Translations under genes and position numbers: made by a program
Notes under the pieces: model-generated
Told to the model about the DNA's origin: nothing
Seen by the model: only the letters and a program-made list of their open reading frames with translations
Databases searched by the model: none
In this document: piece after piece, positions 1-64,000 of the stretch
How the letters are laid out: every line of letters begins with the position of its first letter
Numbering within the stretch: the stretch's first letter is position 1
Origin: a virus
DNA: 64,000 bases
Virus genome (UHGV): UHGV-1383976
Direction: 5' to 3' (one strand)

Positions 1-338
1 AGCTATTTCATCTCCAATCTTATTTTTCTTTTTTAATTATAACAAAAATTGAGGAAGAAATCAAATTTCTTCCTCTAAATTCATTTTGTCGATTTGTCTT
101 TTATCTCTTGGTGAATGGTCAACGGCTGCACCATAGGCCCCTTTATGTCGATATGATGCGTGACCATTTTTGGCTTTAGTTTTCTTTGATTTTCCTGCTG
201 TTATGTATTTACTTATTTCACCGCTATTGGCAAAATAGCCGTCCTTTACATCGACAGCGCGCCCAGCATGATCAAGATGAGATAACAAATGGCGGCGGCG
301 TTCAATTTTTCTTTTTGCGAGCTTTGCGCATTTCTTCT

Positions 339-755
339 TTAGTTCGACTCATTTCCTATTTCAACTCTCATTAGTTCATTATTCCCAAAAGGAATTCCAC
401 TAAAAGAAATATTTGTTGTCAATCCTTTTTCAAATGTCTCTCTTAGTATTGTCAAATTACCTCGTCCTCCAGTAATATCATTTGTCGAATAAGACTGTTC
501 AATTGTTGTTAATTTTGGTTTTACAAATTGTGTAATATAGCAATTAAAACCTTTATATTTTGTCTTTATCTTTAAATAAAAAGGCTTTTCGTTTTCAAAA
601 TCAATACAGCTCATATCAAAATAAGTAGTTCCGCAATATGGGCATTTATTTAGTTCGGGTTCGATTGGAGCCGCGCAATTAGGACAGTTTATTTTCAAGG
701 CTTTTCTTCCTCCCAATTTGGTGGAACAAAATTTGTTGCAAAATCCCAAACCCAC
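339..755 (-). CDS. zinc-ribbon (CxxC...CxxC) protein, hypothetical
   Basis: ORF with CPNC...CPYC motif; the true start may be internal. Confidence 0.4.
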   Translation of the reverse strand: MGLGFCNKFCSTKLGGRKALKINCPNCAAPIEPELNKCPYCGTTYFDMSCIDFENEKPFYLKIKTKYKGFNCYITQFVKPKLTTIEQSYSTNDITGGRGNLTILRETFEKGLTTNISFSGIPFGNNELMRVEIGNESN

Positions 756-974
756 TTACCACGCCATACAAGAAAAAAGGTAGTGCCGCACGTATTATCA
801 ACATAAGTATCCAAAATGGGTTCAATTTTTTGTGTTTTTATATTCTTTGCTTTGAACATTCATTCCACCACCTTTTATTTTATTATATTATATCAAAATT
901 TCTTTTCAAAATCAAATTTGTAGAGTTTCGGTTATATTAGCCTACTTATATAAGTCAAAGGAGGGATGATATCT

Positions 975-1151
975 ATGGCTGATACCAAAAAAGCCCATGA
1001 ATGCCGTAATAGAATTATGGCATATGTTGCAAATAAACGCATTAATTATCGTGTATTAGAAACTCTGTTGGACAATCTCGAAGCGGCTATTATTACTGAT
1101 AATAAAACCGAAGAAACACCGATTCAACCGGAAGGCCCTTCAGAGGGATAA
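975..1151 (+). CDS. small hypothetical protein
   Basis: RBS aaggaggg upstream; internal ATG at 975 is better spaced than 966; followed by a terminator. Confidence 0.4.
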   Translation: MADTKKAHECRNRIMAYVANKRINYRVLETLLDNLEAAIITDNKTEETPIQPEGPSEG

Positions 1152-1156
1152 ATTAT

Positions 1157-1189
1157 GCGCCAGTCTTTTAATAAGACTGGCGTTTTTTA
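1157..1189. terminator. bidirectional rho-independent terminator
   Basis: hairpin gcgccagtctt/aagactggcgc followed by a T-run; sits between convergent genes. Confidence 0.55.
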
Positions 1190-1483
1190 TTTATCTTCAG
1201 AACTCCATTTGTTAAGAGTTTTTTGATCAACTCGCAAAATGTATAAATCATCATCCTCTCCATTTTTCTGAATGAGAAGTGTATTGATGCCAAATCTATT
1301 TAAATGCGGCATAAACAAATATAGTCCTTCCAAAGTAGTGCCACAGAAGTTCATATTACGCAGATTATGATAAATAAACTGGCGTGTTGTTTCGTTTTCT
1401 CTTTCCCAATCTATTCTTTCTATCATTCCCAACTCCTGAATTTTTGTTCTTGTTCTTTCTTGACGCGACGGCGTTTTACCCAT
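1187..1483 (-). CDS. hypothetical protein
   Basis: ORF only; overlaps the helicase 3' end. Confidence 0.3.
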   Translation of the reverse strand: MGKTPSRQERTRTKIQELGMIERIDWERENETTRQFIYHNLRNMNFCGTTLEGLYLFMPHLNRFGINTLLIQKNGEDDDLYILRVDQKTLNKWSSEDK

Positions 1484-2532
1484 AAAAGAAAGTCCTGAGC
1501 ACGTGTAATAGCAACATAAGCAAGACGTCCTTCTTCGACCATACCAAGCGGCGCTCTGTGAGTATAATAGTTCGGCTCAGGAATTGTTGCGCCTATTACA
1601 ACGACTTTCTTTTGTTGAAGTCCTTTTGAAGAATGTATTGTGAGGACTTTAACGGTATTCTGTTTCATTTTTTCTTGGAGTTGCCCAAGATTTACTTCCT
1701 TTTGCTTGAAAGTATCGCAAAAAATGCCGCGGCTTTCAAGATAAGATTTGACAGTTTCAAGCTGTGCATTAGTGCGAGTCAATACAAACCATTCACCAAA
1801 TTTACCATCTTGAAGTATATAATTTGCAACCGTTTCCAAATTGTAAAGAATTGTAATCTTTTTCCCCATTTCATCTCGCATTAGAGTAGAATTGTCATAA
1901 TAGCCACAATTCATCCGCTCAATAGCCCATTTTCCAAATTCGTGAATAACGCGCGCATTGCGGAAATTTTCAGATAGCTTATAAGTTGCTACTCCATCAG
2001 TTTGGCTCAAATTTACAATAAGGTCAGGATTACTGCCTGCAAATGCATATATCGTTTGCTTCTCGTCCCCTAATATTGTAAATCGTTTTGGATTTACCAT
2101 TTCCAGAATAAATTCAAACTGATGGTTATTACTATCCTGCGCCTCGTCAAGCAGCAAATGATCAACAGGAAAATTACTTACACAGCGCGGGTTTTGTTTT
2201 ACTAAATTGAATAGTTCATCAAAATCCTCACTTTCAATCGTCTCTCTGGTTGCAATTTGTTCAGTATGAAGTAAAAAGTTTGCAAATGAATGAACAGTGC
2301 CGCAAAATCCAATTTGTAAAGGTTCAAGGCGATTTATAATTTCTTGCGCCGCATTATTTGTAAATGTAATAGCCACAATATGTGAGGGCAATGTTCCCTG
2401 AGATACAAGCCACTTTATGCGTTCAATAAGACAAAAAGTCTTTGAAGTACCCGCGCTAGACATTACGACAACCTTGTCTTCTGGTGCGGTTATTATTCTA
2501 CGCTGTTGTTCTGTTATTTTTATTTCATTCAT
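1423..2532 (-). CDS. SF1 UvrD/Rep-like DNA helicase (short form)
   Basis: N-terminal UvrD-like ATP-binding region (AGTSKTF); C-terminal VLTIHSSKGLQ(x)VVVIGA motif. Confidence 0.7.
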   Translation of the reverse strand: MNEIKITEQQRRIITAPEDKVVVMSSAGTSKTFCLIERIKWLVSQGTLPSHIVAITFTNNAAQEIINRLEPLQIGFCGTVHSFANFLLHTEQIATRETIESEDFDELFNLVKQNPRCVSNFPVDHLLLDEAQDSNNHQFEFILEMVNPKRFTILGDEKQTIYAFAGSNPDLIVNLSQTDGVATYKLSENFRNARVIHEFGKWAIERMNCGYYDNSTLMRDEMGKKITILYNLETVANYILQDGKFGEWFVLTRTNAQLETVKSYLESRGIFCDTFKQKEVNLGQLQEKMKQNTVKVLTIHSSKGLQQKKVVVIGATIPEPNYYTHRAPLGMVEEGRLAYVAITRAQDFLLWVKRRRVKKEQEQKFRSWE

Positions 2533-3344
2533 TATCCTACTCTCTCATTCAATCCAAATTTTTTTGTATCATAAAATTCAGTCCAATATTTTTCGCGTTC
2601 AGTTAGCTTATCTTTTGAAACTTTTTCCAGCAATTCAAAAGTAAAGTTTTCAATCCCATCTTCCTCCATTATGGTATGAAGGCGCGAATGACTGATGGTG
2701 CCACAATGATAGGCAGACTTAGCGTGTTGAACCCAACGGTCGCGCACATTTGTGGATTTGCCTATATAAATTTCGCCTGTTTTTTCACGTGTGATTTTAT
2801 AGATGCCACTTGGTTGTTCTCCGTTTAAGACACGGCGTGTCATTTCAAGGACAGGTTTAGCACAATAAGTATCATAAATCATCTTGTCAATATCAATTCG
2901 ACGATTGAGCCGTGGAGCAATTTCTCGCAAAACTTGTATATCACTTAACGCTTCAGGAGACAAATTGATTTTGAAGAAGGTTTGTTCTTCGATTTTCTTT
3001 TTTTCACGACGTATATCTTCATTTAGAACTTCGCGGCGTTCACGCAAAGCGTCAAGAGTCTTTTGGACAATATCACATTGATATTGCGCGTCTTGCGTTT
3101 CTTGACTTATTTGTTCCATTCGAGCGTTATGTTGAAGTTCAACCTCATCAAGCTCTTGTCGATATTTTTCTCTTACTTCTAAGACATTGCGCGCTGCTTC
3201 GTCTATAATTTCTTTTTCTTTTCGTAAAACTAAATTTCTTTTATAATAGTGAATGTATATAAAGTTAACAATTATCAGAGCAGCTATTATGAATATGGCC
3301 ATCACAATTCCTCCTATATTTCTTACTATATATAAGTATAACAT
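2532..3344 (-). CDS. GIY-YIG nuclease fused to N-terminal TM helix and coiled coil
   Basis: C-terminal GIYKIT...EIYIGKS...RW..H...E...N GIY-YIG motif; hydrophobic N-terminus; long charged coiled-coil segment. Confidence 0.65.
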   Translation of the reverse strand: MLYLYIVRNIGGIVMAIFIIAALIIVNFIYIHYYKRNLVLRKEKEIIDEAARNVLEVREKYRQELDEVELQHNARMEQISQETQDAQYQCDIVQKTLDALRERREVLNEDIRREKKKIEEQTFFKINLSPEALSDIQVLREIAPRLNRRIDIDKMIYDTYCAKPVLEMTRRVLNGEQPSGIYKITREKTGEIYIGKSTNVRDRWVQHAKSAYHCGTISHSRLHTIMEEDGIENFTFELLEKVSKDKLTEREKYWTEFYDTKKFGLNERVG

Positions 3345-3350
3345 AAAAAA

Positions 3351-3388
3351 GGCTGGAAGTCAAATTTTTGACTTCCAGCTTATATTTT
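3351..3388. terminator. rho-independent terminator
   Basis: ggctggaagtcaaa/tttgacttccagc hairpin flanked by A/T runs. Confidence 0.55.
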
Positions 3389-3944
3389 ATGGGTTGGGTT
3401 CATCCTCTAATACTTGCCAACACGACATTCGTGTATAATATTTGTCTATATAACTATTACCTTTGAGCTTTTTATAGTCTTTATAAAGAGTATCCAATTG
3501 TTCTTTTACAGACATAGGAAAAATTCTTACATCTCGATAGGCATGATATATATCCATTATATTCGCGCGCAAGATATTCTTTTGGCTAATGGCTAGTAAA
3601 TTTATTTGTTCGCTTTGTCGAGTATTGGTTTCTTCAATTCTATCTAAGCGTTCATCAATCCCGTCAAGCCGAGTATCAATATTACCCAACTGTTTTTGTA
3701 TAGGGGCGAGTTTCTTTTCAATTTCTTTTCCGACTTCTCCTGCTCGTCTCTGTTTTATTTTACTCCAAAGACCTTGAAAGAAGCCAAATTTTTTACAAAT
3801 TTTTTCAAATCCATCGGCGACAAGGTAAATAGCTATAACTACGCCACCGATAAGTTCTGGTGAAAGTTCCATTCGCTCACCTCCTCGTCTTATAGAAGTA
3901 GCAATTAGAGCATTTATTATACAGAATTTTGATGCTCTCTCCAA
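3387..3944 (-). CDS. membrane-anchored coiled-coil protein, hypothetical
   Basis: TM segment then charged helical repeats. Confidence 0.4.
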   Translation of the reverse strand: MERASKFCIINALIATSIRRGGERMELSPELIGGVVIAIYLVADGFEKICKKFGFFQGLWSKIKQRRAGEVGKEIEKKLAPIQKQLGNIDTRLDGIDERLDRIEETNTRQSEQINLLAISQKNILRANIMDIYHAYRDVRIFPMSVKEQLDTLYKDYKKLKGNSYIDKYYTRMSCWQVLEDEPNP

Positions 3945-4324
3945 ACTTCATCATTATGCCAACGAGATTTCGCGCGATATTTATCCTGAAATAGTTCGTG
4001 CGCATTAGTAAGCGAATAAATATCCCAAAATGGGATGATATACAAGGGAATACAATTGGCTAGTGCATAACTGATTTTTCGGCGATCATGCTCTTGTTGT
4101 TTCAGTAAGCCACTACGACCGCCAAAGACTTCATAATAATGTTGTTGACCATTTACTTCGATAAGGCCGTGCGGCGTTGAAAAATCATAACGGAACCGAC
4201 CGCCGCGCAAATCCGTGTAAGATACTTCTTTTTGATAATCAATATGAGATTTTTGAAGTAAATCGCTTATAAAATTTTCATAATGGCTAGCCATTATATT
4301 TCCTCTATTTGACGCCACAAGCAC
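3917..4324 (-). CDS. possible Vsr/DUF559-like (PD-(D/E)XK) nuclease
   Basis: RYDFS...LIEVNGQQH motif, similar to the motif in ORF 14408..14839. Confidence 0.35.
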   Translation of the reverse strand: MLVASNRGNIMASHYENFISDLLQKSHIDYQKEVSYTDLRGGRFRYDFSTPHGLIEVNGQQHYYEVFGGRSGLLKQQEHDRRKISYALANCIPLYIIPFWDIYSLTNAHELFQDKYRAKSRWHNDEVWREHQNSV

Positions 4325-5403
4325 TCAGATTTGTCTTTGTCATCACGGAAGCGCACAAATTTAGGATGTCGCAACATTTTATCATCCGTTAGCTGCATTG
4401 CGCTTACTTCAATAACACGGCCAGCATAAGATTCGGGATGAGACTTTATTTCTTCAGTAAGGCCACTAAGAAAACCAATAGGATGAATCTTATCATTATT
4501 ATACACCGCGATTTCAAGACTGCCGGCCATTCCATAAAAGAATGATTTTGTGACAGGTTCATACTGCGCGCCTTTTGAAAATTCTTTATAAAAATTGCCT
4601 TTCTTGAACTCGTTAGTTTTAGTATCAAGCCAATACTCCCACGTTTCAATCTCTTTGCCAATATAAGTGCGGGTTGGCTTTGTATAGCGTCCAGTAAAGA
4701 AACAATCAATTGTGTCTTCAAGTTCCTTCTTTATTTTGAGGGAAATCTTAGTTGAACGTTTGCCCGGCTGGTAGATACCATTCTCATTTAGAATAACACC
4801 ACCCTCACCGCCAGCCGCAAGAGTGTCAGCTATCATATTCCACAGTTCCTGTCCCCAATAAAACCTTGCGGCAGTTGCATAGAGATAATGATTATCTTTT
4901 ACTATATCATCAATATGCGCTAAATAAGACATACGAACTTTTGCTGGTTGATTCATAAGAGATATGCCATCCCAAGCCAGTATATCAAAAGCATAAAAAT
5001 GAAGCTTATCATTTTTCTGGCGTGCGATTGCCTTGTCGGTAAGAGCGCCCATTACTTTGGTGACTTCGCTAGATCCTTCGTGTGTTGGAAAATAAATTTC
5101 ACCAAGAATACAGGTTCCAATCGGCAAGGCATCAAAAAATGATTGAAGTTGTGGGACGTGGTCGAGTTTATCAGCAAAATCGCCACTTACACCACGAGAG
5201 CGACTAAGTAGCATCATATTGTTATCTTCATCTTTTACAAATTTAGAGAAGTAGCCATCCATCTTACGAGCACCCATCCATTCACCAGAAAAGACGCGCT
5301 TACGTGCCTCTTCTTTTGGATCACCTTTATAGGACTTTGGATGAGCGTAATAACGCATTGGTTCCATCTCTTTGAAATTAAATCCATCTATATAGCCAAG
5401 CAT
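4294..5403 (-). CDS. ATP-dependent DNA/RNA ligase (covalent nucleotidyltransferase superfamily)
   Basis: KMDG (KxDG motif I), EGGVILN (motif IV-like), KISLKIKK (motif V-like). Confidence 0.6.
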   Translation of the reverse strand: MLGYIDGFNFKEMEPMRYYAHPKSYKGDPKEEARKRVFSGEWMGARKMDGYFSKFVKDEDNNMMLLSRSRGVSGDFADKLDHVPQLQSFFDALPIGTCILGEIYFPTHEGSSEVTKVMGALTDKAIARQKNDKLHFYAFDILAWDGISLMNQPAKVRMSYLAHIDDIVKDNHYLYATAARFYWGQELWNMIADTLAAGGEGGVILNENGIYQPGKRSTKISLKIKKELEDTIDCFFTGRYTKPTRTYIGKEIETWEYWLDTKTNEFKKGNFYKEFSKGAQYEPVTKSFFYGMAGSLEIAVYNNDKIHPIGFLSGLTEEIKSHPESYAGRVIEVSAMQLTDDKMLRHPKFVRFRDDKDKSECLWRQIEEI

Positions 5404-5439
5404 TTTGTGGCCTCCTATCTTTTCTTTTTTAGAAACATT

Positions 5440-5560
5440 CTTTTTGTTTATTTTTCTTGAAGTAATTTTTTCTTTTCTTAACTTATAAGTATTACTTATA
5501 AGTAAGACACATACATATCTTACTTATAAGTACAACTTACATTTTATATTATATATTTAT
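5440..5560. repeat. ACTTATAAGT palindromic motif repeats (intergenic)
   Basis: cttataagta repeated 3–4 times; the same motif family recurs at 52.0–52.6 kb. Confidence 0.5.
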
Positions 5561-5573
5561 AATACGCTTTGGC

Positions 5574-6143
5574 TTACGTGTTTACTATACCAGAATTTTG
5601 GAAAGAAGTCAAATTTTTGATAAATCGCTTTGCTTCAACTTCTAAGTCCTCAAAAGTTTGATTGTTGTCTATTATATAGTCATATTCATAGTTAAGGACA
5701 TTTGCATCAGCATGATTTGATGCCTTTGAAGCCTCCGCTGAATCGCGCCGTATAAGTAAGGTCGTACCATTTGTGGCCTTCTTGAGCTTGTCAATTTCGG
5801 CAGGTTCGCGCACATCTACAAAAATAAAACCTTTTCGCGGATCGATTTGATAGGACAGCAATTCATCTTCAAACTCGCGCACGTATTTCATTATATCACG
5901 GAAAGGCGCATTGTTGTATGCACTCATTAGATCTTTTAAGTCTGACAGAAATTTACGATCACGTGGTTCTTTTACACCTTGCCAACCAACTTTCGCGGCA
6001 ACCTCTTTTACCAGATCTACGCTACTACGCGCCCTATAATATGGGCCGAGAATAAAGCTACACATTTGTTCAAACGTAGTTTTGCCACTACTGGGCGCAC
6101 CATTTACTATAACCACATTTACGTGATTTTCAGCTATTTCCAT
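5574..6143 (-). CDS. P-loop kinase (polynucleotide/dNMP kinase-like)
   Basis: Walker A GAPSSGKTT. Confidence 0.5.
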   Translation of the reverse strand: MEIAENHVNVVIVNGAPSSGKTTFEQMCSFILGPYYRARSSVDLVKEVAAKVGWQGVKEPRDRKFLSDLKDLMSAYNNAPFRDIMKYVREFEDELLSYQIDPRKGFIFVDVREPAEIDKLKKATNGTTLLIRRDSAEASKASNHADANVLNYEYDYIIDNNQTFEDLEVEAKRFIKNLTSFQNSGIVNT

Positions 6144-6621
6144 TTACCATTTCTCCTTCAATTTTTTTTCGAGCCTTGACGGCAAGCTTATCAACTCGCT
6201 CATTATAATCTATTCCTATGTGCCCGCGCACTTTTTTCCATTGAATGCGAGCGTTTTCAAAGTAAGGAATAAGTTCTAGCCAAAGGCCCTTATTTGCAAC
6301 AGGCTTTTTTTGTGAGTTCAACCAATTGTATCTCTGCCACGACTTGTACCATTTCTGTTCATAACAATTATGAATGTAGGCGCTGTCAGTAAATATCACA
6401 CATTCATCGAAGCCAGTAAAAGGCGTTTGTTCTGTTAGATATTTCAGCCCTTCAATAATGCCGCGCATCTCCATTTGGTTGTTGGTTGCGCCAACCTCAC
6501 CGCCGCTTTGTTCAGCGATTATTCCTTTGCCTTTCTGAATCAATACAAAGCCCCAACCGCCAATAGCGCCATCCTTGCCATTTTTACTACAAGCGCCATC
6601 AGCCCAAAGCTCATACGTCAT
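6130..6621 (-). CDS. rnhA: ribonuclease HI
   Basis: DGAC...GGWG...TNNQMEM...FTDS.Y...WKKVRGH...NE.VD.LA, which matches the RNase HI catalytic motifs; RBS before MTYELW. Confidence 0.75.
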   Translation of the reverse strand: MTYELWADGACSKNGKDGAIGGWGFVLIQKGKGIIAEQSGGEVGATNNQMEMRGIIEGLKYLTEQTPFTGFDECVIFTDSAYIHNCYEQKWYKSWQRYNWLNSQKKPVANKGLWLELIPYFENARIQWKKVRGHIGIDYNERVDKLAVKARKKIEGEMVNGNS

Positions 6622-7078
6622 AAATCGTTGCCCCTTTCGCAAAATATGTATCATAAATGTCACTAAAAATATTTACATTGCTTACTCGATTAGAGTGAAG
6701 TTCAAAAGCAATTAGATCAAGCGGGTCAATTTTGACATCACCGCGTGGTTTAGCAAATGCACCAGCATAGCGGAAGTAATGGAATGACTTAGGCCCAAAC
6801 TCCTTCCAAACAAATTTGACAAATGCAAACCAATTTTTTGCGGGCAAATAAATTTTGCTATCTTTTGAGAAGATTACAGTTTTAAGCGCAAGGTGTACTA
6901 TAGCTTTGTAATTATTGTCAGCCGTGTCTACATTTACAGTGAACTGTATGTCACCACCCTGTATGTAATGCGAAAAATTTAGATAAGTAATCTGACAAAG
7001 GTAATCATAATAGTTATACTTATCATTTATGTCAGCAAATTCATCAGAGCGATCTTCTCCTGTTTTGAAATCATACAT
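6611..7078 (-). CDS. hypothetical protein
   Basis: ORF; head of the minus-strand operon. Confidence 0.35.
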   Translation of the reverse strand: MYDFKTGEDRSDEFADINDKYNYYDYLCQITYLNFSHYIQGGDIQFTVNVDTADNNYKAIVHLALKTVIFSKDSKIYLPAKNWFAFVKFVWKEFGPKSFHYFRYAGAFAKPRGDVKIDPLDLIAFELHSNRVSNVNIFSDIYDTYFAKGATIYDV

Positions 7079-7228
7079 AATAGAAACCTCCTTTTCCTAT
7101 TTTACTATATATAGTATAGCATAAAACTGCTAAAATTTCAAGTTTCCCCTCTTTTTTGTAAAGTAAGTCTTATAAATTTACTTCTATATGAATAGAGATA
7201 TTCAAATAATTTTGGGAGGTTTGACATA

Positions 7229-7513
7229 ATGGATATGTTAGCTCTTCTGCTTGCCGTTTCTATGATTGAGTGGTATATTATCGACAGAGCCAAGTCCGCA
7301 ATTTGGGACCAGCTTTCTTTTGGTAAATACATCACTATGGCGGTCAGCCTGATTGCGTCCTTCTGCCTTGCCTTTGCTTTCAAGCTTGATGTGCTTGTTG
7401 CTGTTGGCCTTGTTGAGGAAGTTTCCAATGCGGGTATTATCCTGACTGGTTTTGCACTGTCTAGCGGTAGTTCTGCTATCGCTGAGATTGTTGGCGGAAT
7501 TAGCGGTAAGTGA
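7229..7513 (+). CDS. small two-TM membrane protein (holin-like)
   Basis: strong RBS gggagg; two hydrophobic helices in 94 aa; terminator follows. Confidence 0.4.
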   Translation: MDMLALLLAVSMIEWYIIDRAKSAIWDQLSFGKYITMAVSLIASFCLAFAFKLDVLVAVGLVEEVSNAGIILTGFALSSGSSAIAEIVGGISGK

Positions 7514-7523
7514 TATAACAAGT

Positions 7524-7554
7524 GGGAGTAGAATTTTTCTACTCCCAATTTTTT
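7524..7554 (+). terminator. rho-independent terminator
   Basis: gggagtagaa/ttctactccc hairpin followed by a T-run. Confidence 0.6.
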
Positions 7555-7675
7555 CTATCCACACCTTTTATTATAATTATATAAAATATTTTGGGTTACG
7601 CTTTTAGCATAATCCAATTTTTTTATTTTTTCAAGTTTTTGAAATTGCTTATCCATTGGATTTTATGAAAAAAAT

Positions 7676-7704
7676 TTGATTTTTCAAAAAAATGATGATA
7701 TAAT
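7676..7704 (+). promoter_or_regulatory. family-A phage promoter (TTGATT-N17-TATAAT)
   Basis: member of a 15-copy conserved promoter family. Confidence 0.55.
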
Positions 7705-7735
7705 AAATATATAAAATGAGAAAGGAGATATGTCA

Positions 7736-9088
7736 ATGGTCAAAGTAGGATTGCGTTTTCTTGATAAAAATAATGACATTGGTAATAAAACATATTGGTA
7801 TATTGTAAAAGATAAAAAGGTTTGGGCAGACTTAAACAAAGCTGCAATGGTAAGCATTTCGACTCAAAATTCAACAGCATTTAAAATCACAAACGAGACT
7901 GGATATGGATATAGAGATGCTTGGGTTGTTTGGGTTGATATTGATACAGTAAAAGAGGGTGATGATAAAGAACTTGTTGTCATAAGCGAAATTAGAGGAT
8001 ATGATGACACAAGACCCAGAAAGAAGGTTTCTTTTCCTGTTTGGGGGATTTGTGGAATAAATAGGCCTGAGTGTTATGATAGTTATTTTTCCGAGCCTAT
8101 ATCGTATAACTTTGATGCTGGTTTGGATCTCACTGTAAACAATGGCGCATTTTATCTTAATACTTCTGACGGTTATAAGCCGCTCAAGGTTTCGTTTGAT
8201 GGTTCAATGTCTAATATGACGAACACTTGTGAGTCAGAGAATTCTAAACTTCAATCTCTTTTCGGTAGCTCTGAAAATATTACTCATACATTAACTGATA
8301 CTCTCACTACGTCTAATTTTGAAGACTTGAAAAATTTGATTTATGAAAAAAATTCATCTATAATAAATACACAAAATAAAAAGGAGAAAAATGAAATGAA
8401 TATGAAAATTTTTGACACTCAGTTCGGCAAAGTTGATGATGTAGCAATGTCTATCTATGGCGCGACTTTCAAGACCGTAGGTACTGATGGCCTTGCGCGC
8501 TCTATCGCATATGACCCTAATACTCAGGAGTATATCGACGTCCCCAATGAGATGATTATCGCAAAAGGCTCTTATTGTTATGCCATGCCTTGCACTGCCG
8601 ATAATCTTCATATTGGTGAGTATATTCGTCATAATGGAGCATGGGCACGTGTAATTGATGTTGATGATGCTGCGCGACTTGTAATTGAAAAGATATCGAC
8701 TCGTGAGGTAGCGACTATTCTGCCTGTACGTTCTATGTTTGGCTATTCTTTCTATACTAAGCTCATTACTCCATTCCAGAGTGGCTTTACGACTGCTGAT
8801 GCGGCTCATCCTTTTGGCGATATGCTTCCCTTCCTTATGATGGACGATGAAAAGATGGATGATATGCTTCCTCTTATATTGATGATGGGTCAGAACGGTG
8901 CGGCGCAGTTTGATATGTCAAATCCTATGATGCTTATGATGCTTATGAATGAAAAAGATGGCAAGGATTCTGATGTATTCAAAATGATGGCAATGATGTC
9001 TATGTTCAATCAGGCAAAGCCTGTTGTTAAGACCGATGCCCGCCACTGTGAGTGTGATTGTTGCGACACTGAAAGGAAGTCTTACTAA
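7736..9088 (+). CDS. hypothetical protein with Met-rich and Cys-cluster C-terminus
   Basis: ORF; C-terminus MMLMMLMN...MMAMMSMF...CECDCCD. Confidence 0.5.
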   Translation: MVKVGLRFLDKNNDIGNKTYWYIVKDKKVWADLNKAAMVSISTQNSTAFKITNETGYGYRDAWVVWVDIDTVKEGDDKELVVISEIRGYDDTRPRKKVSFPVWGICGINRPECYDSYFSEPISYNFDAGLDLTVNNGAFYLNTSDGYKPLKVSFDGSMSNMTNTCESENSKLQSLFGSSENITHTLTDTLTTSNFEDLKNLIYEKNSSIINTQNKKEKNEMNMKIFDTQFGKVDDVAMSIYGATFKTVGTDGLARSIAYDPNTQEYIDVPNEMIIAKGSYCYAMPCTADNLHIGEYIRHNGAWARVIDVDDAARLVIEKISTREVATILPVRSMFGYSFYTKLITPFQSGFTTADAAHPFGDMLPFLMMDDEKMDDMLPLILMMGQNGAAQFDMSNPMMLMMLMNEKDGKDSDVFKMMAMMSMFNQAKPVVKTDARHCECDCCDTERKSY

Positions 9089-9543
9089 TGGATAGTCGTA
9101 TTCAGTATTCGGTTGATTATGAAAATGGGGTTGTGCTGGCTTGGTTCAACCCCGACGAGATAATGAGCGACCTTATTGAGGAAACTATACATCTTGCTGA
9201 TAAGATGCAGAATTCAACTTTGCGTTGGGGCGTTGTGTTTGAGCAGTTTGAAAAGTTTAGAAAGCAGAATAAGACTGCTCTTGGCAATCTGTGCGGTAAG
9301 GCAAAGTGTAATATGGATGCGGGAGACAAGTTCGACGTTAAGATAGGTGAAGAGCTTGCCAAACGCCGTTTGCTTATAAAGGTAGCAAGCCTTCGCTCTC
9401 GTTGGTTTTGGAAGCTTGAGTTTATGGTGATGGATGATATGTTTCGTTTTATCGATCGGCAGTGTCATCATCAGAAGATCGCTTGTGATTATGATGAAGA
9501 ACTTATAAACTATGCCCCGTTTGGCAGTCAATCTTTACATTGA
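9088..9543 (+). CDS. hypothetical protein
   Basis: ORF start is coupled to the upstream stop. Confidence 0.45.
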   Translation: MDSRIQYSVDYENGVVLAWFNPDEIMSDLIEETIHLADKMQNSTLRWGVVFEQFEKFRKQNKTALGNLCGKAKCNMDAGDKFDVKIGEELAKRRLLIKVASLRSRWFWKLEFMVMDDMFRFIDRQCHHQKIACDYDEELINYAPFGSQSLH

Positions 9544-9552
9544 ATTGAAATT

Positions 9553-10110
9553 TTGAAAGGGGCGAGTGCTACGCGAATTGCAAAGAATTTAGATAACTAT
9601 GACTATACAAATCGGCTCAAAACCCGCAATCTTGATAATACTGATATGCTCGATTTCAACTGCGGTGGAGCCGCGCTAATGACGTTTGACGGATTTGTTC
9701 CTGACCATGAGCGTGATTCATATGAAGAAGGTATAGATGAAGATATCGAGGCCGGACTTGCGTCTTGGGAAATTATTGATAGGCTTCTTTGGCGTGATGT
9801 TGATGAGATGCTTCATCTATTTGCAGGACGTCTTCGATTGGCTGATGCGGGAGAACAACCACGAGAAAATGAACGTCTTATTGCGTATCGGGTAGCACTT
9901 TCTTATGAAAAAGATGGCGATACAGGCGCACCGTTTGATACCGACTTTCATTTCAAATATATGGATAGTGATGGGCAGTGGTATGAGAAAAGAGGGTTTT
10001 TCAATCCTATTGAGAAGTGCGATCTTTCTGCCGATTCAATTTGGGAATGTGGGCCTTTTTGCCCGCCTTATACATCAGATATTGTGTTTATGATGCTTAC
10101 GAAAATTTGA
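9553..10110 (+). CDS. hypothetical protein
   Basis: ORF; TTG start, weak RBS. Confidence 0.35.
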   Translation: MKGASATRIAKNLDNYDYTNRLKTRNLDNTDMLDFNCGGAALMTFDGFVPDHERDSYEEGIDEDIEAGLASWEIIDRLLWRDVDEMLHLFAGRLRLADAGEQPRENERLIAYRVALSYEKDGDTGAPFDTDFHFKYMDSDGQWYEKRGFFNPIEKCDLSADSIWECGPFCPPYTSDIVFMMLTKI

Positions 10111-10135
10111 TTTTCTTTCAGATTTTTTATATAAT
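10107..10135 (+). promoter_or_regulatory. family-A promoter
   Basis: TTGATT-17-TATAATATATATAGAAAG. Confidence 0.6.
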
Positions 10136-10168
10136 ATATATAGAAAGTTGAGAGAGAGGAGCTTGAAA

Positions 10169-10462
10169 ATGGCTAATCGTATAACCCCCGAACAGATAAA
10201 ACAAATCAATTTAGCTTATCTTTCGTGCCACACATATAGTGGTGCGGCAAAAGCAGCGGGTGTTAGCCCGTCAACAGCAAAGAAATATATCGATCCAAAT
10301 TTTCAAGCTCCGGATGCGAATATTGTAGCTAAAGTAGTAGAGCCGCTACCTATGAATACAATCAATCCGTTTGTGTGCGCGAGTGAAATTTTTGAAGCAA
10401 CTCAGTTATCTGACGCAGAAAAATCTGAAATGCCATTGTTTTGGAAGGAGATTTTGATATGA
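10169..10462 (+). CDS. hypothetical protein
   Basis: RBS gagagagga then ATG. Confidence 0.5.
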   Translation: MANRITPEQIKQINLAYLSCHTYSGAAKAAGVSPSTAKKYIDPNFQAPDANIVAKVVEPLPMNTINPFVCASEIFEATQLSDAEKSEMPLFWKEILI

Positions 10463-10740
10463 AAACTTGGTTTATGTATCGAGAGAATCCAGACGGGAAA
10501 TTTACAATAGTTCCTATTTATAAAAACTTTGGTGAAGATTGGAAAATAATGGGATCTTGGGCGGTGCTTCCCGCACGGCTGTTTGGATTGAGTTGGGCCG
10601 ACTATTTACGTTATTGTAGGCAGTGTGGCGCCGATGTGCGAGGTAAGACGCATCAGTATCCCATTATTGCGTGGAATGAAAAGAATAATGAATTTTTAAA
10701 TGAATTGAATAAACGCGCGAATCAGTTAATTAAAATTTGA
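10459..10740 (+). CDS. hypothetical protein
   Basis: RBS ggaaggag then ATG. Confidence 0.5.
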   Translation: MKTWFMYRENPDGKFTIVPIYKNFGEDWKIMGSWAVLPARLFGLSWADYLRYCRQCGADVRGKTHQYPIIAWNEKNNEFLNELNKRANQLIKI

Positions 10741-10765
10741 TTTTTCTAAAAAATTTGTATATAAT
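10737..10765 (+). promoter_or_regulatory. family-A promoter
   Basis: TTGATT-17-TATAAT. Confidence 0.6.
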
Positions 10766-10785
10766 ATATATACAAAATAAGAAAT

Positions 10786-10871
10786 GCGGGTGTGTCGGAA
10801 TGGGTAGACGATATGGACTTAAAATCCATTGGCGGGATGCTGTACGGGTTCGAGTCCCGTCACCCGTACCA
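10786..10871 (+). tRNA. tRNA-Leu(TAA), type II
   Basis: manual fold: anticodon arm atgga-cttaaaa-tccat; T-arm acggg-ttcgagt-cccgt; long variable arm; CCA encoded. Confidence 0.7.
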
Positions 10872-11054
10872 AATGATAATAAGTAGTGCAGTGAATTCTT
10901 CCTAAGCCAATGTGTATGGTAGGCCAATCAAGATAATTAGGGTTAAGTATTCATGGGTCATGCACGGCTCTGCTTATTATCATTACCAACTGTCGTTCTC
11001 AATAGCGACTTAGAAGCAATTCTCAAAAAGTATCAAAAAGAAAGGAGAAAAGGG

Positions 11055-11957
11055 ATGTCATTTTTCGTAAGGACAGCAACTGATCGGTATGGGGATACAA
11101 ATAGTTATCCTCGTTGGGGCAGAATAGTGGGATGCGCTATAGGAGCACTACTTGTTCTGATTATAATTCTCTCTTGTTTCACCAAAGTTCCTACTGGTAA
11201 TACTGGTATCGTCACTACATTTGGTAAGGTTGAGAATTATACGCTGGATTCAGGTTTTCATCTAAAGGCTCCATGGCAGAAGATAGTTAAGATGGATAAT
11301 CGCGTTCAGAAGCAGAGTATTGATTTGATGTGTTTTTCTTCTGATATTCAGGAAGTATCTATGACTTATACAATTAACTTCCAGATTAGTAAGAGTGATG
11401 CAATGACGATTTATTCTACCATCGGAACTCATTATTATGAAACCGTTATTATGCCTTGTATTACTGAGTCAGTTAAGACAGTTTGCGCACGATATACCGC
11501 TGAAGAGTTAGTGGGCATGAGAAGTGAACTTGCTTCAGCAATAGAGGCAGATCTTTCTGAGAAGCTAATTAATTACAACATAGAGCTTGTTTCTACCTCT
11601 GTTGAGAACATGGATTTTACTGATGTCTTTACTGATGCTGTTGAAGCAAAGCAGGTTGCAGCACAGAATAAGCTCACTGCACAGACTCGTGCCGAGCAGG
11701 AAGTTATTGAAGCCGAAGCGGCGGCTAAGGTTCAGGTAATTCAGGCACAGGCTGATGCAGATGCCATGGTTGCTAAGGCCCAAGCCGAGGCAGAAGCAAC
11801 TCGGATTCGTGCAGAAGCTGAAGCAGAAGCCAATGCAAAGGTCGCAGCGTCTCTAACAAATGCACTAATTGATTATACTTATGCGCAGCATTGGGATGGT
11901 AAGTATCCTACCTATTATGGTGGTAACGGTACAACTCCTGTTATCGATCTTAGATAA
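11055..11957 (+). CDS. SPFH/band-7 (prohibitin/HflK-like) membrane protein
   Basis: N-terminal TM, SPFH core, C-terminal Ala/Glu/Gln-rich coiled coil. Confidence 0.7.
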   Translation: MSFFVRTATDRYGDTNSYPRWGRIVGCAIGALLVLIIILSCFTKVPTGNTGIVTTFGKVENYTLDSGFHLKAPWQKIVKMDNRVQKQSIDLMCFSSDIQEVSMTYTINFQISKSDAMTIYSTIGTHYYETVIMPCITESVKTVCARYTAEELVGMRSELASAIEADLSEKLINYNIELVSTSVENMDFTDVFTDAVEAKQVAAQNKLTAQTRAEQEVIEAEAAAKVQVIQAQADADAMVAKAQAEAEATRIRAEAEAEANAKVAASLTNALIDYTYAQHWDGKYPTYYGGNGTTPVIDLR

Positions 11958-11995
11958 ATAAATGAGCTGGCATCTCAATAAACTGCCATTAATAT

Positions 11996-12071
11996 GCCCA
12001 GATAGCTCAGCAGGTAGAGCAGAGGATTGAAGATCCCCGTGTCGCTAGTTCGATTCTGGCTCTGGGCACCA
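11996..12071 (+). tRNA. tRNA-Phe(GAA)
   Basis: manual fold: acceptor gcccaga/tctgggc; anticodon loop ttGAAga; CCA. Confidence 0.65.
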
Positions 12072-12242
12072 TTTGGGATTGTTTACTGTTTCTTGTTCCC
12101 TTAATTGCAAAAGTGCATGAGTAGCAATTAAAAAACATCTAAGCGGCGTGTATCGTTGGTCATTCGAGGGCTATGTCAAGGCTTAAAAGACCACAGTCGA
12201 TTGGGGTTGGTAAACCTCCTGCGGGGAAGCTTCCATTATTAT

Positions 12243-12325
12243 GGGCGAGTGGTGGAACTGGTAGACACAGTAGCCTTAGGAGCTACCACTTCAGTGTAGG
12301 GGTTCGAGTCCCCTCCCGCCCACCA
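12243..12325 (+). tRNA. tRNA-Leu(TAG), type II
   Basis: anticodon arm gtagc-cttagga-gctac; T-arm agggg-ttcgagt-cccct. Confidence 0.65.
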
Positions 12326-12445
12326 TAAGTCTCCAAGAGGATGGATTCCGGCTAAACTACCACCGGCGCACAATGTGTGATATGTGGCTTTGTCATTTGT
12401 GGAGACTATAATAAATAAAAACGAAAGTAAGCCGTTTTGAAATAT

Positions 12446-12530
12446 GGGGGATTGGTGAAATAGGTAGACACGTGGCACTCAAAATGCTATGGCGAGAGCC
12501 GTATCAGTTCAAATCTGATATCCCCTACCA
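12446..12530 (+). tRNA. tRNA-Leu(CAA), type II
   Basis: anticodon arm tggca-ctcaaaa-tgcta; variable hairpin ggcgagagcc; T-arm atcag-ttcaaat-ctgat. Confidence 0.6.
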
Positions 12531-12553
12531 TTTACACAATAAAAGGAGATAAA

Positions 12554-13138
12554 ATGTCAAAGAATTTTTACATTAGTGACACCCATTTTGGACACGCTAA
12601 CATTCTGAGATTTGATAGACGCCCATTCAATTCTGTTGAAGAAATGAACGCCGCGCTCATCAAGAATTGGAATGACGCAGTTGACCCGAATGACAATATT
12701 TACATACTGGGCGATTTTTGCTGGGGCAAGTCTGATGAATGGATTGATATTTTGTCTCAGCTCCAAGGCAACAAATATCTTATTGCAGGCAACCATGACT
12801 TGCGTAATCCTCCTTCTACTGTGCGGCGGTTCTTTCAGGATTGGCGCGACTACAAAGAAATTTCTAACAACGATCGTAAGGTTATAATGTGTCATTATCC
12901 GATTCCATTTTACAAGTCAGATTACAACTCAAACACTTATATGTTATTTGGTCATTTGCATACAACATTTGAGAATGAATATCTGGAAAATTTGCGATAT
13001 CAAATAGAAAATGATCCTTATGAGCGGCCAGCCAAAAATCTTTGTCAGTTTTATAACGTCGGCTGTATGATGCCGTGGATGGACTATACACCGCGCACAT
13101 TGGATGAAATTGTAGATGGATTTGCTAAGTTCCATTGA
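12554..13138 (+). CDS. calcineurin-like metallophosphoesterase
   Basis: DTHFGH, GDF, GNHD motifs. Confidence 0.65.
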   Translation: MSKNFYISDTHFGHANILRFDRRPFNSVEEMNAALIKNWNDAVDPNDNIYILGDFCWGKSDEWIDILSQLQGNKYLIAGNHDLRNPPSTVRRFFQDWRDYKEISNNDRKVIMCHYPIPFYKSDYNSNTYMLFGHLHTTFENEYLENLRYQIENDPYERPAKNLCQFYNVGCMMPWMDYTPRTLDEIVDGFAKFH

Positions 13139-13150
13139 AGGGGAATAGGC

Positions 13151-13702
13151 ATGGCAGTAAATAAAGGATATTTAACAGCAAAAACAGATAAAGAGTCTGA
13201 TGAAGTATATACACCAGCATATGCTGTTCGACCTTTGGTTAAGTATTTGCGATTTTTTGAAAAAATAAAGGGGCATCCAATAAAAATTTGGTGTCCTTTT
13301 GATACGCAAAGCTCGCAATATGTTCAAGTGTTTAGAGAAGCTGGTTTTGAGGTTATTCACTCTCATATTGAGGAAGGGAAAAATTTCTTTTTCTACGAAC
13401 CCGATGAACGGTATGATATTATTATTTCGAATCCACCTTTTTCACAAAAGGACAATGTTTTGAAACGTTTGTTTGAGTTAAACAAGCCATATGCGATGTT
13501 ATTGCCAATTCCAGCCTTGCAAGGGCAAAAGCGTTTCCCTTATATAAAAGATGGACTACAATATCTTGGTTTTGATAAGAGAATTAATTATTATACTAAT
13601 GCAGATTTTTCTCAAGTGCAAAAAGGGGTTTCTTTTGGTTCTTGTTATTTGTGTAAGCAATTTCTTCCAAGAGATTTAATTCTTGAAGAGTTGGAAGCGT
13701 AA
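13151..13702 (+). CDS. phage Dam-like N6-adenine DNA methyltransferase
   Basis: DEVYTP and IIISNPPFSQ motifs. Confidence 0.6.
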   Translation: MAVNKGYLTAKTDKESDEVYTPAYAVRPLVKYLRFFEKIKGHPIKIWCPFDTQSSQYVQVFREAGFEVIHSHIEEGKNFFFYEPDERYDIIISNPPFSQKDNVLKRLFELNKPYAMLLPIPALQGQKRFPYIKDGLQYLGFDKRINYYTNADFSQVQKGVSFGSCYLCKQFLPRDLILEELEA

Positions 13703-13707
13703 AAAAT

Positions 13708-13795
13708 GCGGGATGAACTCAGACGGCTCTGAAACCGGTCTTGAAAACCGTGGGCAGGCAAAACCTGTGGGGATCGACACCTCCGTCCCGCGCCA
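13708..13795 (+). tRNA. tRNA-Ser(TGA)-like, type II
   Basis: acceptor gcgggat/gtcccgc; anticodon cggt-cttgaaa-accg; non-canonical T-arm (tgggg-atcgaca-cctcc). Confidence 0.5.
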
Positions 13796-13799
13796 ATAT

Positions 13800-13885
13800 G
13801 CGGAGTAAATTTAGAAGGTCTAAAGCTCCCCTGCTAAGGGATGCGTGGTGAAAACCATGGGGTTCGCGTCCTCTGCTCCGCGCCA
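13800..13885 (+). tRNA. tRNA-Ser(GCT)-like, type II
   Basis: acceptor gcggagt/gctccgc; anticodon tccc-ctgctaa-ggga; T-loop lacks A58. Confidence 0.45.
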
Positions 13886-13973
13886 GCCCCATCTTCAGTT
13901 CTATAGCTGGTGAAGATGGATAGGCGATGAAGTATAGCAATAATATGGCATGAGAACTATGATAGTGTTTCAT

Positions 13974-14061
13974 GAGAGCGTAACTCAGTCGGTAGAGTTT
14001 TATAGCGTGAAGGGATATGCTATTGAATGCCCTTAGTCGCCAGTTCGAATCTGGCCGCTCT
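13974..14061 (+). ncRNA. tRNA-like element with aberrant anticodon region
   Basis: good acceptor (gagagcg/cgctctc), D-arm (tagagtt), and T-arm (gccag-ttcgaat-ctggc); ~17 extra nt where the anticodon arm should be. Confidence 0.4.
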
Positions 14062-14091
14062 CATTAAAAATATATATGAAGAGGAATAGTT

Positions 14092-14346
14092 ATGGCAATT
14101 AATATCATTAGTAAAGGAATAGATTTAAATAATCCTACCTATGAAACACAGTGTCCTCATTGTAAATGTGTGTTTACCTATCAAGATTCTGATACTACTC
14201 AAAAACCTACTGGTAGATATTATAAAGATTTTGAGGAGTATTTCATTAAGATGGATGATTGCAATAGGAAAGAAATTGCTGTGTATATTGATTGCCCTTG
14301 GTGCCATGAAAGAAACCATGTGAAAGATAAATATGTAAAAATATAA
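14092..14346 (+). CDS. small zinc-finger protein
   Basis: CPHCKC...CPWCHE. Confidence 0.5.
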   Translation: MAINIISKGIDLNNPTYETQCPHCKCVFTYQDSDTTQKPTGRYYKDFEEYFIKMDDCNRKEIAVYIDCPWCHERNHVKDKYVKI

Positions 14347-14385
14347 TAAATGGCTCAGTAGCTCAGAGGCAGAGCGTGCGGCTGT

Positions 14386-14852
14386 TTACTTGACCTTATC
14401 ATTCTTTATGAAAAAGATAATGAATAGTAAGCAAAAAGGAAACATTACAGAACTTGAAACAATGTTAGCATTTCTAAAACTTGGTTATAATGTTTTAACT
14501 CCATATGGAGATTGTGAGAGATATGACTTTGTTGTAGATGTTAATGGAAAATTTATTCGAGTTCAAGCTAAAACATCAAATACTGAAGATGATGGTGCAT
14601 CATTTAAATTTTCTTGTAGAAGTTGCAATAGAAAAGATGGTAAAATTGTGCATCATATATATTTAAGCGAAGAAATTGATTACTTCGTAACTACTTTTAA
14701 TGGAAAATGTTATTTAATTCCAGTTGAAGAGTGCGGAGCTGATAAAAGACTTCGTATTCTTCCAACAAAAAATGGACAGGTAAGAGGTATTACTTGGGCA
14801 AAAGATTATGAATTGGAGGAAGTAGTAAAGAATTGGTAAGCTGATGTGTAAG
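14386..14852 (+). mobile_element. insertion (candidate intron or homing-endonuclease cassette) in the tRNA anticodon loop
   Basis: flanked by a U (5') and a G (3') if the anticodon is GTC; ORF fills almost the entire insert. Confidence 0.45.
14408..14839 (+). CDS. Vsr/DUF559-like PD-(D/E)XK nuclease (putative homing endonuclease)
   Basis: ERYDFVVDVNGKFIRVQAK motif; located inside the tRNA; ATG preceded by an AT-rich leader. Confidence 0.5.
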   Translation: MKKIMNSKQKGNITELETMLAFLKLGYNVLTPYGDCERYDFVVDVNGKFIRVQAKTSNTEDDGASFKFSCRSCNRKDGKIVHHIYLSEEIDYFVTTFNGKCYLIPVEECGADKRLRILPTKNGQVRGITWAKDYELEEVVKNW

Positions 14853-14899
14853 CAACCGCAAGGTCGAGATATCGTAATTCTCCTGAGCCTCCATATTAT

Positions 14900-14975
14900 G
14901 CGCCATTAGCTCAGTTGGTAGAGCATGGCACTTTTAATGCTGGGGTCTGCGGTTCAAGTCCGCAATGGCGCACCA
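14900..14975 (+). tRNA. tRNA-Lys(TTT)
   Basis: acceptor gcgccat/atggcgc; anticodon loop ctTTTaa; T-arm tgcgg-ttcaagt-ccgca; CCA. Confidence 0.7.
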
Positions 14976-14995
14976 TAAATTTTGGAGGAAGTAAA

Positions 14996-15256
14996 ATGAA
15001 GCTGACAGAGAAAGGGACAATTGTATTTGCCGCTGCGTTAGAGCATTGTCCCAATGAACCTTTTACAGCGGCCAGTTTATCAACAAAGTGTGGCCTTCCT
15101 ATTTCTGCAGCTACACTCAATGGTATCACCAATCAGGGACTTATGACTCGACTTGGCGGTTCGCCCGTTAAGTTTGAGTTAGTTTCTAACGCGAAAGACT
15201 TGTATAACAAGGCGCGCGAAGGCAAATCGGCGAATGAAAATTTAAATAAAGCGTAG
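14996..15256 (+). CDS. hypothetical protein
   Basis: RBS ggagg + ATG; ends with TAG, in frame with the downstream Dam-like ORF. Confidence 0.45.
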   Translation: MKLTEKGTIVFAAALEHCPNEPFTAASLSTKCGLPISAATLNGITNQGLMTRLGGSPVKFELVSNAKDLYNKAREGKSANENLNKA

Positions 15257-15322
15257 GTTGCGAAAAATGATGAGTTTTATACTCAATATCAAGACATTGA
15301 AAAAGAGATTCTGCAGTATGAC

Positions 15323-16099
15323 TTGCGTGGTAAAAAGGTTTTATGTAATTGTAATGATGGTTTGACAAGTGAGTTCTTAAATTATTTTGTCAATAATTTT
15401 GATTGTCTTGAACTTGATGAACTTGTTTGTTTGACTTATAATAAAGATGGAAAGGCATATAAGTATACCAAGCGTCCTAAAGTTGACCTTATGGTTGAAC
15501 CACTCATCGGTTCTGGTGCATTTGATTCACAGGAAGGCCGAGATGCTCTTGCCGCTTGTGATATTGTTATAACAAATCCTCCCTTTAGTCAATTTCGAGA
15601 TTTTGTCAATTTGATTTTGTCTTACAAAAAAGATTTTTTGATAATTGGCAGTAAAAATGCTATTACCTACAAAGAATTTTTTCCACTTTTAATGAGTGGT
15701 AAAGTTCATATTGGCAATTTCAATGTTTCTACTTTTAAACAGCCAGATGGTACTGATAAAAAATTTGGTAATATCGGTTGGTTTACGACTCTTTCTGTTG
15801 TAAAAGCGGCACAACCAATTCCTTTAACAGCAACCTATGATCCGCAAAATTATCCTACTTATGATAACTTCCGTGCAATTGAAGTAAGTCGCACAGCTAA
15901 TATTCCTAAGGACTATGATGGCGTAATGGGGGTTCCTATTTCATTTCTGGACAAATTTTGTCCTACTCAATTTAAAATTGTTGGATGGAGTCGTCATAAT
16001 GACGAAGGAATGGATGGCGGATACTGGACGGGTGGTTGTGCTGATGCTACTATAAATGGTAAGCAAGTTTATCGCAGAATTTTGATTCAGAAAATTTGA
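15323..16099 (+). CDS. Dam-like N6-adenine MTase paralog (start uncertain)
   Basis: IVITNPPFSQ motif; the homologous DEFYTQ motif lies upstream (15269–15286) in frame, right after the TAG. Confidence 0.5.
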   Translation: MRGKKVLCNCNDGLTSEFLNYFVNNFDCLELDELVCLTYNKDGKAYKYTKRPKVDLMVEPLIGSGAFDSQEGRDALAACDIVITNPPFSQFRDFVNLILSYKKDFLIIGSKNAITYKEFFPLLMSGKVHIGNFNVSTFKQPDGTDKKFGNIGWFTTLSVVKAAQPIPLTATYDPQNYPTYDNFRAIEVSRTANIPKDYDGVMGVPISFLDKFCPTQFKIVGWSRHNDEGMDGGYWTGGCADATINGKQVYRRILIQKI

Positions 16100-16124
16100 T
16101 TTTTATTAAAATTTTCGATATAAT
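16096..16124 (+). promoter_or_regulatory. family-A promoter
   Basis: TTGATT-17-TATAATATATATAGAAAG. Confidence 0.6.
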
Positions 16125-16339
16125 ATATATAGAAAGTTGAGAGAGAAACTTCCAGAGGTTGCGAATTAGCTATTCAATACAAAATCTCTCAAAATGATAA
16201 GGTTTTCGGTGTTTTACTTATCGGTTTTCTATGCAAAATGGTTCTAACAAGCCAGCGTGCGCGCGAGTAAAAGTTGTTAATAAGCGGTTGGCATACGTGA
16301 TAAGCCGTTGCCCCAGCGAGAAGATTTAATAAATCTTCT

Positions 16340-16699
16340 TTGTTGGTGGTGTTTAATAAAAATGCGTCAGTAGCAACCCAGTGGTATGATTTGATTATAG
16401 AAAAAGATGATAAATTTGAAACAGTACAATGTAAGTGTACTGGTTCTCAGAACAACGTCATTAGTCTAAAGTCTTGTGGCGGTACAAAAGGTGAAGCTTA
16501 TGACAATGTTCTTAATCATTCTGGGCTTGATAAATTATTTTGCGTGGATATAAATGGTAATATGTACGTGATCCCGATGTCAGAGGTTGTGGCATCTGGA
16601 AATACTAAGCAAATTACTTTACGTACTGAACCCACAGCAAATAATCAAGGTTTTCAAACTCATAAATTTCGAGTTCAATTCTCGTTTCAAGCGTCGTAA
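16340..16699 (+). CDS. hypothetical protein
   Basis: ORF with TTG/GTG starts only. Confidence 0.3.
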   Translation: MLVVFNKNASVATQWYDLIIEKDDKFETVQCKCTGSQNNVISLKSCGGTKGEAYDNVLNHSGLDKLFCVDINGNMYVIPMSEVVASGNTKQITLRTEPTANNQGFQTHKFRVQFSFQAS

Positions 16700-16750
16700 A
16701 CCCGTTTCCTTCGAGAGTAACTGGATCGACACCAGTCTGACGCACCATTT

Positions 16751-16824
16751 CGGGAATGTGGTGTAATGGTAGCACACTTGATTTGGGGTCAAGGAGAGTG
16801 GTTCGAATCCAACATTTCCGACCA
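16751..16824 (+). tRNA. tRNA-Pro(TGG)
   Basis: anticodon arm cttga-tttgggg-tcaag; T-loop ttcgaat; CCA. Confidence 0.6.
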
Positions 16825-16828
16825 AGAT

Positions 16829-16915
16829 GCTGAGTTCCCATAGTGGTCGATTGGAGCGGTCTTGTAAGCCGCAGACTTCGTGTCCGCATCAGTTCGAATC
16901 TGATACTCAGCTCCA
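16829..16915 (+). tRNA. tRNA (anticodon TGT, long variable arm; Thr-like/atypical)
   Basis: acceptor gctgagt/actcagc; anticodon gcggt-cttgtaa-gccgc; 15-nt variable arm; T-arm atcag-ttcgaat-ctgat. Confidence 0.5.
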
Positions 16916-16919
16916 CTAT

Positions 16920-16995
16920 AAGGGAGTAGCCCAATAGGTAAGGCAGCAGTCTCCAAAACTGAAGATTAAAGGTTCGAGTCCTTTCTCTCTTGCCA
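16920..16995 (+). tRNA. tRNA-Trp(CCA)
   Basis: anticodon loop ctCCAaa; T-arm aaagg-ttcgagt-ccttt; CCA. Confidence 0.6.
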
Positions 16996-17029
16996 ATAAT
17001 TTCATTTTTCAAATTTCCTTTCTTAAAAT

Positions 17030-17059
17030 TTGACTTTTTCAAAAAATCTTGATATAATA
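17030..17059 (+). promoter_or_regulatory. family-A promoter driving the noncoding region
   Basis: TTGACT-18-TATAAT; downstream transcript is ORF-free. Confidence 0.55.
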
Positions 17060-17079
17060 TATACATAAGATAAAGAAAA

Positions 17080-17805
17080 GAAAAAGTCAAAAGGAGGACA
17101 ATGCTAGTGCCACCTACACGTGGTGTCCTCTGTTTTCGCTAAGAGCGCTGGCATATATCCAATTAAATAATACTAACTCAGTGAAGACGGAATTCGATGT
17201 TCCGGCTGAGAAATTCCAGCTAGCACAGCAGAAACGAAACAAGGATACTTGTGGATACTGGACTGAGAGGCCATCGAGAGATGAGCCGAAGTAGAGCGGT
17301 CGCTCAAGTGGGAAGAAGAGCAGGAATTGTGCTGAGTGAATCGCAAGCAAACGCAGCCGTGGAGTGGCGAGCGCAATAGACAGCTTGGTGAATAGCCAAG
17401 CCGAACCCAAGTTAGGTCTTAGTTGGTGCCTGTGGCAATCCTTGGGAAAACCAATAAGCTCGTTCCGTTGAGACGACAGGGAATGTGAAATCTGTCTTTG
17501 ACACTCTACAGCATCCGAGTAGCGGAACACAACGGGGACTTATAGAAAAGATGGTCAGTAATAATAGAAATTGCTATTTTATCTTTCTGAACATCCCGTG
17601 AAAGGTAGAGGTAATCAACCCTCTGGCGGATTAGGCGACATTAGACACTTGGGCTATCCAAGAGTAACAAGTCAATGTTGTTGCTGGGGTAAGAAGTGTA
17701 TGGGCGACGGCCTGTATGCTCAGACTTATCTCCCGCGTGGCAGAATATGCTTGAAGGTTTATCGAGGTAGGGCGAAGGCCCAGTAATATTTAGTTGGATT
17801 TATAT
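17080..17805 (+). ncRNA. candidate large structured ncRNA (~700 nt, GC-rich, ORF-free)
   Basis: no credible ORF on either strand; GC content clearly above flanks; promoter upstream; tRNAs on both sides. Confidence 0.45.
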
Positions 17806-17806
17806 G

Positions 17807-17878
17807 GCAGGACGAGAAGGTTCTCCATTTGGCCTCATAAGCCAGATTTCGTGGGTTCGATTCCCACTCCTGCATCCA
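17807..17878 (+). tRNA. tRNA-Met(CAT)-like (short D-arm)
   Basis: anticodon ttggc-ctcataa-gccag; T-arm gtggg-ttcgatt-cccac; CCA; 4-nt D-loop. Confidence 0.45.
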
Positions 17879-17881
17879 TAT

Positions 17882-17956
17882 GTCGTATTGGTGTTAGTGG
17901 CAGCACGATAGCCTTCCAAGCTATATGGAGGAGTTCGAGTCTCCTATACGACTCCA
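17882..17956 (+). tRNA. tRNA-Gly(TCC)
   Basis: acceptor gtcgtat/atacgac; anticodon atagc-cttccaa-gctat; CCA. Confidence 0.65.
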
Positions 17957-18102
17957 TTTTAGAAATGTCTTGAACGACAGGAGGTTTTGCTTATGGATAT
18001 AACAAAATCTAATGAGGACTGCGGTCCAACGAACAGGACAAAGAGTTGGGCCTCTCTATAAAAAGGCCCTCGTAAGAAAATTTGGAAAGGAAGTAAAGTA
18101 AA

Positions 18103-18516
18103 ATGAAGTATTATAGTGATGTTCTTCATACGCTGTTTGATACTCAGGATGCGCTTGAGGAAGCCGAAGCGAAGAAAACCGCGGCAGATGCTGAGAAAGT
18201 ACATGCAAAAGAAACGGCTAGAAAACGTAGAGAAGAAGATAAAGAACGTTTCCTTGAGTTGAGAAAGAAGTTCAATAAGATCAGCACTGAGTATGACAAG
18301 ACATCTAAAGAGTATATGGACTATGCTGATAAGATGATGCAGGAGTATTCATTAGATGCTGTGCTGGATTGGCTTTCTGATGCTTTTCTTTATGATTGTG
18401 CCACAGCTAAGACGAAAGCAGATGCATCATCTACCACAACTGCTACCACGAAAACTGCGCGGGAGCCTGAAAACTTGGGAGAAATTCTTGCCCGTATTTT
18501 TGAGGATATGCGCTGA
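18103..18516 (+). CDS. hypothetical charged coiled-coil protein
   Basis: RBS + ATG; ORF. Confidence 0.5.
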   Translation: MKYYSDVLHTLFDTQDALEEAEAKKTAADAEKVHAKETARKRREEDKERFLELRKKFNKISTEYDKTSKEYMDYADKMMQEYSLDAVLDWLSDAFLYDCATAKTKADASSTTTATTKTAREPENLGEILARIFEDMR

Positions 18517-18519
18517 GAA

Positions 18520-19080
18520 TTTTGAATAAATTGGCGCGATTGATTATCAAATCGTCCCACGGAGTTGAAGCTAAAACGTTAGCGGTGAATATGGCCATTC
18601 CCGCAAGCTCGGCGGTTTGTTAGGCAACCGCGCGGATGTAAATTATTGATAGGAAACTTTGGTTTAATTTACTCACTGAAGTTCTCCAAAAGTCGAACTA
18701 GAGCCTAAACTGAGTTCGCAGTGCTGAGGCCGGCATACGCTCGGAGAGGATGCGTTATTGAGCTAATTGGATTAGTGTCAATGTGAGGCAACGGTGGCCA
18801 ACTCTTAGAGAGCCACGCGACAGAGTTATGCTAAAAGGCAATGCCCAGTATCGGTGCCACTAGGGTTGATAGACAAGTAGTAAAAGTCAGGTGAAGACAA
18901 TACCGGCTGACATAATTGGGACGTAGTCATAGGCGTAGGCCGTGCCAAAACTAAAAATCAAAGTGTGCGGCACACGAAACCCAAGTCAGATGCGGGCGAT
19001 TGAAACGGCGCCCTCAACCCATATAAGGTTTTACAAGAGATTTTCCTTGTGTTAGACTAAAAAATCTCTTTTTTGTATAA
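18520..19080 (+). ncRNA. candidate large structured ncRNA (~560 nt, GC-rich, ORF-free)
   Basis: no ORFs; GC-rich; immediately upstream of tRNA-Gln. Confidence 0.4.
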
Positions 19081-19084
19081 ATTT

Positions 19085-19159
19085 AGAGGTATAGTGTAAT
19101 TGGCAACACATCGGCCTTTGACGCCGTATTTATAGGTTCGAGTCCTGTTACCTCTGCCA
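19085..19159 (+). tRNA. tRNA-Gln(TTG)
   Basis: acceptor agaggta/tacctct; anticodon loop ctTTGac; CCA; terminator follows. Confidence 0.6.
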
Positions 19160-19266
19160 ACAGTTCCACATTAGAAAAACCTAATGTGGACTTTTTTATA
19201 TATATCAGCTACAAAAAATCTACTTAGAAATGCGGGCAACCGCAAAACACATCAAAGGAGGAGCCT

Positions 19267-19890
19267 ATGGAAGAATTAGGTCTGTTTTTGGGTTTGGGAG
19301 ATGATGCTAACTATCAGCTTGCTAATCCAAGCCTGTTAGCGTATTACAAAGAACTCAATGAGCGTCGTCTCTGGCTCGATTGCGAGGTAGATGATGAAGC
19401 GATAGGTGATATGTGCCGCCAGATTATTCGCTGGAATAAGGAGGATGACGCAATAGAACCTTCGAAGAGGAAAAAGATTATTATCTATTTTGTCAGCCCC
19501 GGTGGCAGTTTAGACAGCTATCTATGGCTCAAAGACGTAATAAATCTGAGTATTACTCCGATAGTTGGTATTATGATGAGCCGCACAGCTAGCGCGGCTG
19601 CTCTGATATATCTTCATTGCCACGAACGCTATGCTCTTGAGAGTTCAAAAATCTTGTTCCATTATGGTTCGATTTCTCTCGCACAAGACGCCGCAAATGC
19701 GATTGAGGCGGTAAAAAATTATGAGCAGGAAATCAAAAAGTTTGTTGACGTAATTCGTGAGCACTCTGACTTTTCAGATGATTATATTCGTGATAAGTTG
19801 GTCAAGGATTGGGAACTTACGGCTGACGAAGCTCTCGAACATGGCATTGTTCAAAAAATAATAAGCGATATCAGCGAACTCTGGAACTAA
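19267..19890 (+). CDS. ClpP-like (S14/crotonase-fold) serine protease
   Basis: YFVSPGGSLDSY...SRTASAAALIY resembles ClpP INSPGG...AASMGA. Confidence 0.55.
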   Translation: MEELGLFLGLGDDANYQLANPSLLAYYKELNERRLWLDCEVDDEAIGDMCRQIIRWNKEDDAIEPSKRKKIIIYFVSPGGSLDSYLWLKDVINLSITPIVGIMMSRTASAAALIYLHCHERYALESSKILFHYGSISLAQDAANAIEAVKNYEQEIKKFVDVIREHSDFSDDYIRDKLVKDWELTADEALEHGIVQKIISDISELWN

Positions 19891-19901
19891 GGAGGTTTGT
19901 T

Positions 19902-20222
19902 ATGGATAAATATACTGGCTATTATGAGTGGCATCCATCAGAACAAGGACTTGAGGATTTTTATTCTGGCCTTTTTACACCTGCAGGGATGGGCTTGGTT
20001 GAAAACCAGTATTTGATTATCTATGACTCCGAAGATAAGGTTATAGATAAATATTTTTGTAAGAACAATGAATTTGAAAAGGTTCATTATATGGCGCTTC
20101 AAAGCGATTACTGTGGGGTTATCAAACCACGCAATGTATATCAGGAATTGGCTATTCATTCCCTTATGGATAGACGTGTTCCCGTAAAAGTTTTGGGTGG
20201 CGTCTTTGGCTCGGGTAAATAA
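19902..20222 (+). CDS. phoH: PhoH-like ATPase, exon 1 (ends inside the Walker A GGVFGSGK)
   Basis: ORF stops immediately after GSGK; continuation found at 21150. Confidence 0.55.
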   Translation: MDKYTGYYEWHPSEQGLEDFYSGLFTPAGMGLVENQYLIIYDSEDKVIDKYFCKNNEFEKVHYMALQSDYCGVIKPRNVYQELAIHSLMDRRVPVKVLGGVFGSGK

Positions 20223-21149
20223 CTTGCCCCTTCTTAGGGCGACCTAAGAATGAAAATCGCGTGAATTGCTGGAAGCCTAAGCCGCAAGGTATGGTAATCA
20301 GCAGCCAAGCCGTTTTAGCAACGGAAGGTTCAACGACTATCCCGGCAGGGAGTAGGGAGCAATCCCGAAGCGCGCGACAACTTTTGTTTTGTTTTTATTT
20401 TAATAAAGGAGGTGAGGTTATAAATAAGTGGACAGATGAACAAAAAGCAGAAATTATTGATGATTATACCAAAAAAGGTATGACTTTGGCAGAGATTGGA
20501 AAAAAATTTCATTCTAAAGGAGATACAATTAGTAAATATCTAAAGTCTTGGGATATTCCCATCAATCGTAGAAAGAAAAATCGGCTTATGAATGAAAAGT
20601 TTTTTTCTATAATTGACTCAGCTGAAAAGAGTTATTTTCTGGGCTTGTTATTCGCTGATGGTTCAGTTGTTTTAAATAGCGAGCGGGCGCCATATGTTTC
20701 TTTAGAATTAGTAGAAAAGGACAAAGAAATATTAGAAATTTTCCGTTCATTATTAAATTGTCAAAATGACTTATACTACAATAAGCGAGATAATCGGAAG
20801 AATGGAACATATACTTTTGGAGTAAGAAGTCAATTACTAGCTGATGATTTAGCTAAATTTAATATCATTCCAAATAAAACTTATGAAACAACCCAAGTAA
20901 TTTTCCCAGAAAATTTTCTTATTGATTTTCTAAGAGGGTATATTGATGGCGATGGCTCTATTTATCAAAATGTTTATAAGGCCGTTTGGAATGGACAAGA
21001 TGCTAAACGAATTATAAACATTCTCTATTTAAAGAACGATGGCATTGCGCTCTCTCGAAAACGAGAACGAGCTAAGTTAGCTCAACAAAACAAAAGTTGA
21101 TGATATAGTCTAATCCCTTTTTAAAAATATCGGGAAACCGAGGGTATAA
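20223..21149 (+). mobile_element. putative group I intron with LAGLIDADG homing endonuclease
   Basis: interrupts PhoH between Walker A and downstream motifs; ~180-nt structured non-coding 5' part. Confidence 0.55.
20420..21100 (+). CDS. LAGLIDADG homing endonuclease (two motifs) with N-terminal HTH
   Basis: LGLLFADGS and LRGYIDGDGS; no canonical start after RBS aaaggaggtga; frame open from 20261 through intron RNA. Confidence 0.65.
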   Translation: MNKWTDEQKAEIIDDYTKKGMTLAEIGKKFHSKGDTISKYLKSWDIPINRRKKNRLMNEKFFSIIDSAEKSYFLGLLFADGSVVLNSERAPYVSLELVEKDKEILEIFRSLLNCQNDLYYNKRDNRKNGTYTFGVRSQLLADDLAKFNIIPNKTYETTQVIFPENFLIDFLRGYIDGDGSIYQNVYKAVWNGQDAKRIINILYLKNDGIALSRKRERAKLAQQNKS

Positions 21150-21683
21150 ATGAAGGATCTTCTAATGAGCGGGGCTTGTTTTAGCTTTATCGAAAAAGGT
21201 ATTTTTGAAAAACTTGTTTATATACGCCCCAATATCACGCTTGAAGGAGTGCCTGATATTGGCTACCTCAAAGGCGGAATGGACGAAAAGCTTGAATGGA
21301 CTTTAGCTCCATTATGGGATAAGTTCGGTGGCCGCGAAGCTACTCAAAATCTTGTTGCTTCTGGCAAGATTGAGCTTGTAGCCTTACCTTTTATCAAAGG
21401 TCGCAGTTTTGAAAACAGCATTATTTATGTCAGTGAAGGCCAGAACATTACTCGTAAAGTCGCTGGCAATATTATTAGTCGCGCTGGTGAGGGCACTGAA
21501 ATTTGGATAAATGGCGACTATCACAGTCAGACCGATCGCAGAATGTTTGAGGTTGATAATGGTATGCGTGCGATGGAGGAAACCCTGAAAGGCAATGCGC
21601 TCTATGAAACTATTTATCTTCCTATTACAGAGCGTTCTGCTGTAGCTCAACTTGCTGGAATTGTTTGTAACACTGAAAATTGA
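21150..21683 (+). CDS. phoH: PhoH-like ATPase, exon 2
   Basis: IIYVSEGQNIT and IWINGDYHSQTD match PhoH DEAQN / TGDxxQxD motifs. Confidence 0.55.
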   Translation: MKDLLMSGACFSFIEKGIFEKLVYIRPNITLEGVPDIGYLKGGMDEKLEWTLAPLWDKFGGREATQNLVASGKIELVALPFIKGRSFENSIIYVSEGQNITRKVAGNIISRAGEGTEIWINGDYHSQTDRRMFEVDNGMRAMEETLKGNALYETIYLPITERSAVAQLAGIVCNTEN

Positions 21684-21780
21684 GCAACTCTTTTTTAGAA
21701 TGAAGTTTCACTAAATCTACTTACTATTGCCACAGGTCAGTTAGTTCCGTAGTGGCAGCGGCATTGAAAGACTAACTGTT

Positions 21781-21815
21781 TATATATCGTGAGGGGCAAT
21801 CGCCCCTCTTTTTTT
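21781..21815 (+). terminator. rho-independent terminator
   Basis: gaggggcaatcgcccctc followed by a T-run. Confidence 0.6.
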
Positions 21816-21838
21816 ATATCTAAAAGGAGGGCTTGTAG

Positions 21839-23530
21839 ATGGGAACGGTTTATAATGATGTATTACATACTTATTCGCCTTACGGCCCGAATAATTATAT
21901 GCCGCGCACAGGTCGCTACAAATTTAACCAGCGGCACAATTATGAGAACAATATAAAAGCTTTGCGAGAAAAAGAGAATACTTTTTATAGCGCCATACTA
22001 GGGACAACGGTTTCTTCTTTTGGAGAATTTGTGCGGCAAGTCAAAGAAAAACTGTCAAAATTTCAGCAAGATACAAATGCTTTGCGGCAATTAGATAACG
22101 ATAGGCTTACTCAAGCGCTTTACCGTAAATATGGTTTTTCTACAAAAGGGCAATGGGATCAAGACGCTACTTTTTCTCGTCTTGTCGTTAAATTGGACGC
22201 TTCTGTTGCTGAGAACACCTTGAATACTTATATTAAAGAGATAGAAAAAACTGTTATTGCTGAACTCCAAAAGATAGGCCAAGTTGGGAAGGCTGATTTA
22301 AAGCTATCAGTTAGTGGCAATTTGAAGGCTGGCACACTTACTATAGATTTTGGTCTTGACAAGGGCGCAATTGAGAAAAAACTAGACGAAACTGGCTTGC
22401 TAAAAGGTGTTGTCAATGCCGCAATGGGTCGTAAGTTGAAAGTCGAAGCACAAAGTCTTGAATGGTTTAAAAACCAAATTTTGAATGATCCAAATTTGAT
22501 AAGCTTGACAACTAATAAAAAAGAATTTGTTTGGGAAGCTAATTCAAAACTTAGGACAAAAGATAGAGAAGGCAATGCGAATCCTTTTGCGATAAGTAAA
22601 AAAGGCTTAGCAAAAAAGAATATTAGTCAACAGCAACAAATTGAGGAAGAAATCAAATCTTTTATAATGGCTACAATTGGCTATGGTCAGACATCGCAAG
22701 ATTTTCAAAATGTTTTTCAAGAAGCTTGGCGCACACAAATCTCTAGCCGGAAATTAGGTATTGCAGGATATACTTGGAATGGTGCAATAGCTAATATAGT
22801 TGGCGCTTTTGGTGAGTTTCAAACTTATGTTTTATTCCAATACATCTCACATTTGTTTGGGGGAAAAGCGCAAGGTAAAATAGCTGACGCTTTTGCTAGT
22901 GGCGAACAAATGAAAGCCGATATCCAGTTTTTCCAAGGGTTTGGCATCCAAGTAAAAAATTATTCTGGCTATGGTTCTGAACTAAAGGAACTTAAATTTA
23001 ATATTCATCCAAATAAACTTATTCAATATCCGCAAATCAGCGAATGGATTGGTTCAAGTTTTTCAGAATATATTGCAAATTACTACTTCAATAAAGATAT
23101 CAATCGCACGCCATTTGCGAGCATTATTGATGGACTAAAGCGAGCTTTTGCTGAAATAGCTTCAATGGGAACAACAGATGATGTGCCTGACACCGTTTGT
23201 CTTTATAATTTAGGTGGTGGTTATCTAATTCCAGCGTCAGATTTACTTGAGCAAGTTTATTTACGGTCTTATCGCTTAGACGATACTCAAGTTGCGATTA
23301 CATCCGCTTTTGAAGGCTCTACAAATAAAGAGTTTCATAAAAAGAAAAAAGGAAAGGATGGAAAACAACAAGAGCCAACTTTTTTGAAATACTGGGAAAG
23401 AGATGGAGAAAGCTGGAAGCCAAAAGATGAAAACAGAAACCTCTACGCACAAATGCTCAATTCAAAAATTTCAATCCGCGCGGTAGTTCCTTATGAACAA
23501 TTTCTCCGTGAGGGTTATAAATTATGGTGA
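21839..23530 (+). CDS. hypothetical protein (563 aa)
   Basis: RBS aaaggaggg; long ORF. Confidence 0.55.
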   Translation: MGTVYNDVLHTYSPYGPNNYMPRTGRYKFNQRHNYENNIKALREKENTFYSAILGTTVSSFGEFVRQVKEKLSKFQQDTNALRQLDNDRLTQALYRKYGFSTKGQWDQDATFSRLVVKLDASVAENTLNTYIKEIEKTVIAELQKIGQVGKADLKLSVSGNLKAGTLTIDFGLDKGAIEKKLDETGLLKGVVNAAMGRKLKVEAQSLEWFKNQILNDPNLISLTTNKKEFVWEANSKLRTKDREGNANPFAISKKGLAKKNISQQQQIEEEIKSFIMATIGYGQTSQDFQNVFQEAWRTQISSRKLGIAGYTWNGAIANIVGAFGEFQTYVLFQYISHLFGGKAQGKIADAFASGEQMKADIQFFQGFGIQVKNYSGYGSELKELKFNIHPNKLIQYPQISEWIGSSFSEYIANYYFNKDINRTPFASIIDGLKRAFAEIASMGTTDDVPDTVCLYNLGGGYLIPASDLLEQVYLRSYRLDDTQVAITSAFEGSTNKEFHKKKKGKDGKQQEPTFLKYWERDGESWKPKDENRNLYAQMLNSKISIRAVVPYEQFLREGYKLW

Positions 23531-23536
23531 TTCAAA

Positions 23537-23791
23537 ATGCTCTATTTTGCGCAATGCGGCGACCCTATCAATTATGAATCCTTTATTGTCGATGCCGAAA
23601 GTCTTTCGGATGTTGTAGAATGGATAAAGGACTTTTCTTCAATTGATGAGGAGCCGCAAGACGAAGACCAAACATATGCTTCTGCTATATCTGGACATTT
23701 GTGGTATAACATTGAACAGTTTGACTCTCGTAATGAGGAACATTCTGATGTCTTATCACAAATGAATGGAATCCCACTCTGTATAGAGTAA
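23537..23791 (+). CDS. hypothetical acidic protein
   Basis: ORF. Confidence 0.4.
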   Translation: MLYFAQCGDPINYESFIVDAESLSDVVEWIKDFSSIDEEPQDEDQTYASAISGHLWYNIEQFDSRNEEHSDVLSQMNGIPLCIE

Positions 23792-23796
23792 AAACT

Positions 23797-23824
23797 TGAT
23801 TTTCGACGAAATTTTCGTTATAAT
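23797..23824 (+). promoter_or_regulatory. family-A-like promoter
   Basis: TTGATT-16-TATAAT. Confidence 0.45.
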
Positions 23825-23857
23825 AAATTGTAAAAAGTTTTACTGGGAGAGATACAT

Positions 23858-24184
23858 ATGGAAGCTAAAAAAGACATAAACGTTTCAATATCCAAAGAAG
23901 ACTTTATCGGCTTATTGATTTCAGCCGTTGAATATGACGATTGGATAGATATGTTGGATAAAAATGGAATTTCTTTCAACGCTCCTGCGCTCGATGGCGT
24001 AACTCGTAAGATAATAGACTTCTTCGAGAGAGTGCTGGATGACGATGAGGGGGTAATAAAATACTACCTTTGGGGTATTGCTGGTGGGCATTATAAATCT
24101 GAAAAGAGAATGATAACTCGCACAGGCAAACCCATACTTATTGAAAGTGCGGAAGATGTTTGGGACTATCTTACAAATAAATAA
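23858..24184 (+). CDS. hypothetical protein
   Basis: RBS gggagag; terminator follows. Confidence 0.5.
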   Translation: MEAKKDINVSISKEDFIGLLISAVEYDDWIDMLDKNGISFNAPALDGVTRKIIDFFERVLDDDEGVIKYYLWGIAGGHYKSEKRMITRTGKPILIESAEDVWDYLTNK

Positions 24185-24281
24185 GACATTTACAGTCGTG
24201 AGAAATCACGGCCTGTTTTTATTGGACTAAAGAACGGTTTTAGCTACTTTACAGAAGAGAAAATCTGTGAGGTGAGAAACA

Positions 24282-24611
24282 ATGGTTCGTGGTGGCACAC
24301 ACCGTCATAATTTCTATATTCCATTCGACGCGGCGCAAATTGAAAAAGTATTTGTGTCTTATTCTCAGAATGGAGAAGTAGTTTTAGAAAAATCAACAGA
24401 TGATTGCGTATTCAACTCTACCAAAAATTGCCTTCAAGTTGATTTATCTCAAGAGGATACTTTGTCTTTTGCCGCGCCCGGAATTATTACGACACCAGAA
24501 CGGAGCCTCGTGATTATTCAACTCAGAGTCTTATTGGCAAATGGACACAGTTATGTATCCGCACCAATCAAAGAGAGATTGTTTGATGTTCTGAAAGGAG
24601 GACAAATCTAA
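24282..24611 (+). CDS. hypothetical protein
   Basis: RBS gaggtgag. Confidence 0.5.
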   Translation: MVRGGTHRHNFYIPFDAAQIEKVFVSYSQNGEVVLEKSTDDCVFNSTKNCLQVDLSQEDTLSFAAPGIITTPERSLVIIQLRVLLANGHSYVSAPIKERLFDVLKGGQI

Positions 24612-24778
24612 TGCTTAGAACTATTGATGAAATAGAGCACATTAGTGAGGACTATCAAGTCAAGTTCTATGATTATGAGAAGACTTTCTATGGTTCAACC
24701 TCCAATCCTGATGAATCCGATGATAACGTCATTATATATGATGGCGGCGGCGTCTCTGGCTGGACGAAGGAGAAATGA
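24611..24778 (+). CDS. small hypothetical protein
   Basis: short ORF coupled to neighbours. Confidence 0.3.
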   Translation: MLRTIDEIEHISEDYQVKFYDYEKTFYGSTSNPDESDDNVIIYDGGGVSGWTKEK

Positions 24779-25158
24779 TGGCAAGAGTAATAAAAATCAC
24801 ATTTCAACTGCGCCGCGGCCTGCACGATAAATGGATTGAAGAGAATCCAATACTCAGTGAAGGAGAGCCGGCCTTTGAGACAGATACCTTCCGTCTGAAA
24901 ATTGGCGATGGCAAAACCGCGTATCAGGCTTTACCTTATATTGGTGGAGATGGGAGTGAGGATGACGCCCGCGTGGTAAATGCGGATACTCACTATGATT
25001 TTCCATCTATAGGCAAAGCCAATACGATATATAAGGCGGACAAAGAAAGAACTCTCTATCAATGGGACGAAGAAACATTGACTTATGTTTCACTAAATTC
25101 TTTTGAAAATGTAAAAATTATCCACGGAGGGAACGCTGATGGCTACGACTACATTTAA
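24775..25158 (+). CDS. tail-fibre N-terminal-domain protein (HylP-like motif)
   Basis: RRG..W..NPIL.EGEPAFETDT..LKIGDGKT.Y..LPY. Confidence 0.5.
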   Translation: MMARVIKITFQLRRGLHDKWIEENPILSEGEPAFETDTFRLKIGDGKTAYQALPYIGGDGSEDDARVVNADTHYDFPSIGKANTIYKADKERTLYQWDEETLTYVSLNSFENVKIIHGGNADGYDYI

Positions 25159-26392
25159 CACTCGCATAGTCCTGCGCAATGATAGCACAGCAAAATGGCT
25201 TGAGAACAAAGATCAAGTTTTACTCAAGGGCGAACTTGGTGTCGAATTCGAAGCTGATGGCGGTGTCAAGATAAAAATTGGCGACGGTGCAAAAACTTGG
25301 GAACAGCTCGAATATTTTGGTGGGGCAAGCGCCGCGCAAGTATTTCAGGCCGAGTCTGCAAACGCTGCAGGCGACCTTGCTGCTATTACTACCGCAGTAG
25401 GCAGTGCAAAACTTCAATCTGGCGATTTCGCTATTGTGAGCCATGATATTGATGGCACGCATAAATCTTATACAGCCTATGTTTATGATGGTGAAAGCTG
25501 GAAAGCAATGGACGGCAACTATGATGCGTCCAATGTTTATTTCGGCGATAACATTACAATGGCTGGTTCTTACAGCCAAATCGGTAATTTGACCAAAACT
25601 CAAAATGGTACAGCAACTTTTGCTGTCAAAGGTAAGTCTGTTGCTGAAGCTTTTACTCAAATCTTCTCTAAGAGACTTCAGCCCGGTGCTCCTACTCAGC
25701 CGTCTGTTAGCTTGACCTTTAGCCAAGCAAAAGCTTATGAAGTCGGTACTACTGTCACTCCGACTTGGAGCGCGACTTTGAGCACTGGTTCTTATACTTA
25801 CGGCCCTGCTACTGGTATTACTGCTATGGCTTGGGAAATTAGTGATACGGCTGGCAACACCGCTACCACAGCAAGCGGCTCTTTTGATGCTATTACTGTT
25901 GCTGATGGTACCAACTACAAGATAACTGCTAAAGCAACTCATGGAGCCGGCGCGGTTGCAAATGATAACCTTGGTAGCCCGTCTAGTCCAGAAGTCAAAA
26001 TTGCGGCTGGTTCTAAGAGTAAAACTTCTGATGCAATCACTGGCTACCGCAATACTTTCTATGGTACTAAAACTACAAAGGATGCACTTGATAGTGCGGC
26101 GATTCGTAGCTTGTCTAACAAATCCAATACTGCTTGGGCCAATGGCAAGTCTTTTACCGTGCAAATTCCTGTTGGTGCAGTTCGTGTTGTTTTTGCTTAT
26201 CCTGCGACGCTGCGTGATGTCAACTCCGTAAAGGATGTTAACGGTTTGAACGCGGAGATCAAGAGCGCATTTGCTAAATCCACTATTGCTGTTGAAGGTG
26301 CAAATGGTGCAACTGCAATTGACTATAAGGTTTATACGACTGATTTCGCTGAGCCTGTCGCAAAGGCAAACAGCTACACTATCACAATTTGA
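25139..26392 (+). CDS. tail fibre / receptor-binding protein paralog
   Basis: shared N-terminal motif; Thr/Ser-rich beta-rich body. Confidence 0.6.
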   Translation: MATTTFNTRIVLRNDSTAKWLENKDQVLLKGELGVEFEADGGVKIKIGDGAKTWEQLEYFGGASAAQVFQAESANAAGDLAAITTAVGSAKLQSGDFAIVSHDIDGTHKSYTAYVYDGESWKAMDGNYDASNVYFGDNITMAGSYSQIGNLTKTQNGTATFAVKGKSVAEAFTQIFSKRLQPGAPTQPSVSLTFSQAKAYEVGTTVTPTWSATLSTGSYTYGPATGITAMAWEISDTAGNTATTASGSFDAITVADGTNYKITAKATHGAGAVANDNLGSPSSPEVKIAAGSKSKTSDAITGYRNTFYGTKTTKDALDSAAIRSLSNKSNTAWANGKSFTVQIPVGAVRVVFAYPATLRDVNSVKDVNGLNAEIKSAFAKSTIAVEGANGATAIDYKVYTTDFAEPVAKANSYTITI

Positions 26393-26410
26393 TAAAGGAG
26401 GGAAAATATA

Positions 26411-27706
26411 ATGGCACTGACATTTGGTACTCTTGATTTTGCTGTTGCTTTTAGCCGTCAGACGGCATTCCCTCTGGACGCTAAAAGTTATTTTGAAAGT
26501 TTAGAACTTGCTCAAGCAGCCGCGGCAACTGCGCAAGAAGCGGGCAGTTCTGAAACCGTTTATTATTTCGGTCAAACTATCGCTGTTGTTGAGAACAGTG
26601 TTGCGACTCTTTATGTAATACAACCAGACAAAACCTTGAAAGAGGTTGGCGGTAATATTGCCATCAATGAGAATGTATTTGTCAAGAGCGACGACAAGCT
26701 CGATCTCGTTGGTTTTTCGAGTGCTGTCGCTGGCGCACAACTTGTCAAAGGTGCCGATGGTAGACTTAGTTGGGTAAAGCCTGATACTACTACTGTTGAA
26801 GGCCTTTCAACAAGCGTAACGGCCCTTGAACATACTGTCAATGGTTATACTGATGATGGTGGCGTTGTTCACGAGGGGCTTGGCTCTAAGGTTTCTACTT
26901 TGGAAACCAAGGTGGGCAATATCTATACAAAAGCCGAAGTCGATGCAAAAGTTTCCAGCGTTATGCGCTATAAGGGTAGTAAAGACACTTATGCAGAGCT
27001 GCCTTCTGAAGGAAATGAAATCGGCGATGTTTGGAACGTTGTAGGCGCTGATGCTGCAAATGGCGTGCGCGCCGGTGATAATTTTGCTTGGAATGGTACT
27101 GGCTGGGATAATCTTGGTGGCGCGGTTGTTCTTGATGGCTATGCAACCAAAGATGACCTCAATGGGAAAGTTGACAAGGTTGAAGGCTCTCGTTTGATGA
27201 CTTCAGCTGAGGGCGAAAAACTTGCTGGTATAGCGACCGGCGCGGAAGTCAATGTTGTAAAGTCTGTTGATGATGTAGAATTTACACTTGATGAGAACGG
27301 TAAGCTCAACATCAAGGCTCTTGGTCAAGACAAAATAACAGGTCTGGCTGATGCGCTCGCTGGTAAGGTTTCTACCGAAACTGGCAAAGGGTTGTCCTCT
27401 AATGACTATACCGATGCTGAAAAGGAAAAATTAGGGGCAATTGAGGCTGGCTCTCAAGCAAACATCCTTGAGGCTATTTCCATTGGCGGCACTGATGCTC
27501 CGATTAGCGAAAAGAAAGTCGATATTCCTGTTGCTACTGCTGAGAAACTTGGCGTTGTCAAGAGTTCTTCCGCGAAAGACCAAATTGCGGTTGGTGCAGA
27601 CGGCATTATGTCTATCAATACGGTAAGTCTTTCTAAGATAGTTCAAGCAGCTGATGAAACTCTCATCATAAATGGCGGTAATAGTGGCCTTACTATAGGG
27701 GAGTGA
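26411..27706 (+). CDS. tail fibre protein paralog
   Basis: GKGLSSNDYTDAEKEKL repeat motif. Confidence 0.6.
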   Translation: MALTFGTLDFAVAFSRQTAFPLDAKSYFESLELAQAAAATAQEAGSSETVYYFGQTIAVVENSVATLYVIQPDKTLKEVGGNIAINENVFVKSDDKLDLVGFSSAVAGAQLVKGADGRLSWVKPDTTTVEGLSTSVTALEHTVNGYTDDGGVVHEGLGSKVSTLETKVGNIYTKAEVDAKVSSVMRYKGSKDTYAELPSEGNEIGDVWNVVGADAANGVRAGDNFAWNGTGWDNLGGAVVLDGYATKDDLNGKVDKVEGSRLMTSAEGEKLAGIATGAEVNVVKSVDDVEFTLDENGKLNIKALGQDKITGLADALAGKVSTETGKGLSSNDYTDAEKEKLGAIEAGSQANILEAISIGGTDAPISEKKVDIPVATAEKLGVVKSSSAKDQIAVGADGIMSINTVSLSKIVQAADETLIINGGNSGLTIGE

Positions 27707-27711
27707 TATAA

Positions 27712-29187
27712 ATGGCAAACACTACATTCAATACAAGAATACAGAATAAAATAGACACTTTTGCAAATTGGCAAACCAACAACCCTAAGTTGTTGAATGG
27801 CGAAATTGCAATTGTTGTCGTCCCAGCAAAAGCTGGTGCCGTTGCCCAAGAGCCGGCCATTTTGTTCAAGGTTGGCGATGGCGTAAAGTTATTCAAAGAA
27901 TTGGGCTGGGCAAGCGGTATTGCGGCTGATGTTTATGATTGGGCGAAAGCCGCCAGTAAGCCATCCTATAGTGCGGACGAAATTGACGGTTTGGAAGGTT
28001 ATATTGCTGGCCAGATTCAGGACACTGACACTCAATATAAGATTGAGGTTGATGCGGATGATCCTCATAAGTATTACCTATACTCTAAGAGCAAAGGTGG
28101 TGCTTGGGGGACTACTCCTATAAGCACCATTACCATTCCTGCCGATAAGGTTTATACCCTTGTTGAAGGTACGGCTAACGGTACGGTAAAGTTCGATGGA
28201 ACCGATGTAAAAGTTCATGGCCTTGGCTCTGCAGCTTATACTGATTCTACAGCATATGACGCGAAAGGCGCGGCAGATACGGCATTAGAAGCTGCGAAAG
28301 AGTATGCTAATGGCAAAGACGTATCTATTGCTGAAGCTAAAGCGGCTGGTGATAATGCAAAAGCAGCTGTCGATGCTCTGAGCGAAAAAGTTGGTACTGT
28401 TCCTAGTGATAAGACTGTCGTTCAAATGATTGCAGATGCGAAAACTGCTGCAACTTATGATGACACTGCAATCAAAGCATCAATCAAGACAAATACTGAC
28501 GCCATTACTAAGTTAAATGGTGCGGATACTGTTGAAGGTTCTGTTGATAAGAAGATAAAAGATGCAATCAATAAGTTTGCAACTGATGTTAGCGATAATA
28601 GTACAATCGACACATTCAAAGAGCTGATTGATTATGCGGCTAGCCATCAAGGTGAGTATTCTACCCTGTCTGCTGAAGTTCAAAAGAACACGACCGCAAT
28701 AGCAACTTTGAATGGTGATGGCGCGGGTTCTGTCACTAAGGCCATCAGCGATGCAGTTGATGCTGCGAAAACTGAACTGCAGACCAGCATTGGCGGTAAG
28801 GTCGATAAGGAAGAAGGCAAAGGGCTTTCTACTAATGACTATACGACAACTGAGAAGACTAAGCTTTCTAAAATCGCTGAAGGCGCACAAGTCAATGTCA
28901 TTGAAGAAATTCAAGTCAATGGAACAAAAGTCGCTCCTTCTGGTAAGAAAGTCAATATTTCTGTCCCGACTGGCGCGCTGGCAAGTAAGAGTGAAGTGGC
29001 TAAAACGGACTTGGCCGCGGCTCTTAAAACTGAAATTGAAGGGAAGGTCAATTCAGCCGATTGTGGCGATATTATTTCTCATAACGCAAGTGAGTTTGCT
29101 GTCGCTAATCACAATCACAAAATTGAAGACTTAACTCAAACAGATTATATAATTTTTAACTGCGGTTCTTCTTCTACGGTAATATAA
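27712..29187 (+). CDS. tail fibre protein paralog
   Basis: N-terminal motif + GKGLSTNDYTTTEKTKL repeat. Confidence 0.6.
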   Translation: MANTTFNTRIQNKIDTFANWQTNNPKLLNGEIAIVVVPAKAGAVAQEPAILFKVGDGVKLFKELGWASGIAADVYDWAKAASKPSYSADEIDGLEGYIAGQIQDTDTQYKIEVDADDPHKYYLYSKSKGGAWGTTPISTITIPADKVYTLVEGTANGTVKFDGTDVKVHGLGSAAYTDSTAYDAKGAADTALEAAKEYANGKDVSIAEAKAAGDNAKAAVDALSEKVGTVPSDKTVVQMIADAKTAATYDDTAIKASIKTNTDAITKLNGADTVEGSVDKKIKDAINKFATDVSDNSTIDTFKELIDYAASHQGEYSTLSAEVQKNTTAIATLNGDGAGSVTKAISDAVDAAKTELQTSIGGKVDKEEGKGLSTNDYTTTEKTKLSKIAEGAQVNVIEEIQVNGTKVAPSGKKVNISVPTGALASKSEVAKTDLAAALKTEIEGKVNSADCGDIISHNASEFAVANHNHKIEDLTQTDYIIFNCGSSSTVI

Positions 29188-29191
29188 ATCT

Positions 29192-29236
29192 ATGAAAACC
29201 CGCCTCGTTTTTAAAACGAACGGGGCGGGTGTTTCT
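29192..29236 (+). terminator. rho-independent terminator
   Basis: aaaacccgcctcgtt/aacgaacggggcgggtg hairpin. Confidence 0.5.
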
Positions 29237-29254
29237 ATTTTAGGAGGTTTTTCA

Positions 29255-30139
29255 ATGGCTCGTGAATTTCTTTCAAGAATACAAAATAAACGAGACACTA
29301 GTGCAAACTGGACAAAAAATAATCCTGTAATTCTCAATGGCGAAATTATTCTGGTTGATACAGCGGAAGGCGAACTTCGCGCGAAAATTGGTGATGGGAC
29401 TAAAACTTATACACAGTTGCCGTTTTCTGACGAGGCATTGAAAAGCCTCATAAATACGGTAGCGCAAAATGTAGCGGATAATACAACGGCGAGGCATAGT
29501 CATAGTAATAAAGATGTGTTGGATAAAATTACAGGAATTGTTACGAAAGATAATGTTAACAAGCCCGCGCATACTAGTGATCTTGTTGACTATTCAGGGT
29601 TTCAAGCTGGAAGCCAGCAAATTATAAATCAGATTCCTACTAAAACAAGTGATATTACTAATGATAGTGGGTTTACAACTGAAACTTATGTAAACACCAA
29701 AGTAGCTGGTATTGTAAATTCCGCACCTGAAACTCTCGACACTCTAAACGAACTTGCGGAAGCCCTTGGTAATGACCCAAATTTTGCAACTACGATGGCA
29801 ACTGAGCTGGGCAAAAAGGTTAATGCTGAAACAGGCAAGGGCTTATCTACAAATGACCTAACTACGACCCTCAAATCACATTATGATACAGCTTACACGC
29901 ATAGCCAAACCGCGCACGCGCCTTCAAATGCGGAGCGTAACGTAATTGTCGGTATTCAGAAGAATGGAACAGATATTAGTGTAAATGCCTCTACTCGTAA
30001 GGTAAATATCACCGTTCCAACAAAGACATCTGAGCTAACTAATGACAGCAGTTTTATCAAAGGCCCTTTTCTAACAGAGGGTGAGATCGATACGATTTGC
30101 GGAACGGCTGTGGCAAATGCATCTAATTTGACTTACTAA
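29255..30139 (+). CDS. tail fibre protein paralog
   Basis: RBS taggagg; N-terminal motif; GKGLSTNDLT repeat. Confidence 0.6.
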   Translation: MAREFLSRIQNKRDTSANWTKNNPVILNGEIILVDTAEGELRAKIGDGTKTYTQLPFSDEALKSLINTVAQNVADNTTARHSHSNKDVLDKITGIVTKDNVNKPAHTSDLVDYSGFQAGSQQIINQIPTKTSDITNDSGFTTETYVNTKVAGIVNSAPETLDTLNELAEALGNDPNFATTMATELGKKVNAETGKGLSTNDLTTTLKSHYDTAYTHSQTAHAPSNAERNVIVGIQKNGTDISVNASTRKVNITVPTKTSELTNDSSFIKGPFLTEGEIDTICGTAVANASNLTY

Positions 30140-30161
30140 TTGGAGTAAAGGAGGAATATAA

Positions 30162-31025
30162 ATGGCACAAACTGAGAAACCTTTAGGCACGACAGGCGCA
30201 GCACGCCTATGGCATAATTTTATACAAAAATTAAATACTGTAAAAACTGAGCTTCAGGCAGATATTGACAATAAGGTTGATAAAGAAACTGGCAAAGGAT
30301 TGTCTTCTAATGATTATACGTCTGGAGAGAAATCCAAACTTGCTGGTATTGCCGCGAATGCAAACAATTATAGTCTGCCCAAAGCAGGGAGCTCTCTTGG
30401 TGGTGTTCAAAGTGGTGGTGACGTGTCTATTGCAAATGGCTTAATTTCTTATGAGTCTACAATGCCTATAGCAAAAGGCGGTACTGGAGCGACAAACGCT
30501 GCGCAAGCCTGTACGAATTTGGGGGCTTTACCTACGGCTGGTGGTACAATGACTGGCCCACTCAAGTTGACCAAAGATGTTCACTATGGTGCGACTGAAC
30601 CTTCTCATCCAACCACTGGTCAAATGTTCTTGAAAGAAGTCAATGTTGCACAGCTTGTCTATCCGGTTGGTGCGATTTATATGTCAACTGTTGCAACTAA
30701 TCCAAGTACGCTGTTTGGATTCGGCACGTGGGAGCAAATCAAGGACACATTTCTACTTGCGGCTGGTAACACCTATACAGGCGGTTCAACAGGCGGTGAA
30801 GCGGCGGTAACACTAACAACAAAGCAAATACCTTCACACAACCACGCAATCTTTTATCCTAATGCAGGCGCTGGAAATAATTATGCCCCGATTGGATACC
30901 CGAACGTAGGTAGTAAAAGTACCTTTTGGGCAGTCGGTTCCTATACAGGAGATGTTGGCGGTGGAGAAGCCCATAACAATATGCCTCCTTATTTGGCAGT
31001 TTATGTTTGGAAGAGAACGGCATAA
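30162..31025 (+). CDS. tail fibre protein (Phage_fiber_2-like GGTGA..A..NLG repeat)
   Basis: GKGLSSNDYTSGEKSKL + IAKGGTGATNAAQACTNLGAL. Confidence 0.6.
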   Translation: MAQTEKPLGTTGAARLWHNFIQKLNTVKTELQADIDNKVDKETGKGLSSNDYTSGEKSKLAGIAANANNYSLPKAGSSLGGVQSGGDVSIANGLISYESTMPIAKGGTGATNAAQACTNLGALPTAGGTMTGPLKLTKDVHYGATEPSHPTTGQMFLKEVNVAQLVYPVGAIYMSTVATNPSTLFGFGTWEQIKDTFLLAAGNTYTGGSTGGEAAVTLTTKQIPSHNHAIFYPNAGAGNNYAPIGYPNVGSKSTFWAVGSYTGDVGGGEAHNNMPPYLAVYVWKRTA

Positions 31026-31039
31026 GGTAGGTGTTCTAA

Positions 31040-32095
31040 ATGGCACAGATATCTTACCGTGTTGAAAATACGATTTATAGTTGGAGCACAACATCATATC
31101 TAAACTATACAACATCATATAATTCATTAACAAATCAAACTACAGTTACTTTTGAAAGTTGCGATCAGTCCTATTGGGGCACAGCGAACTATGGTACAAG
31201 TGTCACGACAAATATTACAGTCACAGCGGTTGATAATGCTTCTAGTGTGGAGACTTCTTATCTTAAAATTGATGGATATACAAACGGCGGTACGAAACAA
31301 TTTATTGGAACCCCATCTCCTGCTTCTGTCGTGGTGACGCACTCATCAGCAAGTGGTGCGAAACGGGTCAAGATTGATGTTTCTACAGCAATTTTCGTAG
31401 CAATGAGCGGCCGTATCCAGAAAACGGCAAATGGTTCTGGCACAGCAACCGTCACTTCTGGCACTCACTATCCTGAGCGAATTTTATCAATTAGTGCTGA
31501 AAATGCAACTGTAACTTGTCAACGTACAAGTTCGCCTGCCGGCGCAGGAACTGGCATATTAACAAATGGCGCAACGATTTATGACAGCGATGTTTTGAAA
31601 TTTACCTTTACGCCAGCAGCTAATTATACAATTAAGACACACACTGTAAATGGAGCTATATTTACATCTGGCCATTCGCATACTGTTAATGGCAATGTCA
31701 CTGTTGTAGTAGTTGCTGAACCGTCAATTTTTACATTATCTCTCAACCATGATAACGGTGTAAATTTAACGGTCAAACGAAATGGCACAGTCTTAGCAAA
31801 TGGAGCGGTATTGAATAAAGGAGAGGTTTTGACTGTTACTTATAGTTTAAAAGATGGTAACACGACCTCTATTCAAGAAGCGACCTTAAACGGTTCCCCA
31901 ATTTCGTCTGGTGCAACTCATACTGTCAATGGCAGTGTTGTTATTCGAGTTTATTCCCAAATGAAACAAACTCAATGTATGGTTTATCAGGCTGAAGTGT
32001 ATAATGGCTCAAACTGGGCAAATGTGGGTTTAGTTGAATTCTATGACTCGAAGTGGAAATATTATGGATACTTGGGTGCCGGGTCCGGTGTGTGA
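31040..32095 (+). CDS. Thr/Ser-rich adhesin-like tail protein
   Basis: ORF in the tail-fibre module. Confidence 0.45.
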   Translation: MAQISYRVENTIYSWSTTSYLNYTTSYNSLTNQTTVTFESCDQSYWGTANYGTSVTTNITVTAVDNASSVETSYLKIDGYTNGGTKQFIGTPSPASVVVTHSSASGAKRVKIDVSTAIFVAMSGRIQKTANGSGTATVTSGTHYPERILSISAENATVTCQRTSSPAGAGTGILTNGATIYDSDVLKFTFTPAANYTIKTHTVNGAIFTSGHSHTVNGNVTVVVVAEPSIFTLSLNHDNGVNLTVKRNGTVLANGAVLNKGEVLTVTYSLKDGNTTSIQEATLNGSPISSGATHTVNGSVVIRVYSQMKQTQCMVYQAEVYNGSNWANVGLVEFYDSKWKYYGYLGAGSGV

Positions 32096-32142
32096 ATAAA
32101 AATATAAGATAATTGAGATTTTACAAAAGGAGATCAATTCAA

Positions 32143-33138
32143 ATGATAGGCGTAGACCTAAATCAATATCGTAATCTACCTGATTACGCACAACTTAAAA
32201 AGGATGGTTATGAGTTCGCCATTATAAAACTGGCAACTGGTGTAACCTTTACTAACCCGCTTTTTCAAACCCAGTTTAGTGGTTGTAAGTCAGCCGGCCT
32301 AAACATCGGCGTTTATACTCGTGCCGACAAGCAACCTACAAGCGGCGCACAGGAAGCTGCCTATGCACTCAACATACTAGGTAATCGTCATGTAGATTTC
32401 CCCATCTACTATGACGTAGAGGGAGAAACACTAAATCTTTCAAAAGACAAGCTGACTCAGCTGGCTCTTGATTTTGGTAAAGCAATAAAACGCGCAGGAT
32501 ATCGCTGGGGTATTTATACATCCCGCGCACATTTCAAATGCTTTGACCTTGACAGGCTGAAAGAAGCTGGCGCATCTATATGGTGCGCCGCCTATGATAA
32601 TCAAGCTGGTATGGAGTGCGACATTTGGCAAAAGTCAGATAAAGGCTCTATTACAGGATATTCTGGACCAGTTGATGTAGATGTTTTATATAATGAAAGC
32701 ATAATACAGAAGGAGGAAAATAAAATGAGTTTGAATTTGATAAAATGTTTTCAAACACAAGGCGCGTGGTATAATCAAACCACAAATGGAACTCCTGTTG
32801 GGGTATGTTGGCACGATACCGGCGCTGGTAACCCAACATTGAAGCGCTATGTCCAGCCATCTACTAATGACCCCGATTATAATTATTTTATAAACCTTAT
32901 CGGCAAGAACAATAATGGCAATCACTGGAATCGTATGGCCGCAAATCAGGCAGGATTGAACGCTTGGATTGGTCAACTCGCGGATGGCAGTGTTGCTACT
33001 GTTCAGGCTGGCCCTTGGGAAAAGCGTCCTTGGGGTGTTGGCTCTGGCAGATACGGTTCACTTAATGGTGATAAGAATGTGCCTAATGATAAGTTTTGGA
33101 TCCAGTTTGAGATTACATCGTTGCTAGTCTCCGCGTAA
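32143..33138 (+). CDS. endolysin exon 1 (GH25 muramidase + N-terminal half of amidase_2)
   Basis: IGVDLNQY...GYEFAIIKAT (GH25); VCWHDTGAGN...GSLNGD (amidase_2 front half). Confidence 0.65.
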   Translation: MIGVDLNQYRNLPDYAQLKKDGYEFAIIKLATGVTFTNPLFQTQFSGCKSAGLNIGVYTRADKQPTSGAQEAAYALNILGNRHVDFPIYYDVEGETLNLSKDKLTQLALDFGKAIKRAGYRWGIYTSRAHFKCFDLDRLKEAGASIWCAAYDNQAGMECDIWQKSDKGSITGYSGPVDVDVLYNESIIQKEENKMSLNLIKCFQTQGAWYNQTTNGTPVGVCWHDTGAGNPTLKRYVQPSTNDPDYNYFINLIGKNNNGNHWNRMAANQAGLNAWIGQLADGSVATVQAGPWEKRPWGVGSGRYGSLNGDKNVPNDKFWIQFEITSLLVSA

Positions 33139-34182
33139 AGCGATTTGCGTGTAAAAATACATATCGAATTGCTGGAAAACCGTAAAGCTATTCTTGCTAC
33201 AACGTAAGGATGAAACAAGCCTAAGCGTGAAAGCCGCGAAAGCAGAAAGAAAAGAATAGATGGCGTATGGTTAAATCCTAAGCGCTATATAATTGGCAAT
33301 CAGCAGCTAAGCCTTGAATAAAGGAAAGTTCAACGACTAAGTGCCTTGCAAGCGATTGGCAAGGACAGTGGTATGCGGCTCATTGAGCCGAAGATATAGT
33401 CTGTGCTTCGAGAGAAATCCGAAGGAGCGAAAGCTCAGTGCGGGGTAGCGCCCAAAAAGTTTATTTTGAATGGAGAAAGAAATGACTTATAAAGAATTTA
33501 TTGACAATATTTTAGAAGAACGAGGACGTTTTTCGTGTGGAGAGGAATATCACGAGAGGCATCACATTCTTCCTAAGTGCAAAGGCGGCACAGATGATAA
33601 AGAAAATTTGATTGACTTATTTGCTAAAGAGCATTTTATTGCGCATAAATTGTTAGCTGAAGAAAATCCTGAAGATATAAGTTTGGTTAGGGCTTATCAA
33701 TGCATGACAATAGCTAGAAATCCAAAAACTGCACGATATATTGCTTCTTCTGAAGAGTATGAGGAAGCAAGAAAAATGTTTTCAGAAGCTCTCAAAGAAT
33801 TATATAAAGACAAAACAAAGCATCCAAGCTATGGCAAACATATTAGTGAAGAAAGAAAACAACGAATTAGTGAAGCCAATAAAGGAAATAAGTATTGCGT
33901 TGGCCGGAAAGTTTCAGAAGAAACACGCAAGAAAATAAGTGAAGCCAATTCGAACCCTTCCGCCGAAACGCGTGAAAAAATGAGTCAATCTCAAAAGAAG
34001 CTCGCACGGTGGGATGGAGCAAAGAATCCTAAAGCTCGAAAAGTTGTTCGTCTTTCTGATGGGAAAGTTTATGATTGTATTAAATATGCCGCCGAAGAAA
34101 ATAATATTCCTCTCTCCACTTTCAAAAGTAGATTACACAAAGGCAAAGGCGATTTTGTGTATTTCGAAGACTATCAAAATAA
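33139..34182 (+). mobile_element. putative group I intron carrying an HNH endonuclease
   Basis: 330-nt GC-rich ORF-free 5' segment + HNH ORF; splits the amidase_2 domain. Confidence 0.55.
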
Positions 34183-34192
34183 ACAGCACTAA
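33470..34192 (+). CDS. HNH homing endonuclease with NUMOD-like repeats
   Basis: HHILPKCKGGTDDKENL..HF.AH HNH motif; repeated ISEE/EANKG modules. Confidence 0.7.
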   Translation: MEKEMTYKEFIDNILEERGRFSCGEEYHERHHILPKCKGGTDDKENLIDLFAKEHFIAHKLLAEENPEDISLVRAYQCMTIARNPKTARYIASSEEYEEARKMFSEALKELYKDKTKHPSYGKHISEERKQRISEANKGNKYCVGRKVSEETRKKISEANSNPSAETREKMSQSQKKLARWDGAKNPKARKVVRLSDGKVYDCIKYAAEENNIPLSTFKSRLHKGKGDFVYFEDYQNKQH

Positions 34193-35265
34193 ACACAAAC
34201 AGATGTGACGATTACGCACACAACCAACCTTGTCGCAGATCTTATTTTGAACAAGCCTATCAGCAAGCTGTCGAATTTACTGCCTACATTTGCCAACTCT
34301 ATAACATAGACCCGTTTGGCACCGCCAATTACCGTGGCCACGATATTCCGACAATTTGTTGCCACTATGATAGCTATAAGTTTGGTTTTGGTTCCAATCA
34401 CAATGATGTCTATCAATGGTTCAATCGTTTTGGTAAAACTATGGATGATGTCAGACGCGATGTTGGCGCACTAATGGGTAAGGTTGTCGTTCCTGATACT
34501 CCCGACCCTGTCATTCCTTCTCAGCCATCTCGGCCTTCTAACCCTTATCCGACACTTAGGGTTAGCGCACATGGCGTTGCCGTCAAAACTGCGCAACAAC
34601 GTCTTATCGCACACGGTTATGATGTTGGTTCCGCTGGTGCTGATGGCTGGTTTGGTGAAGGTACTCTCAAGGCCGTCAAGAGGTTTCAGTCTGATAAGGG
34701 TCTTACTGTTGATGGCATAATTGGCTCTGCTACTTGGACAGCGCTAAACAAAGAGCCAGAGAAGAAAGAAGAACCAGTGCAGCCTGTGCAACCAAGTGAG
34801 CCAGCTAAGCCTATCCAACCATCCACTAATCGTCCGACAATCGGCGTTGGTGATAGTGGAGCTTACGTAAAAGAAGCCCAAACAATGCTGAAAAAGCTGG
34901 GCTATAACATTGGCTCCTATGGTGCGGATGGTGTGTTCGGCAACTCTACCAAAGGTGCAGTTCTCAATTTCCAAAAGAAGAGCAACCTCGATGCTGATGG
35001 CATTGTTGGCCCGAACACTTGGGCCAAACTCGATAAACAAATTGCCGCGCTATCTGATAATTCGACTAGCTCTAGTGGAGTTCCATTCCTTGTTCGAGTC
35101 AATTCAAATGCCCTTAACATTCGTAAAGGCCCCGGTACTAATTATGCTATTGCTCGTACTATAACCGACCGTGGCACCTACACAATAGTTGAAGTATCTG
35201 GTGATTGGGGCAAACTCAAGAGCGGCGCAGGCTGGATAAATCTGAATTATACTACCAGAGTTTGA
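34183..35265 (+). CDS. endolysin exon 2 (amidase_2 C-terminal half + 2×PG_binding_1 + SH3)
   Basis: frame open from 34183: RGHDIPTICCHYDS (amidase_2 Zn site); two PG-binding repeats; SH3b. Confidence 0.6.
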   Translation, partial: TALNTNRCDDYAHNQPCRRSYFEQAYQQAVEFTAYICQLYNIDPFGTANYRGHDIPTICCHYDSYKFGFGSNHNDVYQWFNRFGKTMDDVRRDVGALMGKVVVPDTPDPVIPSQPSRPSNPYPTLRVSAHGVAVKTAQQRLIAHGYDVGSAGADGWFGEGTLKAVKRFQSDKGLTVDGIIGSATWTALNKEPEKKEEPVQPVQPSEPAKPIQPSTNRPTIGVGDSGAYVKEAQTMLKKLGYNIGSYGADGVFGNSTKGAVLNFQKKSNLDADGIVGPNTWAKLDKQIAALSDNSTSSSGVPFLVRVNSNALNIRKGPGTNYAIARTITDRGTYTIVEVSGDWGKLKSGAGWINLNYTTRV

Positions 35266-35267
35266 TA

Positions 35268-35302
35268 CACGACACTCCTGTTTATCAGGAGTGTCTTTTT
35301 TT
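35268..35302 (+). terminator. rho-independent terminator
   Basis: acacgacactcctg/caggagtgtc followed by a T-run. Confidence 0.6.
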
Positions 35303-35311
35303 GAATGAAAT

Positions 35312-35340
35312 TTGATTTTTTTAAAATAGTATGCTATAAT
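35312..35340 (+). promoter_or_regulatory. family-A promoter
   Basis: TTGATT-17-TATAATATATATAGAAAATG. Confidence 0.6.
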
Positions 35341-35372
35341 ATATATAGAAAATGAGAAAAGGAGCTAATGAA

Positions 35373-35624
35373 ATGACTTCAAAAGAATTGGTAATAAAGG
35401 TGCTTGATAATCATGGCTGTCAGGATGTATATGCTATTGCGCGCGATGCCAAAAGATTATTCAAGGAAGACATAACTCCTTCTTCCGCTGGCGCGGCCCT
35501 CCGTTCGTTGGCAAAAGAAGGTGAGGTTGGCTCCTCACGAGATGGCAATGGCCGCACAATTTATTGGCTGGCCCGCACAAATAAGTACCATTGGGATGGG
35601 TATCTAAAGGGGGAGAATGAGTAA
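35373..35624 (+). CDS. hypothetical (winged-helix-like) protein
   Basis: RBS + ATG. Confidence 0.45.
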   Translation: MTSKELVIKVLDNHGCQDVYAIARDAKRLFKEDITPSSAGAALRSLAKEGEVGSSRDGNGRTIYWLARTNKYHWDGYLKGENE

Positions 35625-35996
35625 GTGAATTACAAGAATCGCGGTTATGATGTTTGGGAAAATGGCAAGATAATTTATAATGATGTTCAGATGGATTTTG
35701 TTGTTAAACTGATGCAGGAAAATGGTGCACCACTGGTAGTAACGCCGCACAGTGAACTGGTTGATCTTGGGACTGGACGATGGCCGCACAACCTATCGAA
35801 TGAAGAGCTGATTCAGGAAAATTCTTCTCTCCTTGATGATCTAATGAAGGCTCAAGACGATCTGGCTGATACTAACGCACAGTTAAGCGAAGCACAGGCC
35901 GCTCTTCATTATATGAGACACCTTTATGAGCAGCTAGAAAGTAAGTATGCGGAAGTCAAGCGTGTATATAAACAAATGGAGGAGGCACTAAAATGA
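35625..35996 (+). CDS. hypothetical protein (GTG start)
   Basis: RBS gggggag. Confidence 0.45.
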   Translation: MNYKNRGYDVWENGKIIYNDVQMDFVVKLMQENGAPLVVTPHSELVDLGTGRWPHNLSNEELIQENSSLLDDLMKAQDDLADTNAQLSEAQAALHYMRHLYEQLESKYAEVKRVYKQMEEALK

Positions 35997-36349
35997 GAAC
36001 GTTGAATCGCAAGAAGGCATTACGAAAAGTAAATAAAGTTGTGCGTGAACTCAATGAAGGAATGAGACGAGATAATCTGTGGCGTGGCCGCTTTTGGATT
36101 AGACAAAAAGAATTTTATGCTAAGCCTTATCCTGATAATTCTGGGCTTCAAGGCGTTGTTGTTCTTGAATTCCACGACCTCAAGACAGGATACGTTAGTG
36201 ATAAGATTTTTGACTTGATAAATTTTGAAGCCCCTTTTACGTGGCATATATGGCGCGATCTCAATACATTTATAACAGAAGAATGTGATGTATGGCGAAA
36301 GGAAGGTCGTGAAGCACTTTACTCTGATACGACTATATATAGAAAGTGA
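35993..36349 (+). CDS. hypothetical protein
   Basis: coupled ORF. Confidence 0.45.
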   Translation: MRTLNRKKALRKVNKVVRELNEGMRRDNLWRGRFWIRQKEFYAKPYPDNSGLQGVVVLEFHDLKTGYVSDKIFDLINFEAPFTWHIWRDLNTFITEECDVWRKEGREALYSDTTIYRK

Positions 36350-36358
36350 GAAGATGAA

Positions 36359-37564
36359 ATGCTTGATGTAAAAATTTTTGCACGTTGTATTGAACAGACC
36401 GCTGAAGAGCAAATATACGATTTAGCCGCCTCGTCGATAGGAGAAAACGCGCACATACGAATAATGCCGGATGCGCACGCTGGTAAGGGATGCGTAATTG
36501 GAACTACTATGTTAGTAAAAGATAAGATTTGCCCTAATATTGTTGGCGTTGACATTGGATGCGGAGTTACTGCTGCAAAAATTAACTGTCCTTTGATCAT
36601 GGATGAGTTAATGTTTTTGCGCGAACGCCTTGTAGATGGCGCAATACCATCAGGAAGCACTATATACAACGAATTTAGAGATTGGGATCCTTTTTTTGAA
36701 CTTGGCGCAACTATCCTTCGTAAGTTGAGATGTAAGGAAATTTACAATAAGTGTGAAATTGATTATTTTGCTAAGTCTATGGGAACACTCGGAGGCGGAA
36801 ATCATTTCATTGAAATAGACGAAGACTCCGATGGCAATCATTGGATTGTTGTACATACTGGCTCGCGCAATTTGGGCCTTCAGGTAGCAAAGTATTATCA
36901 AAACAGAGCAGAAATGCGAATTCTTGAAGAATATACTCACAAGCGTAATGCAGCTATCACTACGCTGAAAGAGGAAGGCCGCCAGCGTGAAATTTCAGAG
37001 GTATTAGCCTCTATCAAAAAAGATGCGCCATCTAAGTTTGATTATTTAGTAGATAATGACTATAATAACTATCTTCGCGATATGGCACTTTGTCAGAAGT
37101 GGGCAAAATATAACCGAGCAAATATTATTTATAACATTGCTGCAATTTTAAATCGCAAAGTTACAATGACAGTTGAGTCAGTTCATAACTATATAGATTT
37201 TTCAACTCAAACACCTATCCTCCGCAAGGGCGCAATTTCGGCTAAGTATGACGAGATTTGTCTTATTCCACTCAATATGCGGGATGGTACGCTACTGTGC
37301 CGTGGAAAAGGTAACTCTGATTGGAACTTATCAGCTCCACATGGAGCCGGACGACTTATGTCTCGCGCTCAGGCAAGAAAAGAATTATCTTTAGACGAGT
37401 TTGAAAAATCAATGGACGGCATTGTGTCAAACGTTTGTGCAGAAACCATTGATGAAGCACCTTTCGCTTACAAGAATTGGGAAGAGATTGAAGAAGCTGT
37501 GCGGCCTACCGTTGAAATTATTGACCACTGGAAGCCAATTTTCAATTTTAAGGCGATGTCTTAA
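36359..37564 (+). CDS. rtcB: RtcB RNA ligase (3'-phosphate/5'-OH)
   Basis: MPDAHAGKG, GVDIGCG, GGGNHF.E, HTGSR.LG, HNY, RKGA, SAPHGAGR motifs. Confidence 0.8.
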   Translation: MLDVKIFARCIEQTAEEQIYDLAASSIGENAHIRIMPDAHAGKGCVIGTTMLVKDKICPNIVGVDIGCGVTAAKINCPLIMDELMFLRERLVDGAIPSGSTIYNEFRDWDPFFELGATILRKLRCKEIYNKCEIDYFAKSMGTLGGGNHFIEIDEDSDGNHWIVVHTGSRNLGLQVAKYYQNRAEMRILEEYTHKRNAAITTLKEEGRQREISEVLASIKKDAPSKFDYLVDNDYNNYLRDMALCQKWAKYNRANIIYNIAAILNRKVTMTVESVHNYIDFSTQTPILRKGAISAKYDEICLIPLNMRDGTLLCRGKGNSDWNLSAPHGAGRLMSRAQARKELSLDEFEKSMDGIVSNVCAETIDEAPFAYKNWEEIEEAVRPTVEIIDHWKPIFNFKAMS

Positions 37565-37569
37565 AAAAT

Positions 37570-37598
37570 TTGATTTTTTATAAAAATTAAGCTATAAT
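37570..37598 (+). promoter_or_regulatory. family-A promoter
   Basis: TTGATT-17-TATAAT. Confidence 0.6.
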
Positions 37599-37629
37599 AT
37601 ATATAGAAAATGAAAGTGAGGGAAAGAAA

Positions 37630-37974
37630 ATGAAAAAAATTCTGATACTTACAGCCGAAGGCGCAACTCAGTATTTTATTCGTCAGAGTGCGACTGTGCG
37701 GCGGTGTGATAAAAGTGAGGTTCTTTCTCTTATGCTCAAGCCGCACTTGTTTAAAGTTGAAAGACGCCGCGTCAATGGAGGAGACTTGTGTGCGAATGTC
37801 TCACGTGATGTAGATAAATCATCTAAAAGACATTTCGATAAGACGTGGTATGCGGCATATGTATTGACTTGTTTCAATTGTTTGTTCCTTGGTTTCAACA
37901 ATTCGCTTCCCGACGAAGATTGTGAGCATTTTGATACGTTATGGGAGTATGCTAAAACAGGTAAAGTGTCATAA
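37630..37974 (+). CDS. hypothetical protein
   Basis: ORF. Confidence 0.45.
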   Translation: MKKILILTAEGATQYFIRQSATVRRCDKSEVLSLMLKPHLFKVERRRVNGGDLCANVSRDVDKSSKRHFDKTWYAAYVLTCFNCLFLGFNNSLPDEDCEHFDTLWEYAKTGKVS

Positions 37975-37988
37975 AGGAGGTATATCTA

Positions 37989-38231
37989 ATGAGTAAAAGT
38001 CCAGCACTTGTGCATCAAATATTACGCGACTGGCGCGAGGAAAGTAAAAGTCCTCCTTTTTCATATAGTTTTAATTGGGCAAAAGGTCAGATCGATATTT
38101 ACACAGCGCGGCCCGGCCTTTTGATTGGCAAGGGTGGTTCATTGGCTGAGAAGTATATTGGAAAAATGAAAGCCGCATACCCTTCTTTTAATATTCGACT
38201 TCATGAACTTGAATTGCATTATGTTAAATAA
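37989..38231 (+). CDS. hypothetical protein
   Basis: RBS aaggagg. Confidence 0.4.
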   Translation: MSKSPALVHQILRDWREESKSPPFSYSFNWAKGQIDIYTARPGLLIGKGGSLAEKYIGKMKAAYPSFNIRLHELELHYVK

Positions 38232-38246
38232 GAAAGGAGTATATCA

Positions 38247-39083
38247 ATGATAAATCCGCAGGAATATGTAAATAAGGCATATCAGCTTGGCGAAAAGGTT
38301 TATGGTAATCGTCTTATATTCGCCGCACATTACGGCTCTTTCAATTATGGCCTTGCCGATGAGGAAAGCGATTGTGATGTCGCTCTTATTGTAATGCCAT
38401 CAATGGAGGAAATTGTAAGGTGTGAAAGCTCCAACACTCCATTGAAGCACGTTCCTGAAGGCGACATTGATGTAATTGATGTTCGCACTTTTGTTAGACG
38501 ATTGGCTAACGCTGAGCTTAATTCTCTTCAGTATCTTTATGCGCCTTATCACAAGTGGAATGAATATTGGAATGATACTTTCGCGTCTCTTCACGGCAAG
38601 TTTCTTTGGGATATTGCTATGATAAATCCGTATGAACTTTTCTATAATATGCGGGGTGTAATAGCCCGCGCAAGTAAGCGAATGGATAATGTTAGTGAGA
38701 AAAATCCCTTTAGTCCATCTTGCTCTAAAGCTATTTATAATGCAATGCGAATGATCGACCTTGCGAACGCATTCGCTGATGATATTGAGGAAAATGGTCT
38801 TGGCACTTATAACGACATCAATATATTTTCTTGGGAGTATGGTGTTCATAGTAGGAAGGACTTGATGGCAATGAAACGCGGTTTATATTCATACACAACC
38901 GCCCGCGATTGTATTGATTCGTGTATGAAAGAAATTGATAAGTTCCATGATATATTTATCAATGAGGACAATGAAACCATAGCTTTGGATAATCGTGCGG
39001 TACAGCGTCTTGAGCGAATGATTGAAGGCGCTCTCATTAAACTTTACTTCAATGAAGCGGCTACACCAAAATTTTGGTCATAA
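38247..39083 (+). CDS. Pol-beta-superfamily nucleotidyltransferase
   Basis: GSFNYGLADEESDCDV (GS...DxD). Confidence 0.6.
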   Translation: MINPQEYVNKAYQLGEKVYGNRLIFAAHYGSFNYGLADEESDCDVALIVMPSMEEIVRCESSNTPLKHVPEGDIDVIDVRTFVRRLANAELNSLQYLYAPYHKWNEYWNDTFASLHGKFLWDIAMINPYELFYNMRGVIARASKRMDNVSEKNPFSPSCSKAIYNAMRMIDLANAFADDIEENGLGTYNDINIFSWEYGVHSRKDLMAMKRGLYSYTTARDCIDSCMKEIDKFHDIFINEDNETIALDNRAVQRLERMIEGALIKLYFNEAATPKFWS

Positions 39084-39087
39084 AAAT

Positions 39088-39116
39088 TTGATTTTTTCTC
39101 GAATTTTCGATATAAT
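39088..39116 (+). promoter_or_regulatory. family-A promoter
   Basis: TTGATT-17-TATAAT. Confidence 0.6.
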
Positions 39117-39143
39117 ATATATAGAAAGTGAGAGAGAAATATG

Positions 39144-39221
39144 GGCCGGATAACTCAGATGGTAGAGAACCAGTGCGGTTAGGCGCTGGAGGAGGCGGTG
39201 GTTCGAATCCACCTCGGCCCA
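39144..39221 (+). tRNA. atypical tRNA-like (7-bp anticodon stem, 6-nt loop GGTTAG)
   Basis: perfect acceptor ggccgga/tcggccc and T-arm ggtgg-ttcgaat-ccacc; non-canonical anticodon arm. Confidence 0.4.
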
Positions 39222-39224
39222 ATT

Positions 39225-40073
39225 AGATATGAAGGCGACATACAGTTATTATAGTCGCCGGACGTACTGCTCCGTCCATTACGAACAGAGCAGCCCCGCA
39301 AAACGAGGGTGAGAGTTGAGTTTGTTGGTTTTACTTGAAACCGCCGTCGGGGTAAGTGGCGTTACATCTTACCAAAAAAATCCGTCTGACTGCAGTAAGG
39401 GCGGTTGGTTTGTAGGTTTGCCAATAGGTATAAGTCTAGATACCAATAAAATACTTACCAAAGAGGAGTAATATGGCTGAAGTCCTCCAGCGTGGTTGAT
39501 ATGTTGAAATGCCTAGGCCACGCACATATGTCAGTTTAGTTTAACGAGGGAAAACAACGCCCGTCAAGGCGTAATTTCGGGTTCGAGTCCCGAAACTGTC
39601 CTTGGTTTGACAGGCCAAGAAATTTGTCAGGTGCGGCCCTTTGTCGCCGGTCGAGACTCCGTCCGGAAATGAGCTACGTCTAAGTAAGAAGCGTGAACTT
39701 AGCGCTGATGTGCGTGATGCATCGGTTGCGTGTCCAAAACACGACAGGTTTGGTTGAGTTTTCTACACAAAATTCAATTGGGTCAGGCCGCCCACAGGAT
39801 GGCCGCGGGTTCCACTCCCCGAACGAAAAACAATCGGGAAATCTCTTGTTTTTCTCAATTTTGTTAGTAGTTAGTCGCATTGATGAAATTGCTTTTTGGA
39901 GTAAAGTTGTGAGTAGCTAAAGAAATGACAATTCTTTTTCTACTCAAAAAGCCAAGTATCCGCCTCTGCTTGGACATCCGCGCGAGGTTGCGTGTTGATG
40001 AAAAGCGTGGAAGGCAGTTATATAATGGGGACTGCCGCATAGTTGGTTTAGGAGAGTTGCCAGCTACGGAAAT
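39225..40073 (+). ncRNA. candidate large structured ncRNA (~850 nt, GC-rich, ORF-free, with tRNA-like modules)
   Basis: no ORFs; embedded T-arm-like cgggttcgagtcccg; same transcription unit as the flanking tRNAs. Confidence 0.45.
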
Positions 40074-40150
40074 GGCGCATTGGACGAACTGGTAGAGTCA
40101 CCACCCTTTCAAGGTGGAACTTAGGGGTTCAAGCCCCCTATGCGTCACCA
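40074..40150 (+). tRNA. tRNA-Glu(TTC)
   Basis: anticodon ccacc-ctttcaa-ggtgg; T-arm agggg-ttcaagc-cccct; CCA. Confidence 0.65.
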
Positions 40151-40176
40151 ATAATTTTCATTTTTATATTCCCTTT

Positions 40177-40210
40177 TCTTAGAGTCCCGCGTAGATTAGC
40201 TACGCGGGAT
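40177..40210 (+). terminator. rho-independent terminator
   Basis: cccgcgtagattagctacgcggg followed by a T-run. Confidence 0.6.
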
Positions 40211-40239
40211 TTGATTTTTTAAGAATTTTTATTATAATA
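40211..40239 (+). promoter_or_regulatory. family-A promoter
   Basis: TTGATT-17-TATAAT. Confidence 0.6.
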
Positions 40240-40272
40240 TATATAGAAAGTGAAAAGAAAGGAATTTTAAAA

Positions 40273-40569
40273 ATGATAAAAGCAATTATTCTTGATGATG
40301 GTTATCATTCCAACGATGTGGTAATAAAGTTTGGGGAAAATTATAAGAGTGTTTCTCTTGTATATTTTTTGAATCTGCTCTGTAAGCGTCATGACTCTGA
40401 TTATGAAGTAAAAACCATTCATTTTGAGGATATTGGGGATGATGCCGTGGCGGAATGGTTTGAAATTCTAAATAATATGAGCTATTGTTCGTCTACTGTT
40501 CAGTCTTGCGAGGAGTTTGAGAAGCTTTGGGAGTCTGACGAGGTTGTAGATGGAATAGATGTGTATTGA
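40273..40569 (+). CDS. hypothetical acidic protein
   Basis: ORF. Confidence 0.45.
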   Translation: MIKAIILDDGYHSNDVVIKFGENYKSVSLVYFLNLLCKRHDSDYEVKTIHFEDIGDDAVAEWFEILNNMSYCSSTVQSCEEFEKLWESDEVVDGIDVY

Positions 40570-40584
40570 GAAAGGAGAACTCCA

Positions 40585-40902
40585 ATGAATCTTTGGGTTG
40601 ATGATATTAGAACTCCGCCCTTTGATAGCTATGTGTGGGCACGTTCTGTAAATGAAGCCATTACCGCTATCAAATCCTATGAGAGAAATTTCACTGGCGG
40701 CGACACTATTTTTATTAGTCTCGATCATGATGCTGGCGATTTTGCGAAAGATGGCGGAGATTATATTCATATTTTAAACTGGCTTGAGCGAGAAAAAATC
40801 GTAGACACTGGATATTTTTTTCATCTTCATACTATGAATCCTGTGGGAAGAGAAAATATGGAGAGAATTATTAGAAAAAATGGATGGAGGTTAGTGAAGT
40901 AA
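40585..40902 (+). CDS. hypothetical protein
   Basis: RBS aaggagaa. Confidence 0.45.
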   Translation: MNLWVDDIRTPPFDSYVWARSVNEAITAIKSYERNFTGGDTIFISLDHDAGDFAKDGGDYIHILNWLEREKIVDTGYFFHLHTMNPVGRENMERIIRKNGWRLVK

Positions 40903-41249
40903 TGGATGCTTTGGAATTTTTTCGTGAGAGAAGACGTATGTGTGTGTCTTTTGGCAACGTTTGCTCTAGTTGTCCTGCTAATGCAGAGGGTTATTGTATA
41001 GCCTTTGATGAGGATGAGGAAGCTGTCCCTATTGTTGAAAAGTGGTCTGCTGAACACCCACGCAAAACAAGACAAAGTGAGTTTTTAAAAATATATCCTC
41101 ACGTTTTGATAAATAAAATTGATGGATTTATAGAAATATGCCCAGCAGATTTGATACCTGATTATAGGGATGATACCGGACATTGCAATAGACGTAATAT
41201 TTATTGTATAGATTGTCGCCGCGAGTTTTGGCTACAGGAGATAGAGTGA
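40884..41249 (+). CDS. Cys-rich hypothetical protein
   Basis: ORF. Confidence 0.4.
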   Translation: MEVSEVMDALEFFRERRRMCVSFGNVCSSCPANAEGYCIAFDEDEEAVPIVEKWSAEHPRKTRQSEFLKIYPHVLINKIDGFIEICPADLIPDYRDDTGHCNRRNIYCIDCRREFWLQEIE

Positions 41250-41250
41250 T

Positions 41251-41775
41251 ATGGAAACAGTAAATTGTCTTCGCTGTGATTTTCGTCATAAGGATAATGG
41301 AAACTGTACTGCTGTCTGGGGATTTTGTACCGCGGTAGCGGCTGCACACTGCCCGATGTTGCGGAAATATTTAGATACGGGATTGACCCCAGAGCAGTGT
41401 GAAAGCGCAAAGGCTATCATTAAATCTGCCTTTAGCGATGATTCATCAAAGGAAGAGCGAATTCGTGAGCTACTAAAGGCCGACAAGGACGGGCGCATAG
41501 AGGTGCTGCCGTGCAAGGATTGGCTCAACATTGTTTTTGGGGATCAAGTTTTGTTTTGGGGAATTGATAAGGACTACATGAAGAACCCAATTCGTGAGAT
41601 TTCCGTATATGGCGCTGAACGCATCGGGTGGTATGACGGCTATGAAACCGTATATTTGAAAGGAACGGACGAAAACGGAGAAGCATGGGAGTTTTATCCA
41701 GAAGACATTGGAAAGACCGTATTCCTGACCTACAAGGACGCGAAGAAAGCATTGGAGGAGATGAAGGATGATTGA
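41251..41775 (+). CDS. hypothetical protein
   Basis: ORF. Confidence 0.45.
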   Translation: METVNCLRCDFRHKDNGNCTAVWGFCTAVAAAHCPMLRKYLDTGLTPEQCESAKAIIKSAFSDDSSKEERIRELLKADKDGRIEVLPCKDWLNIVFGDQVLFWGIDKDYMKNPIREISVYGAERIGWYDGYETVYLKGTDENGEAWEFYPEDIGKTVFLTYKDAKKALEEMKDD

Positions 41776-41959
41776 ATTAATACCTTGCCCGTTCTGCGGC
41801 GGTAAGGCAGAATGGGATAAGGGCAAAGCGCCTCAGTGTTCACAGTGTAAAGCGACAATACCATCTGCTGGGGGTGTATTTCGAAAATATTTTGATAAGA
41901 ATTATAGATACCGCCAATATATGGCTGGGCTTTGGAACAGGAGGGTTGACAATGGCTGA
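41768..41959 (+). CDS. zinc-ribbon protein
   Basis: CPFCGG...CSQCK. Confidence 0.35.
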   Translation: MIELIPCPFCGGKAEWDKGKAPQCSQCKATIPSAGGVFRKYFDKNYRYRQYMAGLWNRRVDNG

Positions 41960-42161
41960 CTATATTGAACGTGAAGTTGTTAAGGGGCTACTCAATATTA
42001 ACTATGGTGGCTATCTTGATGCCGTAGATCGTATCCCTGCTGCAGACGTTGCCCGGTGGTGCATGGGCGGTGGATTACGTGGGAGGCGGCAGGTAACGAC
42101 ATACCTTCGCCACACAGACATGAATGCTCGGTCTGCCACGACGCTGCGCAGGTGCTTATAA
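41952..42161 (+). CDS. hypothetical protein
   Basis: RBS ggaggg; GC-rich. Confidence 0.3.
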   Translation: MADYIEREVVKGLLNINYGGYLDAVDRIPAADVARWCMGGGLRGRRQVTTYLRHTDMNARSATTLRRCL

Positions 42162-42418
42162 ACGGTATTGAACTGCTCTCTGATTACTGCCCTAACTGCG
42201 GTGCGAAGATGGATGGTGACGCGAAATGATATGCCTTATAGTTTTTGCCGCACTTGCTTGTGCAGTAGGGGCGACACCACCAGCAACGGCCGCTGACATG
42301 ATGGCGATAGGCGTGTAGGTGCTGTGCGACATTGAATTGCTCAAGCTGATTTTTGGGAGAAGTTAATGGTGAGAGCCTAGTATGAATTCCCGGACATTAT
42401 GAAAGAAAGGATTAAAAT

Positions 42419-42688
42419 ATGATTATTTGTGCAGCGATTAAAGATACACGAACTGGTGCGATCTTTGGAGGAATTCGTCGTGGCAGCATTTATTCTGCGA
42501 TGCATGATGCAGGCATAATCCCTCCTCATGCAGCCGCAATTGAGGGATTCCTTGATGAGAGGGGAACTTTTTATGATAGATATGAAGCATATATTGTAGC
42601 TATGAATAATGGTCAAATGAGTGCTACGACTCGTCAGCACAAATGTGATAAAGGTGAGAAAGAATTATATTCGGAGGACTTATATTGA
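42419..42688 (+). CDS. hypothetical protein
   Basis: ORF. Confidence 0.4.
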   Translation: MIICAAIKDTRTGAIFGGIRRGSIYSAMHDAGIIPPHAAAIEGFLDERGTFYDRYEAYIVAMNNGQMSATTRQHKCDKGEKELYSEDLY

Positions 42689-42724
42689 TGGCAAGGATAG
42701 ATTTATGGGACTAAAGGGGACAAA

Positions 42725-43030
42725 ATGAGTAAATGTAATTGTTATCACGAAAGATCAGAGCGTAGATATATTTTTAATACTTTTACTGGGATGCCAGAAA
42801 CCTCATATCTTAGCACATATGGAGTCTGCTATGGCACAAAAGAATGTGATGTATGTGGTTGTGAGGGTGATGAAACTAGATGCAGTTTCTATCCCGAAAA
42901 GCGCGAAAAAGCCATTCAAGCCAATATTATGGCTTTTGAGAAACCAGCTTGTATTGACTGCCCATCTAATCCTAAGAATGGTGGAAATGGAATTTGCGCC
43001 TGCATCTTAGGGCAGGATGTAATTTATTGA
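42725..43030 (+). CDS. Cys-rich hypothetical protein
   Basis: ORF. Confidence 0.4.
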   Translation: MSKCNCYHERSERRYIFNTFTGMPETSYLSTYGVCYGTKECDVCGCEGDETRCSFYPEKREKAIQANIMAFEKPACIDCPSNPKNGGNGICACILGQDVIY

Positions 43031-43039
43031 GGTAAGAAT

Positions 43040-43240
43040 ATGAAACAAACAATTGAGTTAAATGCAAAAGATATCGAGCGGCTAATTGCAAAAGAGTTTG
43101 ACGTTAAAGAAGAACAAGTAATTGTCTCGCTCAGCAAAGTATATAGTGGATATGGAATTGGCGAGAATAAGGATTATGAGATCTGTGCTCTGATAAATAT
43201 GGGTGAAAATTATGACAGGAACAATAAATTGTATATATGA
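43040..43240 (+). CDS. hypothetical protein
   Basis: ORF. Confidence 0.35.
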   Translation: MKQTIELNAKDIERLIAKEFDVKEEQVIVSLSKVYSGYGIGENKDYEICALINMGENYDRNNKLYI

Positions 43241-43522
43241 AACCCCATGTGATGGTGTTCAAAGTGGGATAAGAAGTGTGATAAAAAGACGCCAGAGCGG
43301 GGACAAAGAGTTAAGTGCCATCCTATTGATGATGCGTTTACTAATAAAATGTGTCAATCAGAATCCGACCATGAGTGGGAATGTATTGGAATATCTACAA
43401 TAGGGACGGATTATATATGTAGAAAATGTTTTGCTCGAAAAAATGTCCCATATGAATCAATATAAAACTAAGGTTCCACGCATAATAAGTTGAATTTATC
43501 AATTGACTTAGAAGCGTGGAAC

Positions 43523-43551
43523 TTGTTTTTTTATAAAAATTGAGTTATAAT
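43523..43551 (+). promoter_or_regulatory. family-A promoter (TTGTTT -35 variant)
   Basis: preceded by a terminator hairpin; -10 TATAATATATATAGAAAATG. Confidence 0.55.
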
Positions 43552-43583
43552 ATATATAGAAAATGAGAAAAGGAGAATATAAA

Positions 43584-43940
43584 ATGAGAGAAAATTTGGA
43601 ATATATGATAAGTGCAATCAATGCAGCCACGATAAGTGCGGTTGCACATAGGTCCAATGGACTGATAGATAACAATTATGACCGTGCGCAAGAAATTAAG
43701 TTTCATCTTTGGTCTGTATGCGATCGTATAAATAGAGATGAGGGTGAAATAGTAGCTTGGGTTGGATTTGTTCCTGTTTATGAGATAACCTTTTTTTCTA
43801 TGCGGGATAGTTCTTTTGGTAATACATTAATACATAATCGTTCTAAGATTTATCTTGGAGAAGTTCCTCTTATCAGATTTGATAATGACGGTATCGAGAA
43901 ACCGACGACTATTTTTAGATATAAGGGAGAACTTATGTGA
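43584..43940 (+). CDS. hypothetical protein (paralog of 44933..45268)
   Basis: shared AHRSNG...F(F)xM.D.SFGNT...LIR..NDGI motifs. Confidence 0.5.
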   Translation: MRENLEYMISAINAATISAVAHRSNGLIDNNYDRAQEIKFHLWSVCDRINRDEGEIVAWVGFVPVYEITFFSMRDSSFGNTLIHNRSKIYLGEVPLIRFDNDGIEKPTTIFRYKGELM

Positions 43941-43970
43941 ATTTTAAAGCGGAGAATGGAGGAACAATAG

Positions 43971-44495
43971 ATGGCGGCTATAAAATTTGAGATTGATGGA
44001 AAGACTTATGATTTTACTTCGGAGAATTTTTGGGAGAAGTTTGTAATTGATAGCAATGGTAATATTATTCTGAAGCCAAAGGCGGAGATAAGAAATCCTT
44101 TTGAAAGAGTCGGAGAAGATAATAAAAAAGTCTTCTATGCTATGGATTGCTATGGTGGAGTTGCAAAACTTCGAGAGGGTGTTGCATGTATCGCGCCAGC
44201 CCTTTATGAAGTAGCTAATTATTGTACTGATGATAAACTTCTTCGACGGCGCGCTCTCTACGAAAAGCTTGAACGGTGTTTGTGGCGTTTTTCTATGGAG
44301 AATGGTGGAAGCGGAGATTATTATCCTGTTTTGAATAGAGAAACTCGTGAATGGTCTATTACTTATACGGAAATTCAAAGATTTGGGCCTTCTTTTAAGA
44401 CTTATGAGGTTTGTGGGCGTGCAATAGATGAAGTAATAAAACCGACATTAGATGGAATTGCCGAAGAGGAAATCTTTTCTTGGAAAGGGATATAA
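43971..44495 (+). CDS. hypothetical protein
   Basis: ORF. Confidence 0.5.
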   Translation: MAAIKFEIDGKTYDFTSENFWEKFVIDSNGNIILKPKAEIRNPFERVGEDNKKVFYAMDCYGGVAKLREGVACIAPALYEVANYCTDDKLLRRRALYEKLERCLWRFSMENGGSGDYYPVLNRETREWSITYTEIQRFGPSFKTYEVCGRAIDEVIKPTLDGIAEEEIFSWKGI

Positions 44496-44500
44496 TCTAT

Positions 44501-44767
44501 ATGTATCATTGTGAAGTATGTAGACATCATATCAACTTAGATTTAGATGCAGTGCCTACAAGGTGTGTTGACCCTGTAGCAAAATATTGTCAGGGTTGCA
44601 AATATGGCTGGATAAAATATCCAGATTGGGTTGAAACAAGAGAAGATCTCGATGGATGTTATTTCGATTCTAGCTGTATCTATGGGTTAGAAGGCACTCA
44701 GCCTACAGAAGAAGAGCTGGAAGAGTTCTATAGATGGTGGGATGAATGGAATGAGGCACAGCTATGA
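44501..44767 (+). CDS. hypothetical Cys/His-rich protein
   Basis: ORF. Confidence 0.4.
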   Translation: MYHCEVCRHHINLDLDAVPTRCVDPVAKYCQGCKYGWIKYPDWVETREDLDGCYFDSSCIYGLEGTQPTEEELEEFYRWWDEWNEAQL

Positions 44768-44928
44768 AAGTTAGAGAGCTAATTGAAAAATTAGAATCGT
44801 ATGCTAATAAATATGGAGATGATATTCCTGTTCGTACATTTGATTTAAATAGAGATATGTGCGATATAGATGAGGTTGAATTTAATCAGGGTTATGACTT
44901 AGAATATTATATTTATTTAGGAGCTTAA
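44764..44928 (+). CDS. small hypothetical protein
   Basis: coupled ORF. Confidence 0.3.
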   Translation: MKVRELIEKLESYANKYGDDIPVRTFDLNRDMCDIDEVEFNQGYDLEYYIYLGA

Positions 44929-44932
44929 AATT

Positions 44933-45268
44933 ATGAACGAACATTTGGAAAACATTATATATTCAATTAATCACGCAGTGGCTAAAGCGGCGATTCATCG
45001 GTCGAATGGAATATGGGATATAGAAAAAACTTACCATCGTGGGATAGATATCGCATTTGACCTTCGTTCAATATGCGAAATTATCAATAAAGATGTTGGC
45101 GAAGAACTTGTGGGAATAGAGACAACAAAGGTTTATGAGGTAGAATTTTTCGATATGCACGACGATTCTTTCGGTAATACAATTCAAGGCAATAAATCTA
45201 CTATTTGTATTGGAATGCTGCCACTTATTAGATATGAGAATGATGGAATACGTGGCGCGTGGGCATAA
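44933..45268 (+). CDS. hypothetical protein (paralog of 43584..43940)
   Basis: paralogy. Confidence 0.5.
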   Translation: MNEHLENIIYSINHAVAKAAIHRSNGIWDIEKTYHRGIDIAFDLRSICEIINKDVGEELVGIETTKVYEVEFFDMHDDSFGNTIQGNKSTICIGMLPLIRYENDGIRGAWA

Positions 45269-45923
45269 GCACGGGTATAAGTTTGATGACCTTTATAATA
45301 CTGATGAACAGCGTTATTTTTCGAAGCTCCGCAATTTTTTGACAAATTATAATCTCAAAACTGGCACGTATCCAACTGTCATAATTACAGGAGAGTGCGA
45401 TCCATCTCAGAATATGAGATGGGCAACTAAAGTAGCCAATGAGTGTAGTAATTTAGGTTGTAAAGTTGAGTTCCAGACGCACAATCTCTCCCTGAAAGAA
45501 TGCGATATACCGCGCGCGATTGATGTTTTGTCTTACTCCATAACGGATGCCCGTGAATATCTGTCGGCTTGGCGTTATGCAAAGCCCGGCTGGTGTCTCA
45601 ACCGTATGGTAATGATTCTGCGTGATGGCTTTGAATTTTTGAATAAGGATAACTTTTCTCCGATGGGCTTTGACCAGATTACGTTCAAAGCACTGAATTA
45701 CGGTGAGAGCGATGCTATCAATAAGTGGATTGATGAACACACCCCAGCATCTATTGATAATTTTTATGAGATAATGGAAAGCCGCAATGGTTCTACTCTT
45801 TCTGTGCGAGTTGATACTACCTGCCAGAAGGCTGAGGGGCGCTATTATGTCTTCCGTAGCGATGGCTATGTCTATGACAGTTGGGAAGCGACGATTCCTC
45901 TTGCGGATTGTAATATCCATTAA
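45239..45923 (+). CDS. hypothetical protein
   Basis: ORF; start uncertain. Confidence 0.4.
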
Positions 45924-45944
45924 AAGCAATAAGAACATTTAAAT

Positions 45945-45973
45945 TTGAAAATCCTCAAAATTTTTGCTATAAT
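45945..45973 (+). promoter_or_regulatory. family-A-like promoter
   Basis: TTGAAA-17-TATAAT. Confidence 0.5.
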
Positions 45974-46004
45974 TATTATAGAAAATAAGGAAAGGAAATA
46001 TAAA

Positions 46005-46244
46005 ATGGACAAGAATGATTGGATTCGATATCAAAAGGCGCAGCCGCTAAATGGAGAAAGAGTTTGGGTTTTACCTTATAGCCCCTATGTTCCGTGGCCA
46101 TATCTTGATCTGGTAGAGCTGTGTGAATATCAGTGGAACCAGTTGGTATGTGATTTTGAGTGGGTAGTTCTCCGTACTGGAGAGAGGTTGAAAACAAGTG
46201 AAATGGATTATTGGTGCACGGTTAGTGTGCCAGAAAGGTGGTAA
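46005..46244 (+). CDS. hypothetical protein
   Basis: RBS aaggaaagga. Confidence 0.45.
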   Translation: MDKNDWIRYQKAQPLNGERVWVLPYSPYVPWPYLDLVELCEYQWNQLVCDFEWVVLRTGERLKTSEMDYWCTVSVPERW

Positions 46245-46248
46245 AATA

Positions 46249-46497
46249 ATGCTGAGATTCAAGGCAACTTATTGGGATGAATTTATGGGTGAGAGTGGCG
46301 ATGAGCATACTGTCTGGGGCGTTTGCGAGGGGCCGTCTTTCTTTGAAGCAACAAAGCGCATTGAGGACGCGTTTGGCAAGGATCTCCTGAGTGTTGAGGT
46401 TATGGCTGGGGACGATTATGAAGATGAGATTTTTCTGATTGATTCTGACAATGAAGGCTGGCTCAGGGCGGCGCTTTCAAACATCCAAGAGAGATAA
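46249..46497 (+). CDS. hypothetical protein
   Basis: RBS aaaggtgg. Confidence 0.45.
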   Translation: MLRFKATYWDEFMGESGDEHTVWGVCEGPSFFEATKRIEDAFGKDLLSVEVMAGDDYEDEIFLIDSDNEGWLRAALSNIQER

Positions 46498-46537
46498 GTA
46501 AAACGAATACAAAACAAAATTGAAAGGAATTTGTAAG

Positions 46538-46990
46538 ATGAAGAAGATTATATCCACAATTTGTCTAATTCTTTTGTGTGCAGTTATGCTTGCACTGATG
46601 ACTGGTTGCGGTGCGACCGCCGCACAGACTATTGAAACGGAAAGCGCGGCAACGCCCGTTCCTATGACTCCAGAGCCGACGCCTTCTACCACGCTTAAAT
46701 CCATCAATGATCCTATTGCTGGCGATTGGATTATGTATCAGGCTGAGGTAAATGGTGTCGCTGTTGGCCCTGAAATAATTGTTGATTGGGGCTATACTTT
46801 GACAATTGATTCTGATGGTTATGCGGTTCTTATAACAAGTGATGATACCATTTATAGTGTTGCTGAATATACAAAGAGTGATGGCCAGTTTGATTGGTAT
46901 GATATTGGCGCGATGGCTATTATTTATGATACTAAGAATGATGTGCTTGCACTAACTAACTACTCTGATATATTTTATTACGCTAGATAA
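46538..46990 (+). CDS. lipoprotein
   Basis: signal peptide + lipobox LMTGC. Confidence 0.5.
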   Translation: MKKIISTICLILLCAVMLALMTGCGATAAQTIETESAATPVPMTPEPTPSTTLKSINDPIAGDWIMYQAEVNGVAVGPEIIVDWGYTLTIDSDGYAVLITSDDTIYSVAEYTKSDGQFDWYDIGAMAIIYDTKNDVLALTNYSDIFYYAR

Positions 46991-46993
46991 TTT

Positions 46994-47048
46994 CTTCATA
47001 TGGTTCCCGCACAAGTAAGTCTTTTCGTAAGACAGAAAGTGCGGGAAC
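46994..47048 (+). terminator. rho-independent terminator
   Basis: ggttcccgcac...gtgcgggaac followed by a T-run. Confidence 0.6.
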
Positions 47049-47077
47049 TTGTTTTTTTATAAAAATTGAGTTATAAT
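47049..47077 (+). promoter_or_regulatory. family-A promoter (TTGTTT variant)
   Basis: -10 TATAATATATATAGAAAATG. Confidence 0.55.
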
Positions 47078-47106
47078 ATATATAGAAAATGAGGAGGGAA
47101 AATAAA

Positions 47107-47334
47107 ATGAAATATAGAATGACAGTGTATGATAGGGAAGGCAAGTTCTATACATCTACTATCTTGCACCCTAATATTGGAACGCTTGGTCAGTATTATA
47201 CATTTAGAGAGCTGGTTGAGAACGAAACGATACGCACTATTTGCCCTAAGATGATGCGTGTTTTTACACCGATTAGTGATGAGGGATATGATAAGATTGA
47301 AGAATCGTTCGTGCTGATGCCAAAGGAGGATTGA
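47107..47334 (+). CDS. hypothetical protein
   Basis: RBS ggaggg. Confidence 0.45.
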   Translation: MKYRMTVYDREGKFYTSTILHPNIGTLGQYYTFRELVENETIRTICPKMMRVFTPISDEGYDKIEESFVLMPKED

Positions 47335-47335
47335 A

Positions 47336-47575
47336 ATGAAAGAAGGATGGATTTGCCCTAAGTGTGGGCACGTTTGGAGTCCTGATATATGGGGCTGTCA
47401 GGATTGTAATAAGGCGTCTGTTGGGCGGGTAAAAATATCGGCCTCGTGCAAACATCACTTTATATGGGATGGTCCGGATGGCGATGGTTGGACGTGTTCA
47501 ATATGTGGGGCGCATACAACTTATATACCTCTTACTTGTGAAGGGTGGGATGAACTTGAAAGAGAACTCTCCTAA
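47336..47575 (+). CDS. zinc-ribbon protein
   Basis: CPKCGH...CQDCN...CSICG. Confidence 0.45.
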   Translation: MKEGWICPKCGHVWSPDIWGCQDCNKASVGRVKISASCKHHFIWDGPDGDGWTCSICGAHTTYIPLTCEGWDELERELS

Positions 47576-47707
47576 GTCTGAAACAGCAATGCTGCACGAC
47601 CAGTTAGCTCAGTGGTGCGCGCTCCGTAAGAAATGCCAGAAATTCACAAACAAGAAAACTTACACGCGGAAAGAGAAACATCGTAAGCGAATTGAAGATA
47701 GCGAAGC

Positions 47708-47736
47708 TTGAAAAAATAAAAAAATCTTGATATAAT
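47708..47736 (+). promoter_or_regulatory. family-A promoter
   Basis: TTGAAA-17-TATAAT. Confidence 0.55.
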
Positions 47737-47760
47737 ATATATAGAAAGTGAGGGAAGAGA

Positions 47761-48315
47761 ATGAAACATTACAAGATTTACGGCGCGACTTGCTACAGCT
47801 TTGAAGCTCCAGTAGGCAAAGACCAGATTGTCAGAATTGAGTTTATGCCGGAGGAGGACGATACGGAGGACGTTTCGACTTTCTATATTGGACTGCTTGT
47901 TTATGATAAGCGTAAACGTAATCATGCTCTCAATCGCTGGATTGGCCTTGTCAATTTGGATGAGGATGGGTATGTGCGTGGTGATGAGTATCCAATAACT
48001 GGTAAGCATCAGCTTGAAACCTTTGCTATCGCGCGCAAGTTATTTCTTGAAGGGATTGAAGCCGTGCGGAGTGTGTATTGTTCTTCTTCTCTTACCTTTA
48101 TTGTTGAAGCAAGCGAGGAAAAGCGCGCACGAGTATATGATAGATTTTTGAGCCGTTATGGGTGGCGGGCGCATGGCGCCAATGATTACGCCGCTCAGAT
48201 TGGATGTAGTTTGAAATGGAGTAAGTATTATCTCCCCAAAGACTGGGACGAGCTTTTGGAACGTGAAAGCAGTTTTGCTAAAAAGGAGAATGAGTATGTC
48301 GAACTCGAATATTGA
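47761..48315 (+). CDS. hypothetical protein
   Basis: ORF. Confidence 0.5.
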   Translation: MKHYKIYGATCYSFEAPVGKDQIVRIEFMPEEDDTEDVSTFYIGLLVYDKRKRNHALNRWIGLVNLDEDGYVRGDEYPITGKHQLETFAIARKLFLEGIEAVRSVYCSSSLTFIVEASEEKRARVYDRFLSRYGWRAHGANDYAAQIGCSLKWSKYYLPKDWDELLERESSFAKKENEYVELEY

Positions 48316-48462
48316 TTGGTACATTAGTGTTAGTTCGCTCAAGGATGTATTGGATGAACTAGCCATTGATTACGCTATGTATGATGACGCTTTACAGGCA
48401 ATATGCGATCTTTCTGACCGGATAGACGCCATGCTTGAGTGAGATAAGATTGGAGTGGTAAG

Positions 48463-48783
48463 ATGATAAATGAGTCTGAAAGATGTTATACAGCGGCTGA
48501 AGTTGGTAATATGATTTCTACCGTTGAATATCATTATGGTGATGAGTGGGGACCGAATGGAATTACGGCACTGGAGGATATGCTAGGTATTGATCATTTT
48601 GGTGATGAAGTAGCCGAATGGGCACACACTGACCACTTGCCGCAAGGTTATATTAGTATCAGTGAATTGCTCAAAAAGATGATAGAAATTAAACAGCAAG
48701 ATTTGAATGTAAAAAACTTTGTAAAAATATTGACGACTTGGGTTCTAACAAACCAAAATAATACGGTGGTGATAATGAAATGA
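48463..48783 (+). CDS. hypothetical protein
   Basis: ORF. Confidence 0.45.
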   Translation: MINESERCYTAAEVGNMISTVEYHYGDEWGPNGITALEDMLGIDHFGDEVAEWAHTDHLPQGYISISELLKKMIEIKQQDLNVKNFVKILTTWVLTNQNNTVVIMK

Positions 48784-49238
48784 CAAAGGAAGTCCGGGAA
48801 GTCCTCGCGGAAGTCTTCGCAATCGCATCTGCATTATTGCTATTTTCTGCCCTTGCAGCTTGTCTAATACTGACAAGTTGCGGCGGGCAGCCTGAAGAAA
48901 AGAATTGGCTTGTTCAGTCGTGGGCGCAGATTCAGGGCGTTTGGGAAAGTGAATCTTACACTGACCAGAATGGTGAGATACATTCATTGGTTTATAGTGA
49001 AATGCATGAACTAATGATAAGCGGGGATTCAATTGTTTCAACTTATTGTGGCAGCTCAAACACTGGCCGCATTTGGCTATGGGCGATTGACGATGAAACA
49101 TATATTTATCACACGACTATTGGTTTGACGATTGGATTTACGGAAGACACTTTCGGCGCGACGCCTGATGGTAGGAATGTTGTATGGTATTGCCGCGCAA
49201 GTGAGTCAGAAACTGGATTCGAAATGTTTAATAAGTAA
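48780..49238 (+). CDS. lipoprotein
   Basis: signal peptide + LILTSCGG lipobox. Confidence 0.45.
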   Translation: MTKEVREVLAEVFAIASALLLFSALAACLILTSCGGQPEEKNWLVQSWAQIQGVWESESYTDQNGEIHSLVYSEMHELMISGDSIVSTYCGSSNTGRIWLWAIDDETYIYHTTIGLTIGFTEDTFGATPDGRNVVWYCRASESETGFEMFNK

Positions 49239-49279
49239 AGCGGGCCATGAATTCCAAGTAAAAATTATAAGTTGAAAAT

Positions 49280-49309
49280 TTGATTTTTCCTCAAATTTTC
49301 GCTATAATA
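49280..49309 (+). promoter_or_regulatory. family-A promoter
   Basis: TTGATT-18-TATAAT. Confidence 0.55.
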
Positions 49310-49385
49310 TATATGTAAGATAAAGAAAGAAACAAAACAAAATTAAATGGCGCGTGCGGCCATACCGACGAGAAGGAGAAAGAAA

Positions 49386-49760
49386 ATGACTACTAGAGAG
49401 CTTTATGTTGCAGTTATCAATGGTGAGATGAATGACGAGATGGTTGAGAAGGCTACCGCTCTTCTGGCTACTATGGACAAGGCAAAGGAAACCGCGAAGA
49501 ATAAGCCCAGCAAGGCCGCTCTTGCCAATGAGAAGTATCTGACCTATCTCAAGGCAAATGTGCTGACCAATGAGGGCAAGATTGGTTCCGAGCTGGCCGA
49601 TGCGCTTACCGCGGCTTTTGCAGAGGACTTCAGCGAGAAGCCCTGCTCCGCTACTAAGGTTGCGAGCATCCTCAAGGCCAGTGTCGCTGACGGCACTGTC
49701 GTCAAGGAGAAGACCAAGATCGACAAGAGCGAGCGCACCACTTACGCGCTGGCTGAGTAA
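49386..49760 (+). CDS. GC-rich winged-helix-like protein (paralog of 59395..59766)
   Basis: RBS aaggaga; aligns with the second GC-rich gene (TRELY/TAREFY...KDG..V.EK). Confidence 0.5.
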   Translation: MTTRELYVAVINGEMNDEMVEKATALLATMDKAKETAKNKPSKAALANEKYLTYLKANVLTNEGKIGSELADALTAAFAEDFSEKPCSATKVASILKASVADGTVVKEKTKIDKSERTTYALAE

Positions 49761-49802
49761 GACCAGTAGCACCTATAAGTGCAATTGCCTTAGAAAGTAA
49801 AT

Positions 49803-49845
49803 AGAATACGCGCTCTGTCAATTTGACAGGGCGCTTTTCTTATAG
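49803..49845 (+). terminator. rho-independent terminator
   Basis: cgcgctctgtcaa/ttgacagggcgc followed by a T-run. Confidence 0.6.
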
Positions 49846-49970
49846 GGGAAGGCAAGGCCGCACAAACTAGTGGACGCACGTATAGGTTCGAGAGGAGTCG
49901 TCGCTAGGAGCCACGAAAAATTTGAGAAAAACGTATGTGTGAAGAACTATATTCTAGGAGGGATTTTGAA

Positions 49971-50321
49971 ATGAATTTGATTACAATTAGTAAAGCTGGA
50001 GACAATGAAGAACTTTGGACAGATAACTTAGATACATTTGAAATGTTTTATGGATTGCATATTCCAAAAAATACAAATTGGATTGAAGCTGCAAATGAAC
50101 TGACTTATGATGCTTTCAAAGTCTGGATGTATTGCGCGGCTTATCCTTTTGATAAAGAATTGGATGAAGGAATTACAAAATGGTTGTTCAATATGGATAG
50201 AGAAGATTTTTGTGCGGCAATCAATGAGTTATCTTATAAAGGTTATTTGAGAATGGATATTGGTGGTTTTCAATTTAGCCGTGATGGAAGTTGGAAATTT
50301 GCTCAGGATTCTGAACATTGA
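49971..50321 (+). CDS. hypothetical protein
   Basis: RBS taggaggg. Confidence 0.45.
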   Translation: MNLITISKAGDNEELWTDNLDTFEMFYGLHIPKNTNWIEAANELTYDAFKVWMYCAAYPFDKELDEGITKWLFNMDREDFCAAINELSYKGYLRMDIGGFQFSRDGSWKFAQDSEH

Positions 50322-50419
50322 TATTTGTGTTCGGAAATCCGCACATGAAAGAAGGTGAAGCTTAGGGAACGTGTTTGTGCCAAGTGTAAAGTTTATAGTT
50401 TATAGTTTATGAGGTGTCT

Positions 50420-50629
50420 ATGAAAATGGATGATATAAAAGATAAGGTGAGGAGTAAGACTAAGTTATTCAAATGTTATAGTTCAGATTTAGCGGGGTAT
50501 TTATGTCTAAAAGGGTTCAAAATAATATCTACATCACCAAATAAAACAAAACCACAATATAATACTTTTTCTTTTTTTGATACACCTGAACTGCACTCAA
50601 CAATAGATGATTATATGAATAACAGATAA
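50420..50629 (+). CDS. hypothetical protein
   Basis: ORF. Confidence 0.4.
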   Translation: MKMDDIKDKVRSKTKLFKCYSSDLAGYLCLKGFKIISTSPNKTKPQYNTFSFFDTPELHSTIDDYMNNR

Positions 50630-50679
50630 ATGTTTTACTTTGTGCCAAGTACCAAGTACCAAGTGCAGGAGGTTTACCC

Positions 50680-51441
50680 TTGGAATATGATTTTGAAAGC
50701 CGCAAGAAAGATACGGCTATTGTGAATTTGACAGATGCTTTGAATGTAATAGATCTTTATGAGGATGGAGATTTAGAAAAAGCTCTTGAATTAGCTATTG
50801 GTTTATTAGCCCTAGGATTTGGGGCGTCATTTGAAACAGATGACAGAGAAATACAAAGGTTATTACGTAGTCGAGAATATACATCTGCGCGGGATAACCA
50901 AAAATATTTGAATGTAAAGAATACCAACGCCGCGCGTCAAAGAAATAAGCTTCAGGTTGATGAAATTCTTGATATGCTTAGTAATGGTGCGAAGCAATCA
51001 GTTATGGCTGATTCATTAGCTATACCTTTGGCTACTTTGAAGTATCGAATAAGAGTGATAAAGGAAAAATATCCCGAAGAATATAATGAAGCAATAGAAA
51101 AGTGTAAAAAGTATAAAAAGTATAATGAAGTATCAAAAGGTTGGCGGAATGATAAGGTAAATGATAATGATAAGGATAATGATAAGGTAAATGATAAAGA
51201 TAATGAAAAAGAAGAAGTAGTTGATTCTGGTTATTTTATCAATGGCGATGGTTATATAGAAAGTTTAGGTTTTTATCTTGGAGAAAAGTATAATAAACTT
51301 TGGACTGATTCAGAAAAAATTCGTACAGCTTATTTGAAAAGTCATTTTGATTTTACCGATGAGCAAATTGCTGACATAAATGAGATGGTTGAAGAAGAGA
51401 ATGAATATCAACGCAATGGGGCTGTTGATTTAGGATTGTAA
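50680..51441 (+). CDS. HTH-containing putative transcription regulator (TTG start)
   Basis: region resembling sigma region 4 / LuxR HTH (GAKQSVMADSLAIPLATLKYRIRVIK); KDNDKVNDK repeats. Confidence 0.45.
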   Translation: MEYDFESRKKDTAIVNLTDALNVIDLYEDGDLEKALELAIGLLALGFGASFETDDREIQRLLRSREYTSARDNQKYLNVKNTNAARQRNKLQVDEILDMLSNGAKQSVMADSLAIPLATLKYRIRVIKEKYPEEYNEAIEKCKKYKKYNEVSKGWRNDKVNDNDKDNDKVNDKDNEKEEVVDSGYFINGDGYIESLGFYLGEKYNKLWTDSEKIRTAYLKSHFDFTDEQIADINEMVEEENEYQRNGAVDLGL

Positions 51442-53460
51442 AAAAAGTATAAAAAGTATAAAAAAGATAGCTTTGTGATTTTTTAGTTTTTTTATATGCT
51501 TACTCAAAGGTGCGGCCGCTGTGTAAGTTGAATTTTCCAAAAATTTGGAATGGGTATAAGTCTAACTTACCGTGATGACCTTGCGCGATGGCAACGCTGC
51601 ACCTGTAAATAAGGCAATTGTGCAAGTCAAGTCAAATGTCAAGTCGCTTGTTTCATTTGACATTTGACTTGACACATTTGACATTTGACTTGACAGTGTT
51701 GTTTGGTTTTGATATTTACCTTACTTACAATCTTACCTACACGTGTGTCTTCACCAATTTTGGTAGGAACGCCGCCCTGTAAGTAAGGTAGGAATTTTGG
51801 GATGTTAGAATTTTCCAGAAATTCGGTAAGTGCGGCGTGTTAGAAAAATTCTAGAAATTTTGGGACGTTGAAATTTTCCAAAAATTTCACCGTTGATGGA
51901 GTAAGAAAAATTGTGAAAAATTTGTGAATTTTTCAATTGGACGAAATTTTTAGGACTGCGAATTTTAGGAGAGTAAGTAAGTCTCCTACACTTTATATTG
52001 TAAGTAAGGCAGATAAGTTAACTTATAAGTAAAATATATAAGTAAGACTTATAAGTAAGACTTATAAGTTAACTGTGTGTTCTACTTATAAGTTAATTGT
52101 ATGTCCTACTTATAAGTTAACTGACAGCCCAACCTATAAGTTAACCTAGCGACAAACGGACCCAAGTCCGCCTCGCGGGAGGGAGTACAAGCTCCACCTA
52201 TAAGTCAACTGAATTCCAAACCGCGCGCCCTACTTATAAGTTAACGGGAGGGCATTGTGTGCGGGAAAGCAACTGAGCCAGCGTGTGTGTGTTGTTGTAC
52301 TGTAGCTCTCAACTGCGTAGCCAACCTATAAGTTAGCGAACACGTAAGCGAACGCCCACTCCACAACGCTTGGAAACCTAATGGTCGAGGCCTTGTGCGG
52401 GGTATGGGGAGGCGTTTTTATGACAAAAAAGGGATGGTAGTGCAAACTTTTATACAAAATCAAGTTTTTGATTTCACTATCCCAACACAATATCTTGTGG
52501 TCGACGGTTAGACGGTCGAACAGTTAGCTAACCTATAAGTAATACTTATAAGTAGGGCCTACTTAACCTTTTCTCCAATTTTTGGGGAAATTTTTTTATG
52601 TCAAATTTTGGAAACAAAATGGCGCGGCACGATTGGTTCATCAAAAATATTCTTGCCAGAAATTACCCGTAATTCCACAATTCAACTTATTAATAGTCTT
52701 GTTCGCGCACGTGTTGCCAAAACTTTTCTAGAGTCCAATCCTTCTCTCAAAAAATTTTTCGTGGCTCAGAACGAATAAAATCAGTCGTGATGGTGCGGCA
52801 ACGTTCCAGATGGGGCTTACAGGCGCGCCTTGGAAAATTTTACCAGCCGTGGTAAATTTTGGGAAATTTGTAAAATTTTGGGAACAGCTGCTAGACTGGC
52901 CGGTCGCCGCGATTCGTATCTCGCGTCATCTTTGTGCGGCCAACTCAATGGTCAGAAAAGTTGCTTTTTTTTACAATGTAGCGTTTTGTGATTTGTCATA
53001 CAATAAAAACAGAAATCGCGTATGGAAAATTTTGGAAGCACCGCACAATTATTTCCAGCTTTTCGTTTTAGCTGTTGGGTATATGAAAAATTTGGCGGCC
53101 TCGGTTTTAGGCGGTCTGGCTTTTCCAGCTTTCTCCAGCTTCTTCCAAATTTCCAAAATTTTCCAGCTTATGGTTCAGCTTTTCCAGCCGCTACAGCTGC
53201 AGCTTTTTCAGCTTTTTGACGTCGGCCCTTACGTATCGCCACAGGTGCGGCCACACAAGTAGGTATGGCCTCGCCACGGGATTACGCGCGATTGGTAAAT
53301 TCTGTAAGAAATGGTAAAATTTGGAAGCCGTGGTACTTATTGGATGAATTGTCAAATTCTGGACGAATTGTCAAATTCTGGTAAAAGAATTACCAAATTT
53401 TGGTAAAAAGAATTGTCAAATTCTGGTAAAACTTGAAAATAAAAATTTAGACTACGTTAG
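51442..53460. repeat. 2-kb repeat-rich noncoding region (multiple repeat families)
   Basis: large palindrome GTCAAGTCAAATGTCAAGTC...GACTTGACATTTGAC (51628–51700); TTTTCCAAAAATTT family; ~12× (C)CTATAAGTTAAC (51995–52560); TTTTCCAGC tandem (53090–53225); 3× GAATTGTCAAATTCTGG (53320–53425). Confidence 0.7.
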
Positions 53461-53466
53461 TCTAAA
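53446..53466 (-). promoter_or_regulatory. palindrome TTTAGACTAcgTAGTCTAAA (copy 1)
   Basis: 20-copy inverted-repeat family. Confidence 0.6.
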
Positions 53467-53502
53467 ACAAAAAAACAAAAGGAAGATTTTTCAATCTCCC
53501 TT

Positions 53503-53694
53503 TCATTTCTCATATCTTTCATAACCTATAACTTGAATTTCTTCATCTTCACCATTCACGCGTTTTATATAATAAATATTATTTTCATATTTTACAAGCA
53601 TAATTCTTACATAATCAGCATCTTCGGCGCAAGTTGAAAAAAGTCTTTCATCTTTTATAATTTCACCGTATCTAATAATTTCGTGTGAATCCAT
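53503..53694 (-). CDS. small early protein
   Basis: RBS aaaaggaga; own promoter and terminator. Confidence 0.45.
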   Translation of the reverse strand: MDSHEIIRYGEIIKDERLFSTCAEDADYVRIMLVKYENNIYYIKRVNGEDEEIQVIGYERYEK

Positions 53695-53714
53695 TTTTAA
53701 ATTCTCCTTTTCAT

Positions 53715-53781
53715 TTAGTAATTGTATTATACACCAAAATTCTAAAATGTCAAGCATTATTTTAGACTAACATAGTCTAAA
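53715..53781 (-). promoter_or_regulatory. palindrome (53761–53781) + TTGACA-N-TATAAT promoter
   Basis: minus strand: palindrome, ~20 nt, TTGACA, 16–17 nt, TATAAT, RBS, ATG. Confidence 0.6.
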
Positions 53782-53801
53782 AACAAAAAAAGGAAGATTT
53801 T

Positions 53802-54161
53802 TCAATCTTCCTCGCTCTCGTCTTTCTTCTTTGCTTCACGCTCGGCGGCTTTCGCTTCACGGCGTGCCTTATCGCGTGCTATCTTCTTCTCTTTCTCCGC
53901 GGCTTTCGCGGCGGCCTTCTCCGTCTTTTCAGCAAGTTTGAGCGCGTAGCCCTCGCGCCGTGCGTAGCAGTCGTCTCCATCCTCATCCTTCGGAATTTTT
54001 ATGACTACCTGCACACAACCTTCTTCCCCATCATCGGCAACGACAGGGAAACTAAATACACTTGCCCCTTCAAGTCCTACATCTTCGCCCATTTTCTGCG
54101 CATAGCTCATAAAAAATTCTACAAACTTCGCACGAAGAACATTAGCATTTTTAACAGTCAT
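53802..54161 (-). CDS. early protein, family A copy 1 (acidic; KIPKDEDGDDCY)
   Basis: paralog of 55717..56058. Confidence 0.5.
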   Translation of the reverse strand: MTVKNANVLRAKFVEFFMSYAQKMGEDVGLEGASVFSFPVVADDGEEGCVQVVIKIPKDEDGDDCYARREGYALKLAEKTEKAAAKAAEKEKKIARDKARREAKAAEREAKKKDESEED

Positions 54162-54204
54162 TTTCAAATTCTCCTTTTCTTATTTTGTGAGTAAAGTATA
54201 TCAC

Positions 54205-54270
54205 CATTTTCTATAAAAGTCAATAGTTATTTTTTCAATAATGCCGCGCGATTAGACTACCGTAGTCTAA
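54205..54270 (-). promoter_or_regulatory. palindrome (54252–54270) + TTGACT-17-TATACT promoter
   Basis: as above. Confidence 0.6.
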
Positions 54271-54287
54271 CTTTTATAAAGCAGGAA

Positions 54288-54533
54288 TTACTCCTGCTCA
54301 GTCATTTCATCCTCGGCAGTATCTTCTCTCCAATAAGAGCATTCCCCATCGAATTCGGCTTCTTCAAGGATATAAACCAAACCATCTCTTGCTTCTCGAA
54401 AATCCTTTTCCCATTTGCCATCTTCCTGACTGTATGCATACAGATTATCAAGAATCTTTGCGGCGTGCTTCAAGGCTTCTTCTTCTTCCGAACTAAGAAC
54501 ATACTTCTTTGAAATGCAAGTGCGAACTATCAT
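54288..54533 (-). CDS. early protein, family B copy 1
   Basis: paralog of 56190..56420 (LDNLY...G.WE.DF.EA.D). Confidence 0.5.
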   Translation of the reverse strand: MIVRTCISKKYVLSSEEEEALKHAAKILDNLYAYSQEDGKWEKDFREARDGLVYILEEAEFDGECSYWREDTAEDEMTEQE

Positions 54534-54574
54534 TTTTAAAATCTCCTTTTCATAATTTCTGAATAAATTATAAC

Positions 54575-54632
54575 ACAAATTTTTTGAAAAGTCAAGTTTT
54601 ATTTCTTTTGATTTTAGACTAAGTTAGTCTAA
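54575..54632 (-). promoter_or_regulatory. palindrome (54613–54632) + promoter
   Basis: as above. Confidence 0.55.
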
Positions 54633-54674
54633 TTATGGGATTTTGTGAAAAATTTCACAAGTTGAGTCAAAAAA

Positions 54675-54696
54675 GGAAACGTTTTACAACGTTTCC
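54675..54696 (-). terminator. rho-independent terminator
   Basis: ggaaacgtt/aacgtttcc hairpin. Confidence 0.5.
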
Positions 54697-55556
54697 ATTT
54701 TATTCAAGAAGGCTTCAACTGTTCCAAGTTCGCGGAAGGGAAAATATATAATTCCTATTTCATATTTGCCTTTTGTCCGTTTGTGAATTTCCGCGAAAAT
54801 TTTGCTTTCAATTTCTGCGTCAGAAAGTGCGGTATGCTCTTCATCAAAATCAAAATTATTTTCCAAAAAGCGAAAAGATGTTTCTGCACTTGTCTTGAAA
54901 TATTTCCCGCTTGCCGTTATCCAATCATTATTGACACAAGCCTGCTTGTATTCATCATTATTGAGTAAGTGCCGCGCCGACAAGCCCCACAAATCAAACA
55001 AAGGATAGGCAACGCCATGAAAACGGAAAACTTCGCTTTCAAATTCTTTGCGGCTTTCGTATCTTCTGCCATTTGCGATATACTCACAAGTGCGCTCTTG
55101 CAGGGCAAGCCAAGAATGAAACTGCGCGGAATAAAGATTATTTATGTAAAGCTCTGTAAATGGAATTGCTTTCTTGAAGTCAAACATTGAATTATACGCG
55201 CCTACGGCGGAAACTTCGGACAAATCGCGCTCAAGAACTGATACCGCGCGCTTCCAGTCGGTTAGCTCAATTTCGTCGCGCTCCAGCCGTTCAAGATAAA
55301 TCGGGCGTTTGCTTGCATAGTATGCGGTATCAAAAACGGCAGGAACGCTGAAAATCTCACTTATCAGAAAACTGCGGCGGCGATATACATTTCCTTTTGC
55401 GTCAATTATCTGCCATCCTAAATCATAAATAAGCGGCTTCGCAATAGCAACTTTCTGCTTCGCGTCGGCGGGCAGGTCTGCGGCGCATGGTAGTGTAGCA
55501 GTTTCACAGTCAAGAATCATGTAGTATTTGCGGCGGCGGTCGAGTCTCTTTTCCAT
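54684..55556 (-). CDS. DEDDh 3'-5' exonuclease (DnaQ-like)
   Basis: Exo I LDCETATL, Exo II YNSMFDF, Exo III HTALSDAE. Confidence 0.65.
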   Translation of the reverse strand: MEKRLDRRRKYYMILDCETATLPCAADLPADAKQKVAIAKPLIYDLGWQIIDAKGNVYRRRSFLISEIFSVPAVFDTAYYASKRPIYLERLERDEIELTDWKRAVSVLERDLSEVSAVGAYNSMFDFKKAIPFTELYINNLYSAQFHSWLALQERTCEYIANGRRYESRKEFESEVFRFHGVAYPLFDLWGLSARHLLNNDEYKQACVNNDWITASGKYFKTSAETSFRFLENNFDFDEEHTALSDAEIESKIFAEIHKRTKGKYEIGIIYFPFRELGTVEAFLNKMETL

Positions 55557-55599
55557 TTTTTTCAATTCCTTTTCATATGTTGTCAAGGGTTCGTCTTCG

Positions 55600-55693
55600 C
55601 TCCCTTGCAAGTATTATTATAGCACCACCGCGCAAGAAAGTCAATCGTTAGTTTTTTCACAAGCCCCAATTTTTAGACTAACTTAGTCTAAAA
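55600..55693 (-). promoter_or_regulatory. palindrome (55672–55693) + promoter
   Basis: as above. Confidence 0.55.
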
Positions 55694-55716
55694 AATCCAT
55701 AAAAAAGGGAACTTTT

Positions 55717-56058
55717 TCAAGTCCCCTTTTCGGCCTTTTCGGCCTTCTTCGCTTCGCGGCGCGCTTCATCCTTGGCAATTTTCTTCGCCTTTTCGGCGGC
55801 CTTCTCTTTGGCCTTCTGTGCTTTCTTCTCCTGATTCATGGCGTACTCTTTACGGCGGCTGTAGCAGTCGTCTCCATCCTCATCCTTCGGAATTTTTATG
55901 ACTACCTGCACGCTTCCTTCCTCTCCGTCATCAGCGACAACGGGGAAGCTGAAAATATTTGTGGCTTCAAGGCCAACATCTTCACCGCTTTCCTGTGCAT
56001 ACTCCATAAAAAACTTTATAAACTTTGCCCGCATTGCATTAGCATTTTTTACAGTCAT
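55717..56058 (-). CDS. early protein, family A copy 2
   Basis: paralog of 53802..54161. Confidence 0.5.
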   Translation of the reverse strand: MTVKNANAMRAKFIKFFMEYAQESGEDVGLEATNIFSFPVVADDGEEGSVQVVIKIPKDEDGDDCYSRRKEYAMNQEKKAQKAKEKAAEKAKKIAKDEARREAKKAEKAEKGT

Positions 56059-56094
56059 TTTTCAAGTCTCCTTTTCATTTAGTAATTGTATTAT

Positions 56095-56156
56095 ATCAAA
56101 AGCCGCGCTAATTGTCAATAGTTTTTTTCTGTAAATTTAGACTAAGTTAGTCTAAA
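56095..56156 (-). promoter_or_regulatory. palindrome (56136–56156) + TTGACAAT promoter
   Basis: as above. Confidence 0.6.
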
Positions 56157-56166
56157 AAATATAAAA

Positions 56167-56181
56167 GCGGGATTCTCCCGC
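56167..56181 (-). terminator. rho-independent terminator
   Basis: gcggga ttc tcccgc with a T-run on the minus strand. Confidence 0.55.
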
Positions 56182-56189
56182 ACTTAGGG

Positions 56190-56420
56190 CTAGTTAATTG
56201 AAGTATAATTTTCTTCCCAGAAAGTTCCCATATCATTCTGCTTTAACTCGTTTATAAGATAGTGGATACTATCGTTCGCTTCCTGAAAGTCGCCTTCATA
56301 CTCTCCATGTTCTTCACTCTTATTATAAAGATTGTCAAGAAGCTCTGCGGCCTTGTGGAGTGTGTTTATATCTTCATCTGAAAGAAAATAGCGTTTAGTA
56401 GAGTAAGTCTTGATAATCAT
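56190..56420 (-). CDS. early protein, family B copy 2
   Basis: paralog of 54288..54533. Confidence 0.5.
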   Translation of the reverse strand: MIIKTYSTKRYFLSDEDINTLHKAAELLDNLYNKSEEHGEYEGDFQEANDSIHYLINELKQNDMGTFWEENYTSIN

Positions 56421-56459
56421 TTTCAAAATCCTCTTTTCTTATTTTGTAAGTAAAGTATA

Positions 56460-56521
56460 GCACAATTTTTTTAAAAAGTCAAGTTTCTTTTGCTTGTGGA
56501 TTTAGACTAACTTAGTCTAAA
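56460..56521 (-). promoter_or_regulatory. palindrome (56501–56521) + TTGACT-17-TATACT promoter
   Basis: as above. Confidence 0.6.
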
Positions 56522-56548
56522 CGCATATAAAAAGACTGACGTTTTCTG

Positions 56549-56776
56549 TCAGTCAATTTCAAATACTCCGTCAATGGGAATTACTTCATGAAGTTCATTG
56601 AATGTTGTAATATCTCCATCACAAAGGCGAACTGCGTTCCATTCATTATAGTCGCTATCTTCAATAGAACTTATTTTCATATAGATACTATCTATTTCAT
56701 CAGAAAGAGCGAAGCAATCTCCGCGATTAATCATTCTATATTCTACGGACTTATTGAACTTTCTACGAATTTCCAT
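56549..56776 (-). CDS. small early protein
   Basis: RBS aaagggga. Confidence 0.45.
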   Translation of the reverse strand: MEIRRKFNKSVEYRMINRGDCFALSDEIDSIYMKISSIEDSDYNEWNAVRLCDGDITTFNELHEVIPIDGVFEID

Positions 56777-56814
56777 TTTTATTTCCCCTTTCGTTTTGTA
56801 AATATATAATACCA

Positions 56815-56871
56815 TATGCCGCACGATTTGTCAACAAGTAATTCAATCTGTTTTAGACTACAGTAGTCTAA
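56815..56871 (-). promoter_or_regulatory. palindrome (56852–56871) + promoter
   Basis: as above. Confidence 0.55.
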
Positions 56872-56880
56872 CATTAAAAA

Positions 56881-56896
56881 GACGCCTTATGGCGTC
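56881..56896 (-). terminator. terminator hairpin gacgccttatggcgtc
   Basis: GC hairpin flanked by A/T. Confidence 0.5.
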
Positions 56897-57209
56897 ATCG
56901 CATTATTTGTTCAAAAGATTCAGTATGCCCACATTCATTACAAGTGTAATAATATGTTGTACTCATTGCTGACTTTGCCGCGGCTGTAAATTCATAAGTG
57001 CCGCCACATTCACAAATCCCTTCGTTCCATCGTTCTGCTTGTCCCTCGTTTTGATGACAAAGTGCAAGAGAGATTCCAAGAGCAAGCGCAAGAGCAAGAA
57101 TTATACTAAGAATTTTCCCTATAATAGTATTACAATTTAAAACCATAATTGGGGCAATACAAATAAAGAGAAGCCCCCAAAGAATATAAAAGTAGATACT
57201 TTGAAACAT
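56895..57209 (-). CDS. membrane protein with C-terminal zinc ribbon
   Basis: 2 TM + CECGG...CNECGH. Confidence 0.45.
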   Translation of the reverse strand: MFQSIYFYILWGLLFICIAPIMVLNCNTIIGKILSIILALALALGISLALCHQNEGQAERWNEGICECGGTYEFTAAAKSAMSTTYYYTCNECGHTESFEQIMR

Positions 57210-57244
57210 TGAATCAATTCCTTTCTTAATTTTGTAATTGGATT

Positions 57245-57299
57245 ATAACATAAAATTGCGCGCTTGTCAATCCCCCCCTTTAGACTACATTAGTCTAAA
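57245..57299 (-). promoter_or_regulatory. palindrome (57279–57299) + promoter
   Basis: as above. Confidence 0.55.
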
Positions 57300-57316
57300 A
57301 AGAAAAAGAGGAAGTT

Positions 57317-57520
57317 TTATTCTTCCTCGTCAAAAATACATTCAGCAATAATTTGATGGTAATACCTCATTTTGGATTGCCAAGTGAAATATAAATCACT
57401 AATGCGTTGAAGCTCTTTACTATCTTCTTCATCTAAAATATTTTTTCGTGCGCGGTGTAAATCAGCCGAAAGAGAAAGCAAATCATCTGCAATTTTTTCT
57501 ATGCGTTCAGAATATTTCAT
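57317..57520 (-). CDS. small early protein
   Basis: RBS aaaaggaag. Confidence 0.45.
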   Translation of the reverse strand: MKYSERIEKIADDLLSLSADLHRARKNILDEEDSKELQRISDLYFTWQSKMRYYHQIIAECIFDEEE

Positions 57521-57554
57521 TATTTTAATACTTCCTTTTCTTATTGTGCCTAAA

Positions 57555-57610
57555 GTATATCATAAATCAAAAAAAATGTCAAGTCTTATTTTAGACTAAC
57601 TTAGTCTAAA
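57555..57610 (-). promoter_or_regulatory. palindrome (57588–57610) + promoter
   Basis: as above. Confidence 0.55.
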
Positions 57611-57619
57611 ACCCGAAAC

Positions 57620-57641
57620 GGAAAAGTCAATTTGACTTTCC
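57620..57641 (-). terminator. terminator hairpin ggaaaagtcaa/ttgactttcc
   Basis: hairpin + T-run. Confidence 0.5.
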
Positions 57642-58094
57642 CAAAATTTTCAGAATTTCTAACATTTCCTTTTCACTGAATGAATTTTCTCCCCATTCTT
57701 CACGATTGCGCGCTTCATCATCGAAAAGAATTGCATTTTCGTCATAGAATGAACATACAGTTGACTTCGGTGTTCCATAAGGAACAACACAAATTTCATC
57801 AAAGTGAACACTTTTCAAATGGACAGAAAGCCATTTCTTTTTTGCCGTCTCAATTTCTGCAAGGTATGCCGCGCTTGCTGTCTTGCTTCCCCAAGAAACA
57901 ATACAAAGTTTATATCCCATCTTCTTCAATTTGTTCAACTGTCGCGCGAGTATGCGCATATTGCCGAGTGGGTCTGCGTGCAGATAAGGGCCGACTAATT
58001 TCATTTGCAAATTGTCAAGCCAATTAGGGAACGAATAAAAATCAACTATTGTACCATCCATATCGAAATAAAGTGCAGGCTTGCGATTATACAT
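57627..58094 (-). CDS. HAD-family 5'(3')-deoxyribonucleotidase (NT5C / T5 Dmp-like)
   Basis: N-terminal FDMDGTIVDF HAD motif I. Confidence 0.65.
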   Translation of the reverse strand: MYNRKPALYFDMDGTIVDFYSFPNWLDNLQMKLVGPYLHADPLGNMRILARQLNKLKKMGYKLCIVSWGSKTASAAYLAEIETAKKKWLSVHLKSVHFDEICVVPYGTPKSTVCSFYDENAILFDDEARNREEWGENSFSEKEMLEILKILGKSN

Positions 58095-58129
58095 AAAACA
58101 TAATTTCCTTTCTTATTTTGTAAAATAAG

Positions 58130-58195
58130 TATAACATAATTATGCGGTTTTGTCAAGTTGCTTTTGCTTGTGATTTTAGACTATCTTAGTCTAAA
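58130..58195 (-). promoter_or_regulatory. palindrome (58175–58195) + promoter
   Basis: as above. Confidence 0.55.
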
Positions 58196-58211
58196 TTTAT
58201 TCAAAAAAAAT

Positions 58212-58228
58212 GGGCGGATTCCCCGCCC
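58212..58228 (-). terminator. terminator gggcgg attcc ccgccc + T8
   Basis: hairpin + T-run on the minus strand. Confidence 0.6.
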
Positions 58229-58253
58229 GATTTTCATTTTTATTTTTCCTTTC

Positions 58254-58526
58254 TTAAATTTCTACAGAAACTTTTTCATATCCATCGGCGTCGAAATCAT
58301 CCCATGCGACGTCTTCCATTTCTTTCATAAAGTCAGCGCGAACGCCTTTCTTTTCGTCTTCACTCATGTAAAACAAGCAAAGATGAGAATAATTTTCAAA
58401 AAGCCAATCGCTAAAATTATCGTCGCTTACCGTGTTAGGGTAGTATTCATTTTCTATGGTTTCTTGCGCTTGCTTTTCATTGAGAATTATACCTTTCTCC
58501 CAATTCACATAAAGATTAGCTAACAT
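58254..58526 (-). CDS. small acidic early protein
   Basis: RBS + ATG. Confidence 0.45.
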   Translation of the reverse strand: MLANLYVNWEKGIILNEKQAQETIENEYYPNTVSDDNFSDWLFENYSHLCLFYMSEDEKKGVRADFMKEMEDVAWDDFDADGYEKVSVEI

Positions 58527-58564
58527 TTTATCAATTCCTTTCTTGTTTTCTGTGTCTATTATAC

Positions 58565-58623
58565 TATATGATTTTTAGTTTGTCAATAAGTTTTTCTTTC
58601 TGTTTTAGACTAAAGTAGTCTAA
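58565..58623 (-). promoter_or_regulatory. palindrome (58604–58623) + promoter
   Basis: as above. Confidence 0.55.
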
Positions 58624-58683
58624 TTTTATAAAAAATCTAAAAGGCGGGAGTCCGTCCTTTAGTTTTAAGTTTATTAAAATTTC

Positions 58684-58830
58684 TTAAATTCTTTTTAGCA
58701 AATGCCAAGAACCAATACGGAAAACTACGCGATAAATGCGGCGTCCAATGCGAACCCATTCGTTTCTTCGGAATTTATTGTTTAATGCTCCACCGAAATC
58801 CCAACCGCAGTAACCGAAAATTTCATTCAT
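58684..58830 (-). CDS. small basic early protein (48 aa; not in ORF track)
   Basis: hand-translated MNEIFGYCGWDFGG...; own promoter TTGACA-17-TATAAT + RBS aaaggaag. Confidence 0.35.
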   Translation of the reverse strand: MNEIFGYCGWDFGGALNNKFRRNEWVRIGRRIYRVVFRIGSWHLLKRI

Positions 58831-58864
58831 TGCGTTCACTTCCTTTTCTTGATTACATTATATC

Positions 58865-58920
58865 ACATTTTTAGAGAATGTCAATAATTATTTTTTGATA
58901 TATTAGACTAACTTAGTCTA
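58865..58920 (-). promoter_or_regulatory. palindrome (58902–58920) + promoter
   Basis: as above. Confidence 0.55.
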
Positions 58921-58944
58921 AATTTTTAAAAAAGGGAAGATTTT

Positions 58945-59250
58945 TTAATCTCCCCTTTTATCATAACGGAGCACAAGTTCAAAATCATCATAACTGTCTA
59001 TATAGTGTGCAGTTTGTGGTTCAATTCCAAAGTCCTCGCATACATCCACGGCGGGGGTATCTTCAAAATAATAACAGGTGTCGTGGAAGCTGCTAGTTAT
59101 ATCAATAACAGGAAGTTTATTATTCTCGCCAACTTGACTACCAACAATAAGAAATTTCGGCTCACCTGTTTCATTGCTTCCATGAATTGCATAAAGATTT
59201 TTTATTCCAGTCCGTCCATTTATTACTTTATTAACTTCAAATCTAACCAT
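58945..59250 (-). CDS. small early protein
   Basis: RBS aaaaggaga. Confidence 0.45.
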   Translation of the reverse strand: MVRFEVNKVINGRTGIKNLYAIHGSNETGEPKFLIVGSQVGENNKLPVIDITSSFHDTCYYFEDTPAVDVCEDFGIEPQTAHYIDSYDDFELVLRYDKRGD

Positions 59251-59284
59251 TTTCAAATCTCCTTTTCGTTTTGTGAGTATATAA

Positions 59285-59346
59285 TATCATATATTGTATA
59301 GTTTGTCAATAGAATTTTCAGAAATTTTTAGACTAACTTAGTCTAA
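59285..59346 (-). promoter_or_regulatory. palindrome (59327–59346) + promoter
   Basis: as above. Confidence 0.55.
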
Positions 59347-59364
59347 CTTTCCCCCTAAAAAAAG

Positions 59365-59385
59365 AAATGGGATTATCTCCCATTT
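59365..59385 (-). terminator. terminator aaatggga ttatc tcccattt
   Basis: 8-bp stem + T-run. Confidence 0.55.
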
Positions 59386-59394
59386 CTCTTCGGT

Positions 59395-59766
59395 TTACTT
59401 CTCAACGAAATAAACCTTGCGCTTGCCCACCTTCGGGAACTTGCGCTCTTCCACGCTGATAAGGCCGTCCTTCACAAGTCCACGCGCAATCGCGCCCGCC
59501 TTGTTGTGCGTGACTTCAAGAGCTTCGCCGAGTTCGGTTTCCGTCAGACCGTCACAGCCATCAGCCGACAGTGCTTCGATAATGCCCGCGCGGATAGGCG
59601 CGTTCTCAGTTGCGGACTTCTCGGCGGCCTTGCTCTTGCGCGTATCGTTCCGGCGGTCGAGACTTGCGAGAGCTTCCACGCAATATGCGTTCAGCTCGTC
59701 AGTCAGGTCGTACTTCTCCATCATGGTGGTGTAGAATTCGCGTGCAGTCATCTTCTTGTCGTTCAT
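59395..59766 (-). CDS. GC-rich winged-helix-like protein (paralog of 49386..49760)
   Basis: marked GC excess vs neighbours; aligns with 49386 protein. Confidence 0.5.
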   Translation of the reverse strand: MNDKKMTAREFYTTMMEKYDLTDELNAYCVEALASLDRRNDTRKSKAAEKSATENAPIRAGIIEALSADGCDGLTETELGEALEVTHNKAGAIARGLVKDGLISVEERKFPKVGKRKVYFVEK

Positions 59767-59839
59767 GGTATTTCCTTTCTTAATGGCGCTAAGGTCGCCG
59801 CCCTTATTAGTGAGGGACTTTATCTCCCCTTCACGATTA

Positions 59840-59907
59840 TTATTATATCACAATATCGCGGAAAGTCAACAATTATTTTTCTGGGATTTAGACTAACTTA
59901 GTCTAAA
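59840..59907 (-). promoter_or_regulatory. palindrome (59887–59907) + promoter
   Basis: as above. Confidence 0.55.
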
Positions 59908-59922
59908 TTTTATACAAAAAAG

Positions 59923-59938
59923 AGCGGGTTCCCCGCTC
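59923..59938 (-). terminator. terminator gagcggg ttcc ccgctc
   Basis: hairpin + T-run. Confidence 0.55.
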
Positions 59939-60158
59939 ATTCTTCGATTATAAGTTTATGTTTTACTTCGCAACATATTTCATTGTTATCGACAAAAAAC
60001 AGTTCTCCATTGTCAAGATACATAGCATTGCCTTCATCTGTTGTATCAGTTTTTATGAAAAATTCATTAGGATCGATTTTCTTTACAAGAACAGTCCCGC
60101 GCGGAAAGTAGTCAAATGTTTTATTCTTCTTTTCATTGCGCAAATCTTCAATTATCAT
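59937..60158 (-). CDS. small early protein
   Basis: RBS gaaggaga. Confidence 0.45.
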   Translation of the reverse strand: MIIEDLRNEKKNKTFDYFPRGTVLVKKIDPNEFFIKTDTTDEGNAMYLDNGELFFVDNNEICCEVKHKLIIEE

Positions 60159-60199
60159 TTTTTTATTCTCCTTCAAAAATTTATTTATTTTTTACTGTG

Positions 60200-60271
60200 C
60201 TTATATAATATCATATATAATGTAATTTGTCAATAAAATTTTCAGAAATTTTTAGACTAACTTAGTCTAAA
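60200..60271 (-). promoter_or_regulatory. palindrome (60251–60271) + promoter
   Basis: as above. Confidence 0.55.
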
Positions 60272-60297
60272 ATTCCAGAAAAACCAAAAGGTGGAAA

Positions 60298-60687
60298 TTA
60301 CTTTCCACCAATTGGGCACACGGTTAAGCCGTGTTCTTTAAGGTATTGAATTGCTTTTTCTCCGTCATGGTATTCAAGAATTTGTTGAATTGATGGATGT
60401 GCTTCATCATATTCATTAACTACTACAATATCAATTTCGGGATTTTTCTTTTCTGTTGCAATAGGAAGAAGGCTATCATAATAGCCAAAACGTCGAAGAC
60501 CTTTTCTATTAGTTTCTACCGCAACATCGTTTGTCAAACAGTTATGATGTGCCCATTCGAGCAAATCCCAACTACCGTATTTTATAGATTCTTCTGGAAT
60601 TTCATCGGCAAGTTGGAAATTCGTGCGGCGATTGCACAAAATTTCTTTATTGTAAAAGATAGTTATAAACCGGTAGAACGCTTTCAT
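60298..60687 (-). CDS. hypothetical early protein
   Basis: RBS ggaaaggaag; second gene of a two-gene unit. Confidence 0.45.
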   Translation of the reverse strand: MKAFYRFITIFYNKEILCNRRTNFQLADEIPEESIKYGSWDLLEWAHHNCLTNDVAVETNRKGLRRFGYYDSLLPIATEKKNPEIDIVVVNEYDEAHPSIQQILEYHDGEKAIQYLKEHGLTVCPIGGK

Positions 60688-60905
60688 TTCGTTGCTTCCT
60701 TTCCAATGCCAAATATAAGCTTTACAAGCCACAAAACAAGCCACATCAAAAATGCGGTTTTGGCGCTGAAGGCGAACGCGATAACGCCCAGCTTAGTGAG
60801 CGCCCACCACAGCACCCAAATAAGCCCCAAGGTGATACCTGCGCTAATTGCAGACAAAAGCGTAACAATGAGAATTCCAAGAATTACAGCAATCGTTTTA
60901 TTCAT
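60684..60905 (-). CDS. small membrane protein (2–3 TM)
   Basis: hydrophobic; RBS ggaaaggaa. Confidence 0.4.
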   Translation of the reverse strand: MNKTIAVILGILIVTLLSAISAGITLGLIWVLWWALTKLGVIAFAFSAKTAFLMWLVLWLVKLIFGIGKEATK

Positions 60906-60939
60906 TTTATTAATTCCTTTCCGGTTTTGTGAGTCAAGT

Positions 60940-61002
60940 ATAACACATAAATTTTGGTTTGTCAATAGATTTTGGAAGAAAGGTTAGACTAAGGTAGTCT
61001 AA
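60940..61002 (-). promoter_or_regulatory. palindrome (60984–61002) + promoter
   Basis: as above. Confidence 0.55.
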
Positions 61003-61020
61003 ATTTTGAGCGGGAACTTT

Positions 61021-61332
61021 TCAGTTCCCTTTGTTCCAATCTTCAGAAATGCGATCAAAGACTTCTTCAGACGTAAGCCAACCCTCAACAGAATCGCCAT
61101 TGCGAGTCAGGCCCATTATTTCGAGAAGCCCTTCTTCATGCCCATAACTGCCGCTATGGCAAACTGCGTCACAAATCAATTCATCTCCGTGGCCGTAATA
61201 CCGCACAGAGGGCATCCCCCAAATATATTCTATTCGATAGGGAATTTTTGCCTCTTGCAGAAACCACTCAAGCTTGCCCATTTCAATATATTCTATTTCA
61301 ATTCCATACGAGTCCTTCTTTATTAATTCCAT
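61021..61332 (-). CDS. small early protein (Cys/His-rich)
   Basis: RBS aaaaggaga. Confidence 0.45.
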   Translation of the reverse strand: MELIKKDSYGIEIEYIEMGKLEWFLQEAKIPYRIEYIWGMPSVRYYGHGDELICDAVCHSGSYGHEEGLLEIMGLTRNGDSVEGWLTSEEVFDRISEDWNKGN

Positions 61333-61374
61333 TTTTGAAAATCTCCTTTTCTTATTGTATTTATATAATATCAC

Positions 61375-61431
61375 AAAATTTTTCGTAAATCAACCCACAA
61401 AAATTTCCAATTTAGACTAAGATAGTCTAAA
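61375..61431 (-). promoter_or_regulatory. palindrome (61411–61431) + promoter
   Basis: as above. Confidence 0.55.
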
Positions 61432-61460
61432 AACTCTGAAAAAGTTTGAGCTTCATCGGC

Positions 61461-61640
61461 TCAAACAAATTCTGCAAAAGAGCGTTCCACAGCTCCTGCA
61501 TCTTCACGGCAGCACTCAATCCTTATCAGGTTATCGCCTAGGTGCTCTACAAAGCAGGGGATGTTAGCTTCCAGCAGATTCATTGCTCGAATAAATTCGG
61601 GCGCGTTCGCATCTTCAACATAAATTTCCTTTATATACAT
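61461..61640 (-). CDS. small early protein (59 aa; not in ORF track)
   Basis: hand-translated MYIKEIYVEDANAPEF...; RBS agaaaggaa; terminator gtttgagc/gctcaaac. Confidence 0.35.
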   Translation of the reverse strand: MYIKEIYVEDANAPEFIRAMNLLEANIPCFVEHLGDNLIRIECCREDAGAVERSFAEFV

Positions 61641-61679
61641 TTGGTAATCAATTCCTTTCTCTCAATTTCTGTATTCATT

Positions 61680-61744
61680 ATATCACAAATTTTCTATAAT
61701 GTCAAATCCATTTTCTTTCCAATTTAGACTATGATAGTCTAAAA
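61680..61744 (-). promoter_or_regulatory. palindrome (61723–61744) + promoter
   Basis: as above. Confidence 0.55.
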
Positions 61745-61783
61745 CAAAATTTTTGTAAAAAAATGAGCGGGAGTCAATCCCGC

Positions 61784-62065
61784 TCAATTCCAGCCGCGCA
61801 TTTTCCAGCACAGAGCATTGCCCGGCTGCCCGTAGCAGATGTTCGGATGCAGGATAACCTCGCCTTCGAGGATTCCGAGCTTTTCGTAGAATTCCTCAAT
61901 CAGCACATCGGTAGCCTCAATGCGCGCCTGCTCCAGCGTGTCGGCTGATGGAGCTTCCAGCTCTCCCCAGCTAATAAGGATACTATTCACAATCGGCGGC
62001 AGGCGGTGAGCGTTCGCGGCAACGTAGGCGCAGAGTTCGTTGTAGTTTATGGCGGTAGTAGTCAT
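61784..62065 (-). CDS. hypothetical protein (GC-rich)
   Basis: ORF; RBS. Confidence 0.45.
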   Translation of the reverse strand: MTTTAINYNELCAYVAANAHRLPPIVNSILISWGELEAPSADTLEQARIEATDVLIEEFYEKLGILEGEVILHPNICYGQPGNALCWKMRGWN

Positions 62066-62099
62066 TGGAAAATCCCCTTTTCAAGTATGCCTAATTCTA

Positions 62100-62160
62100 C
62101 CACACATTTGCGGAAAGGTCAATGGCAGAAAATTTCCAATTTAGACTATCATAGTCTAAA
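62100..62160 (-). promoter_or_regulatory. palindrome (62140–62160) + promoter (last copy)
   Basis: as above. Confidence 0.55.
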
Positions 62161-62209
62161 TCGCTAGTTTGTGAAATAACTAACGAACTTTTCCAAGAAA
62201 AAGGAACGG

Positions 62210-62542
62210 TCAAATGACCGCTCCGATTTTCCCCATTTTCTGCCATTTTGTAATTGTTTTCCAGTTTTCTGACGCTTGCCGCACAAGCGATAAAGGCGCG
62301 TTTTTGTCGTGCGCGCTGTATATGTCATTGATTTGTTTGACTGTCGCAGGATAGAACGTTATCAAAATACCGCGTTTCCCGCGCACAAACACTATTGCGC
62401 GGTCGGTAATGTCAACAGTTGCGCGGCGTTCGCTGTCATAGAATGATTCATACGTCTGCCCGATACCAAGTTCAGATATGAGAAGCGCGCGGTCGGCACG
62501 CTCTGAACTAACGTGCCGACTTGCGCGCCGTGCTTTATACAT
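62210..62542 (-). CDS. hypothetical protein (GC-rich)
   Basis: ORF; terminator hairpin 62203–62226. Confidence 0.4.
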   Translation of the reverse strand: MYKARRASRHVSSERADRALLISELGIGQTYESFYDSERRATVDITDRAIVFVRGKRGILITFYPATVKQINDIYSAHDKNAPLSLVRQASENWKTITKWQKMGKIGAVI

Positions 62543-62626
62543 TGTGCGTTTGGTCGTAGAGCATACCGCCTATTAAGCCGACAGCTCCAAGGAAGGCAAG
62601 GATAGCGAAACCAAGTGTAAAGTACA

Positions 62627-62902
62627 TCATTCGCCCTCCTTCAGCATTTGGAACTTGTCATACAAGTCCCAGCTTACATACACGACCAGTTCAGGCCAAC
62701 GGGGGCTATCATAGCTCAAGCGGGCGCTCAAGCTTGCGACTGTTGCCGTGTCCAGCTCATCTTCAGACCACCAGCGGCCATATACGCTGTATCCGTCCTG
62801 CCCGTTGTGAGTCGCGTTTTCTAGCCGATAACCAGTCGTTGCTTCATACACGCAGATATGGTTATCCTGCTGGTTCAGGCTTTTTAACTGTCCAAGTGTC
62901 AT
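62627..62902 (-). CDS. hypothetical protein (GC-rich)
   Basis: ORF. Confidence 0.4.
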   Translation of the reverse strand: MTLGQLKSLNQQDNHICVYEATTGYRLENATHNGQDGYSVYGRWWSEDELDTATVASLSARLSYDSPRWPELVVYVSWDLYDKFQMLKEGE

Positions 62903-62960
62903 TTTAATGTTCTCCTTTCTAAAATTGGGCGGCTGATTAGAGCCGCCCTTGTTCTTCTTG

Positions 62961-63662
62961 TCAAACCGTCTCCGGCAAAGTCATTCCGTCAAATTCGCGG
63001 ATATCGTAGACAGCTTCCGGATTGTAAACATAGCCATAGTTTTCAGCGTACCATGCAAGGAACTTGTGCCATCCTTTATTGCTGGTCTGAATGGAGCGTT
63101 CTTCTTTCGGTCTGCCATGCTTGTCGAAGCCCGTCAGCGTTCTAATCTTGCCGAACTTCTCAAGCCCTGCAAGGAAAAACCACACAGGCATGAGAAGCGC
63201 AGGTGTATGAACTTCCGGAGCTATTCCGGTGAGCTTGGACGGCTTGCCCGTCCAATCAAGACGATAAACCACGAAACGCGGCTTCCCGTCATTCTTCTGA
63301 TATTGCAGGCCACGGTAAAGGCTTTCAACACGTCCGCCGCAGGTTTTGCACTCAAGCGGGCAGAAAACCTTCTGTCCGTCAATCATTACCTGCACAGTGT
63401 TATCCACGTAGCCGTCAAGCGCTACATCCATTTTCTGACTGCGTTCGCGCGTCATTTCAAGCTCAAAAGCGCGGCCACGCGCGCCACAGTTCACGCCTTC
63501 AGCAGGCGCAAGCCCTTCCGACTCTTCCCAGCGCTGAAGATAATAGTTAAGGTTCTTCGCGCGTTCAATCTGGTATTTGTTCATATGCAACTTCCTTTCT
63601 AAATTTGTTGTTTGTTCCCGCTCTGCGGCGTCCACTCCGCGCGGGCGATGTTCAATTTTCAA
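62961..63662 (-). CDS. hypothetical protein (GC-rich, 233 aa)
   Basis: ORF; promoter TTGACT-17-TATAAT at ~63700–63740 with half-site TTTAGACT. Confidence 0.45.
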   Translation of the reverse strand: MKIEHRPRGVDAAEREQTTNLERKLHMNKYQIERAKNLNYYLQRWEESEGLAPAEGVNCGARGRAFELEMTRERSQKMDVALDGYVDNTVQVMIDGQKVFCPLECKTCGGRVESLYRGLQYQKNDGKPRFVVYRLDWTGKPSKLTGIAPEVHTPALLMPVWFFLAGLEKFGKIRTLTGFDKHGRPKEERSIQTSNKGWHKFLAWYAENYGYVYNPEAVYDIREFDGMTLPETV

Positions 63663-63934
63663 AGTTCAATCTTTGCTTTGGGGCTTGTCTCTTGCCCCTT
63701 TGCAATTATGATTATAGCACTTTCCGCGCGAAAGTCAAGGATTTTTAGACTGAAAAATCACACAAGAAAACACTTATTTTTCGGCCCGTTTTTGTTCAAA
63801 ATGACGGACAAACTATTACCAAACTTTTACTAGAACTTTCCTAAAATTTACAAATGACAAATTGTGAAATATTTAACAAGCTGGGGCGCCCATATTTTGG
63901 TAAATGGGCTTCCAGTTTCTTCCAGTGGGTCGGG

Positions 63935-64000
63935 GCCTCCAAACAAATTTGCAAAAATTTCAAAATTCAAATTTGCAAAAATTTCAAAATTCAAATTTGC
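63935..64000. repeat. tandem direct repeat CAAATTTGCAAAAATTTCAAAATT (≥2.5 copies, continues past the window end)
   Basis: exact 26-nt period. Confidence 0.6.

Follow-up and report, generated by a model that had tools for sequence, protein, structure and literature searches.

The phoH locus and its spliced product

The window, as we term the whole 64,000-nt stretch of viral genome UHGV-1383976 analysed here, carries on its plus strand, together with all features described below, a phage phoH-like ATPase gene in two exons, 19902–20216 (105 codons) and 21153–21683 (176 codons plus stop), separated by a 936-nt group I intron (20217–21152) that contains a LAGLIDADG homing-endonuclease open reading frame (20420–21100). 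The intron lies in the P-loop, between the codons for Gly105 and Lys106. The gene order clpP-phoH-563aa is shared with the intron-less sister phages L001–L006, which lack exactly the 936-nt segment and are otherwise colinear, and a terminator-like hairpin with a T-run (21791–21808) follows phoH. The phage probably has a Firmicutes-type host.

Exon 1 ends with GGC TCG GGT (G-S-G of the P-loop), a boundary set by alignment to the intron-less allele and by P1 pairing, and exon 2 opens with AAG GAT (K-D of the P-loop), of which AAG pairs with CUU at 20223–20225 to form P10. A reading frame at 19902–20222 terminates as GGVFGSGK-TAA; its last two codons, AAA (Lys) and TAA, already belong to the intron as bases 1–6, and Lys106 of the spliced protein is supplied by exon 2 as AAG. 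An earlier, sequence-only reading of this DNA ended exon 1 after GGVFGSGK, which is how the frame reads, but the exon stops one codon earlier (GGT, 20216) with no change to the protein. The same reading placed the start of exon 2 at 21150 and gave the insert 927 nt; exon 2 in fact starts at 21153, since ATG 21150–21152 closes the 936-nt intron.

Removing the intron in silico yields an 846-nt reading frame for a 281-aa PhoH, with a predicted junction that joins GGT to AAG between the flanks TTTGGCTCGGGT and AAGGATCTTCTA; the intron-less insertion site in L001 reads GTCTTTGGTTCAGGTAAAGATCTTCTAATG. As the sequence-only reading had proposed, the frame was compared with an intron-less allele, and it aligns without gaps to that of L001–L006 (99% amino acid and 94.6% nucleotide identity). 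The spliced protein matches Pfam PhoH (PF02562) at 97.3 bits (cut-off 27, 1e-27) over profile positions 2–186, with the match of exon 2 alone beginning only at position 40, and matches PDB 3b85 at 5e-11. DEAQN-like and TGDxxQxD-like motifs had been attributed to exon 2, and its SEGQN and NGDYHSQTD do align with DEAQN and TGD-ITQVD of 3b85. In place of the canonical Walker A (GxxxxGK[ST]) and Walker B (hhhhDEAQN) the protein has GVFGSGKD and IIYVSEGQN, so that it differs from other PhoH-like ATPases (PF02562; 3b85) in having GSGKD rather than GSGKT and SEGQN rather than DEAQN. Both variants are kept across a 15-sequence alignment of the subfamily, whose P-loop is GxxGxGKD and not GK[ST], with D107 replaced by E in one sequence.

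Between intron-bearing phages the phoH exons have an omega of about 0.02–0.04. This purifying selection implies that the gene is still used and hence that the intron must be removed. In public assemblies phoH is annotated as a pair of fragments, together with a LAGLIDADG frame called too long; the true product is the 281-aa PhoH.

Intron boundaries and ribozyme structure

A search of the whole 64-kb window with the Rfam group I covariance model RF00028, the check suggested by the sequence-only reading, gave 66.7 bits (cut-off 50) with E = 1e-14, which over a window of this size is not a chance match. The full-length alignment from this search places P8–P9 at 20394–20482, inside the endonuclease frame, a placement we rejected; the real P8', J8/7, P7' and P9 occupy 21084–21152, and a second RF00028 match (28 bits, 20919–21132) captures the true J8/7-P7'.

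All core helices from P3 to P9, including the P3/P7 pseudoknot, could be located, and the set from P1 to P10 is complete. In P1 (20213–20229) the exon end GGGU and the intron AA pair with UUGCCC at 20224–20229 over 6 bp, with a U20216·G20226 wobble at the 5' splice site and an in-frame stop (TAA, 20220–20222) inside the P1 region, two codons into the intron. The 5' core (20231–20379) comprises P2 (20231–38/20243–50, GCGA loop), P3 (20257–63/20371–77), P4 (20267–72/20298–303), P5 (20277–83/20288–94, GCAA loop), P6/P6a (20305–28), the 5' strand of P7 (20335–39), P7.1 (20340–51, UCCC-GGCA-GGGA) and P7.2 (20355–66, GGGA-GCAA-UCCC). The P8 5' strand ACUUUUGUUUUGUU (20380–20393) forms a perfect 14-bp pairing with 21084–21097 and closes the loop that holds the endonuclease gene. 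The 3' core (21084–21152) contains the P8 3' strand (21084–97), J8/7 (21098–105), the P7 3' strand UAGUC (21106–10), P9 (21115–18/21141–44), P9.1 (21131–40, GAAA loop) and the terminal intron guanosine, G21152. Of the structured RNA, about 177 nt (20217–20393) precede the endonuclease gene, in agreement with an original estimate of about 180 nt, and a further 69 nt (21084–21152) lie on its 3' side, overlapping its last codons.

RNAalifold applied to seven related introns independently recovered P1 to P7.2, with compensatory changes in 14 of the 44 predicted pairs; P7, P8 and P9.1 were inspected by eye, outside this result. The P1 pair between exon position −4 and the guide changes from G-C to U-A in L015, the basal part of the P8 stem covaries in L012 and L013 (ACUCU/AGAGU), and in P10 the exon 2 wobble base and its guide covary from AAG/CUU in the window to AAA/UUU in L012 and L013. 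The P7.1 and P7.2 hairpins follow the 5' strand of P7, precede the 3' strand of P3 and show covariation, an arrangement that marks subgroup IA2; we describe the intron as IA2-like, an assignment made from these hairpins rather than with a formal subgroup classifier. A junction after AAA (20219/20220 and 21155/21156) would give the same protein with one fewer mismatch to L001, and was rejected because it leaves an unpaired A before the splice site and because the P10 covariation fits an exon 2 start at 21153.

The covariance-model score, the boundaries at U and a terminal G with their helices, the compensatory changes and the gap-free colinearity with the intron-less allele support the proposal, already made in the sequence-only reading, that a group I intron splits the P-loop (Walker A) of this PhoH-like ATPase. 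Were there no intron, three genes would be expressed separately, namely a 106-aa frame, the LAGLIDADG gene and, from ATG 21150, a 177-aa fragment of PhoH, as gene callers on public assemblies have it (products of 106, 269 and 172/177 aa), and an SD-like GAGGG before this ATG and a weak promoter-like match (9/12) at 21082–21109 would fit such an arrangement. However, the 177-aa product would have no P-loop, the 106-aa frame alone matches no Pfam family, and the two pieces are jointly colinear with 281-aa homologs, and the ribozyme both exceeds the Rfam cut-off and covaries. The promoter-like match is the conserved J8/7-P7 sequence GATATAGTC, and promoter-like sites number 12 against a shuffled expectation of 7.8 ± 2.3, close to chance; the promoter scan inside the intron found nothing beyond chance. 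We give expression without splicing next to no credence and are confident that 20217–21152 is a mobile group I intron in a phage phoH, its self-splicing being predicted from the structure and its mobility from its family.

The endonuclease, its start codon and a deletion

The endonuclease frame (20420–21100, 226 codons plus TGA, putative start ATA at 20420–20422) lies in the P8 loop, with its last codons forming the P8 3' strand, and matches PF14528 (LAGLIDADG_3) at 36.4 bits (cut-off 22.5, 6e-9). It encodes an N-terminal helix-turn-helix and the two LAGLIDADG motifs that had been recognised from the letters, LGLLFADGS and LRGYIDGDGS, whose D/G columns are invariant. Upstream, also in the P8 loop, is the Shine-Dalgarno sequence AAAGGAGGTGA (20405–20415, GGAGG at 20408–20412), which is kept in L007, L008, L012, L015 and L016.

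The absence of a nearby canonical start after this site was read correctly at the outset: no in-frame ATG, GTG or TTG occurs between the Shine-Dalgarno sequence and ATG 20480, itself 20 codons into the conserved helix-turn-helix domain. ATA 20420 is located 7 nt past the Shine-Dalgarno sequence and, in the alignment, falls on the ATG with which the ortholog in the related phage L008 begins, and endonuclease homologs have their start methionine exactly at the position of this isoleucine codon. Comparison of the window with L007, both with ATA, shows 17 synonymous changes against 3 non-synonymous ones (omega 0.04, with constraint on both branches), where neutrality would give about four non-synonymous changes per synonymous one (binomial P = 1.3e-9); the signal comprises 20 substitutions, and recombination among intron copies could distort it, as could noisy polarisation, given a dS to the outgroup of about 1. 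An omega of 0.04 between the two ATA-bearing copies indicates continued translation of the frame, with AUA as the most likely start. The placement of ATA at the ATG position, with the frame under strong purifying selection in the lineage that carries ATA, thus supports, from sequence comparison, the non-canonical start entertained by the sequence-only reading. The other option it offered, translation only from unspliced RNA, is no real alternative, since any intron frame is read from the precursor or the excised intron. In E. coli, initiation at AUA reaches 1–2% of that at AUG (10.1101/063800). The literature searched yielded no example of an intron endonuclease that initiates at AUA. An in-frame TTG (20384), 36 nt upstream of the ATA and inside P8, is present in both ATA-bearing copies and counts against AUA.

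Two other readings of the start bear on this view. The change from ATG to ATA could have silenced the endonuclease, leaving an untranslated relic in the window and L007, as might be argued from the derived state of ATA (ATG being found in the outgroup L008 and in most homologs) and from the later large deletion in the window copy, such as is expected in the degeneration phase of a homing cycle. The 17 to 3 ratio accumulated since the shared ATA speaks against this, as do the full-length, intact frame of L007, the untouched Shine-Dalgarno sequence and 7-nt spacing, and the ATT at the start position of L013, L014 and L017 with intact frames, and we regard silencing as improbable. Less probable still, and by some way, is translation from an upstream canonical codon in the ribozyme core (GTG 20261, ATG 20291 or TTG 20384): the window frame is open from 20261 and gene callers began P0121 at ATG 20291 and P0122 at TTG, but all three codons lie inside the P3–P8 helices with no Shine-Dalgarno sequence, and the frame between them and the Shine-Dalgarno sequence is broken by a 5-nt insertion in L007 and 1-nt indels in L008. 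Moreover, homologs in a 32-sequence alignment begin 0–3 residues before the conserved KRxWT, except P0122 and P0131, which callers extended from TTG.

Among the endonucleases at the phoH P-loop, departures from a plain ATG start recur: besides the ATA of the window and L007, the sister lineage L013, L014 and L017 has ATT with the frame intact, L015 and L016 have an AUG start followed by in-frame amber codons, and a strong Shine-Dalgarno sequence is retained in every case other than a plain ATG (window, L007 and L013–L017). We tentatively raise the possibility, which we consider somewhat doubtful, that the weak start is an evolved throttle on endonuclease translation, sparing P8 from unwinding by ribosomes and thereby the splicing of phoH mRNA. 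T4 I-TevI reaches comparable restraint through delayed translation.

Relative to intact copies, the window endonuclease has lost 120 nt (40 aa) in frame at a junction between 20962 and 20963 (20957–20968), a deletion absent from the sequence-only reading. In L007, which retains a full-length intact frame of 266 aa, the segment is flanked by a TATCAA direct repeat, and the identical deletion occurs in L010 and L011, independent assemblies from other samples. It removes β2', α2' and β3' of the second LAGLIDADG domain entirely and β1' for the most part: the structure model of the intact ortholog P0123 (pLDDT 94) has two αββαββα domains, whereas in that of the window protein domain 2 is devoid of β-strands. 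Loss of this β-sheet suggests that the window enzyme is probably dead as a nuclease. On the window branch there are nevertheless about 10 synonymous changes to 2 non-synonymous ones, which points to a very recent deletion or else to some selected role kept by the truncated protein.

Proposed homing cycle and comparison with known systems

We propose the following course of events. After transcription of clpP-phoH, ribosomes on exon 1 would halt at TAA, the second codon of the intron, the ribozyme would fold, with the internal guide GCCC pairing to the GGGU that ends the exon to form P1, and guanosine-initiated splicing, as predicted from the structure, would join GGT to AAG to give the mRNA for the 281-aa PhoH. 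Judging from their family, intact copies of the endonuclease would cut intron-less phoH at the P-loop codons, and the cut would lead to copying of the intron into intron-less phoH during co-infection. In the window lineage, the near-cognate AUA 7 nt past a strong Shine-Dalgarno sequence would be expected to give a low protein level, and the intron probably persists as a splicing-competent passenger with a nuclease-dead enzyme, mobilisable only in trans. Identity to an intron-less phage is 92% around the insertion site and 95–98% nearby; similar dips occur elsewhere, and as this one is no deeper than others nearby, it is only suggestive of co-conversion.

With this intron, phoH, and more exactly its P-loop codons, joins the conserved phage genes in which group I introns have settled. 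Many divergent phoH genes from metagenomes carry related intron/endonuclease pairs at this position, and such use of one site across very divergent genes is in line with the rule that invariant catalytic motifs are what homing endonucleases target. The understanding of group I introns and homing endonucleases is unchanged by this intron; the sister phages, however, form a series (intron-less; intact endonuclease with ATG; intact with ATA; ATA with deletion) that offers a ready system for the homing cycle and for near-cognate (AUA) initiation.

A DNA search of 50,697 phage records returned neither a cultured relative nor an annotated intron in phoH; the sole match was about 80 nt of the core (20261–20341), 80–82% identical to introns in the polymerase genes of other phages. 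The literature searched contained no report of a phoH intron or of a P-loop site. The intron resembles phage IA2 introns with homing endonucleases (T4 td/I-TevI; the DNA-polymerase introns of Felixounavirus, Staphylococcus, Listeria and Enterococcus phages) in placing a group I ribozyme inside a conserved phage protein gene, in the P7.1/P7.2 extension and the GAUAUAGUC J8/7-P7 motif, in the in-frame stop right past the 5' splice site, and in an endonuclease frame looped out from a peripheral helix. It differs in its host gene, phoH, and its P-loop site, in the location of the frame in P8, overlapping the P8 3' strand, and in the LAGLIDADG type of its enzyme, phage introns mostly carrying GIY-YIG, HNH, PD-(D/E)xK or EDxHD enzymes (PMC3984707).

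The best PDB matches of the intact ortholog model are I-AniI (1p8k), I-Tsp061I (2dch) and the bI3 maturase (2ab5), with Foldseek E of about 1e-8 and probability 1.0. These are likewise intron-encoded and share two LAGLIDADG helices with conserved acidic residues, but sequence identity is only 14–20%, the phoH-intron enzyme has an extra N-terminal three-helix helix-turn-helix domain, and the window copy has no domain 2 β-sheet and an apparent AUA start. A parallel to its state comes from the T4 nrdB intron, which is reported to be mobilised in trans and to carry a defunct endonuclease, I-TevIII, with a deletion, an intact copy being retained in RB3 (PMC1865063, PMC2790892). In both cases a splicing-competent phage intron, as ours is predicted to be, carries an endonuclease gene that is deleted in part and intact in relatives; I-TevIII is an HNH enzyme, in contrast to the LAGLIDADG enzyme of the window, for which mobilisation in trans is a possibility.

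Architecture of the split phoH gene

Flanked by a ClpP-like protease gene (19267-19890) and an ORF of 563 aa (21839-23530), phoH is divided over two ORFs, one at 19902-20222 ending in ...GGVFGSGK before a TAA and followed by a LAGLIDADG ORF, and one at 21150-21683 whose Pfam PhoH match begins only at profile position 40. A search of the whole window against Rfam placed a group I intron at 20207-20482 (66.7 bits, E = 1e-14; gathering score 50). The observation made in the sequence-only reading is therefore real. That reading ended exon 1 after GGVFGSGK, as the ORF itself does; in our model the intron begins right after U20216 (codon GGT) and has G21152 as its last base. A junction three bases later (after AAA, with the 3' end after AAG) yields an identical protein and was rejected because the base at the splice site would then be an A without a partner.

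Joining 19902-20216 to 21153-21683 produces an 846-nt ORF of 281 aa which matches PF02562 over profile positions 2-186 (1e-27). A protein search returned 224 contiguous homologs, among them P0001 with 99% identity and a length of exactly 281 aa. Six metagenomic contigs (L001-L006) carry its gene and share the gene order clpP-phoH-563aa. At the DNA level the spliced sequence differs from this intron-less allele by 46 substitutions and zero gaps, and in a multiple alignment the proposed intron is the exact segment missing from it. Both the group I CM search and the allele comparison proposed in the sequence-only reading thus bear out the split. In intron-bearing phages the phoH exons have ω (dN/dS) values of 0.02-0.04, indicating that phoH is still in use; judged from these sequences, its function would require removal of the intron by splicing.

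The phage PhoH subfamily to which this protein belongs has GxxGxGKD rather than GK[ST] as Walker A (20202-20216 joined to 21153-21158) and (S/T/C)EGQN rather than DEAQN as Walker B (21428-21442). The pattern is common to all 15 aligned homologs (one of them has E for the D), and aligning the protein with PDB 3b85 confirmed it. The two Mg-binding positions look reciprocally swapped.

Ribozyme structure and covariation

The intron has a P1 helix (GGGUAA/UUGCCC), in which the U20216·G20226 pair marks the cleavage site, and a P10 pairing of exon 2 AAG with CUU 20223-25, followed by P2 (a hairpin of 8 bp capped by a GCGA loop), P3, P4, P5 (GCAA loop), P6 and P6a. P7 pairs GACUA 20335-39 with UAGUC 21106-10, and hairpins P7.1 and P7.2 lie between P7 and P3', the feature diagnostic of subgroup IA. 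The 690-nt loop holding the ORF is closed by P8, whose 14 bp (20380-93 with 21084-97) pair perfectly; 3' of P8 lie J8/7-P7' (GAUGAUAUAGUC), P9, P9.1 (GAAA loop) and the terminal G. The 3' third of the Rfam alignment was discarded as wrongly placed inside the ORF, the true J8/7-P7' being picked up by a second Rfam match (28 bits).

Related introns occupy the same phoH site in contigs L007, L008, L012, L013, L015 and L023. Using these, RNAalifold independently predicted P1 through P7.2, with compensatory double changes in 14 of the 44 predicted pairs. In P1, exon position -4 pairs with the guide sequence as G-C in six of the sequences and, by compensatory change, as U-A in L015; P10 also covaries, from AAG/CUU in the window to AAA/UUU in L012 and L013. 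In L007 the phoH exons look like the intron-less allele of L001 nearly throughout. Only the bases closest to the intron, TCG (-6 to -4) and AAG (+1 to +3), are those of the window, and they strengthen P1 and P10. Either co-conversion over a very short tract following recent homing or selection favouring better splicing could explain this. The intron 3' end (21140-21152, GAGGGTATAAATG) contains an SD-like GAGGG ahead of an ATG that shares the frame of exon 2; this explains the 172/177-aa PhoH fragment reported by gene callers. The last intron triplet is also ATG in L012, L013 and L015, is GTG in L023, and is not ATG in L018-L020.

Probable AUA start of the endonuclease and a deletion within it

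The endonuclease ORF matches PF14528 and encodes a three-helix N-terminal domain and both LAGLIDADG motifs. Its Shine-Dalgarno (SD) sequence (AAAGGAGGTGA, 20405-15) lies inside the P8 loop, with an in-frame ATA at 20420, seven bases downstream of GGAGG. As the sequence-only reading held, no canonical start closely follows; the next in frame is ATG 20480, within the conserved N-terminal domain. Nearly all of 31 aligned homologs begin with Met 0-3 residues ahead of a conserved KRxWT, the exceptions (P0122 and P0131) being gene calls lengthened upstream from TTG, and the ATG of P0123, an ortholog that L008 and L009 carry at this phoH site, aligns exactly with the ATA of the window and L007. Upstream starts used by gene callers (ATG 20291 and TTG 20384, in the ribozyme) were rejected, since no SD sequence precedes these candidates and the frame upstream of the SD is broken in relatives by a 5-nt insertion in L007 and 1-nt indels in L008.

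Between the window and L007 endonucleases, both with ATA, there are 17 synonymous and 3 non-synonymous substitutions (ω = 0.04), against a neutral expectation of ~4 non-synonymous per synonymous (binomial P = 1.3e-9), and the synonymous excess is found on both branches with L008 as outgroup. This indicates that the ORF was still translated after the change from ATG to ATA. The most economical reading is that AUA 20420, properly spaced from a strong SD, serves as the start, in support of the non-canonical initiation proposed earlier. AUA and AUU support initiation in E. coli at 1-2% of what AUG gives (10.1101/063800). The start position is occupied by ATT in a sister lineage (L013, L014, L017), where an SD-like AAAGGTGAT precedes it and the ORF of 269 codons is intact; this looks like a second, independent near-cognate start. 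In the IMG/VR contigs L015 (1489-1500) and L016 (187-198), the endonuclease starts include in-frame TAG codons where relatives have CAG (Gln), with a further TAG at codon 142 of an otherwise intact ORF, suggesting that these phages read TAG as Gln.

Overlooked in the sequence-only reading, the window endonuclease lacks 40 residues directly past the second LAGLIDADG helix relative to every homolog aligned, owing to the in-frame loss of 120 nt at 20962|20963. L007, whose copy is intact, has this segment flanked by a TATCAA direct repeat, the signature of deletion by slippage or microhomology. Two contigs from other samples (L010, L011) carry the identical sequence with the same deletion, which is therefore not an assembly artefact. 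For the intact ortholog, the AlphaFold model (pLDDT 94.3) shows two αββαββα domains and is structurally most like I-AniI, I-Tsp061I and bI3 maturase, its best PDB matches. Mapped onto this model, the deletion costs the second domain the greater part of β1' and the whole of β2', α2' and β3', and the model of the window protein (pLDDT 90.5) has zero β-strands there. Monomeric LAGLIDADG enzymes need both β-sheets to bind their two half-sites, so the modelled loss makes the window copy very probably nuclease-dead. The deletion seems recent, as the ORF carries no other damage.

Distribution and comparison with known introns

The window contains a second group I intron at 33075-33424 (RF00028, 71.2 bits) inside an endolysin-like gene (flanks 32113-35265) with a GH25 domain upstream and PG_binding_1 and SH3 domains downstream; an HNH/NUMOD3 endonuclease ORF (33470-34192) follows the ribozyme core. 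A ROOL RNA (17153-17800; RF03087, 272 bits) lies amid a tRNA gene cluster and is conserved in the sister phages L001, L007 and L008. Two tRNA-like genes (39142-39222 and 39530-39601), both scored as tRNA by Rfam, have irregular anticodon loops (ARAGORN anticodons 'gtta' and 'tc').

A tblastn survey of all fetched loci with the spliced PhoH revealed phoH genes split at the same residue (106) by related endonucleases in L012-L020, L023 and L024. Their PhoH proteins are only 24-56% identical to that of the window, and some have a canonical GK[ST] P-loop; the element family is therefore widespread in uncultivated phages. Related LAGLIDADG genes in L031, L033 and L048 interrupt phoH elsewhere (~residues 127-142 to 159, window numbering), suggesting a second insertion site. 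We found no description of this phoH element family in the literature searched.

The window element is well supported as an ordinary mobile group I intron, for which the host gene phoH and the insertion site are new. Its notable details are a near-cognate AUA start that, from sequence comparison, appears functional, and an endonuclease that has, very probably, been freshly disabled. It carries a LAGLIDADG enzyme, whereas the cargo of phage introns is usually of other kinds (PMC3984707).

Follow-up and report, generated by a model that had tools for sequence, protein, structure and literature searches.

Known group I introns of phage lysin genes

Group I introns have already been described in the lysin genes of Streptococcus thermophilus and Staphylococcus phages. 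The S. thermophilus phage intron (TP-EW, 1,016 bp) is described as a roughly 1-kb insertion in a lysin gene; it contains a homing endonuclease ORF and occurs in some phages while being missing from close relatives. Endolysin introns of the phage K/G1/85 type were counted in 20 of 205 Staphylococcus phage genomes (PMC6507118). The phage K lysin intron goes back to the genome paper of O'Flaherty et al. 2004, as cited in PMC7997843.

The locus considered here lies in the window, the 64,000-nt stretch of viral DNA that was analysed (UHGV-1383976). Its best explanation, to which we assign a probability of roughly 0.9, is a mobile group I intron of 1,089 nt (33114-34202; this and all features below are on the plus strand) that interrupts the Amidase_2 domain of a multidomain endolysin gene, bears an HNH/NUMOD3 endonuclease gene, and is predicted to be self-splicing and homing. 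It adds one more ordinary case to a well-known kind of mobile element and leaves the knowledge of group I introns unchanged. The length, the endonuclease ORF and the optional occurrence are as described for the S. thermophilus phage intron; the host gene family and the site differ (here Amidase_2, FWIQFEI/CDD, the slash marking the insertion point). In the Staphylococcus phages, too, a group I intron interrupts a multidomain endolysin gene, and the phages are large and have Gram-positive hosts. The architecture of staphylococcal lysins is CHAP-amidase-SH3b, unlike the GH25-Amidase_2-PG_binding-SH3 lysin of the window.

The ribozyme itself has relatives in other phage genes. The closest deposited one, with 72% identity over 238 nt, belongs to the Enterocloster phages CB457P2, CB473P1, CB473P2 and CB473P3 (OP172754-7) and scores 95.9 bits against the Rfam group I model RF00028. 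Its layout is the same as in the window, the endonuclease gene following the core on the 3' side, but the enzyme bears the annotation I-TevI-like ('intron-associated endonuclease 1') rather than HNH, and the intron sits in another host gene, which has no annotation. Kayvirus phage introns are 72-74% identical over about 205 nt, and the endonuclease gene in these related ribozymes is likewise 3' of the core; the intron of Kayvirus phiIPLA-RODI adjoins a virion structural gene rather than a lysin gene and has a different nuclease. The ribozyme lineage is thereby linked to introns of both Enterocloster and Staphylococcus (Kayvirus) phages. A megablast comparison of the complete locus with deposited phages gave no match, and thus none to a phage lysin locus either; the phage is therefore without a close deposited relative.

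The endonuclease resembles MobD/MobE of T-even phages (PHROG 655; about 34% identical, with 92% of the protein covered), which likewise combine an HNH catalytic motif with NUMOD3 DNA-binding repeats that follow it. The T-even Mob genes stand free between phage genes, whereas the window endonuclease is borne by an intron. PhiPA3 also has an intron-encoded HNH nuclease, which, according to the discussion in PMC11878797, disables PhiKZ's RNA polymerase gene when the two phages co-infect. There too, an intron-less target allele is present in related phages of the same habitat. The PhiPA3 target is an RNA polymerase gene, while the presumed target here is a lysin gene.

Exons and the restored lysin

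Exon 1 (32143-33113) begins at ATG 32143 downstream of an AAGGAG ribosome-binding site and encodes a GH25 domain (80.9 bits, Pfam) and the N-terminal ~60% of Amidase_2. It ends with ...FWIQFE and then AU, the first two bases of an Ile codon. Left unspliced, the frame continues as ...KFWIQFEI, then TSLLVSA, and terminates at 33136-33138. Exon 2 (34203-35265) completes the Ile codon with its third base and encodes the C-terminal remainder of Amidase_2 including CDDYAHNQ...CCHYDS, two PG_binding_1 domains and SH3_3, ending with the stop codon. Its reading frame is open from 34183 and runs ...CDDYAHNQ...RGHDIPTICCHYDS... into the two PG_binding_1 domains and SH3_3. Between the exons lie the ribozyme stretch, which has stops in all three frames, and the HNH/NUMOD3 ORF.

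The intron boundaries are placed at 33114-34202 because four intron-less alleles from related phage contigs (L045, L046, L188 and L189), reading ...TTTGAGAT/ATGYGATGAT..., are colinear with 33113/34203 without ambiguity. These alleles match exon 1 as far as T33113 and line up exactly with the two exons joined. The site in L045 reads TTTGAGATATGCGATGAT. A ligated mRNA would have the junction …GAGAU/AUGUGA… (CAGTTTGAGAT/ATGTGACGATTACGCACACAACC at the DNA level); the same region of the intron-less alleles is ATGYGATGATTATGC and can be distinguished from the spliced window sequence. A preliminary description of this DNA had already proposed an endolysin gene broken within Amidase_2 by a group I intron of about 1 kb, with GH25 and the front of Amidase_2 running into stops on one side and the rest of Amidase_2, two PG_binding_1 repeats and an SH3 domain on the other. 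The Pfam matches and translations bear out this architecture, and the alignment to uninterrupted lysins that it recommended yields the exact junction. Its boundaries had to be moved, however: the intron starts at 33114 rather than behind the stop at 33138, and exon 2, rightly described as open from 34183, begins only at 34203.

Removal of the intron gives a predicted 677-aa lysin with GH25, Amidase_2, two PG_binding_1 and SH3 domains. The spliced protein alone reaches the Pfam cut-off for Amidase_2 (PF01510; 31.2 bits against a cut-off of 26, residues 218-372). This match crosses the junction at residue 323/324, and the domain is listed for neither exon by itself; most close homologues have a precomputed PF01510 hit. 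With the predicted junction peptide ...FWIQFEICDDYAHNQPCR, the protein regains the motif FWIQFEI/CDD, whose residues F124, W125, Q127, F128, E129, I130, C131 and D133 are invariant across the junction in uninterrupted homologues (up to 73% identity). By this comparison, the insertion site is an invariant motif of the endolysin. A sequence search of the amidase profile against PDB chains returned no match. The GH25-Amidase_2 protein is probably a peptidoglycan-degrading phage endolysin with a role in lysis, since it carries GH25, Amidase_2, PG_binding_1 and SH3_3 domains and its homologues are annotated as endolysins, with an adjoining holin.

Ribozyme fold and splice-site signals

The Rfam model RF00028 matches 33075-33424 with 71.2 bits (E = 4e-16 in the 64-kb window; gathering score 50 bits), and all 253 model positions are matched by the window ribozyme. 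Sister alleles score 70.0-70.1 bits. The catalytic core (33160-33403), as given by the Rfam alignment and RNAfold, comprises P3 (33160-66/33369-75), P4 (33170-75/33300-05), P5 (33180-82/33294-96) with a P5a extension (33188-95/33252-59), P6 (33306-07/33328-29 and 33312-15/33321-24), P7 (33334-39/33397-33403), P7.1 (33344-49/33359-64) and P8 (33377-81/33385-89). It is followed by P9 and P9.1 (33406-33436, from the same two sources), where P9 pairs 33406-10 with 33420-24, continues in inner pairs and ends in a GAAA loop, and P9.1 pairs 33425-28 with 33433-36 and likewise has a GAAA loop. Upstream of the core, RNAfold predicts P2 (33132-33151) as a hairpin of 8 bp capped by a GCGA tetraloop. The single extra hairpin P7.1 between P7 and P3, together with the similarity to Kayvirus introns, makes subgroup IA a candidate assignment.

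When the window fold is imposed on 16 related ribozymes, 85.8% of cells are paired, compared with 32-45% when the partners are slid, and 40 pairs show changes on both sides compared with 8-20; none of 500 shuffles reached the observed pairing and covariation values. Compensatory changes in these relatives support the predicted helices P2 (7 of 8 pairs), P4, P5, P5a, P6 and P9 (5 of 7 pairs). P4 is 99% paired, and P4, P5, P5a and P6 as a set are 98-100% paired with compensatory changes; both sides of the pair have changed in 8/8 pairs of P5a, 4/4 of P6a and 2/3 of P5. P7 and J8/7 (GAAGAUAUAGUCU) do not vary among the 16 relatives; P7 is the helix that binds guanosine. The sole change in P9.1 is C to U in the sister allele L002, which gives a U·G pair. 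P3, P7.1 and P8 are 52-77% paired in the MAFFT alignment and are less clear owing to that alignment.

The splice-site signals look canonical for a group I intron. The P1 hairpin (33109-33131), read from the sequence and RNAfold, pairs 33109-33115 (GAGAU/UA) with 33125-33131 (UAGUCUC), and the 5' splice site directly follows U33113, which forms a U33113·G33127 pair inside the 7-bp P1. The internal guide sequence spans 33117-33131. At the other end, colinearity with the intron-less alleles makes G34202 (omega-G) the last intron base. The 3'-exon strand of P10 (34205-34212, GUGACGAU) can be read from the sequence as an 8-bp pairing with AUCGUUGC at 33117-33124, and the synonymous exon variants of L001 (GUGAUGAU) and L002 (GCGAUGAU) retain 8/8 pairs through G-C/G·U exchanges. 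The Rfam alignment instead places P1 and P2 in exon 1 (33079-33117), with several non-standard pairs and in conflict with the allele-fixed splice site; that placement was rejected. The real P1 and P2 lie within the stretch that Rfam counts as a 41-nt insertion, and their assignment was made by hand, with RNAfold and, for P2 only, covariation.

With the RF00028 match and the compensatory changes, the intron fold anticipated in the preliminary description is present, as the proposed covariance-model check brought out. Its 330 nt of GC-rich, ORF-free RNA correspond to an ORF-free ribozyme part that measures 356 nt and is GC-rich only relative to the endonuclease gene (43.8% versus 36.0%; exons 43-47%, whole window 39.8%). 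An HNH/NUMOD endonuclease ORF does lie between the exon parts, but in a 3' peripheral loop of the ribozyme rather than simply after the RNA.

Intron-containing and intron-less alleles

The intron is present in the window, L001, L002, ENA ERZ27261302 and Logan ERR1137000, and absent from L045, L046, L047, L188 and L189. L045 and L046 encode the lysin in one uninterrupted ORF of 683 aa, surrounded by the same genes. When metagenome sequences were scanned for intron-less alleles whose exons are those of the window, only the L045/L046 type turned up, about 80% identical overall.

Public gene calls for an identical locus give three products, of 331, 236 and 274 aa, and 9 of 205 Staphylococcus phages have their endolysin as two adjacent genes (PMC6507118). 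Both observations would suit a genuinely split lysin, that is, a GH25-only enzyme ending at 33138 plus a wall-binding protein from ATG 34441, with the ribozyme a relic or unspliced. Several features make this very improbable. In the three intron-containing alleles examined, exon 2 opens with 79 codons (34204-34440) that include no in-frame ATG, GTG or TTG, so that the separate start in exon 2 that the preliminary description had named as a counter-indication is missing. Yet these codons show 15 synonymous and 0 non-synonymous differences from the sister allele; they are thus probably translated, via splicing. The invariant residues of the amidase family are shared out over two exons, neither of which alone reaches the Amidase_2 cut-off, and ATG 34441 has no obvious ribosome-binding site in front of it. 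Nor does the ribozyme look like a relic, since no other part of the locus is as well conserved: window and L001 differ there by 1.2%, compared with 7-8% for the junction-side exon stretches (33000-33113 and 34203-34300).

Less probable still is a lysin gene that was inactivated by a mobile element and is now decaying while another enzyme carries out lysis. Nothing speaks directly for such decay. Synonymous versus non-synonymous differences number 72 versus 6 in exon 1 and 48 versus 7 in exon 2 relative to L001; by these counts purifying selection acts on both exons in the three diverged genomes that contain the intron. The exons are intact, with neither frameshifts nor stops, and the insertion is exact at the codon level, with canonical splice signals.

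Flanking exon identity among the intron-containing alleles revealed no clear co-conversion tract. About 75 nt upstream of the site are 96-100% identical, but the same stretch is equally conserved in intron-less alleles.

The HNH/NUMOD3 endonuclease gene

The endonuclease gene (33482-34192, 236 aa) is supported by Pfam, PHROG and selection; it follows the ribozyme core on the 3' side and occupies a peripheral loop beyond P9.1. Its stop codon is 10 nt upstream of the 3' splice site. NUMOD3 is found in three stretches (40.8 bits in total, Pfam), the HNH match is marginal (22.3 bits against a cut-off of 21.4), and PHROG 655, 'homing endonuclease', is matched with E = 2e-38. PDB chains searched by sequence with the HNH protein gave no match. 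ATG 33482 has GGAG upstream; an alternative ATG at 33470 would give 240 aa. The exact 236-aa product is present among the gene calls of public assemblies and an exact look-up of the 240-aa version found none, which favours ATG 33482 as the called start. Compared with L001 the gene has 17 synonymous and 4 non-synonymous differences; the ORF is intact and, by this measure, under purifying selection.

An 11-bp helix between 33459-33469 and 34174-34184, the latter inside the last endonuclease codons, is predicted to loop out the gene. It corresponds to a perfect inverted repeat (I8) and appears in the ORF-deleted fold. The helix is A+U-rich, the region holds many comparable chance inverted repeats, and the pairing shows no covariation, being unchanged in the three alleles.

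The endonuclease family also occurs without a recognisable intron, since Rfam detects no ribozyme within 3 kb of the relatives L003-L007 (47-64% identity), but a free-standing HNH gene between two independent genes with no intron, as in the automated annotation, is already refuted here by an Rfam match over the gathering score directly upstream of the gene, by a fold backed by covariation, and by the precise lack of the segment in intron-less alleles.

Proposed splicing and homing

As inferred from these comparisons, a mobile intron would act as follows. The lysin pre-mRNA would fold into the ribozyme P1-P9.1. An external guanosine would attack after U33113, held in P1 by its U·G pair with the internal guide sequence. 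Exon 2 would be aligned by P10, and the freed 3' OH of U33113 would then attack after the terminal G34202. The ligated mRNA would encode the 677-aa lysin. The endonuclease would be made from the intron gene with its own ribosome-binding site. This HNH enzyme presumably nicks or cuts the intron-less lysin alleles of co-infecting relatives and so drives homing, in which recombinational repair would copy the intron into the cut alleles. An unlikely though conceivable extension is that the intron goes beyond passive parasitism, in that the nuclease serves as a weapon against co-occurring intron-less sister phages through cleavage of their lysin gene, and/or that splicing efficiency sets the ratio of GH25-only to 677-aa product and thereby tunes the timing of lysis.

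The main practical value of the locus lies in correct annotation. Public calls break the 677-aa two-enzyme lysin into three genes and, for the exact locus, lose the amidase domain entirely; lysin mining of such phages would miss or truncate the enzyme. The intron is optional among closely related phages of ~125-165 kb in one community, which offers a natural system for studies of homing or intron-mediated phage competition. Two intron-containing alleles (L001 and L002) and two intron-less ones (L045 and L046) all come from a single metagenome (3300045988), where both kinds of allele are found together.

Endolysin gene interrupted within its amidase domain

The observation of an interrupted endolysin gene (32143-35265, + strand) was confirmed, and the reading that it is split by a group I intron which is probably spliced out is supported. 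The frame of exon 1 opens at ATG 32143 just downstream of AAGGAG, encodes a GH25 domain (80.9 bits) and, as the preliminary description had noted, runs into stops, with ...KFWIQFEI followed by TSLLVSA and a stop at 33136-33138. Over ~350 nt on its 3′ side, stops occur in all three frames. The earlier account of ~330 nt of GC-rich, ORF-free RNA holds for the stops, but this RNA is GC-rich only relative to the endonuclease gene (ribozyme 43.8%, endonuclease gene 36.0%, exons 43-47%, window 39.8%). A frame open from 34183 to 35265 encodes ...CDDYAHNQPCRR...RGHDIPTICCHYDS..., then the two PG_binding_1 domains originally recognized and an SH3_3 domain. The SH3 assignment stands as a match whose score is below cut-off.

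Ribozyme structure and covariation

The group I fold proposed earlier is borne out by an Rfam match to RF00028 at 33075-33424 (71.2 bits, E = 4e-16 for the whole window; gathering score 50), with all 253 model positions matched. The alignment contains canonical J3/4-P4 (AAUUGCUGG), J6/7-P7 (GUUCAACGACUA) and J8/7-P7′ (GAAGAUAUAGUCU) segments. Rfam also places P1 and P2 within exon 1, which was rejected as a misalignment containing several non-standard pairs; the real P1 and P2 are absorbed there into an insertion of 41 nt. These helices, together with P7.1, the P5 extension, P9 and P9.1, were assigned from the sequence and RNAfold. P1 (+ strand) pairs GAGAU/UA (33109-15; a slash marks the splice junction) with UAGUCUC (33125-31), placing U33113 opposite G33127. 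P2 (33132-51, +) is an 8-bp hairpin with a GCGA loop, and P7.1 (33344-64, +) is an extra hairpin between P7 and P3. The long P5 extension includes an 8-bp P5a, and P9 and P9.1 are each capped by a GAAA loop.

Related ribozymes of 68-78% identity were collected from viral contigs by a core-motif scan and local BLAST; their ends were set by Rfam, 16 were aligned, and the window structure was projected onto the alignment. Standard pairs fill 85.8% of cells, versus 32-45% when partners are slid by 1-3 columns, and two-sided changes affect 40 of 67 pairs versus 8-20 in the slid controls. Across 500 shuffles, not one reached any of the observed measures. Compensatory changes are found in P5a (8/8 pairs), P2 (7/8), P6a (4/4), P5 (2/3) and P9 (5/7); P7 does not vary, and pairing in P4 reaches 99%. 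The picture is less clear for P3, P7.1 and P8 (52-77% paired), which is attributed to MAFFT misalignment near length-variable loops.

Intron boundaries and the predicted spliced lysin

When viral contigs were scanned with a spliced-amidase profile, two intron-less alleles were recovered. These contigs, L045 and L046, carry an uninterrupted amidase domain (93% protein identity) and come from one metagenome with the intron-containing contigs L001 and L002. Two further intron-less alleles (L188, L189) are on metagenome contigs. In L045 the lysin is one 683-aa ORF that shares the N-terminus of the window lysin and sits behind the same two tail-fibre-like genes. The DNA of the intron-less alleles has the sequence ...CAGTTTGAGAT/ATGYGATGAT..., while exon 1 of the window ends with ...CAGTTTGAGAT at 33113 and exon 2 starts with ATGTGACGAT at 34203. 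Since the bases flanking the intron differ, these colinear alleles locate the sought junction without positional ambiguity and place the predicted intron at 33114-34202 (1,089 nt), replacing the span 33139-34182 first given; the frame is indeed open at 34183, but exon 2 begins only at 34203. Canonical signals are present at both ends, with a U·G pair at the 5′ splice site and G34202 as the last intron base. An 8-bp P10 can form between exon 2 (34205-12, GUGACGAU) and a guide sequence at 33117-24 (AUCGUUGC), and 8/8 pairs are retained in L001 and L002, whose exon variants (GUGAUGAU and GCGAUGAU, respectively) are synonymous.

The spliced ORF would specify a 677-aa protein, and only for this protein is Amidase_2 (PF01510) listed (31.2 bits, cut-off 26); the match covers residues 218-372 and spans the junction at residue 323/324. 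A protein search yielded 1,435 relatives of the spliced domain, the best being uninterrupted at 73% identity and 96-100% coverage; a sequence search against solved structures gave no match. In an alignment of 13 relatives the junction is gap-free, with F124, W125, Q127, F128, E129 and I130 invariant before it and C131 and D133 after it. Other invariant residues are divided between exon 1 (e.g. H30, D31) and exon 2 (e.g. C183, H184, H196, D198); judging from this conservation, neither half would therefore be a complete amidase.

The three intron-containing alleles (window, L001, L002) are several per cent diverged. Against L001, exon 1 shows 72 synonymous and 6 non-synonymous codon differences; the corresponding counts for exon 2 are 48 and 7. 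The alternative that exon 2 has its own start and the two parts act as separate proteins is contradicted by its first 79 codons (34204-34440), which lack an in-frame ATG, GTG or TTG in all three alleles. Against L001 this stretch nevertheless has 15 synonymous and 0 non-synonymous differences, and against L002 it has 24 and 6; it is therefore selected as protein in the frame of exon 1. Such selection is explained only by exon ligation, from which we infer splicing. Within the locus, divergence is lowest in the ribozyme (1.2-1.4%), followed by the endonuclease gene (~3%) and the junction-side exon stretches (3.5-10%).

The practical point of the finding is annotation. Public gene calls at the identical locus comprise a 331-aa 'Glyco_hydro_25', a 236-aa HNH and a 274-aa 'PG_binding_1/SH3_3' product, and these split calls make the amidase domain vanish. 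The identical HNH protein occurs at the same locus in L186 (ENA ERZ27261302 k119_164321, 129 kb) and L187 (Logan ERR1137000).

The lysin of L045 (1892-3943) shares GH25, Amidase_2 and two PG_binding_1 domains with that of the window (32143-35265); the C-terminal module differs. DNA identity is ~72-95% in exon 1 and ~63-82% in exon 2, and the wall-binding end of the gene is mosaic.

Intron-encoded HNH endonuclease

The endonuclease ORF runs from 33470 or 33482 to 34192 (236-240 aa), 3′ of P9.1. Its HNH/NUMOD3 character was confirmed (NUMOD3, 40.8 bits; HNH, 22.3 bits, cut-off 21.4). Its stop, described earlier as abutting the exon-2 frame, falls 10 nt short of the 3′ splice site. GGAG precedes ATG 33482, and public assemblies call this 236-aa product. 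The ORF matches PHROG 655 'homing endonuclease' (E = 2e-38), and T-even MobD/MobE-type HNH endonucleases are ~34% identical over 92% of its length. The gene is intact and, with 17 synonymous versus 4 non-synonymous differences, evolves under purifying selection. A perfect 11-bp inverted repeat (33459-69/34174-84) brackets it, the 3′ arm falling within its last codons. In the predicted ORF-deleted fold the 11-bp helix forms and the 3′ tail pairs with 33439-42, a plausible peripheral architecture around the gene.

Near HNH relatives 47-64% identical (L003-L007, IMG/VR, several from metagenome 3300045988), Rfam detects no group I ribozyme up to 3 kb away; these endonuclease genes may be free-standing, or may lie inside introns missed by the model.

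The intron would be removed by the standard two-step group I transesterification, after which the ligated lysin mRNA would be translated. The HNH enzyme, made from its own ribosome-binding site, would cut intron-less alleles of co-infecting relatives and thereby promote homing. No co-conversion tract could be discerned, as intron-less alleles are just as conserved in the upstream flank.

Comparison with known phage introns

The closest deposited ribozymes are those of Enterocloster phage CB457P2 and relatives (72% identity over 238 nt) and of Kayvirus phages such as phiIPLA-RODI (72-74% over ~205 nt). Both have an endonuclease gene 3′ of the core, as here, but their host genes differ from the lysin, and the Enterocloster endonuclease belongs to another family. 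Such ribozyme/endonuclease combinations are the usual mosaic. Megablast gave no match among deposited phages.

Phage lysin genes are already well documented as hosts of group I introns. Foley et al. reportedly found, in 2000, that such introns are common in those of S. thermophilus phages. Phage TP-EW has a 1,016-bp lysin insertion with a 205-aa homing endonuclease ORF, absent from the near-identical TP-J34 (PMC3952083), and an endolysin gene intron occurs in 20 of 205 Staphylococcus phage genomes (PMC6507118). HNH, GIY-YIG and LAGLIDADG genes in phage group I intron loops are the rule (PMC11878797). The distinguishing features of this intron are confined to the family of the host gene and the insertion site (Amidase_2, FWIQFEI/CDD), the phage lineage and the ribozyme-endonuclease pairing.

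Other introns and RNA elements

A second group I intron (~20217-21152; Rfam 66.7 bits at 20207-20482) lies in the PhoH-like ATPase gene (19902-21683; PF02562, 80.7 bits), whose exon 1 ends ...GGVFGSG and whose exon 2 continues KDLLMSGA.... Its putative hand-derived boundaries are a 5′ splice site after U20216 (P1 pairs GGGU with GCCC) and a terminal G at 21152. Its LAGLIDADG endonuclease ORF ends at 21100; the true J8/7-P7′ (UGAUGAUAUAGUCU) occupies 21100-21113, which suggests that the ORF lies within the P8 loop.

Fourteen tRNA matches on the + strand (10786-19156 and 39144-40147) form clusters of eleven and three, as is typical of large phages. A full-length ROOL RNA (17153-17800, +; RF03087, 271.8 bits versus a gathering score of 99.1) lies within the tRNA cluster. 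An RtcB RNA ligase gene (36359-37564, +; PF01139, 198.3 bits) follows the lysin at a distance of ~1 kb and is 43-46% identical to its counterparts in a Bacteroides phage, in Bacillus phages and in phage contigs from human faeces. Taken with the tRNA clusters, this gene suggests a phage-encoded tRNA repair function.

Tandem pairs of complete ORF-less group I ribozymes (~290 nt each, 67-84 bits) occur in six viral contigs: L175 (6430-7046), L153 (534-1168), L109 (593-1209), L110 (5964-6597), L101 (3169-3784) and L125 (1595-2210). The members of each pair are on the same strand and only ~40 nt apart, which would imply a mini-exon of ~40 nt between two introns.

Follow-up and report, generated by a model that had tools for sequence, protein, structure and literature searches.

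The window, the whole stretch of DNA analysed here, comprises 64,000 nucleotides of the UHGV virus genome UHGV-1383976. The genome belongs to a tailed phage of ~130 kb, from an uncultured gut lineage, that has no close DNA-level match among sequenced phages and probably infects a Gram-positive bacterium of the gut. Within the window, genes for a predicted RNA ligase (RtcB) and for a nucleotidyltransferase (NTase) assigned to the RlaP family share one domain with a unit of non-coding RNAs; the domain is bracketed by two strong terminators, and the next unit encodes a cREC domain protein (Table 1). A promoter-like site just after the upstream terminator heads the ORF90-ORF123-ORF118-RtcB unit. 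The same promoter motif is common to the RtcB, RlaP, RNA, and cREC units and to both tRNA islands; it occurs in 11 copies, where none is expected by chance. RtcB and RlaP are in separate promoter units, with 683 nt between the end of one gene and the start of the other. Exactly two genes lie in between, as a sequence-only reading of this DNA had stated, and the layout of genes and promoters indicates that RlaP is co-transcribed with these two genes, ORF114 and KH80, as one unit. The same reading had placed a tRNA/ncRNA unit next to these genes, and a non-coding unit is indeed found after the NTase gene, at 39142-40150. Terminator analysis of the locus found no terminator between RlaP and the RNA unit.

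Table 1. Coordinates of the RtcB, RlaP, RNA, and cREC features and of the ligase/kinase pair discussed in the text.
Feature	Coordinates	Strand	Description
ATP-dependent DNA ligase (predicted)	4294-5403	-	PF01068, E 7.7e-16, with OB domain
P-loop, dNMP-kinase-like protein	5574-6143	-	phrog_139, E 4e-10
Terminator, strong	35271-35295		Upstream edge of the RtcB / RlaP / RNA-unit domain
Promoter-like site, phage	35312-35355	+	TTGATT-17-TATAAT with extended motif TATAATATATATAGAAAATGA
RtcB RNA ligase	36359-37564	+	401 aa; last gene of the ORF90-ORF123-ORF118-RtcB unit
Promoter-like site	37570-37613	+	ORF114-KH80-RlaP unit
ORF114, orphan protein	37630-37974	+	114 aa, basic (pI 8.9)
KH80	37989-38231	+	80 aa, basic (pI 9.6), type-II KH-like core IDIYTARPGLLIGKGGS
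RlaP-family NTase, divergent	38247-39083	+	278 aa; N-terminal Pol-beta core and predicted C-terminal helical domain
Promoter-like site	39088-39131	+	Non-coding RNA unit
tRNA-like element 1	39142-39222	+	8-nt non-canonical 'anticodon' loop, no CCA
Structured RNA 'A'	39223-39529	+	~307 nt; conservation above that of the flanking tRNA-like elements
tRNA-like element 2	39530-39601	+	6-nt anticodon loop (CGUCAA), U2-U71 mismatch, no CCA
Structured RNA 'B'	39602-40073	+	~472 nt; highly conserved
tRNA-Glu(UUC), canonical	40074-40150	+	Encoded CCA; closes the RNA unit
Intrinsic terminator, strong	40182-40212	+	13-bp stem and T run
cREC domain protein	40585-40902	+	105 aa; next unit; PF20274, phrog_1479

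RtcB enzymes seal 3'-phosphate or 2',3'-cyclic phosphate ends to 5'-OH ends in a reaction that depends on GTP and Mn2+. Judged by its sequence, the protein encoded here is a complete RtcB ligase in which all catalytic motifs are present, in agreement with the earlier call. Residues 30-398 of the 401 match Pfam PF01139 with an E-value of 3.4e-58 and cover profile positions 12-425 of 426; phrog_1075 is matched with an E-value of 7e-122. The metal-binding and nucleophile motifs are all in place, with D65 and C68 in GVDIGCGV, H149 in GGGNH, H166 in HTGSRNLG, H276 in SVHNY, and H328 in PHGAGR. D65, C68, H149, H166, and H328 align to the motifs of P. horikoshii RtcB (4dwr); H276 is assigned by motif only.

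RlaP stands for 'RNA ligase-associating Pol-beta'; the family takes its name from the operons that link it with RNA ligases. On profile and model evidence, the NTase is a divergent member of this family (PF10127). The sequence-only reading was thus right to see a Pol-beta-type NTase (GS...DxD), the core residues being G30-S31, D42-x-D44, and D78, but its option of 'something new' gives way to a family that had already been described. The PF10127 match scores 26.6 bits against a cutoff of 23, which is 3.6 bits over the cutoff and in the N-terminal third only (residues 16-104; profile positions 13-103 of 249). The match to phrog_388 has an E-value of 8e-16, and clade members bear precomputed PF10127 labels. 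Remote homologues number 965, each of about 250-280 aa. In an alignment of 74 sequences, 71 of them remote homologues, PF10127 is matched by 53; G30, N33, Y34, S41, D42, and D44 are invariant, and S31, D78, and R80 are at least 90% conserved. The motif hG[GS]xxYG ... SDxD is present together with a third acidic residue, giving three carboxylates for two metals. The same motif is aligned with that of T4 NrdC.11 (hhalign probability 95%, E 3e-8), which itself matches PF10127 with an E-value of 4.6e-12. Similarity to enzymes of Herelleviridae and of SP-15/LIS04 extends over the full length at 24-29%. Outside the clade, the nearest relative reaches only 82 bits; a word-indexed homologue search found no match beyond the clade. 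The Herelleviridae and SP-15/LIS04 enzymes carry the annotation 'RNA repair pathway DNA polymerase beta'.

The structure prediction and fold search that had been suggested for this enzyme were carried out. The AF2 model, built from the 74-sequence alignment, has a pLDDT of 89; in it, an alpha/beta NTase core leads into a C-terminal half made up entirely of helices. Comparison with the viral models of BFVD gave TM scores of 0.68-0.72 to Bacillus phage NTases. Among solved folds, ANT(4')/kanamycin NTase and Hailong HalB come closest, with TM scores of 0.38-0.45 at ~10% identity; the PDB copy searched yielded neither a structure nor a sequence of RlaP. The published crystal structure of PfRlaP has an N-terminal NTase domain and a C-terminal helical domain that form a cleft. 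The Pseudomonas enzyme adds one or two NMPs to RNA 3'-OH ends with Mn2+, prefers the 5' half of nicked tRNA, and has been proposed to act against RloC-type toxins (PMC12776372).

The two genes that precede rlaP encode small proteins. ORF114 has no match in Pfam, PHROG, or PDB, or by tblastn against phages; a word-indexed search found no homologues outside the clade, and the protein forms a single 90%-identity cluster among 5.8e9 proteins. Its pattern of conservation indicates that this is a genuine gene and that purifying selection on it is strong: the codon differences from one relative (L003) are 37 synonymous and 7 non-synonymous, and the protein is 94-97% identical in relatives in which RlaP is 72-79% identical. 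KH80 matches Pfam KH_2 (PF07650) with an E-value of 0.0025 and 18 bits, under the cutoff of 22, and the KH domain of ribosomal protein uS3 in the PDB with an E-value of 0.003. The motif aligned with the uS3 domain includes a GxxG at residues 47-50 (G47-K-G-G50). Identity among relatives is 91-96%, synonymous changes far outnumber non-synonymous ones, and tblastn against phages gave nothing significant. KH80 is a putative RNA-binding partner of RlaP. The small proteins encoded upstream of the RlaP genes of Goe8 and LIS04 were considered as KH80 homologues and are not homologous.

The cREC protein is encoded 1.5 kb downstream of RlaP. It matches PF20274 over profile positions 1-87 of 88 (E 8.9e-21; 74.8 bits against a cutoff of 27), and acidic residues are visible in the sequence at D6-D7 and D47/D49. 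cREC is the cyclic-phosphate-processing receiver, and the present protein is predicted to be a 2',3'-cyclic phosphate end-processing enzyme, the role proposed for cREC in PMC7824862, where RtcB, RlaP, and cREC are grouped as phage RNA-repair components. Among the relatives examined, cREC was called only in L012. A calcineurin-type phosphoesterase is encoded in the tRNA island.

The RNA unit of ~1.1 kb comprises two tRNA-like elements, the structured RNAs A and B, and a tRNA-Glu. In element 1, the acceptor, D, and T arms are conserved, and relatives carry unrelated hairpins in place of the anticodon arm; this element is therefore probably non-decoding, and it may serve as a processing handle. 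In element 2, the anticodon loop and arm vary among relatives. An alifold analysis of nine relatives gave 63 pairs for RNA A, 12 of them with compensatory changes. RNA B has 133 pairs in 18 helices with 99.2% of cells paired, and 14 pairs show double-sided changes; shuffles gave 5.6±1.5 such pairs (0/500), and slid controls gave 0-3. Joint folding of A, the intervening tRNA-like element, and B predicts long-range helices whose pairs are nearly invariant, and A and B may be one RNA or two. Exact-pattern scans of IMG/VR returned only three contigs, all of the same clade; A and B were seen only in this phage clade, and a search for their paralogues in the window found none.

ROOL and GOLLD are large phage RNAs found in tRNA islands, and the GOLLD linker can hold tRNAs (Kretsch et al. 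2025, PMC12286853). RNAs A and B resemble them in their large size (307 + 472 nt), in being encoded by a phage, and in having tRNA-type elements on their flanks, and the tRNA-like element embedded between A and B recalls GOLLD with its linker tRNAs. Unlike ROOL and GOLLD, they give no match in Rfam, including the ROOL/GOLLD covariance models, even at E<=10. The same covariance library detects a ROOL RNA elsewhere in the window, at 17153-17800 (272 bits), between two tRNAs. A and B, which are supported by covariation and have non-decoding tRNA-like elements beside them, could represent a new class of large phage RNA.

In every relative examined, the ORF114-KH80-RlaP trio and the RNA unit form an invariant block. 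The presence of RtcB and cREC varies among relatives that are 72-92% identical, a variability typical of counter-defence accessory genes. RtcB is cleanly absent at this site in L003, L012, and L013 and present in some other close relatives. Since these three phages retain RlaP without RtcB at the site, the two enzymes need not cooperate. In Herelleviridae, RlaP and RtcB are ~100 kb apart. In the distant phage L020, a RlaP of ~23% identity lies between a ROOL RNA and 10 tRNAs; in L024, RlaP is downstream of a DUF2828/DUF7788 protein, which we take to be Ro/TROVE-like; no RNA genes were found near RlaP in Goe8, LIS04, L019, and L022. With RNA genes beside RlaP in only one of six distant contexts, a linkage of RlaP to non-coding RNA is not established as a general rule.

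What might these genes do for the phage? It is likely that they form an accessory RNA end-repair arsenal that keeps the RNAs of translation, mainly tRNAs, working against ribonucleases of the host or of competitors. Metal-independent anticodon nucleases leave 2',3'-cyclic phosphate or 3'-phosphate ends together with 5'-OH ends, and RtcB would, by analogy with its family, reseal such breaks. Family membership likewise suggests that RlaP may give back residues lost to cut-and-trim nucleases, for example those of the RloC type, and that the cREC protein, possibly with the calcineurin-type phosphoesterase of the tRNA island, may process cyclic-phosphate ends. KH80, made together with RlaP, probably brings RlaP to RNA, and the phage's own 12 tRNAs would provide a parallel route by replacing depleted host tRNAs. 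RtcB and cREC would then be swappable add-ons, and the trio with its RNA unit the fixed core of the phage lineage. The tRNA-repair toolkit put forward earlier is retained as far as RtcB and the NTase are concerned, and cREC is added to it as a third component; the ligase/kinase pair, the CCA-lacking tRNAs, and the CCA-adding enzyme drop out of it. Against a coupling of RtcB and RlaP, the RlaP product has a 3'-OH end that RtcB cannot ligate (PMC12776372). KH80 and ORF114 are candidate cofactors and could have a bearing on how this product becomes compatible with RtcB.

In another reading, the trio acts on the adjoining phage RNAs (tailing, maturation, or RNP assembly) and not in host tRNA repair, with RtcB as an unrelated and independently acquired gene. 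The invariance of the trio and RNA unit where RtcB is missing from three relatives is consistent with this, as are the non-decoding loops and missing CCA of the tRNA-like elements, the absence of a terminator between RlaP and the RNA unit, and the arrangements in L020 and L024. However, synteny within a single closely related clade is not independent evidence, four of the distant RlaP contexts are without nearby RNA genes, and the RNA unit has a promoter of its own. Phage tRNA/ncRNA islands are known hot spots for accessory genes, and the reading is considered unlikely. It is similarly doubtful that the trio and the RNA unit make up one system. A and B would then belong to a new class of large 'ornate' phage RNA, punctuated by tRNAs and similar in layout to GOLLD and ROOL, that is serviced or used by a dedicated KH protein and the NTase; alternatively, the tRNA-like elements with 6- and 8-nt loops would be decoys or substrates of anticodon nucleases. 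If true, this would provide the first protein partner of such phage RNAs and a biochemical handle on their function.

Could the NTase have a substrate other than RNA, or a different task on tRNA, than the end-repair reading assumes? A non-RNA minimal NTase (MntA-like, ANT-like, or HalB/CD-NTase-like with signal synthesis) put to some other anti-defence use appears very unlikely. ANT(4')/kanamycin NTase and HalB are indeed the nearest solved structures, and MntA is the top sequence match in PDB and NCBIfam, but these matches are weak; what they pick up is the Pol-beta core and the helical domain common to these folds. The profile searches agree with the viral structure models in pointing to RlaP-type phage enzymes and not to an ANT or cGAS-like NTase, the outcome that had been named in advance as speaking against a tRNA role. 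MntA, the antitoxin of HEPN-MNT type VII toxin-antitoxin systems, was rejected at 27.4 bits for NF047752 against a cutoff of 60; the NTase is twice as long as MntA, and Pfam and PHROG searches of the neighbours found no adjacent HEPN or other toxin partner. The antibiotic NTases ANT(4'), AAD(9), and AadA are the best PDB matches, yet they reach TM scores of only 0.26-0.45 at 9-15% identity, and the ANT families of Pfam and NCBIfam gave no match. A defence-system identity was set aside on a PADLOC search that yielded only a 17.5-bit partial match.

It is extremely improbable that the NTase adds or repairs the CCA of phage tRNAs. The gene adjoins tRNA-like genes without CCA, and in vitro RlaP can also extend full-length tRNAs at the 3' end by one or two nucleotides; it shows little NTP specificity (PMC12776372). 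ARAGORN reports 15 tRNAs in the window, in place of the ~17 estimated before, and three of these are aberrant elements. Only these three (13973-14064, 39142-39222, and 39530-39601) are without CCA, whereas a genomic CCA is present in 12 of 12 canonical tRNAs, so that the statement that several tRNAs lack it applies to the odd elements alone. Since the canonical tRNAs encode CCA, a CCA-adding activity would not be specially required. A class II CCA-adding/poly(A) polymerase (PF01743) was excluded as well: Pfam gives only RlaP, Polbeta, and NTP_transf_2, and the two-domain, 278-aa model is without a head-neck-body-tail architecture. The CCA-adding option of the sequence-only reading is abandoned on both grounds.

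How does the proposed repair arsenal compare with known systems? RtcB-RlaP(-RtcA) repair operons of bacteria were reportedly described by Burroughs and Aravind in 2016. Examples are the rtcB-rlaP-rtcA operons of Pseudomonas fluorescens/aeruginosa (Carruthers et al. 2025, PMC12776372). As in these operons, RtcB is found near a PF10127 NTase that combines an hGS...SDxD...D core with a predicted C-terminal helical domain, and the presumed job is the restoration of trimmed nucleotides followed by resealing. Unlike them, the phage locus has neither the RtcA cyclase nor the RtcR regulator, its rtcB and rlaP are in separate promoter units with ORF114 and KH80 between them, its RlaP belongs to a very divergent subclade, and its RtcB is dispensable in close relatives.

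Jumbo and SPO1-like phages have repertoires of RtcB / Rnl1 / Rnl2 with RlaP, cREC, and tRNA sets, and NrdC.11 is the RlaP of T4 (Iyer et al. 2021, PMC7824862). The present phage is like these in carrying RtcB, RlaP, and cREC alongside a tRNA set, and like Herelleviridae in the full-length similarity of its RlaP. By contrast, it is not a jumbo phage, and its components lie within ~4.5 kb and are not dispersed. Its RlaP shares a transcription unit with a KH-like and an orphan protein, neither of which has a counterpart beside the RlaP genes of Goe8 or LIS04. The RtcB/RlaP/cREC repertoire is already catalogued in phages, and the present locus confirms this catalogue and does not extend it. The natural presence and absence of RtcB and cREC among related phages offers ready-made comparisons for tests of counter-defence.

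In T4, Pnkp and Rnl1 mend tRNA that has been cut by the host anticodon nuclease PrrC. The arsenal proposed here would likewise be a case of phage repair of nuclease-cut tRNA. Unlike Pnkp and Rnl1, RtcB joins 3'-phosphate or cyclic phosphate ends to 5'-OH ends directly, and searches of the window found neither an Rnl-type ligase for RNA nor a polynucleotide kinase. The ligase and P-loop kinase genes at 4.3-6.1 kb, which the sequence-only reading had included in the toolkit, do exist, but not as a T4-type RNA healing-and-sealing pair. The ligase matches DNA_ligase_A_M with an E-value of 7.7e-16, compared with 0.0013 for RNA_ligase, which is below cutoff; it also matches phrog_114 (E 5e-28), DNA ligase 3 in the PDB, and NHEJ/ATP-dependent DNA ligase models. 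For the kinase, only dNMP kinase models were matched. By these matches, the two genes encode a DNA ligase and a dNMP-kinase-like protein and belong to a replication module, with an RNase H and a UvrD helicase as neighbours.

To which family does the nucleotidyltransferase downstream of RtcB belong? Its N-terminal third, and this part only, matches the Pfam family RlaP (PF10127, 'RNA repair pathway DNA polymerase beta family'), scoring 26.6 bits where the gathering score is 23; in PHROGs the enzyme matches phrog_388 'nucleotidyltransferase' (E 8e-16). Its clade is isolated: a word-indexed homologue search returned no match below 64% identity. When 1.84 billion representatives were searched exhaustively with a profile, 965 remote homologues came up, mostly of 250-280 aa, and the top-scoring homologue outside the clade reached 82 bits. 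Within an alignment of 74 sequences (the window enzyme, two clade members and 71 remote homologues), 53 match PF10127 individually, and the profile of this alignment matches T4 NrdC.11 (probability 95%, E 3e-8). NrdC.11 represents RlaP in T4 (PMC12776372) and itself matches PF10127 (E 4.6e-12). By tblastn, enzymes encoded by SPO1-like Bacillus phages, by SP-15 and by Listeria phage LIS04 are 24-29% identical over 70-94% of the length; several of them carry the annotation 'RNA repair pathway DNA polymerase beta'.

Structure prediction and a structure search, both proposed in the sequence-only reading, point in the same direction. The AlphaFold2 model, made with a deep alignment, is confident (pLDDT 89.4, pTM 0.88) and has an alpha/beta nucleotidyltransferase core followed by a helical domain. 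Among viral structure models, Bacillus phage nucleotidyltransferases match at TM 0.68-0.72, and baculovirus HE65 matches too. The best solved-structure matches, ANT(4')/kanamycin nucleotidyltransferase and Hailong HalB, reach only TM 0.38-0.45 at ~10% identity; the PDB copy compared has no RlaP structure among its entries. MntA was also considered and, at 27 bits (cutoff 60), is unconvincing, and PADLOC gave no convincing match for the enzyme. From the PF10127 and PHROG matches, the remote homologues, the NrdC.11 alignment, the phage tblastn matches and the viral structure models, we conclude that the nucleotidyltransferase is a divergent RlaP. A CCA-adding enzyme, one of the options originally offered, is set aside in favour of RlaP, as are the antibiotic-type and cGAS-type identities that would have placed the enzyme apart from tRNA.

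The RlaP family was named by Burroughs and Aravind after its operon linkage to RNA ligases, RtcB included (PMC12776372). The Pseudomonas enzymes extend RNA 3'-OH ends by one or two NMPs, prefer Mn2+ and the 5' half of nicked tRNA, and partly restore the aminoacylation of a tRNA missing one nucleotide; they have been proposed as antidotes to cut-and-trim ribotoxins such as RloC and PaOrf2 (PMC12776372).

The protein families, residues and layout of the module in the window are directly observed. RtcB and RlaP lie where the sequence-only reading had placed them; two genes separate them, and non-coding DNA with tRNAs and ncRNAs lies downstream. The motifs of RtcB align with those of P. horikoshii RtcB (D65/C68, H149, H166 and the nucleophile H328, with H276 assigned by its motif).

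Features of the repair region and of other genes discussed, in window coordinates
Feature	Position	Strand	Remarks
ATP-dependent DNA ligase	4294-5403		
P-loop protein	5574-6143		resembles dNMP kinases only
Calcineurin-like phosphoesterase (Metallophos)	12554-13138		inside tRNA island; E 1.3e-8
RtcB, 401 aa	36359-37564	+	Pfam E 3.4e-58 over full length; phrog_1075 E 7e-122
ORF114	37630-37974	+	co-transcribed with RlaP
KH80	37989-38231	+	co-transcribed with RlaP
Nucleotidyltransferase (RlaP), 278 aa, Pol-beta fold	38247-39083	+	G30-S31, D42-x-D44, D78
RNA unit	39142-40150		in order: tRNA-like 1, RNA A (~307 nt), tRNA-like 2, RNA B (~472 nt), tRNA-Glu(UUC)
cREC protein	40585-40902	+	PF20274 E 8.9e-21
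Promoter-like motif copies	7699, 10130, 10760, 16119, 35335, 37593, 39111, 40233, 43546, 47072, 47731	+	extended motif; heading tRNA islands (10760, 16119) and the RtcB (35335), RlaP (37593), RNA (39111) and cREC (40233) units

The two genes between RtcB and RlaP encode proteins of 114 and 80 residues (ORF114 and KH80). Judged by their substitution pattern they are real genes, since synonymous differences exceed non-synonymous ones (37 against 7 codons for ORF114 compared with L003, a related locus of the same phage clade). Their amino acid identity in relatives, 91-97%, is well above the 72-79% of RlaP. KH80 is basic, and its type-II KH-like core, which includes a GKGG loop, resembles the uS3 ribosomal protein KH domain at a sub-threshold level (18 bits against 22 in Pfam; E 0.003 in the PDB). 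No family match was found for ORF114, an orphan that forms a single cluster among 5.8 billion proteins. The order ORF114-KH80-RlaP, with a non-coding stretch of ~1.0-1.2 kb, is present in every relative examined.

In the window this non-coding stretch is the RNA unit, which is bounded by a promoter motif and a strong terminator. Its two tRNA-like elements retain acceptor, D and T arms and have aberrant 'anticodon' loops, of 8 nt in the first and 6 nt in the second; a third tRNA-like element, at 13973-14064, has an extended anticodon arm and normal acceptor, D and T arms. Among relatives the anticodon arms are wholly different, and because unrelated hairpins, some capped by a GCGAA-type loop, take their place, the tRNA-like elements are probably non-decoding processing handles or mimics. 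The spacers, RNA A and RNA B, are conserved better than the tRNA-like elements and carry compensatory changes. In RNA B, where 133 pairs are formed and 99.2% of cells are paired, 14 pairs have changed on both sides; shuffles gave 5.6+-1.5 such pairs (0/500) and slid controls 0-3. In RNA A, double-sided changes affect 12 of 63 pairs. This covariation, drawn from ~10 closely related sequences, supports RNA A and B as structured RNAs. Neither matches an Rfam 15 family at E<=10, and the two may represent one or two new large phage RNAs. ROOL and GOLLD are located in phage tRNA islands, and the GOLLD linker sometimes carries tRNAs (PMC12286853); the layout of the RNA unit resembles theirs. The same Rfam library detects a full-length ROOL RNA at 17153-17800 (272 bits, E 4e-61), between tRNA-Trp (16920-16995) and tRNA-Met (17801-17878), in an island that starts downstream of the promoter motif copy at 16119. 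In L012, another related locus, the tRNA-Glu gene of the RNA unit carries an insertion, a zinc-ribbon gene of 247 aa (6848-7632), and only the 3' half of this tRNA (positions 37-77) is left downstream of the insert.

The phage promoter motif TTGATT-17-TATAAT, extended to TATAATATATATAGAAAGTGA, occurs in 11 copies, all on the + strand, where none is expected by chance. These copies define a phage promoter class common to the tRNA islands and the repair genes. The RtcB, RlaP and RNA units form one bounded domain, since the two strongest terminator-like sites of the 35.2-41 kb region (35271-35295 and 40182-40212) flank all three.

The ~1.2 kb RtcB gene is cleanly missing between ORF118, the gene just upstream, and the next promoter in L003, L012 and L013. 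The cREC gene is variable, being called among relatives in L012 only, and phages with and without RtcB and cREC are otherwise syntenic. In their uneven presence among relatives, RtcB and cREC act like exchangeable accessory genes, which is what counter-defence functions would lead one to expect, and RlaP does not strictly need a phage RtcB. Phage RNA-repair components include RtcB, RlaP and the cREC domain, the last proposed to be a cyclic-phosphate phosphoesterase linked to RNA ligases (PMC7824862); since all three are listed there and the window has cREC, their combination is already described. More worth following than the enzymes are the RNA unit, which has no Rfam class, and the conserved partners of RlaP.

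How might these genes act together? The RtcB/RlaP module quite probably provides accessory RNA end repair that shields translation RNAs from host or competitor ribonucleases; its substrates, the order of its steps and the roles of KH80 and ORF114 we infer. RtcB would reseal cyclic-phosphate/5'-OH breaks and RlaP would refill trimmed 3' ends, probably guided by KH80. RNA ends would be converted by cREC, possibly also by the phosphoesterase of the tRNA island, and the phage tRNAs would be a parallel remedy. RlaP leaves a 3'-OH end whereas RtcB requires a 3'-phosphate, an unsolved problem stressed by the authors of the RlaP study (PMC12776372) that holds for the pathway proposed here too.

Two supports adduced for a tRNA-repair toolkit have fallen away. 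Several tRNAs were said to lack an encoded CCA; a genomic CCA follows all 12 canonical tRNAs (10.8-19.2 kb and tRNA-Glu at 40074), and it is missing only from the three aberrant tRNA-like elements (39142-39222, 39530-39601 and 13973-14064). The supposed RNA ligase/kinase pair at 4.3-6.1 kb is a DNA ligase with a dNMP-kinase-like protein, part of a replication module in which RNase H, a UvrD helicase and a GIY-YIG endonuclease lie alongside. In a scan of ~100 ORFs, Rnl-type ligases, polynucleotide kinases, RtcA, Ro and CCA-adding enzymes were not found. The phosphoesterase is a candidate 2',3'-cyclic/3'-phosphate end-healing enzyme, and comparable genes lie near RlaP in two distant contexts, L020 and L024. 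An EcoRI-like adenine methyltransferase is seemingly divided between two ORFs (13151-13702 and 15323-16099), with an insert of ~1.6 kb that holds a tRNA-like element, a PD-(D/E)XK_5 endonuclease (14390-14839) and tRNA-Lys. Just upstream of the tRNA-like element at 13973 there is a weak tRNA-Sec-like match (13707-13792), whose 41 bits fall short of the gathering score, 47.

Is RlaP linked to such RNAs elsewhere? Six distant RlaP contexts were compared. L020 (1678-6176; ENA ERZ28594044 scaffold_2225) has ROOL (343 bits), then a RlaP homologue (~23% identical), then 10 tRNAs; its island also shares an accessory set, PD-(D/E)XK_5 and a calcineurin-type phosphoesterase, with the tRNA island of the window. 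In L024 a DUF2828/DUF7788 protein, which we take to be Ro/TROVE-like, lies upstream of RlaP. No RNA genes were found nearby in four of the six, and the tie is suggestive at best.

The window appears to come from the genome of a tailed phage, with a GC content of ~40%, structural, lysis and replication genes, and the genes between 7.7 and 52 kb on the + strand. The domains of its endolysin (GH25, PG_binding_1 and SH3) suggest a Gram-positive host. No sequenced phage is close at the DNA level, the sole DNA matches being patches of RtcB at 67-74%. Close relatives (RlaP identity 71-92%) were found on metagenomic contigs only, the longest mostly of 123-133 kb; the label of one reads 'MAG TPA Caudoviricetes'.

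A group I intron (33075-33424, 71 bits), followed by an HNH-type ORF (33470-34192), lies inside the endolysin gene, with exons at ~32113-33138 and 34441-35265; the gene is uninterrupted, at 668-677 aa, in the related loci L007, L009 and L012. There is a second group I intron at 20207-20482 (67 bits), and one ORF in the 7.7-32 kb batch, probably the 279-aa ORF at 20261-21100 that overlaps this intron, matches LAGLIDADG_3.
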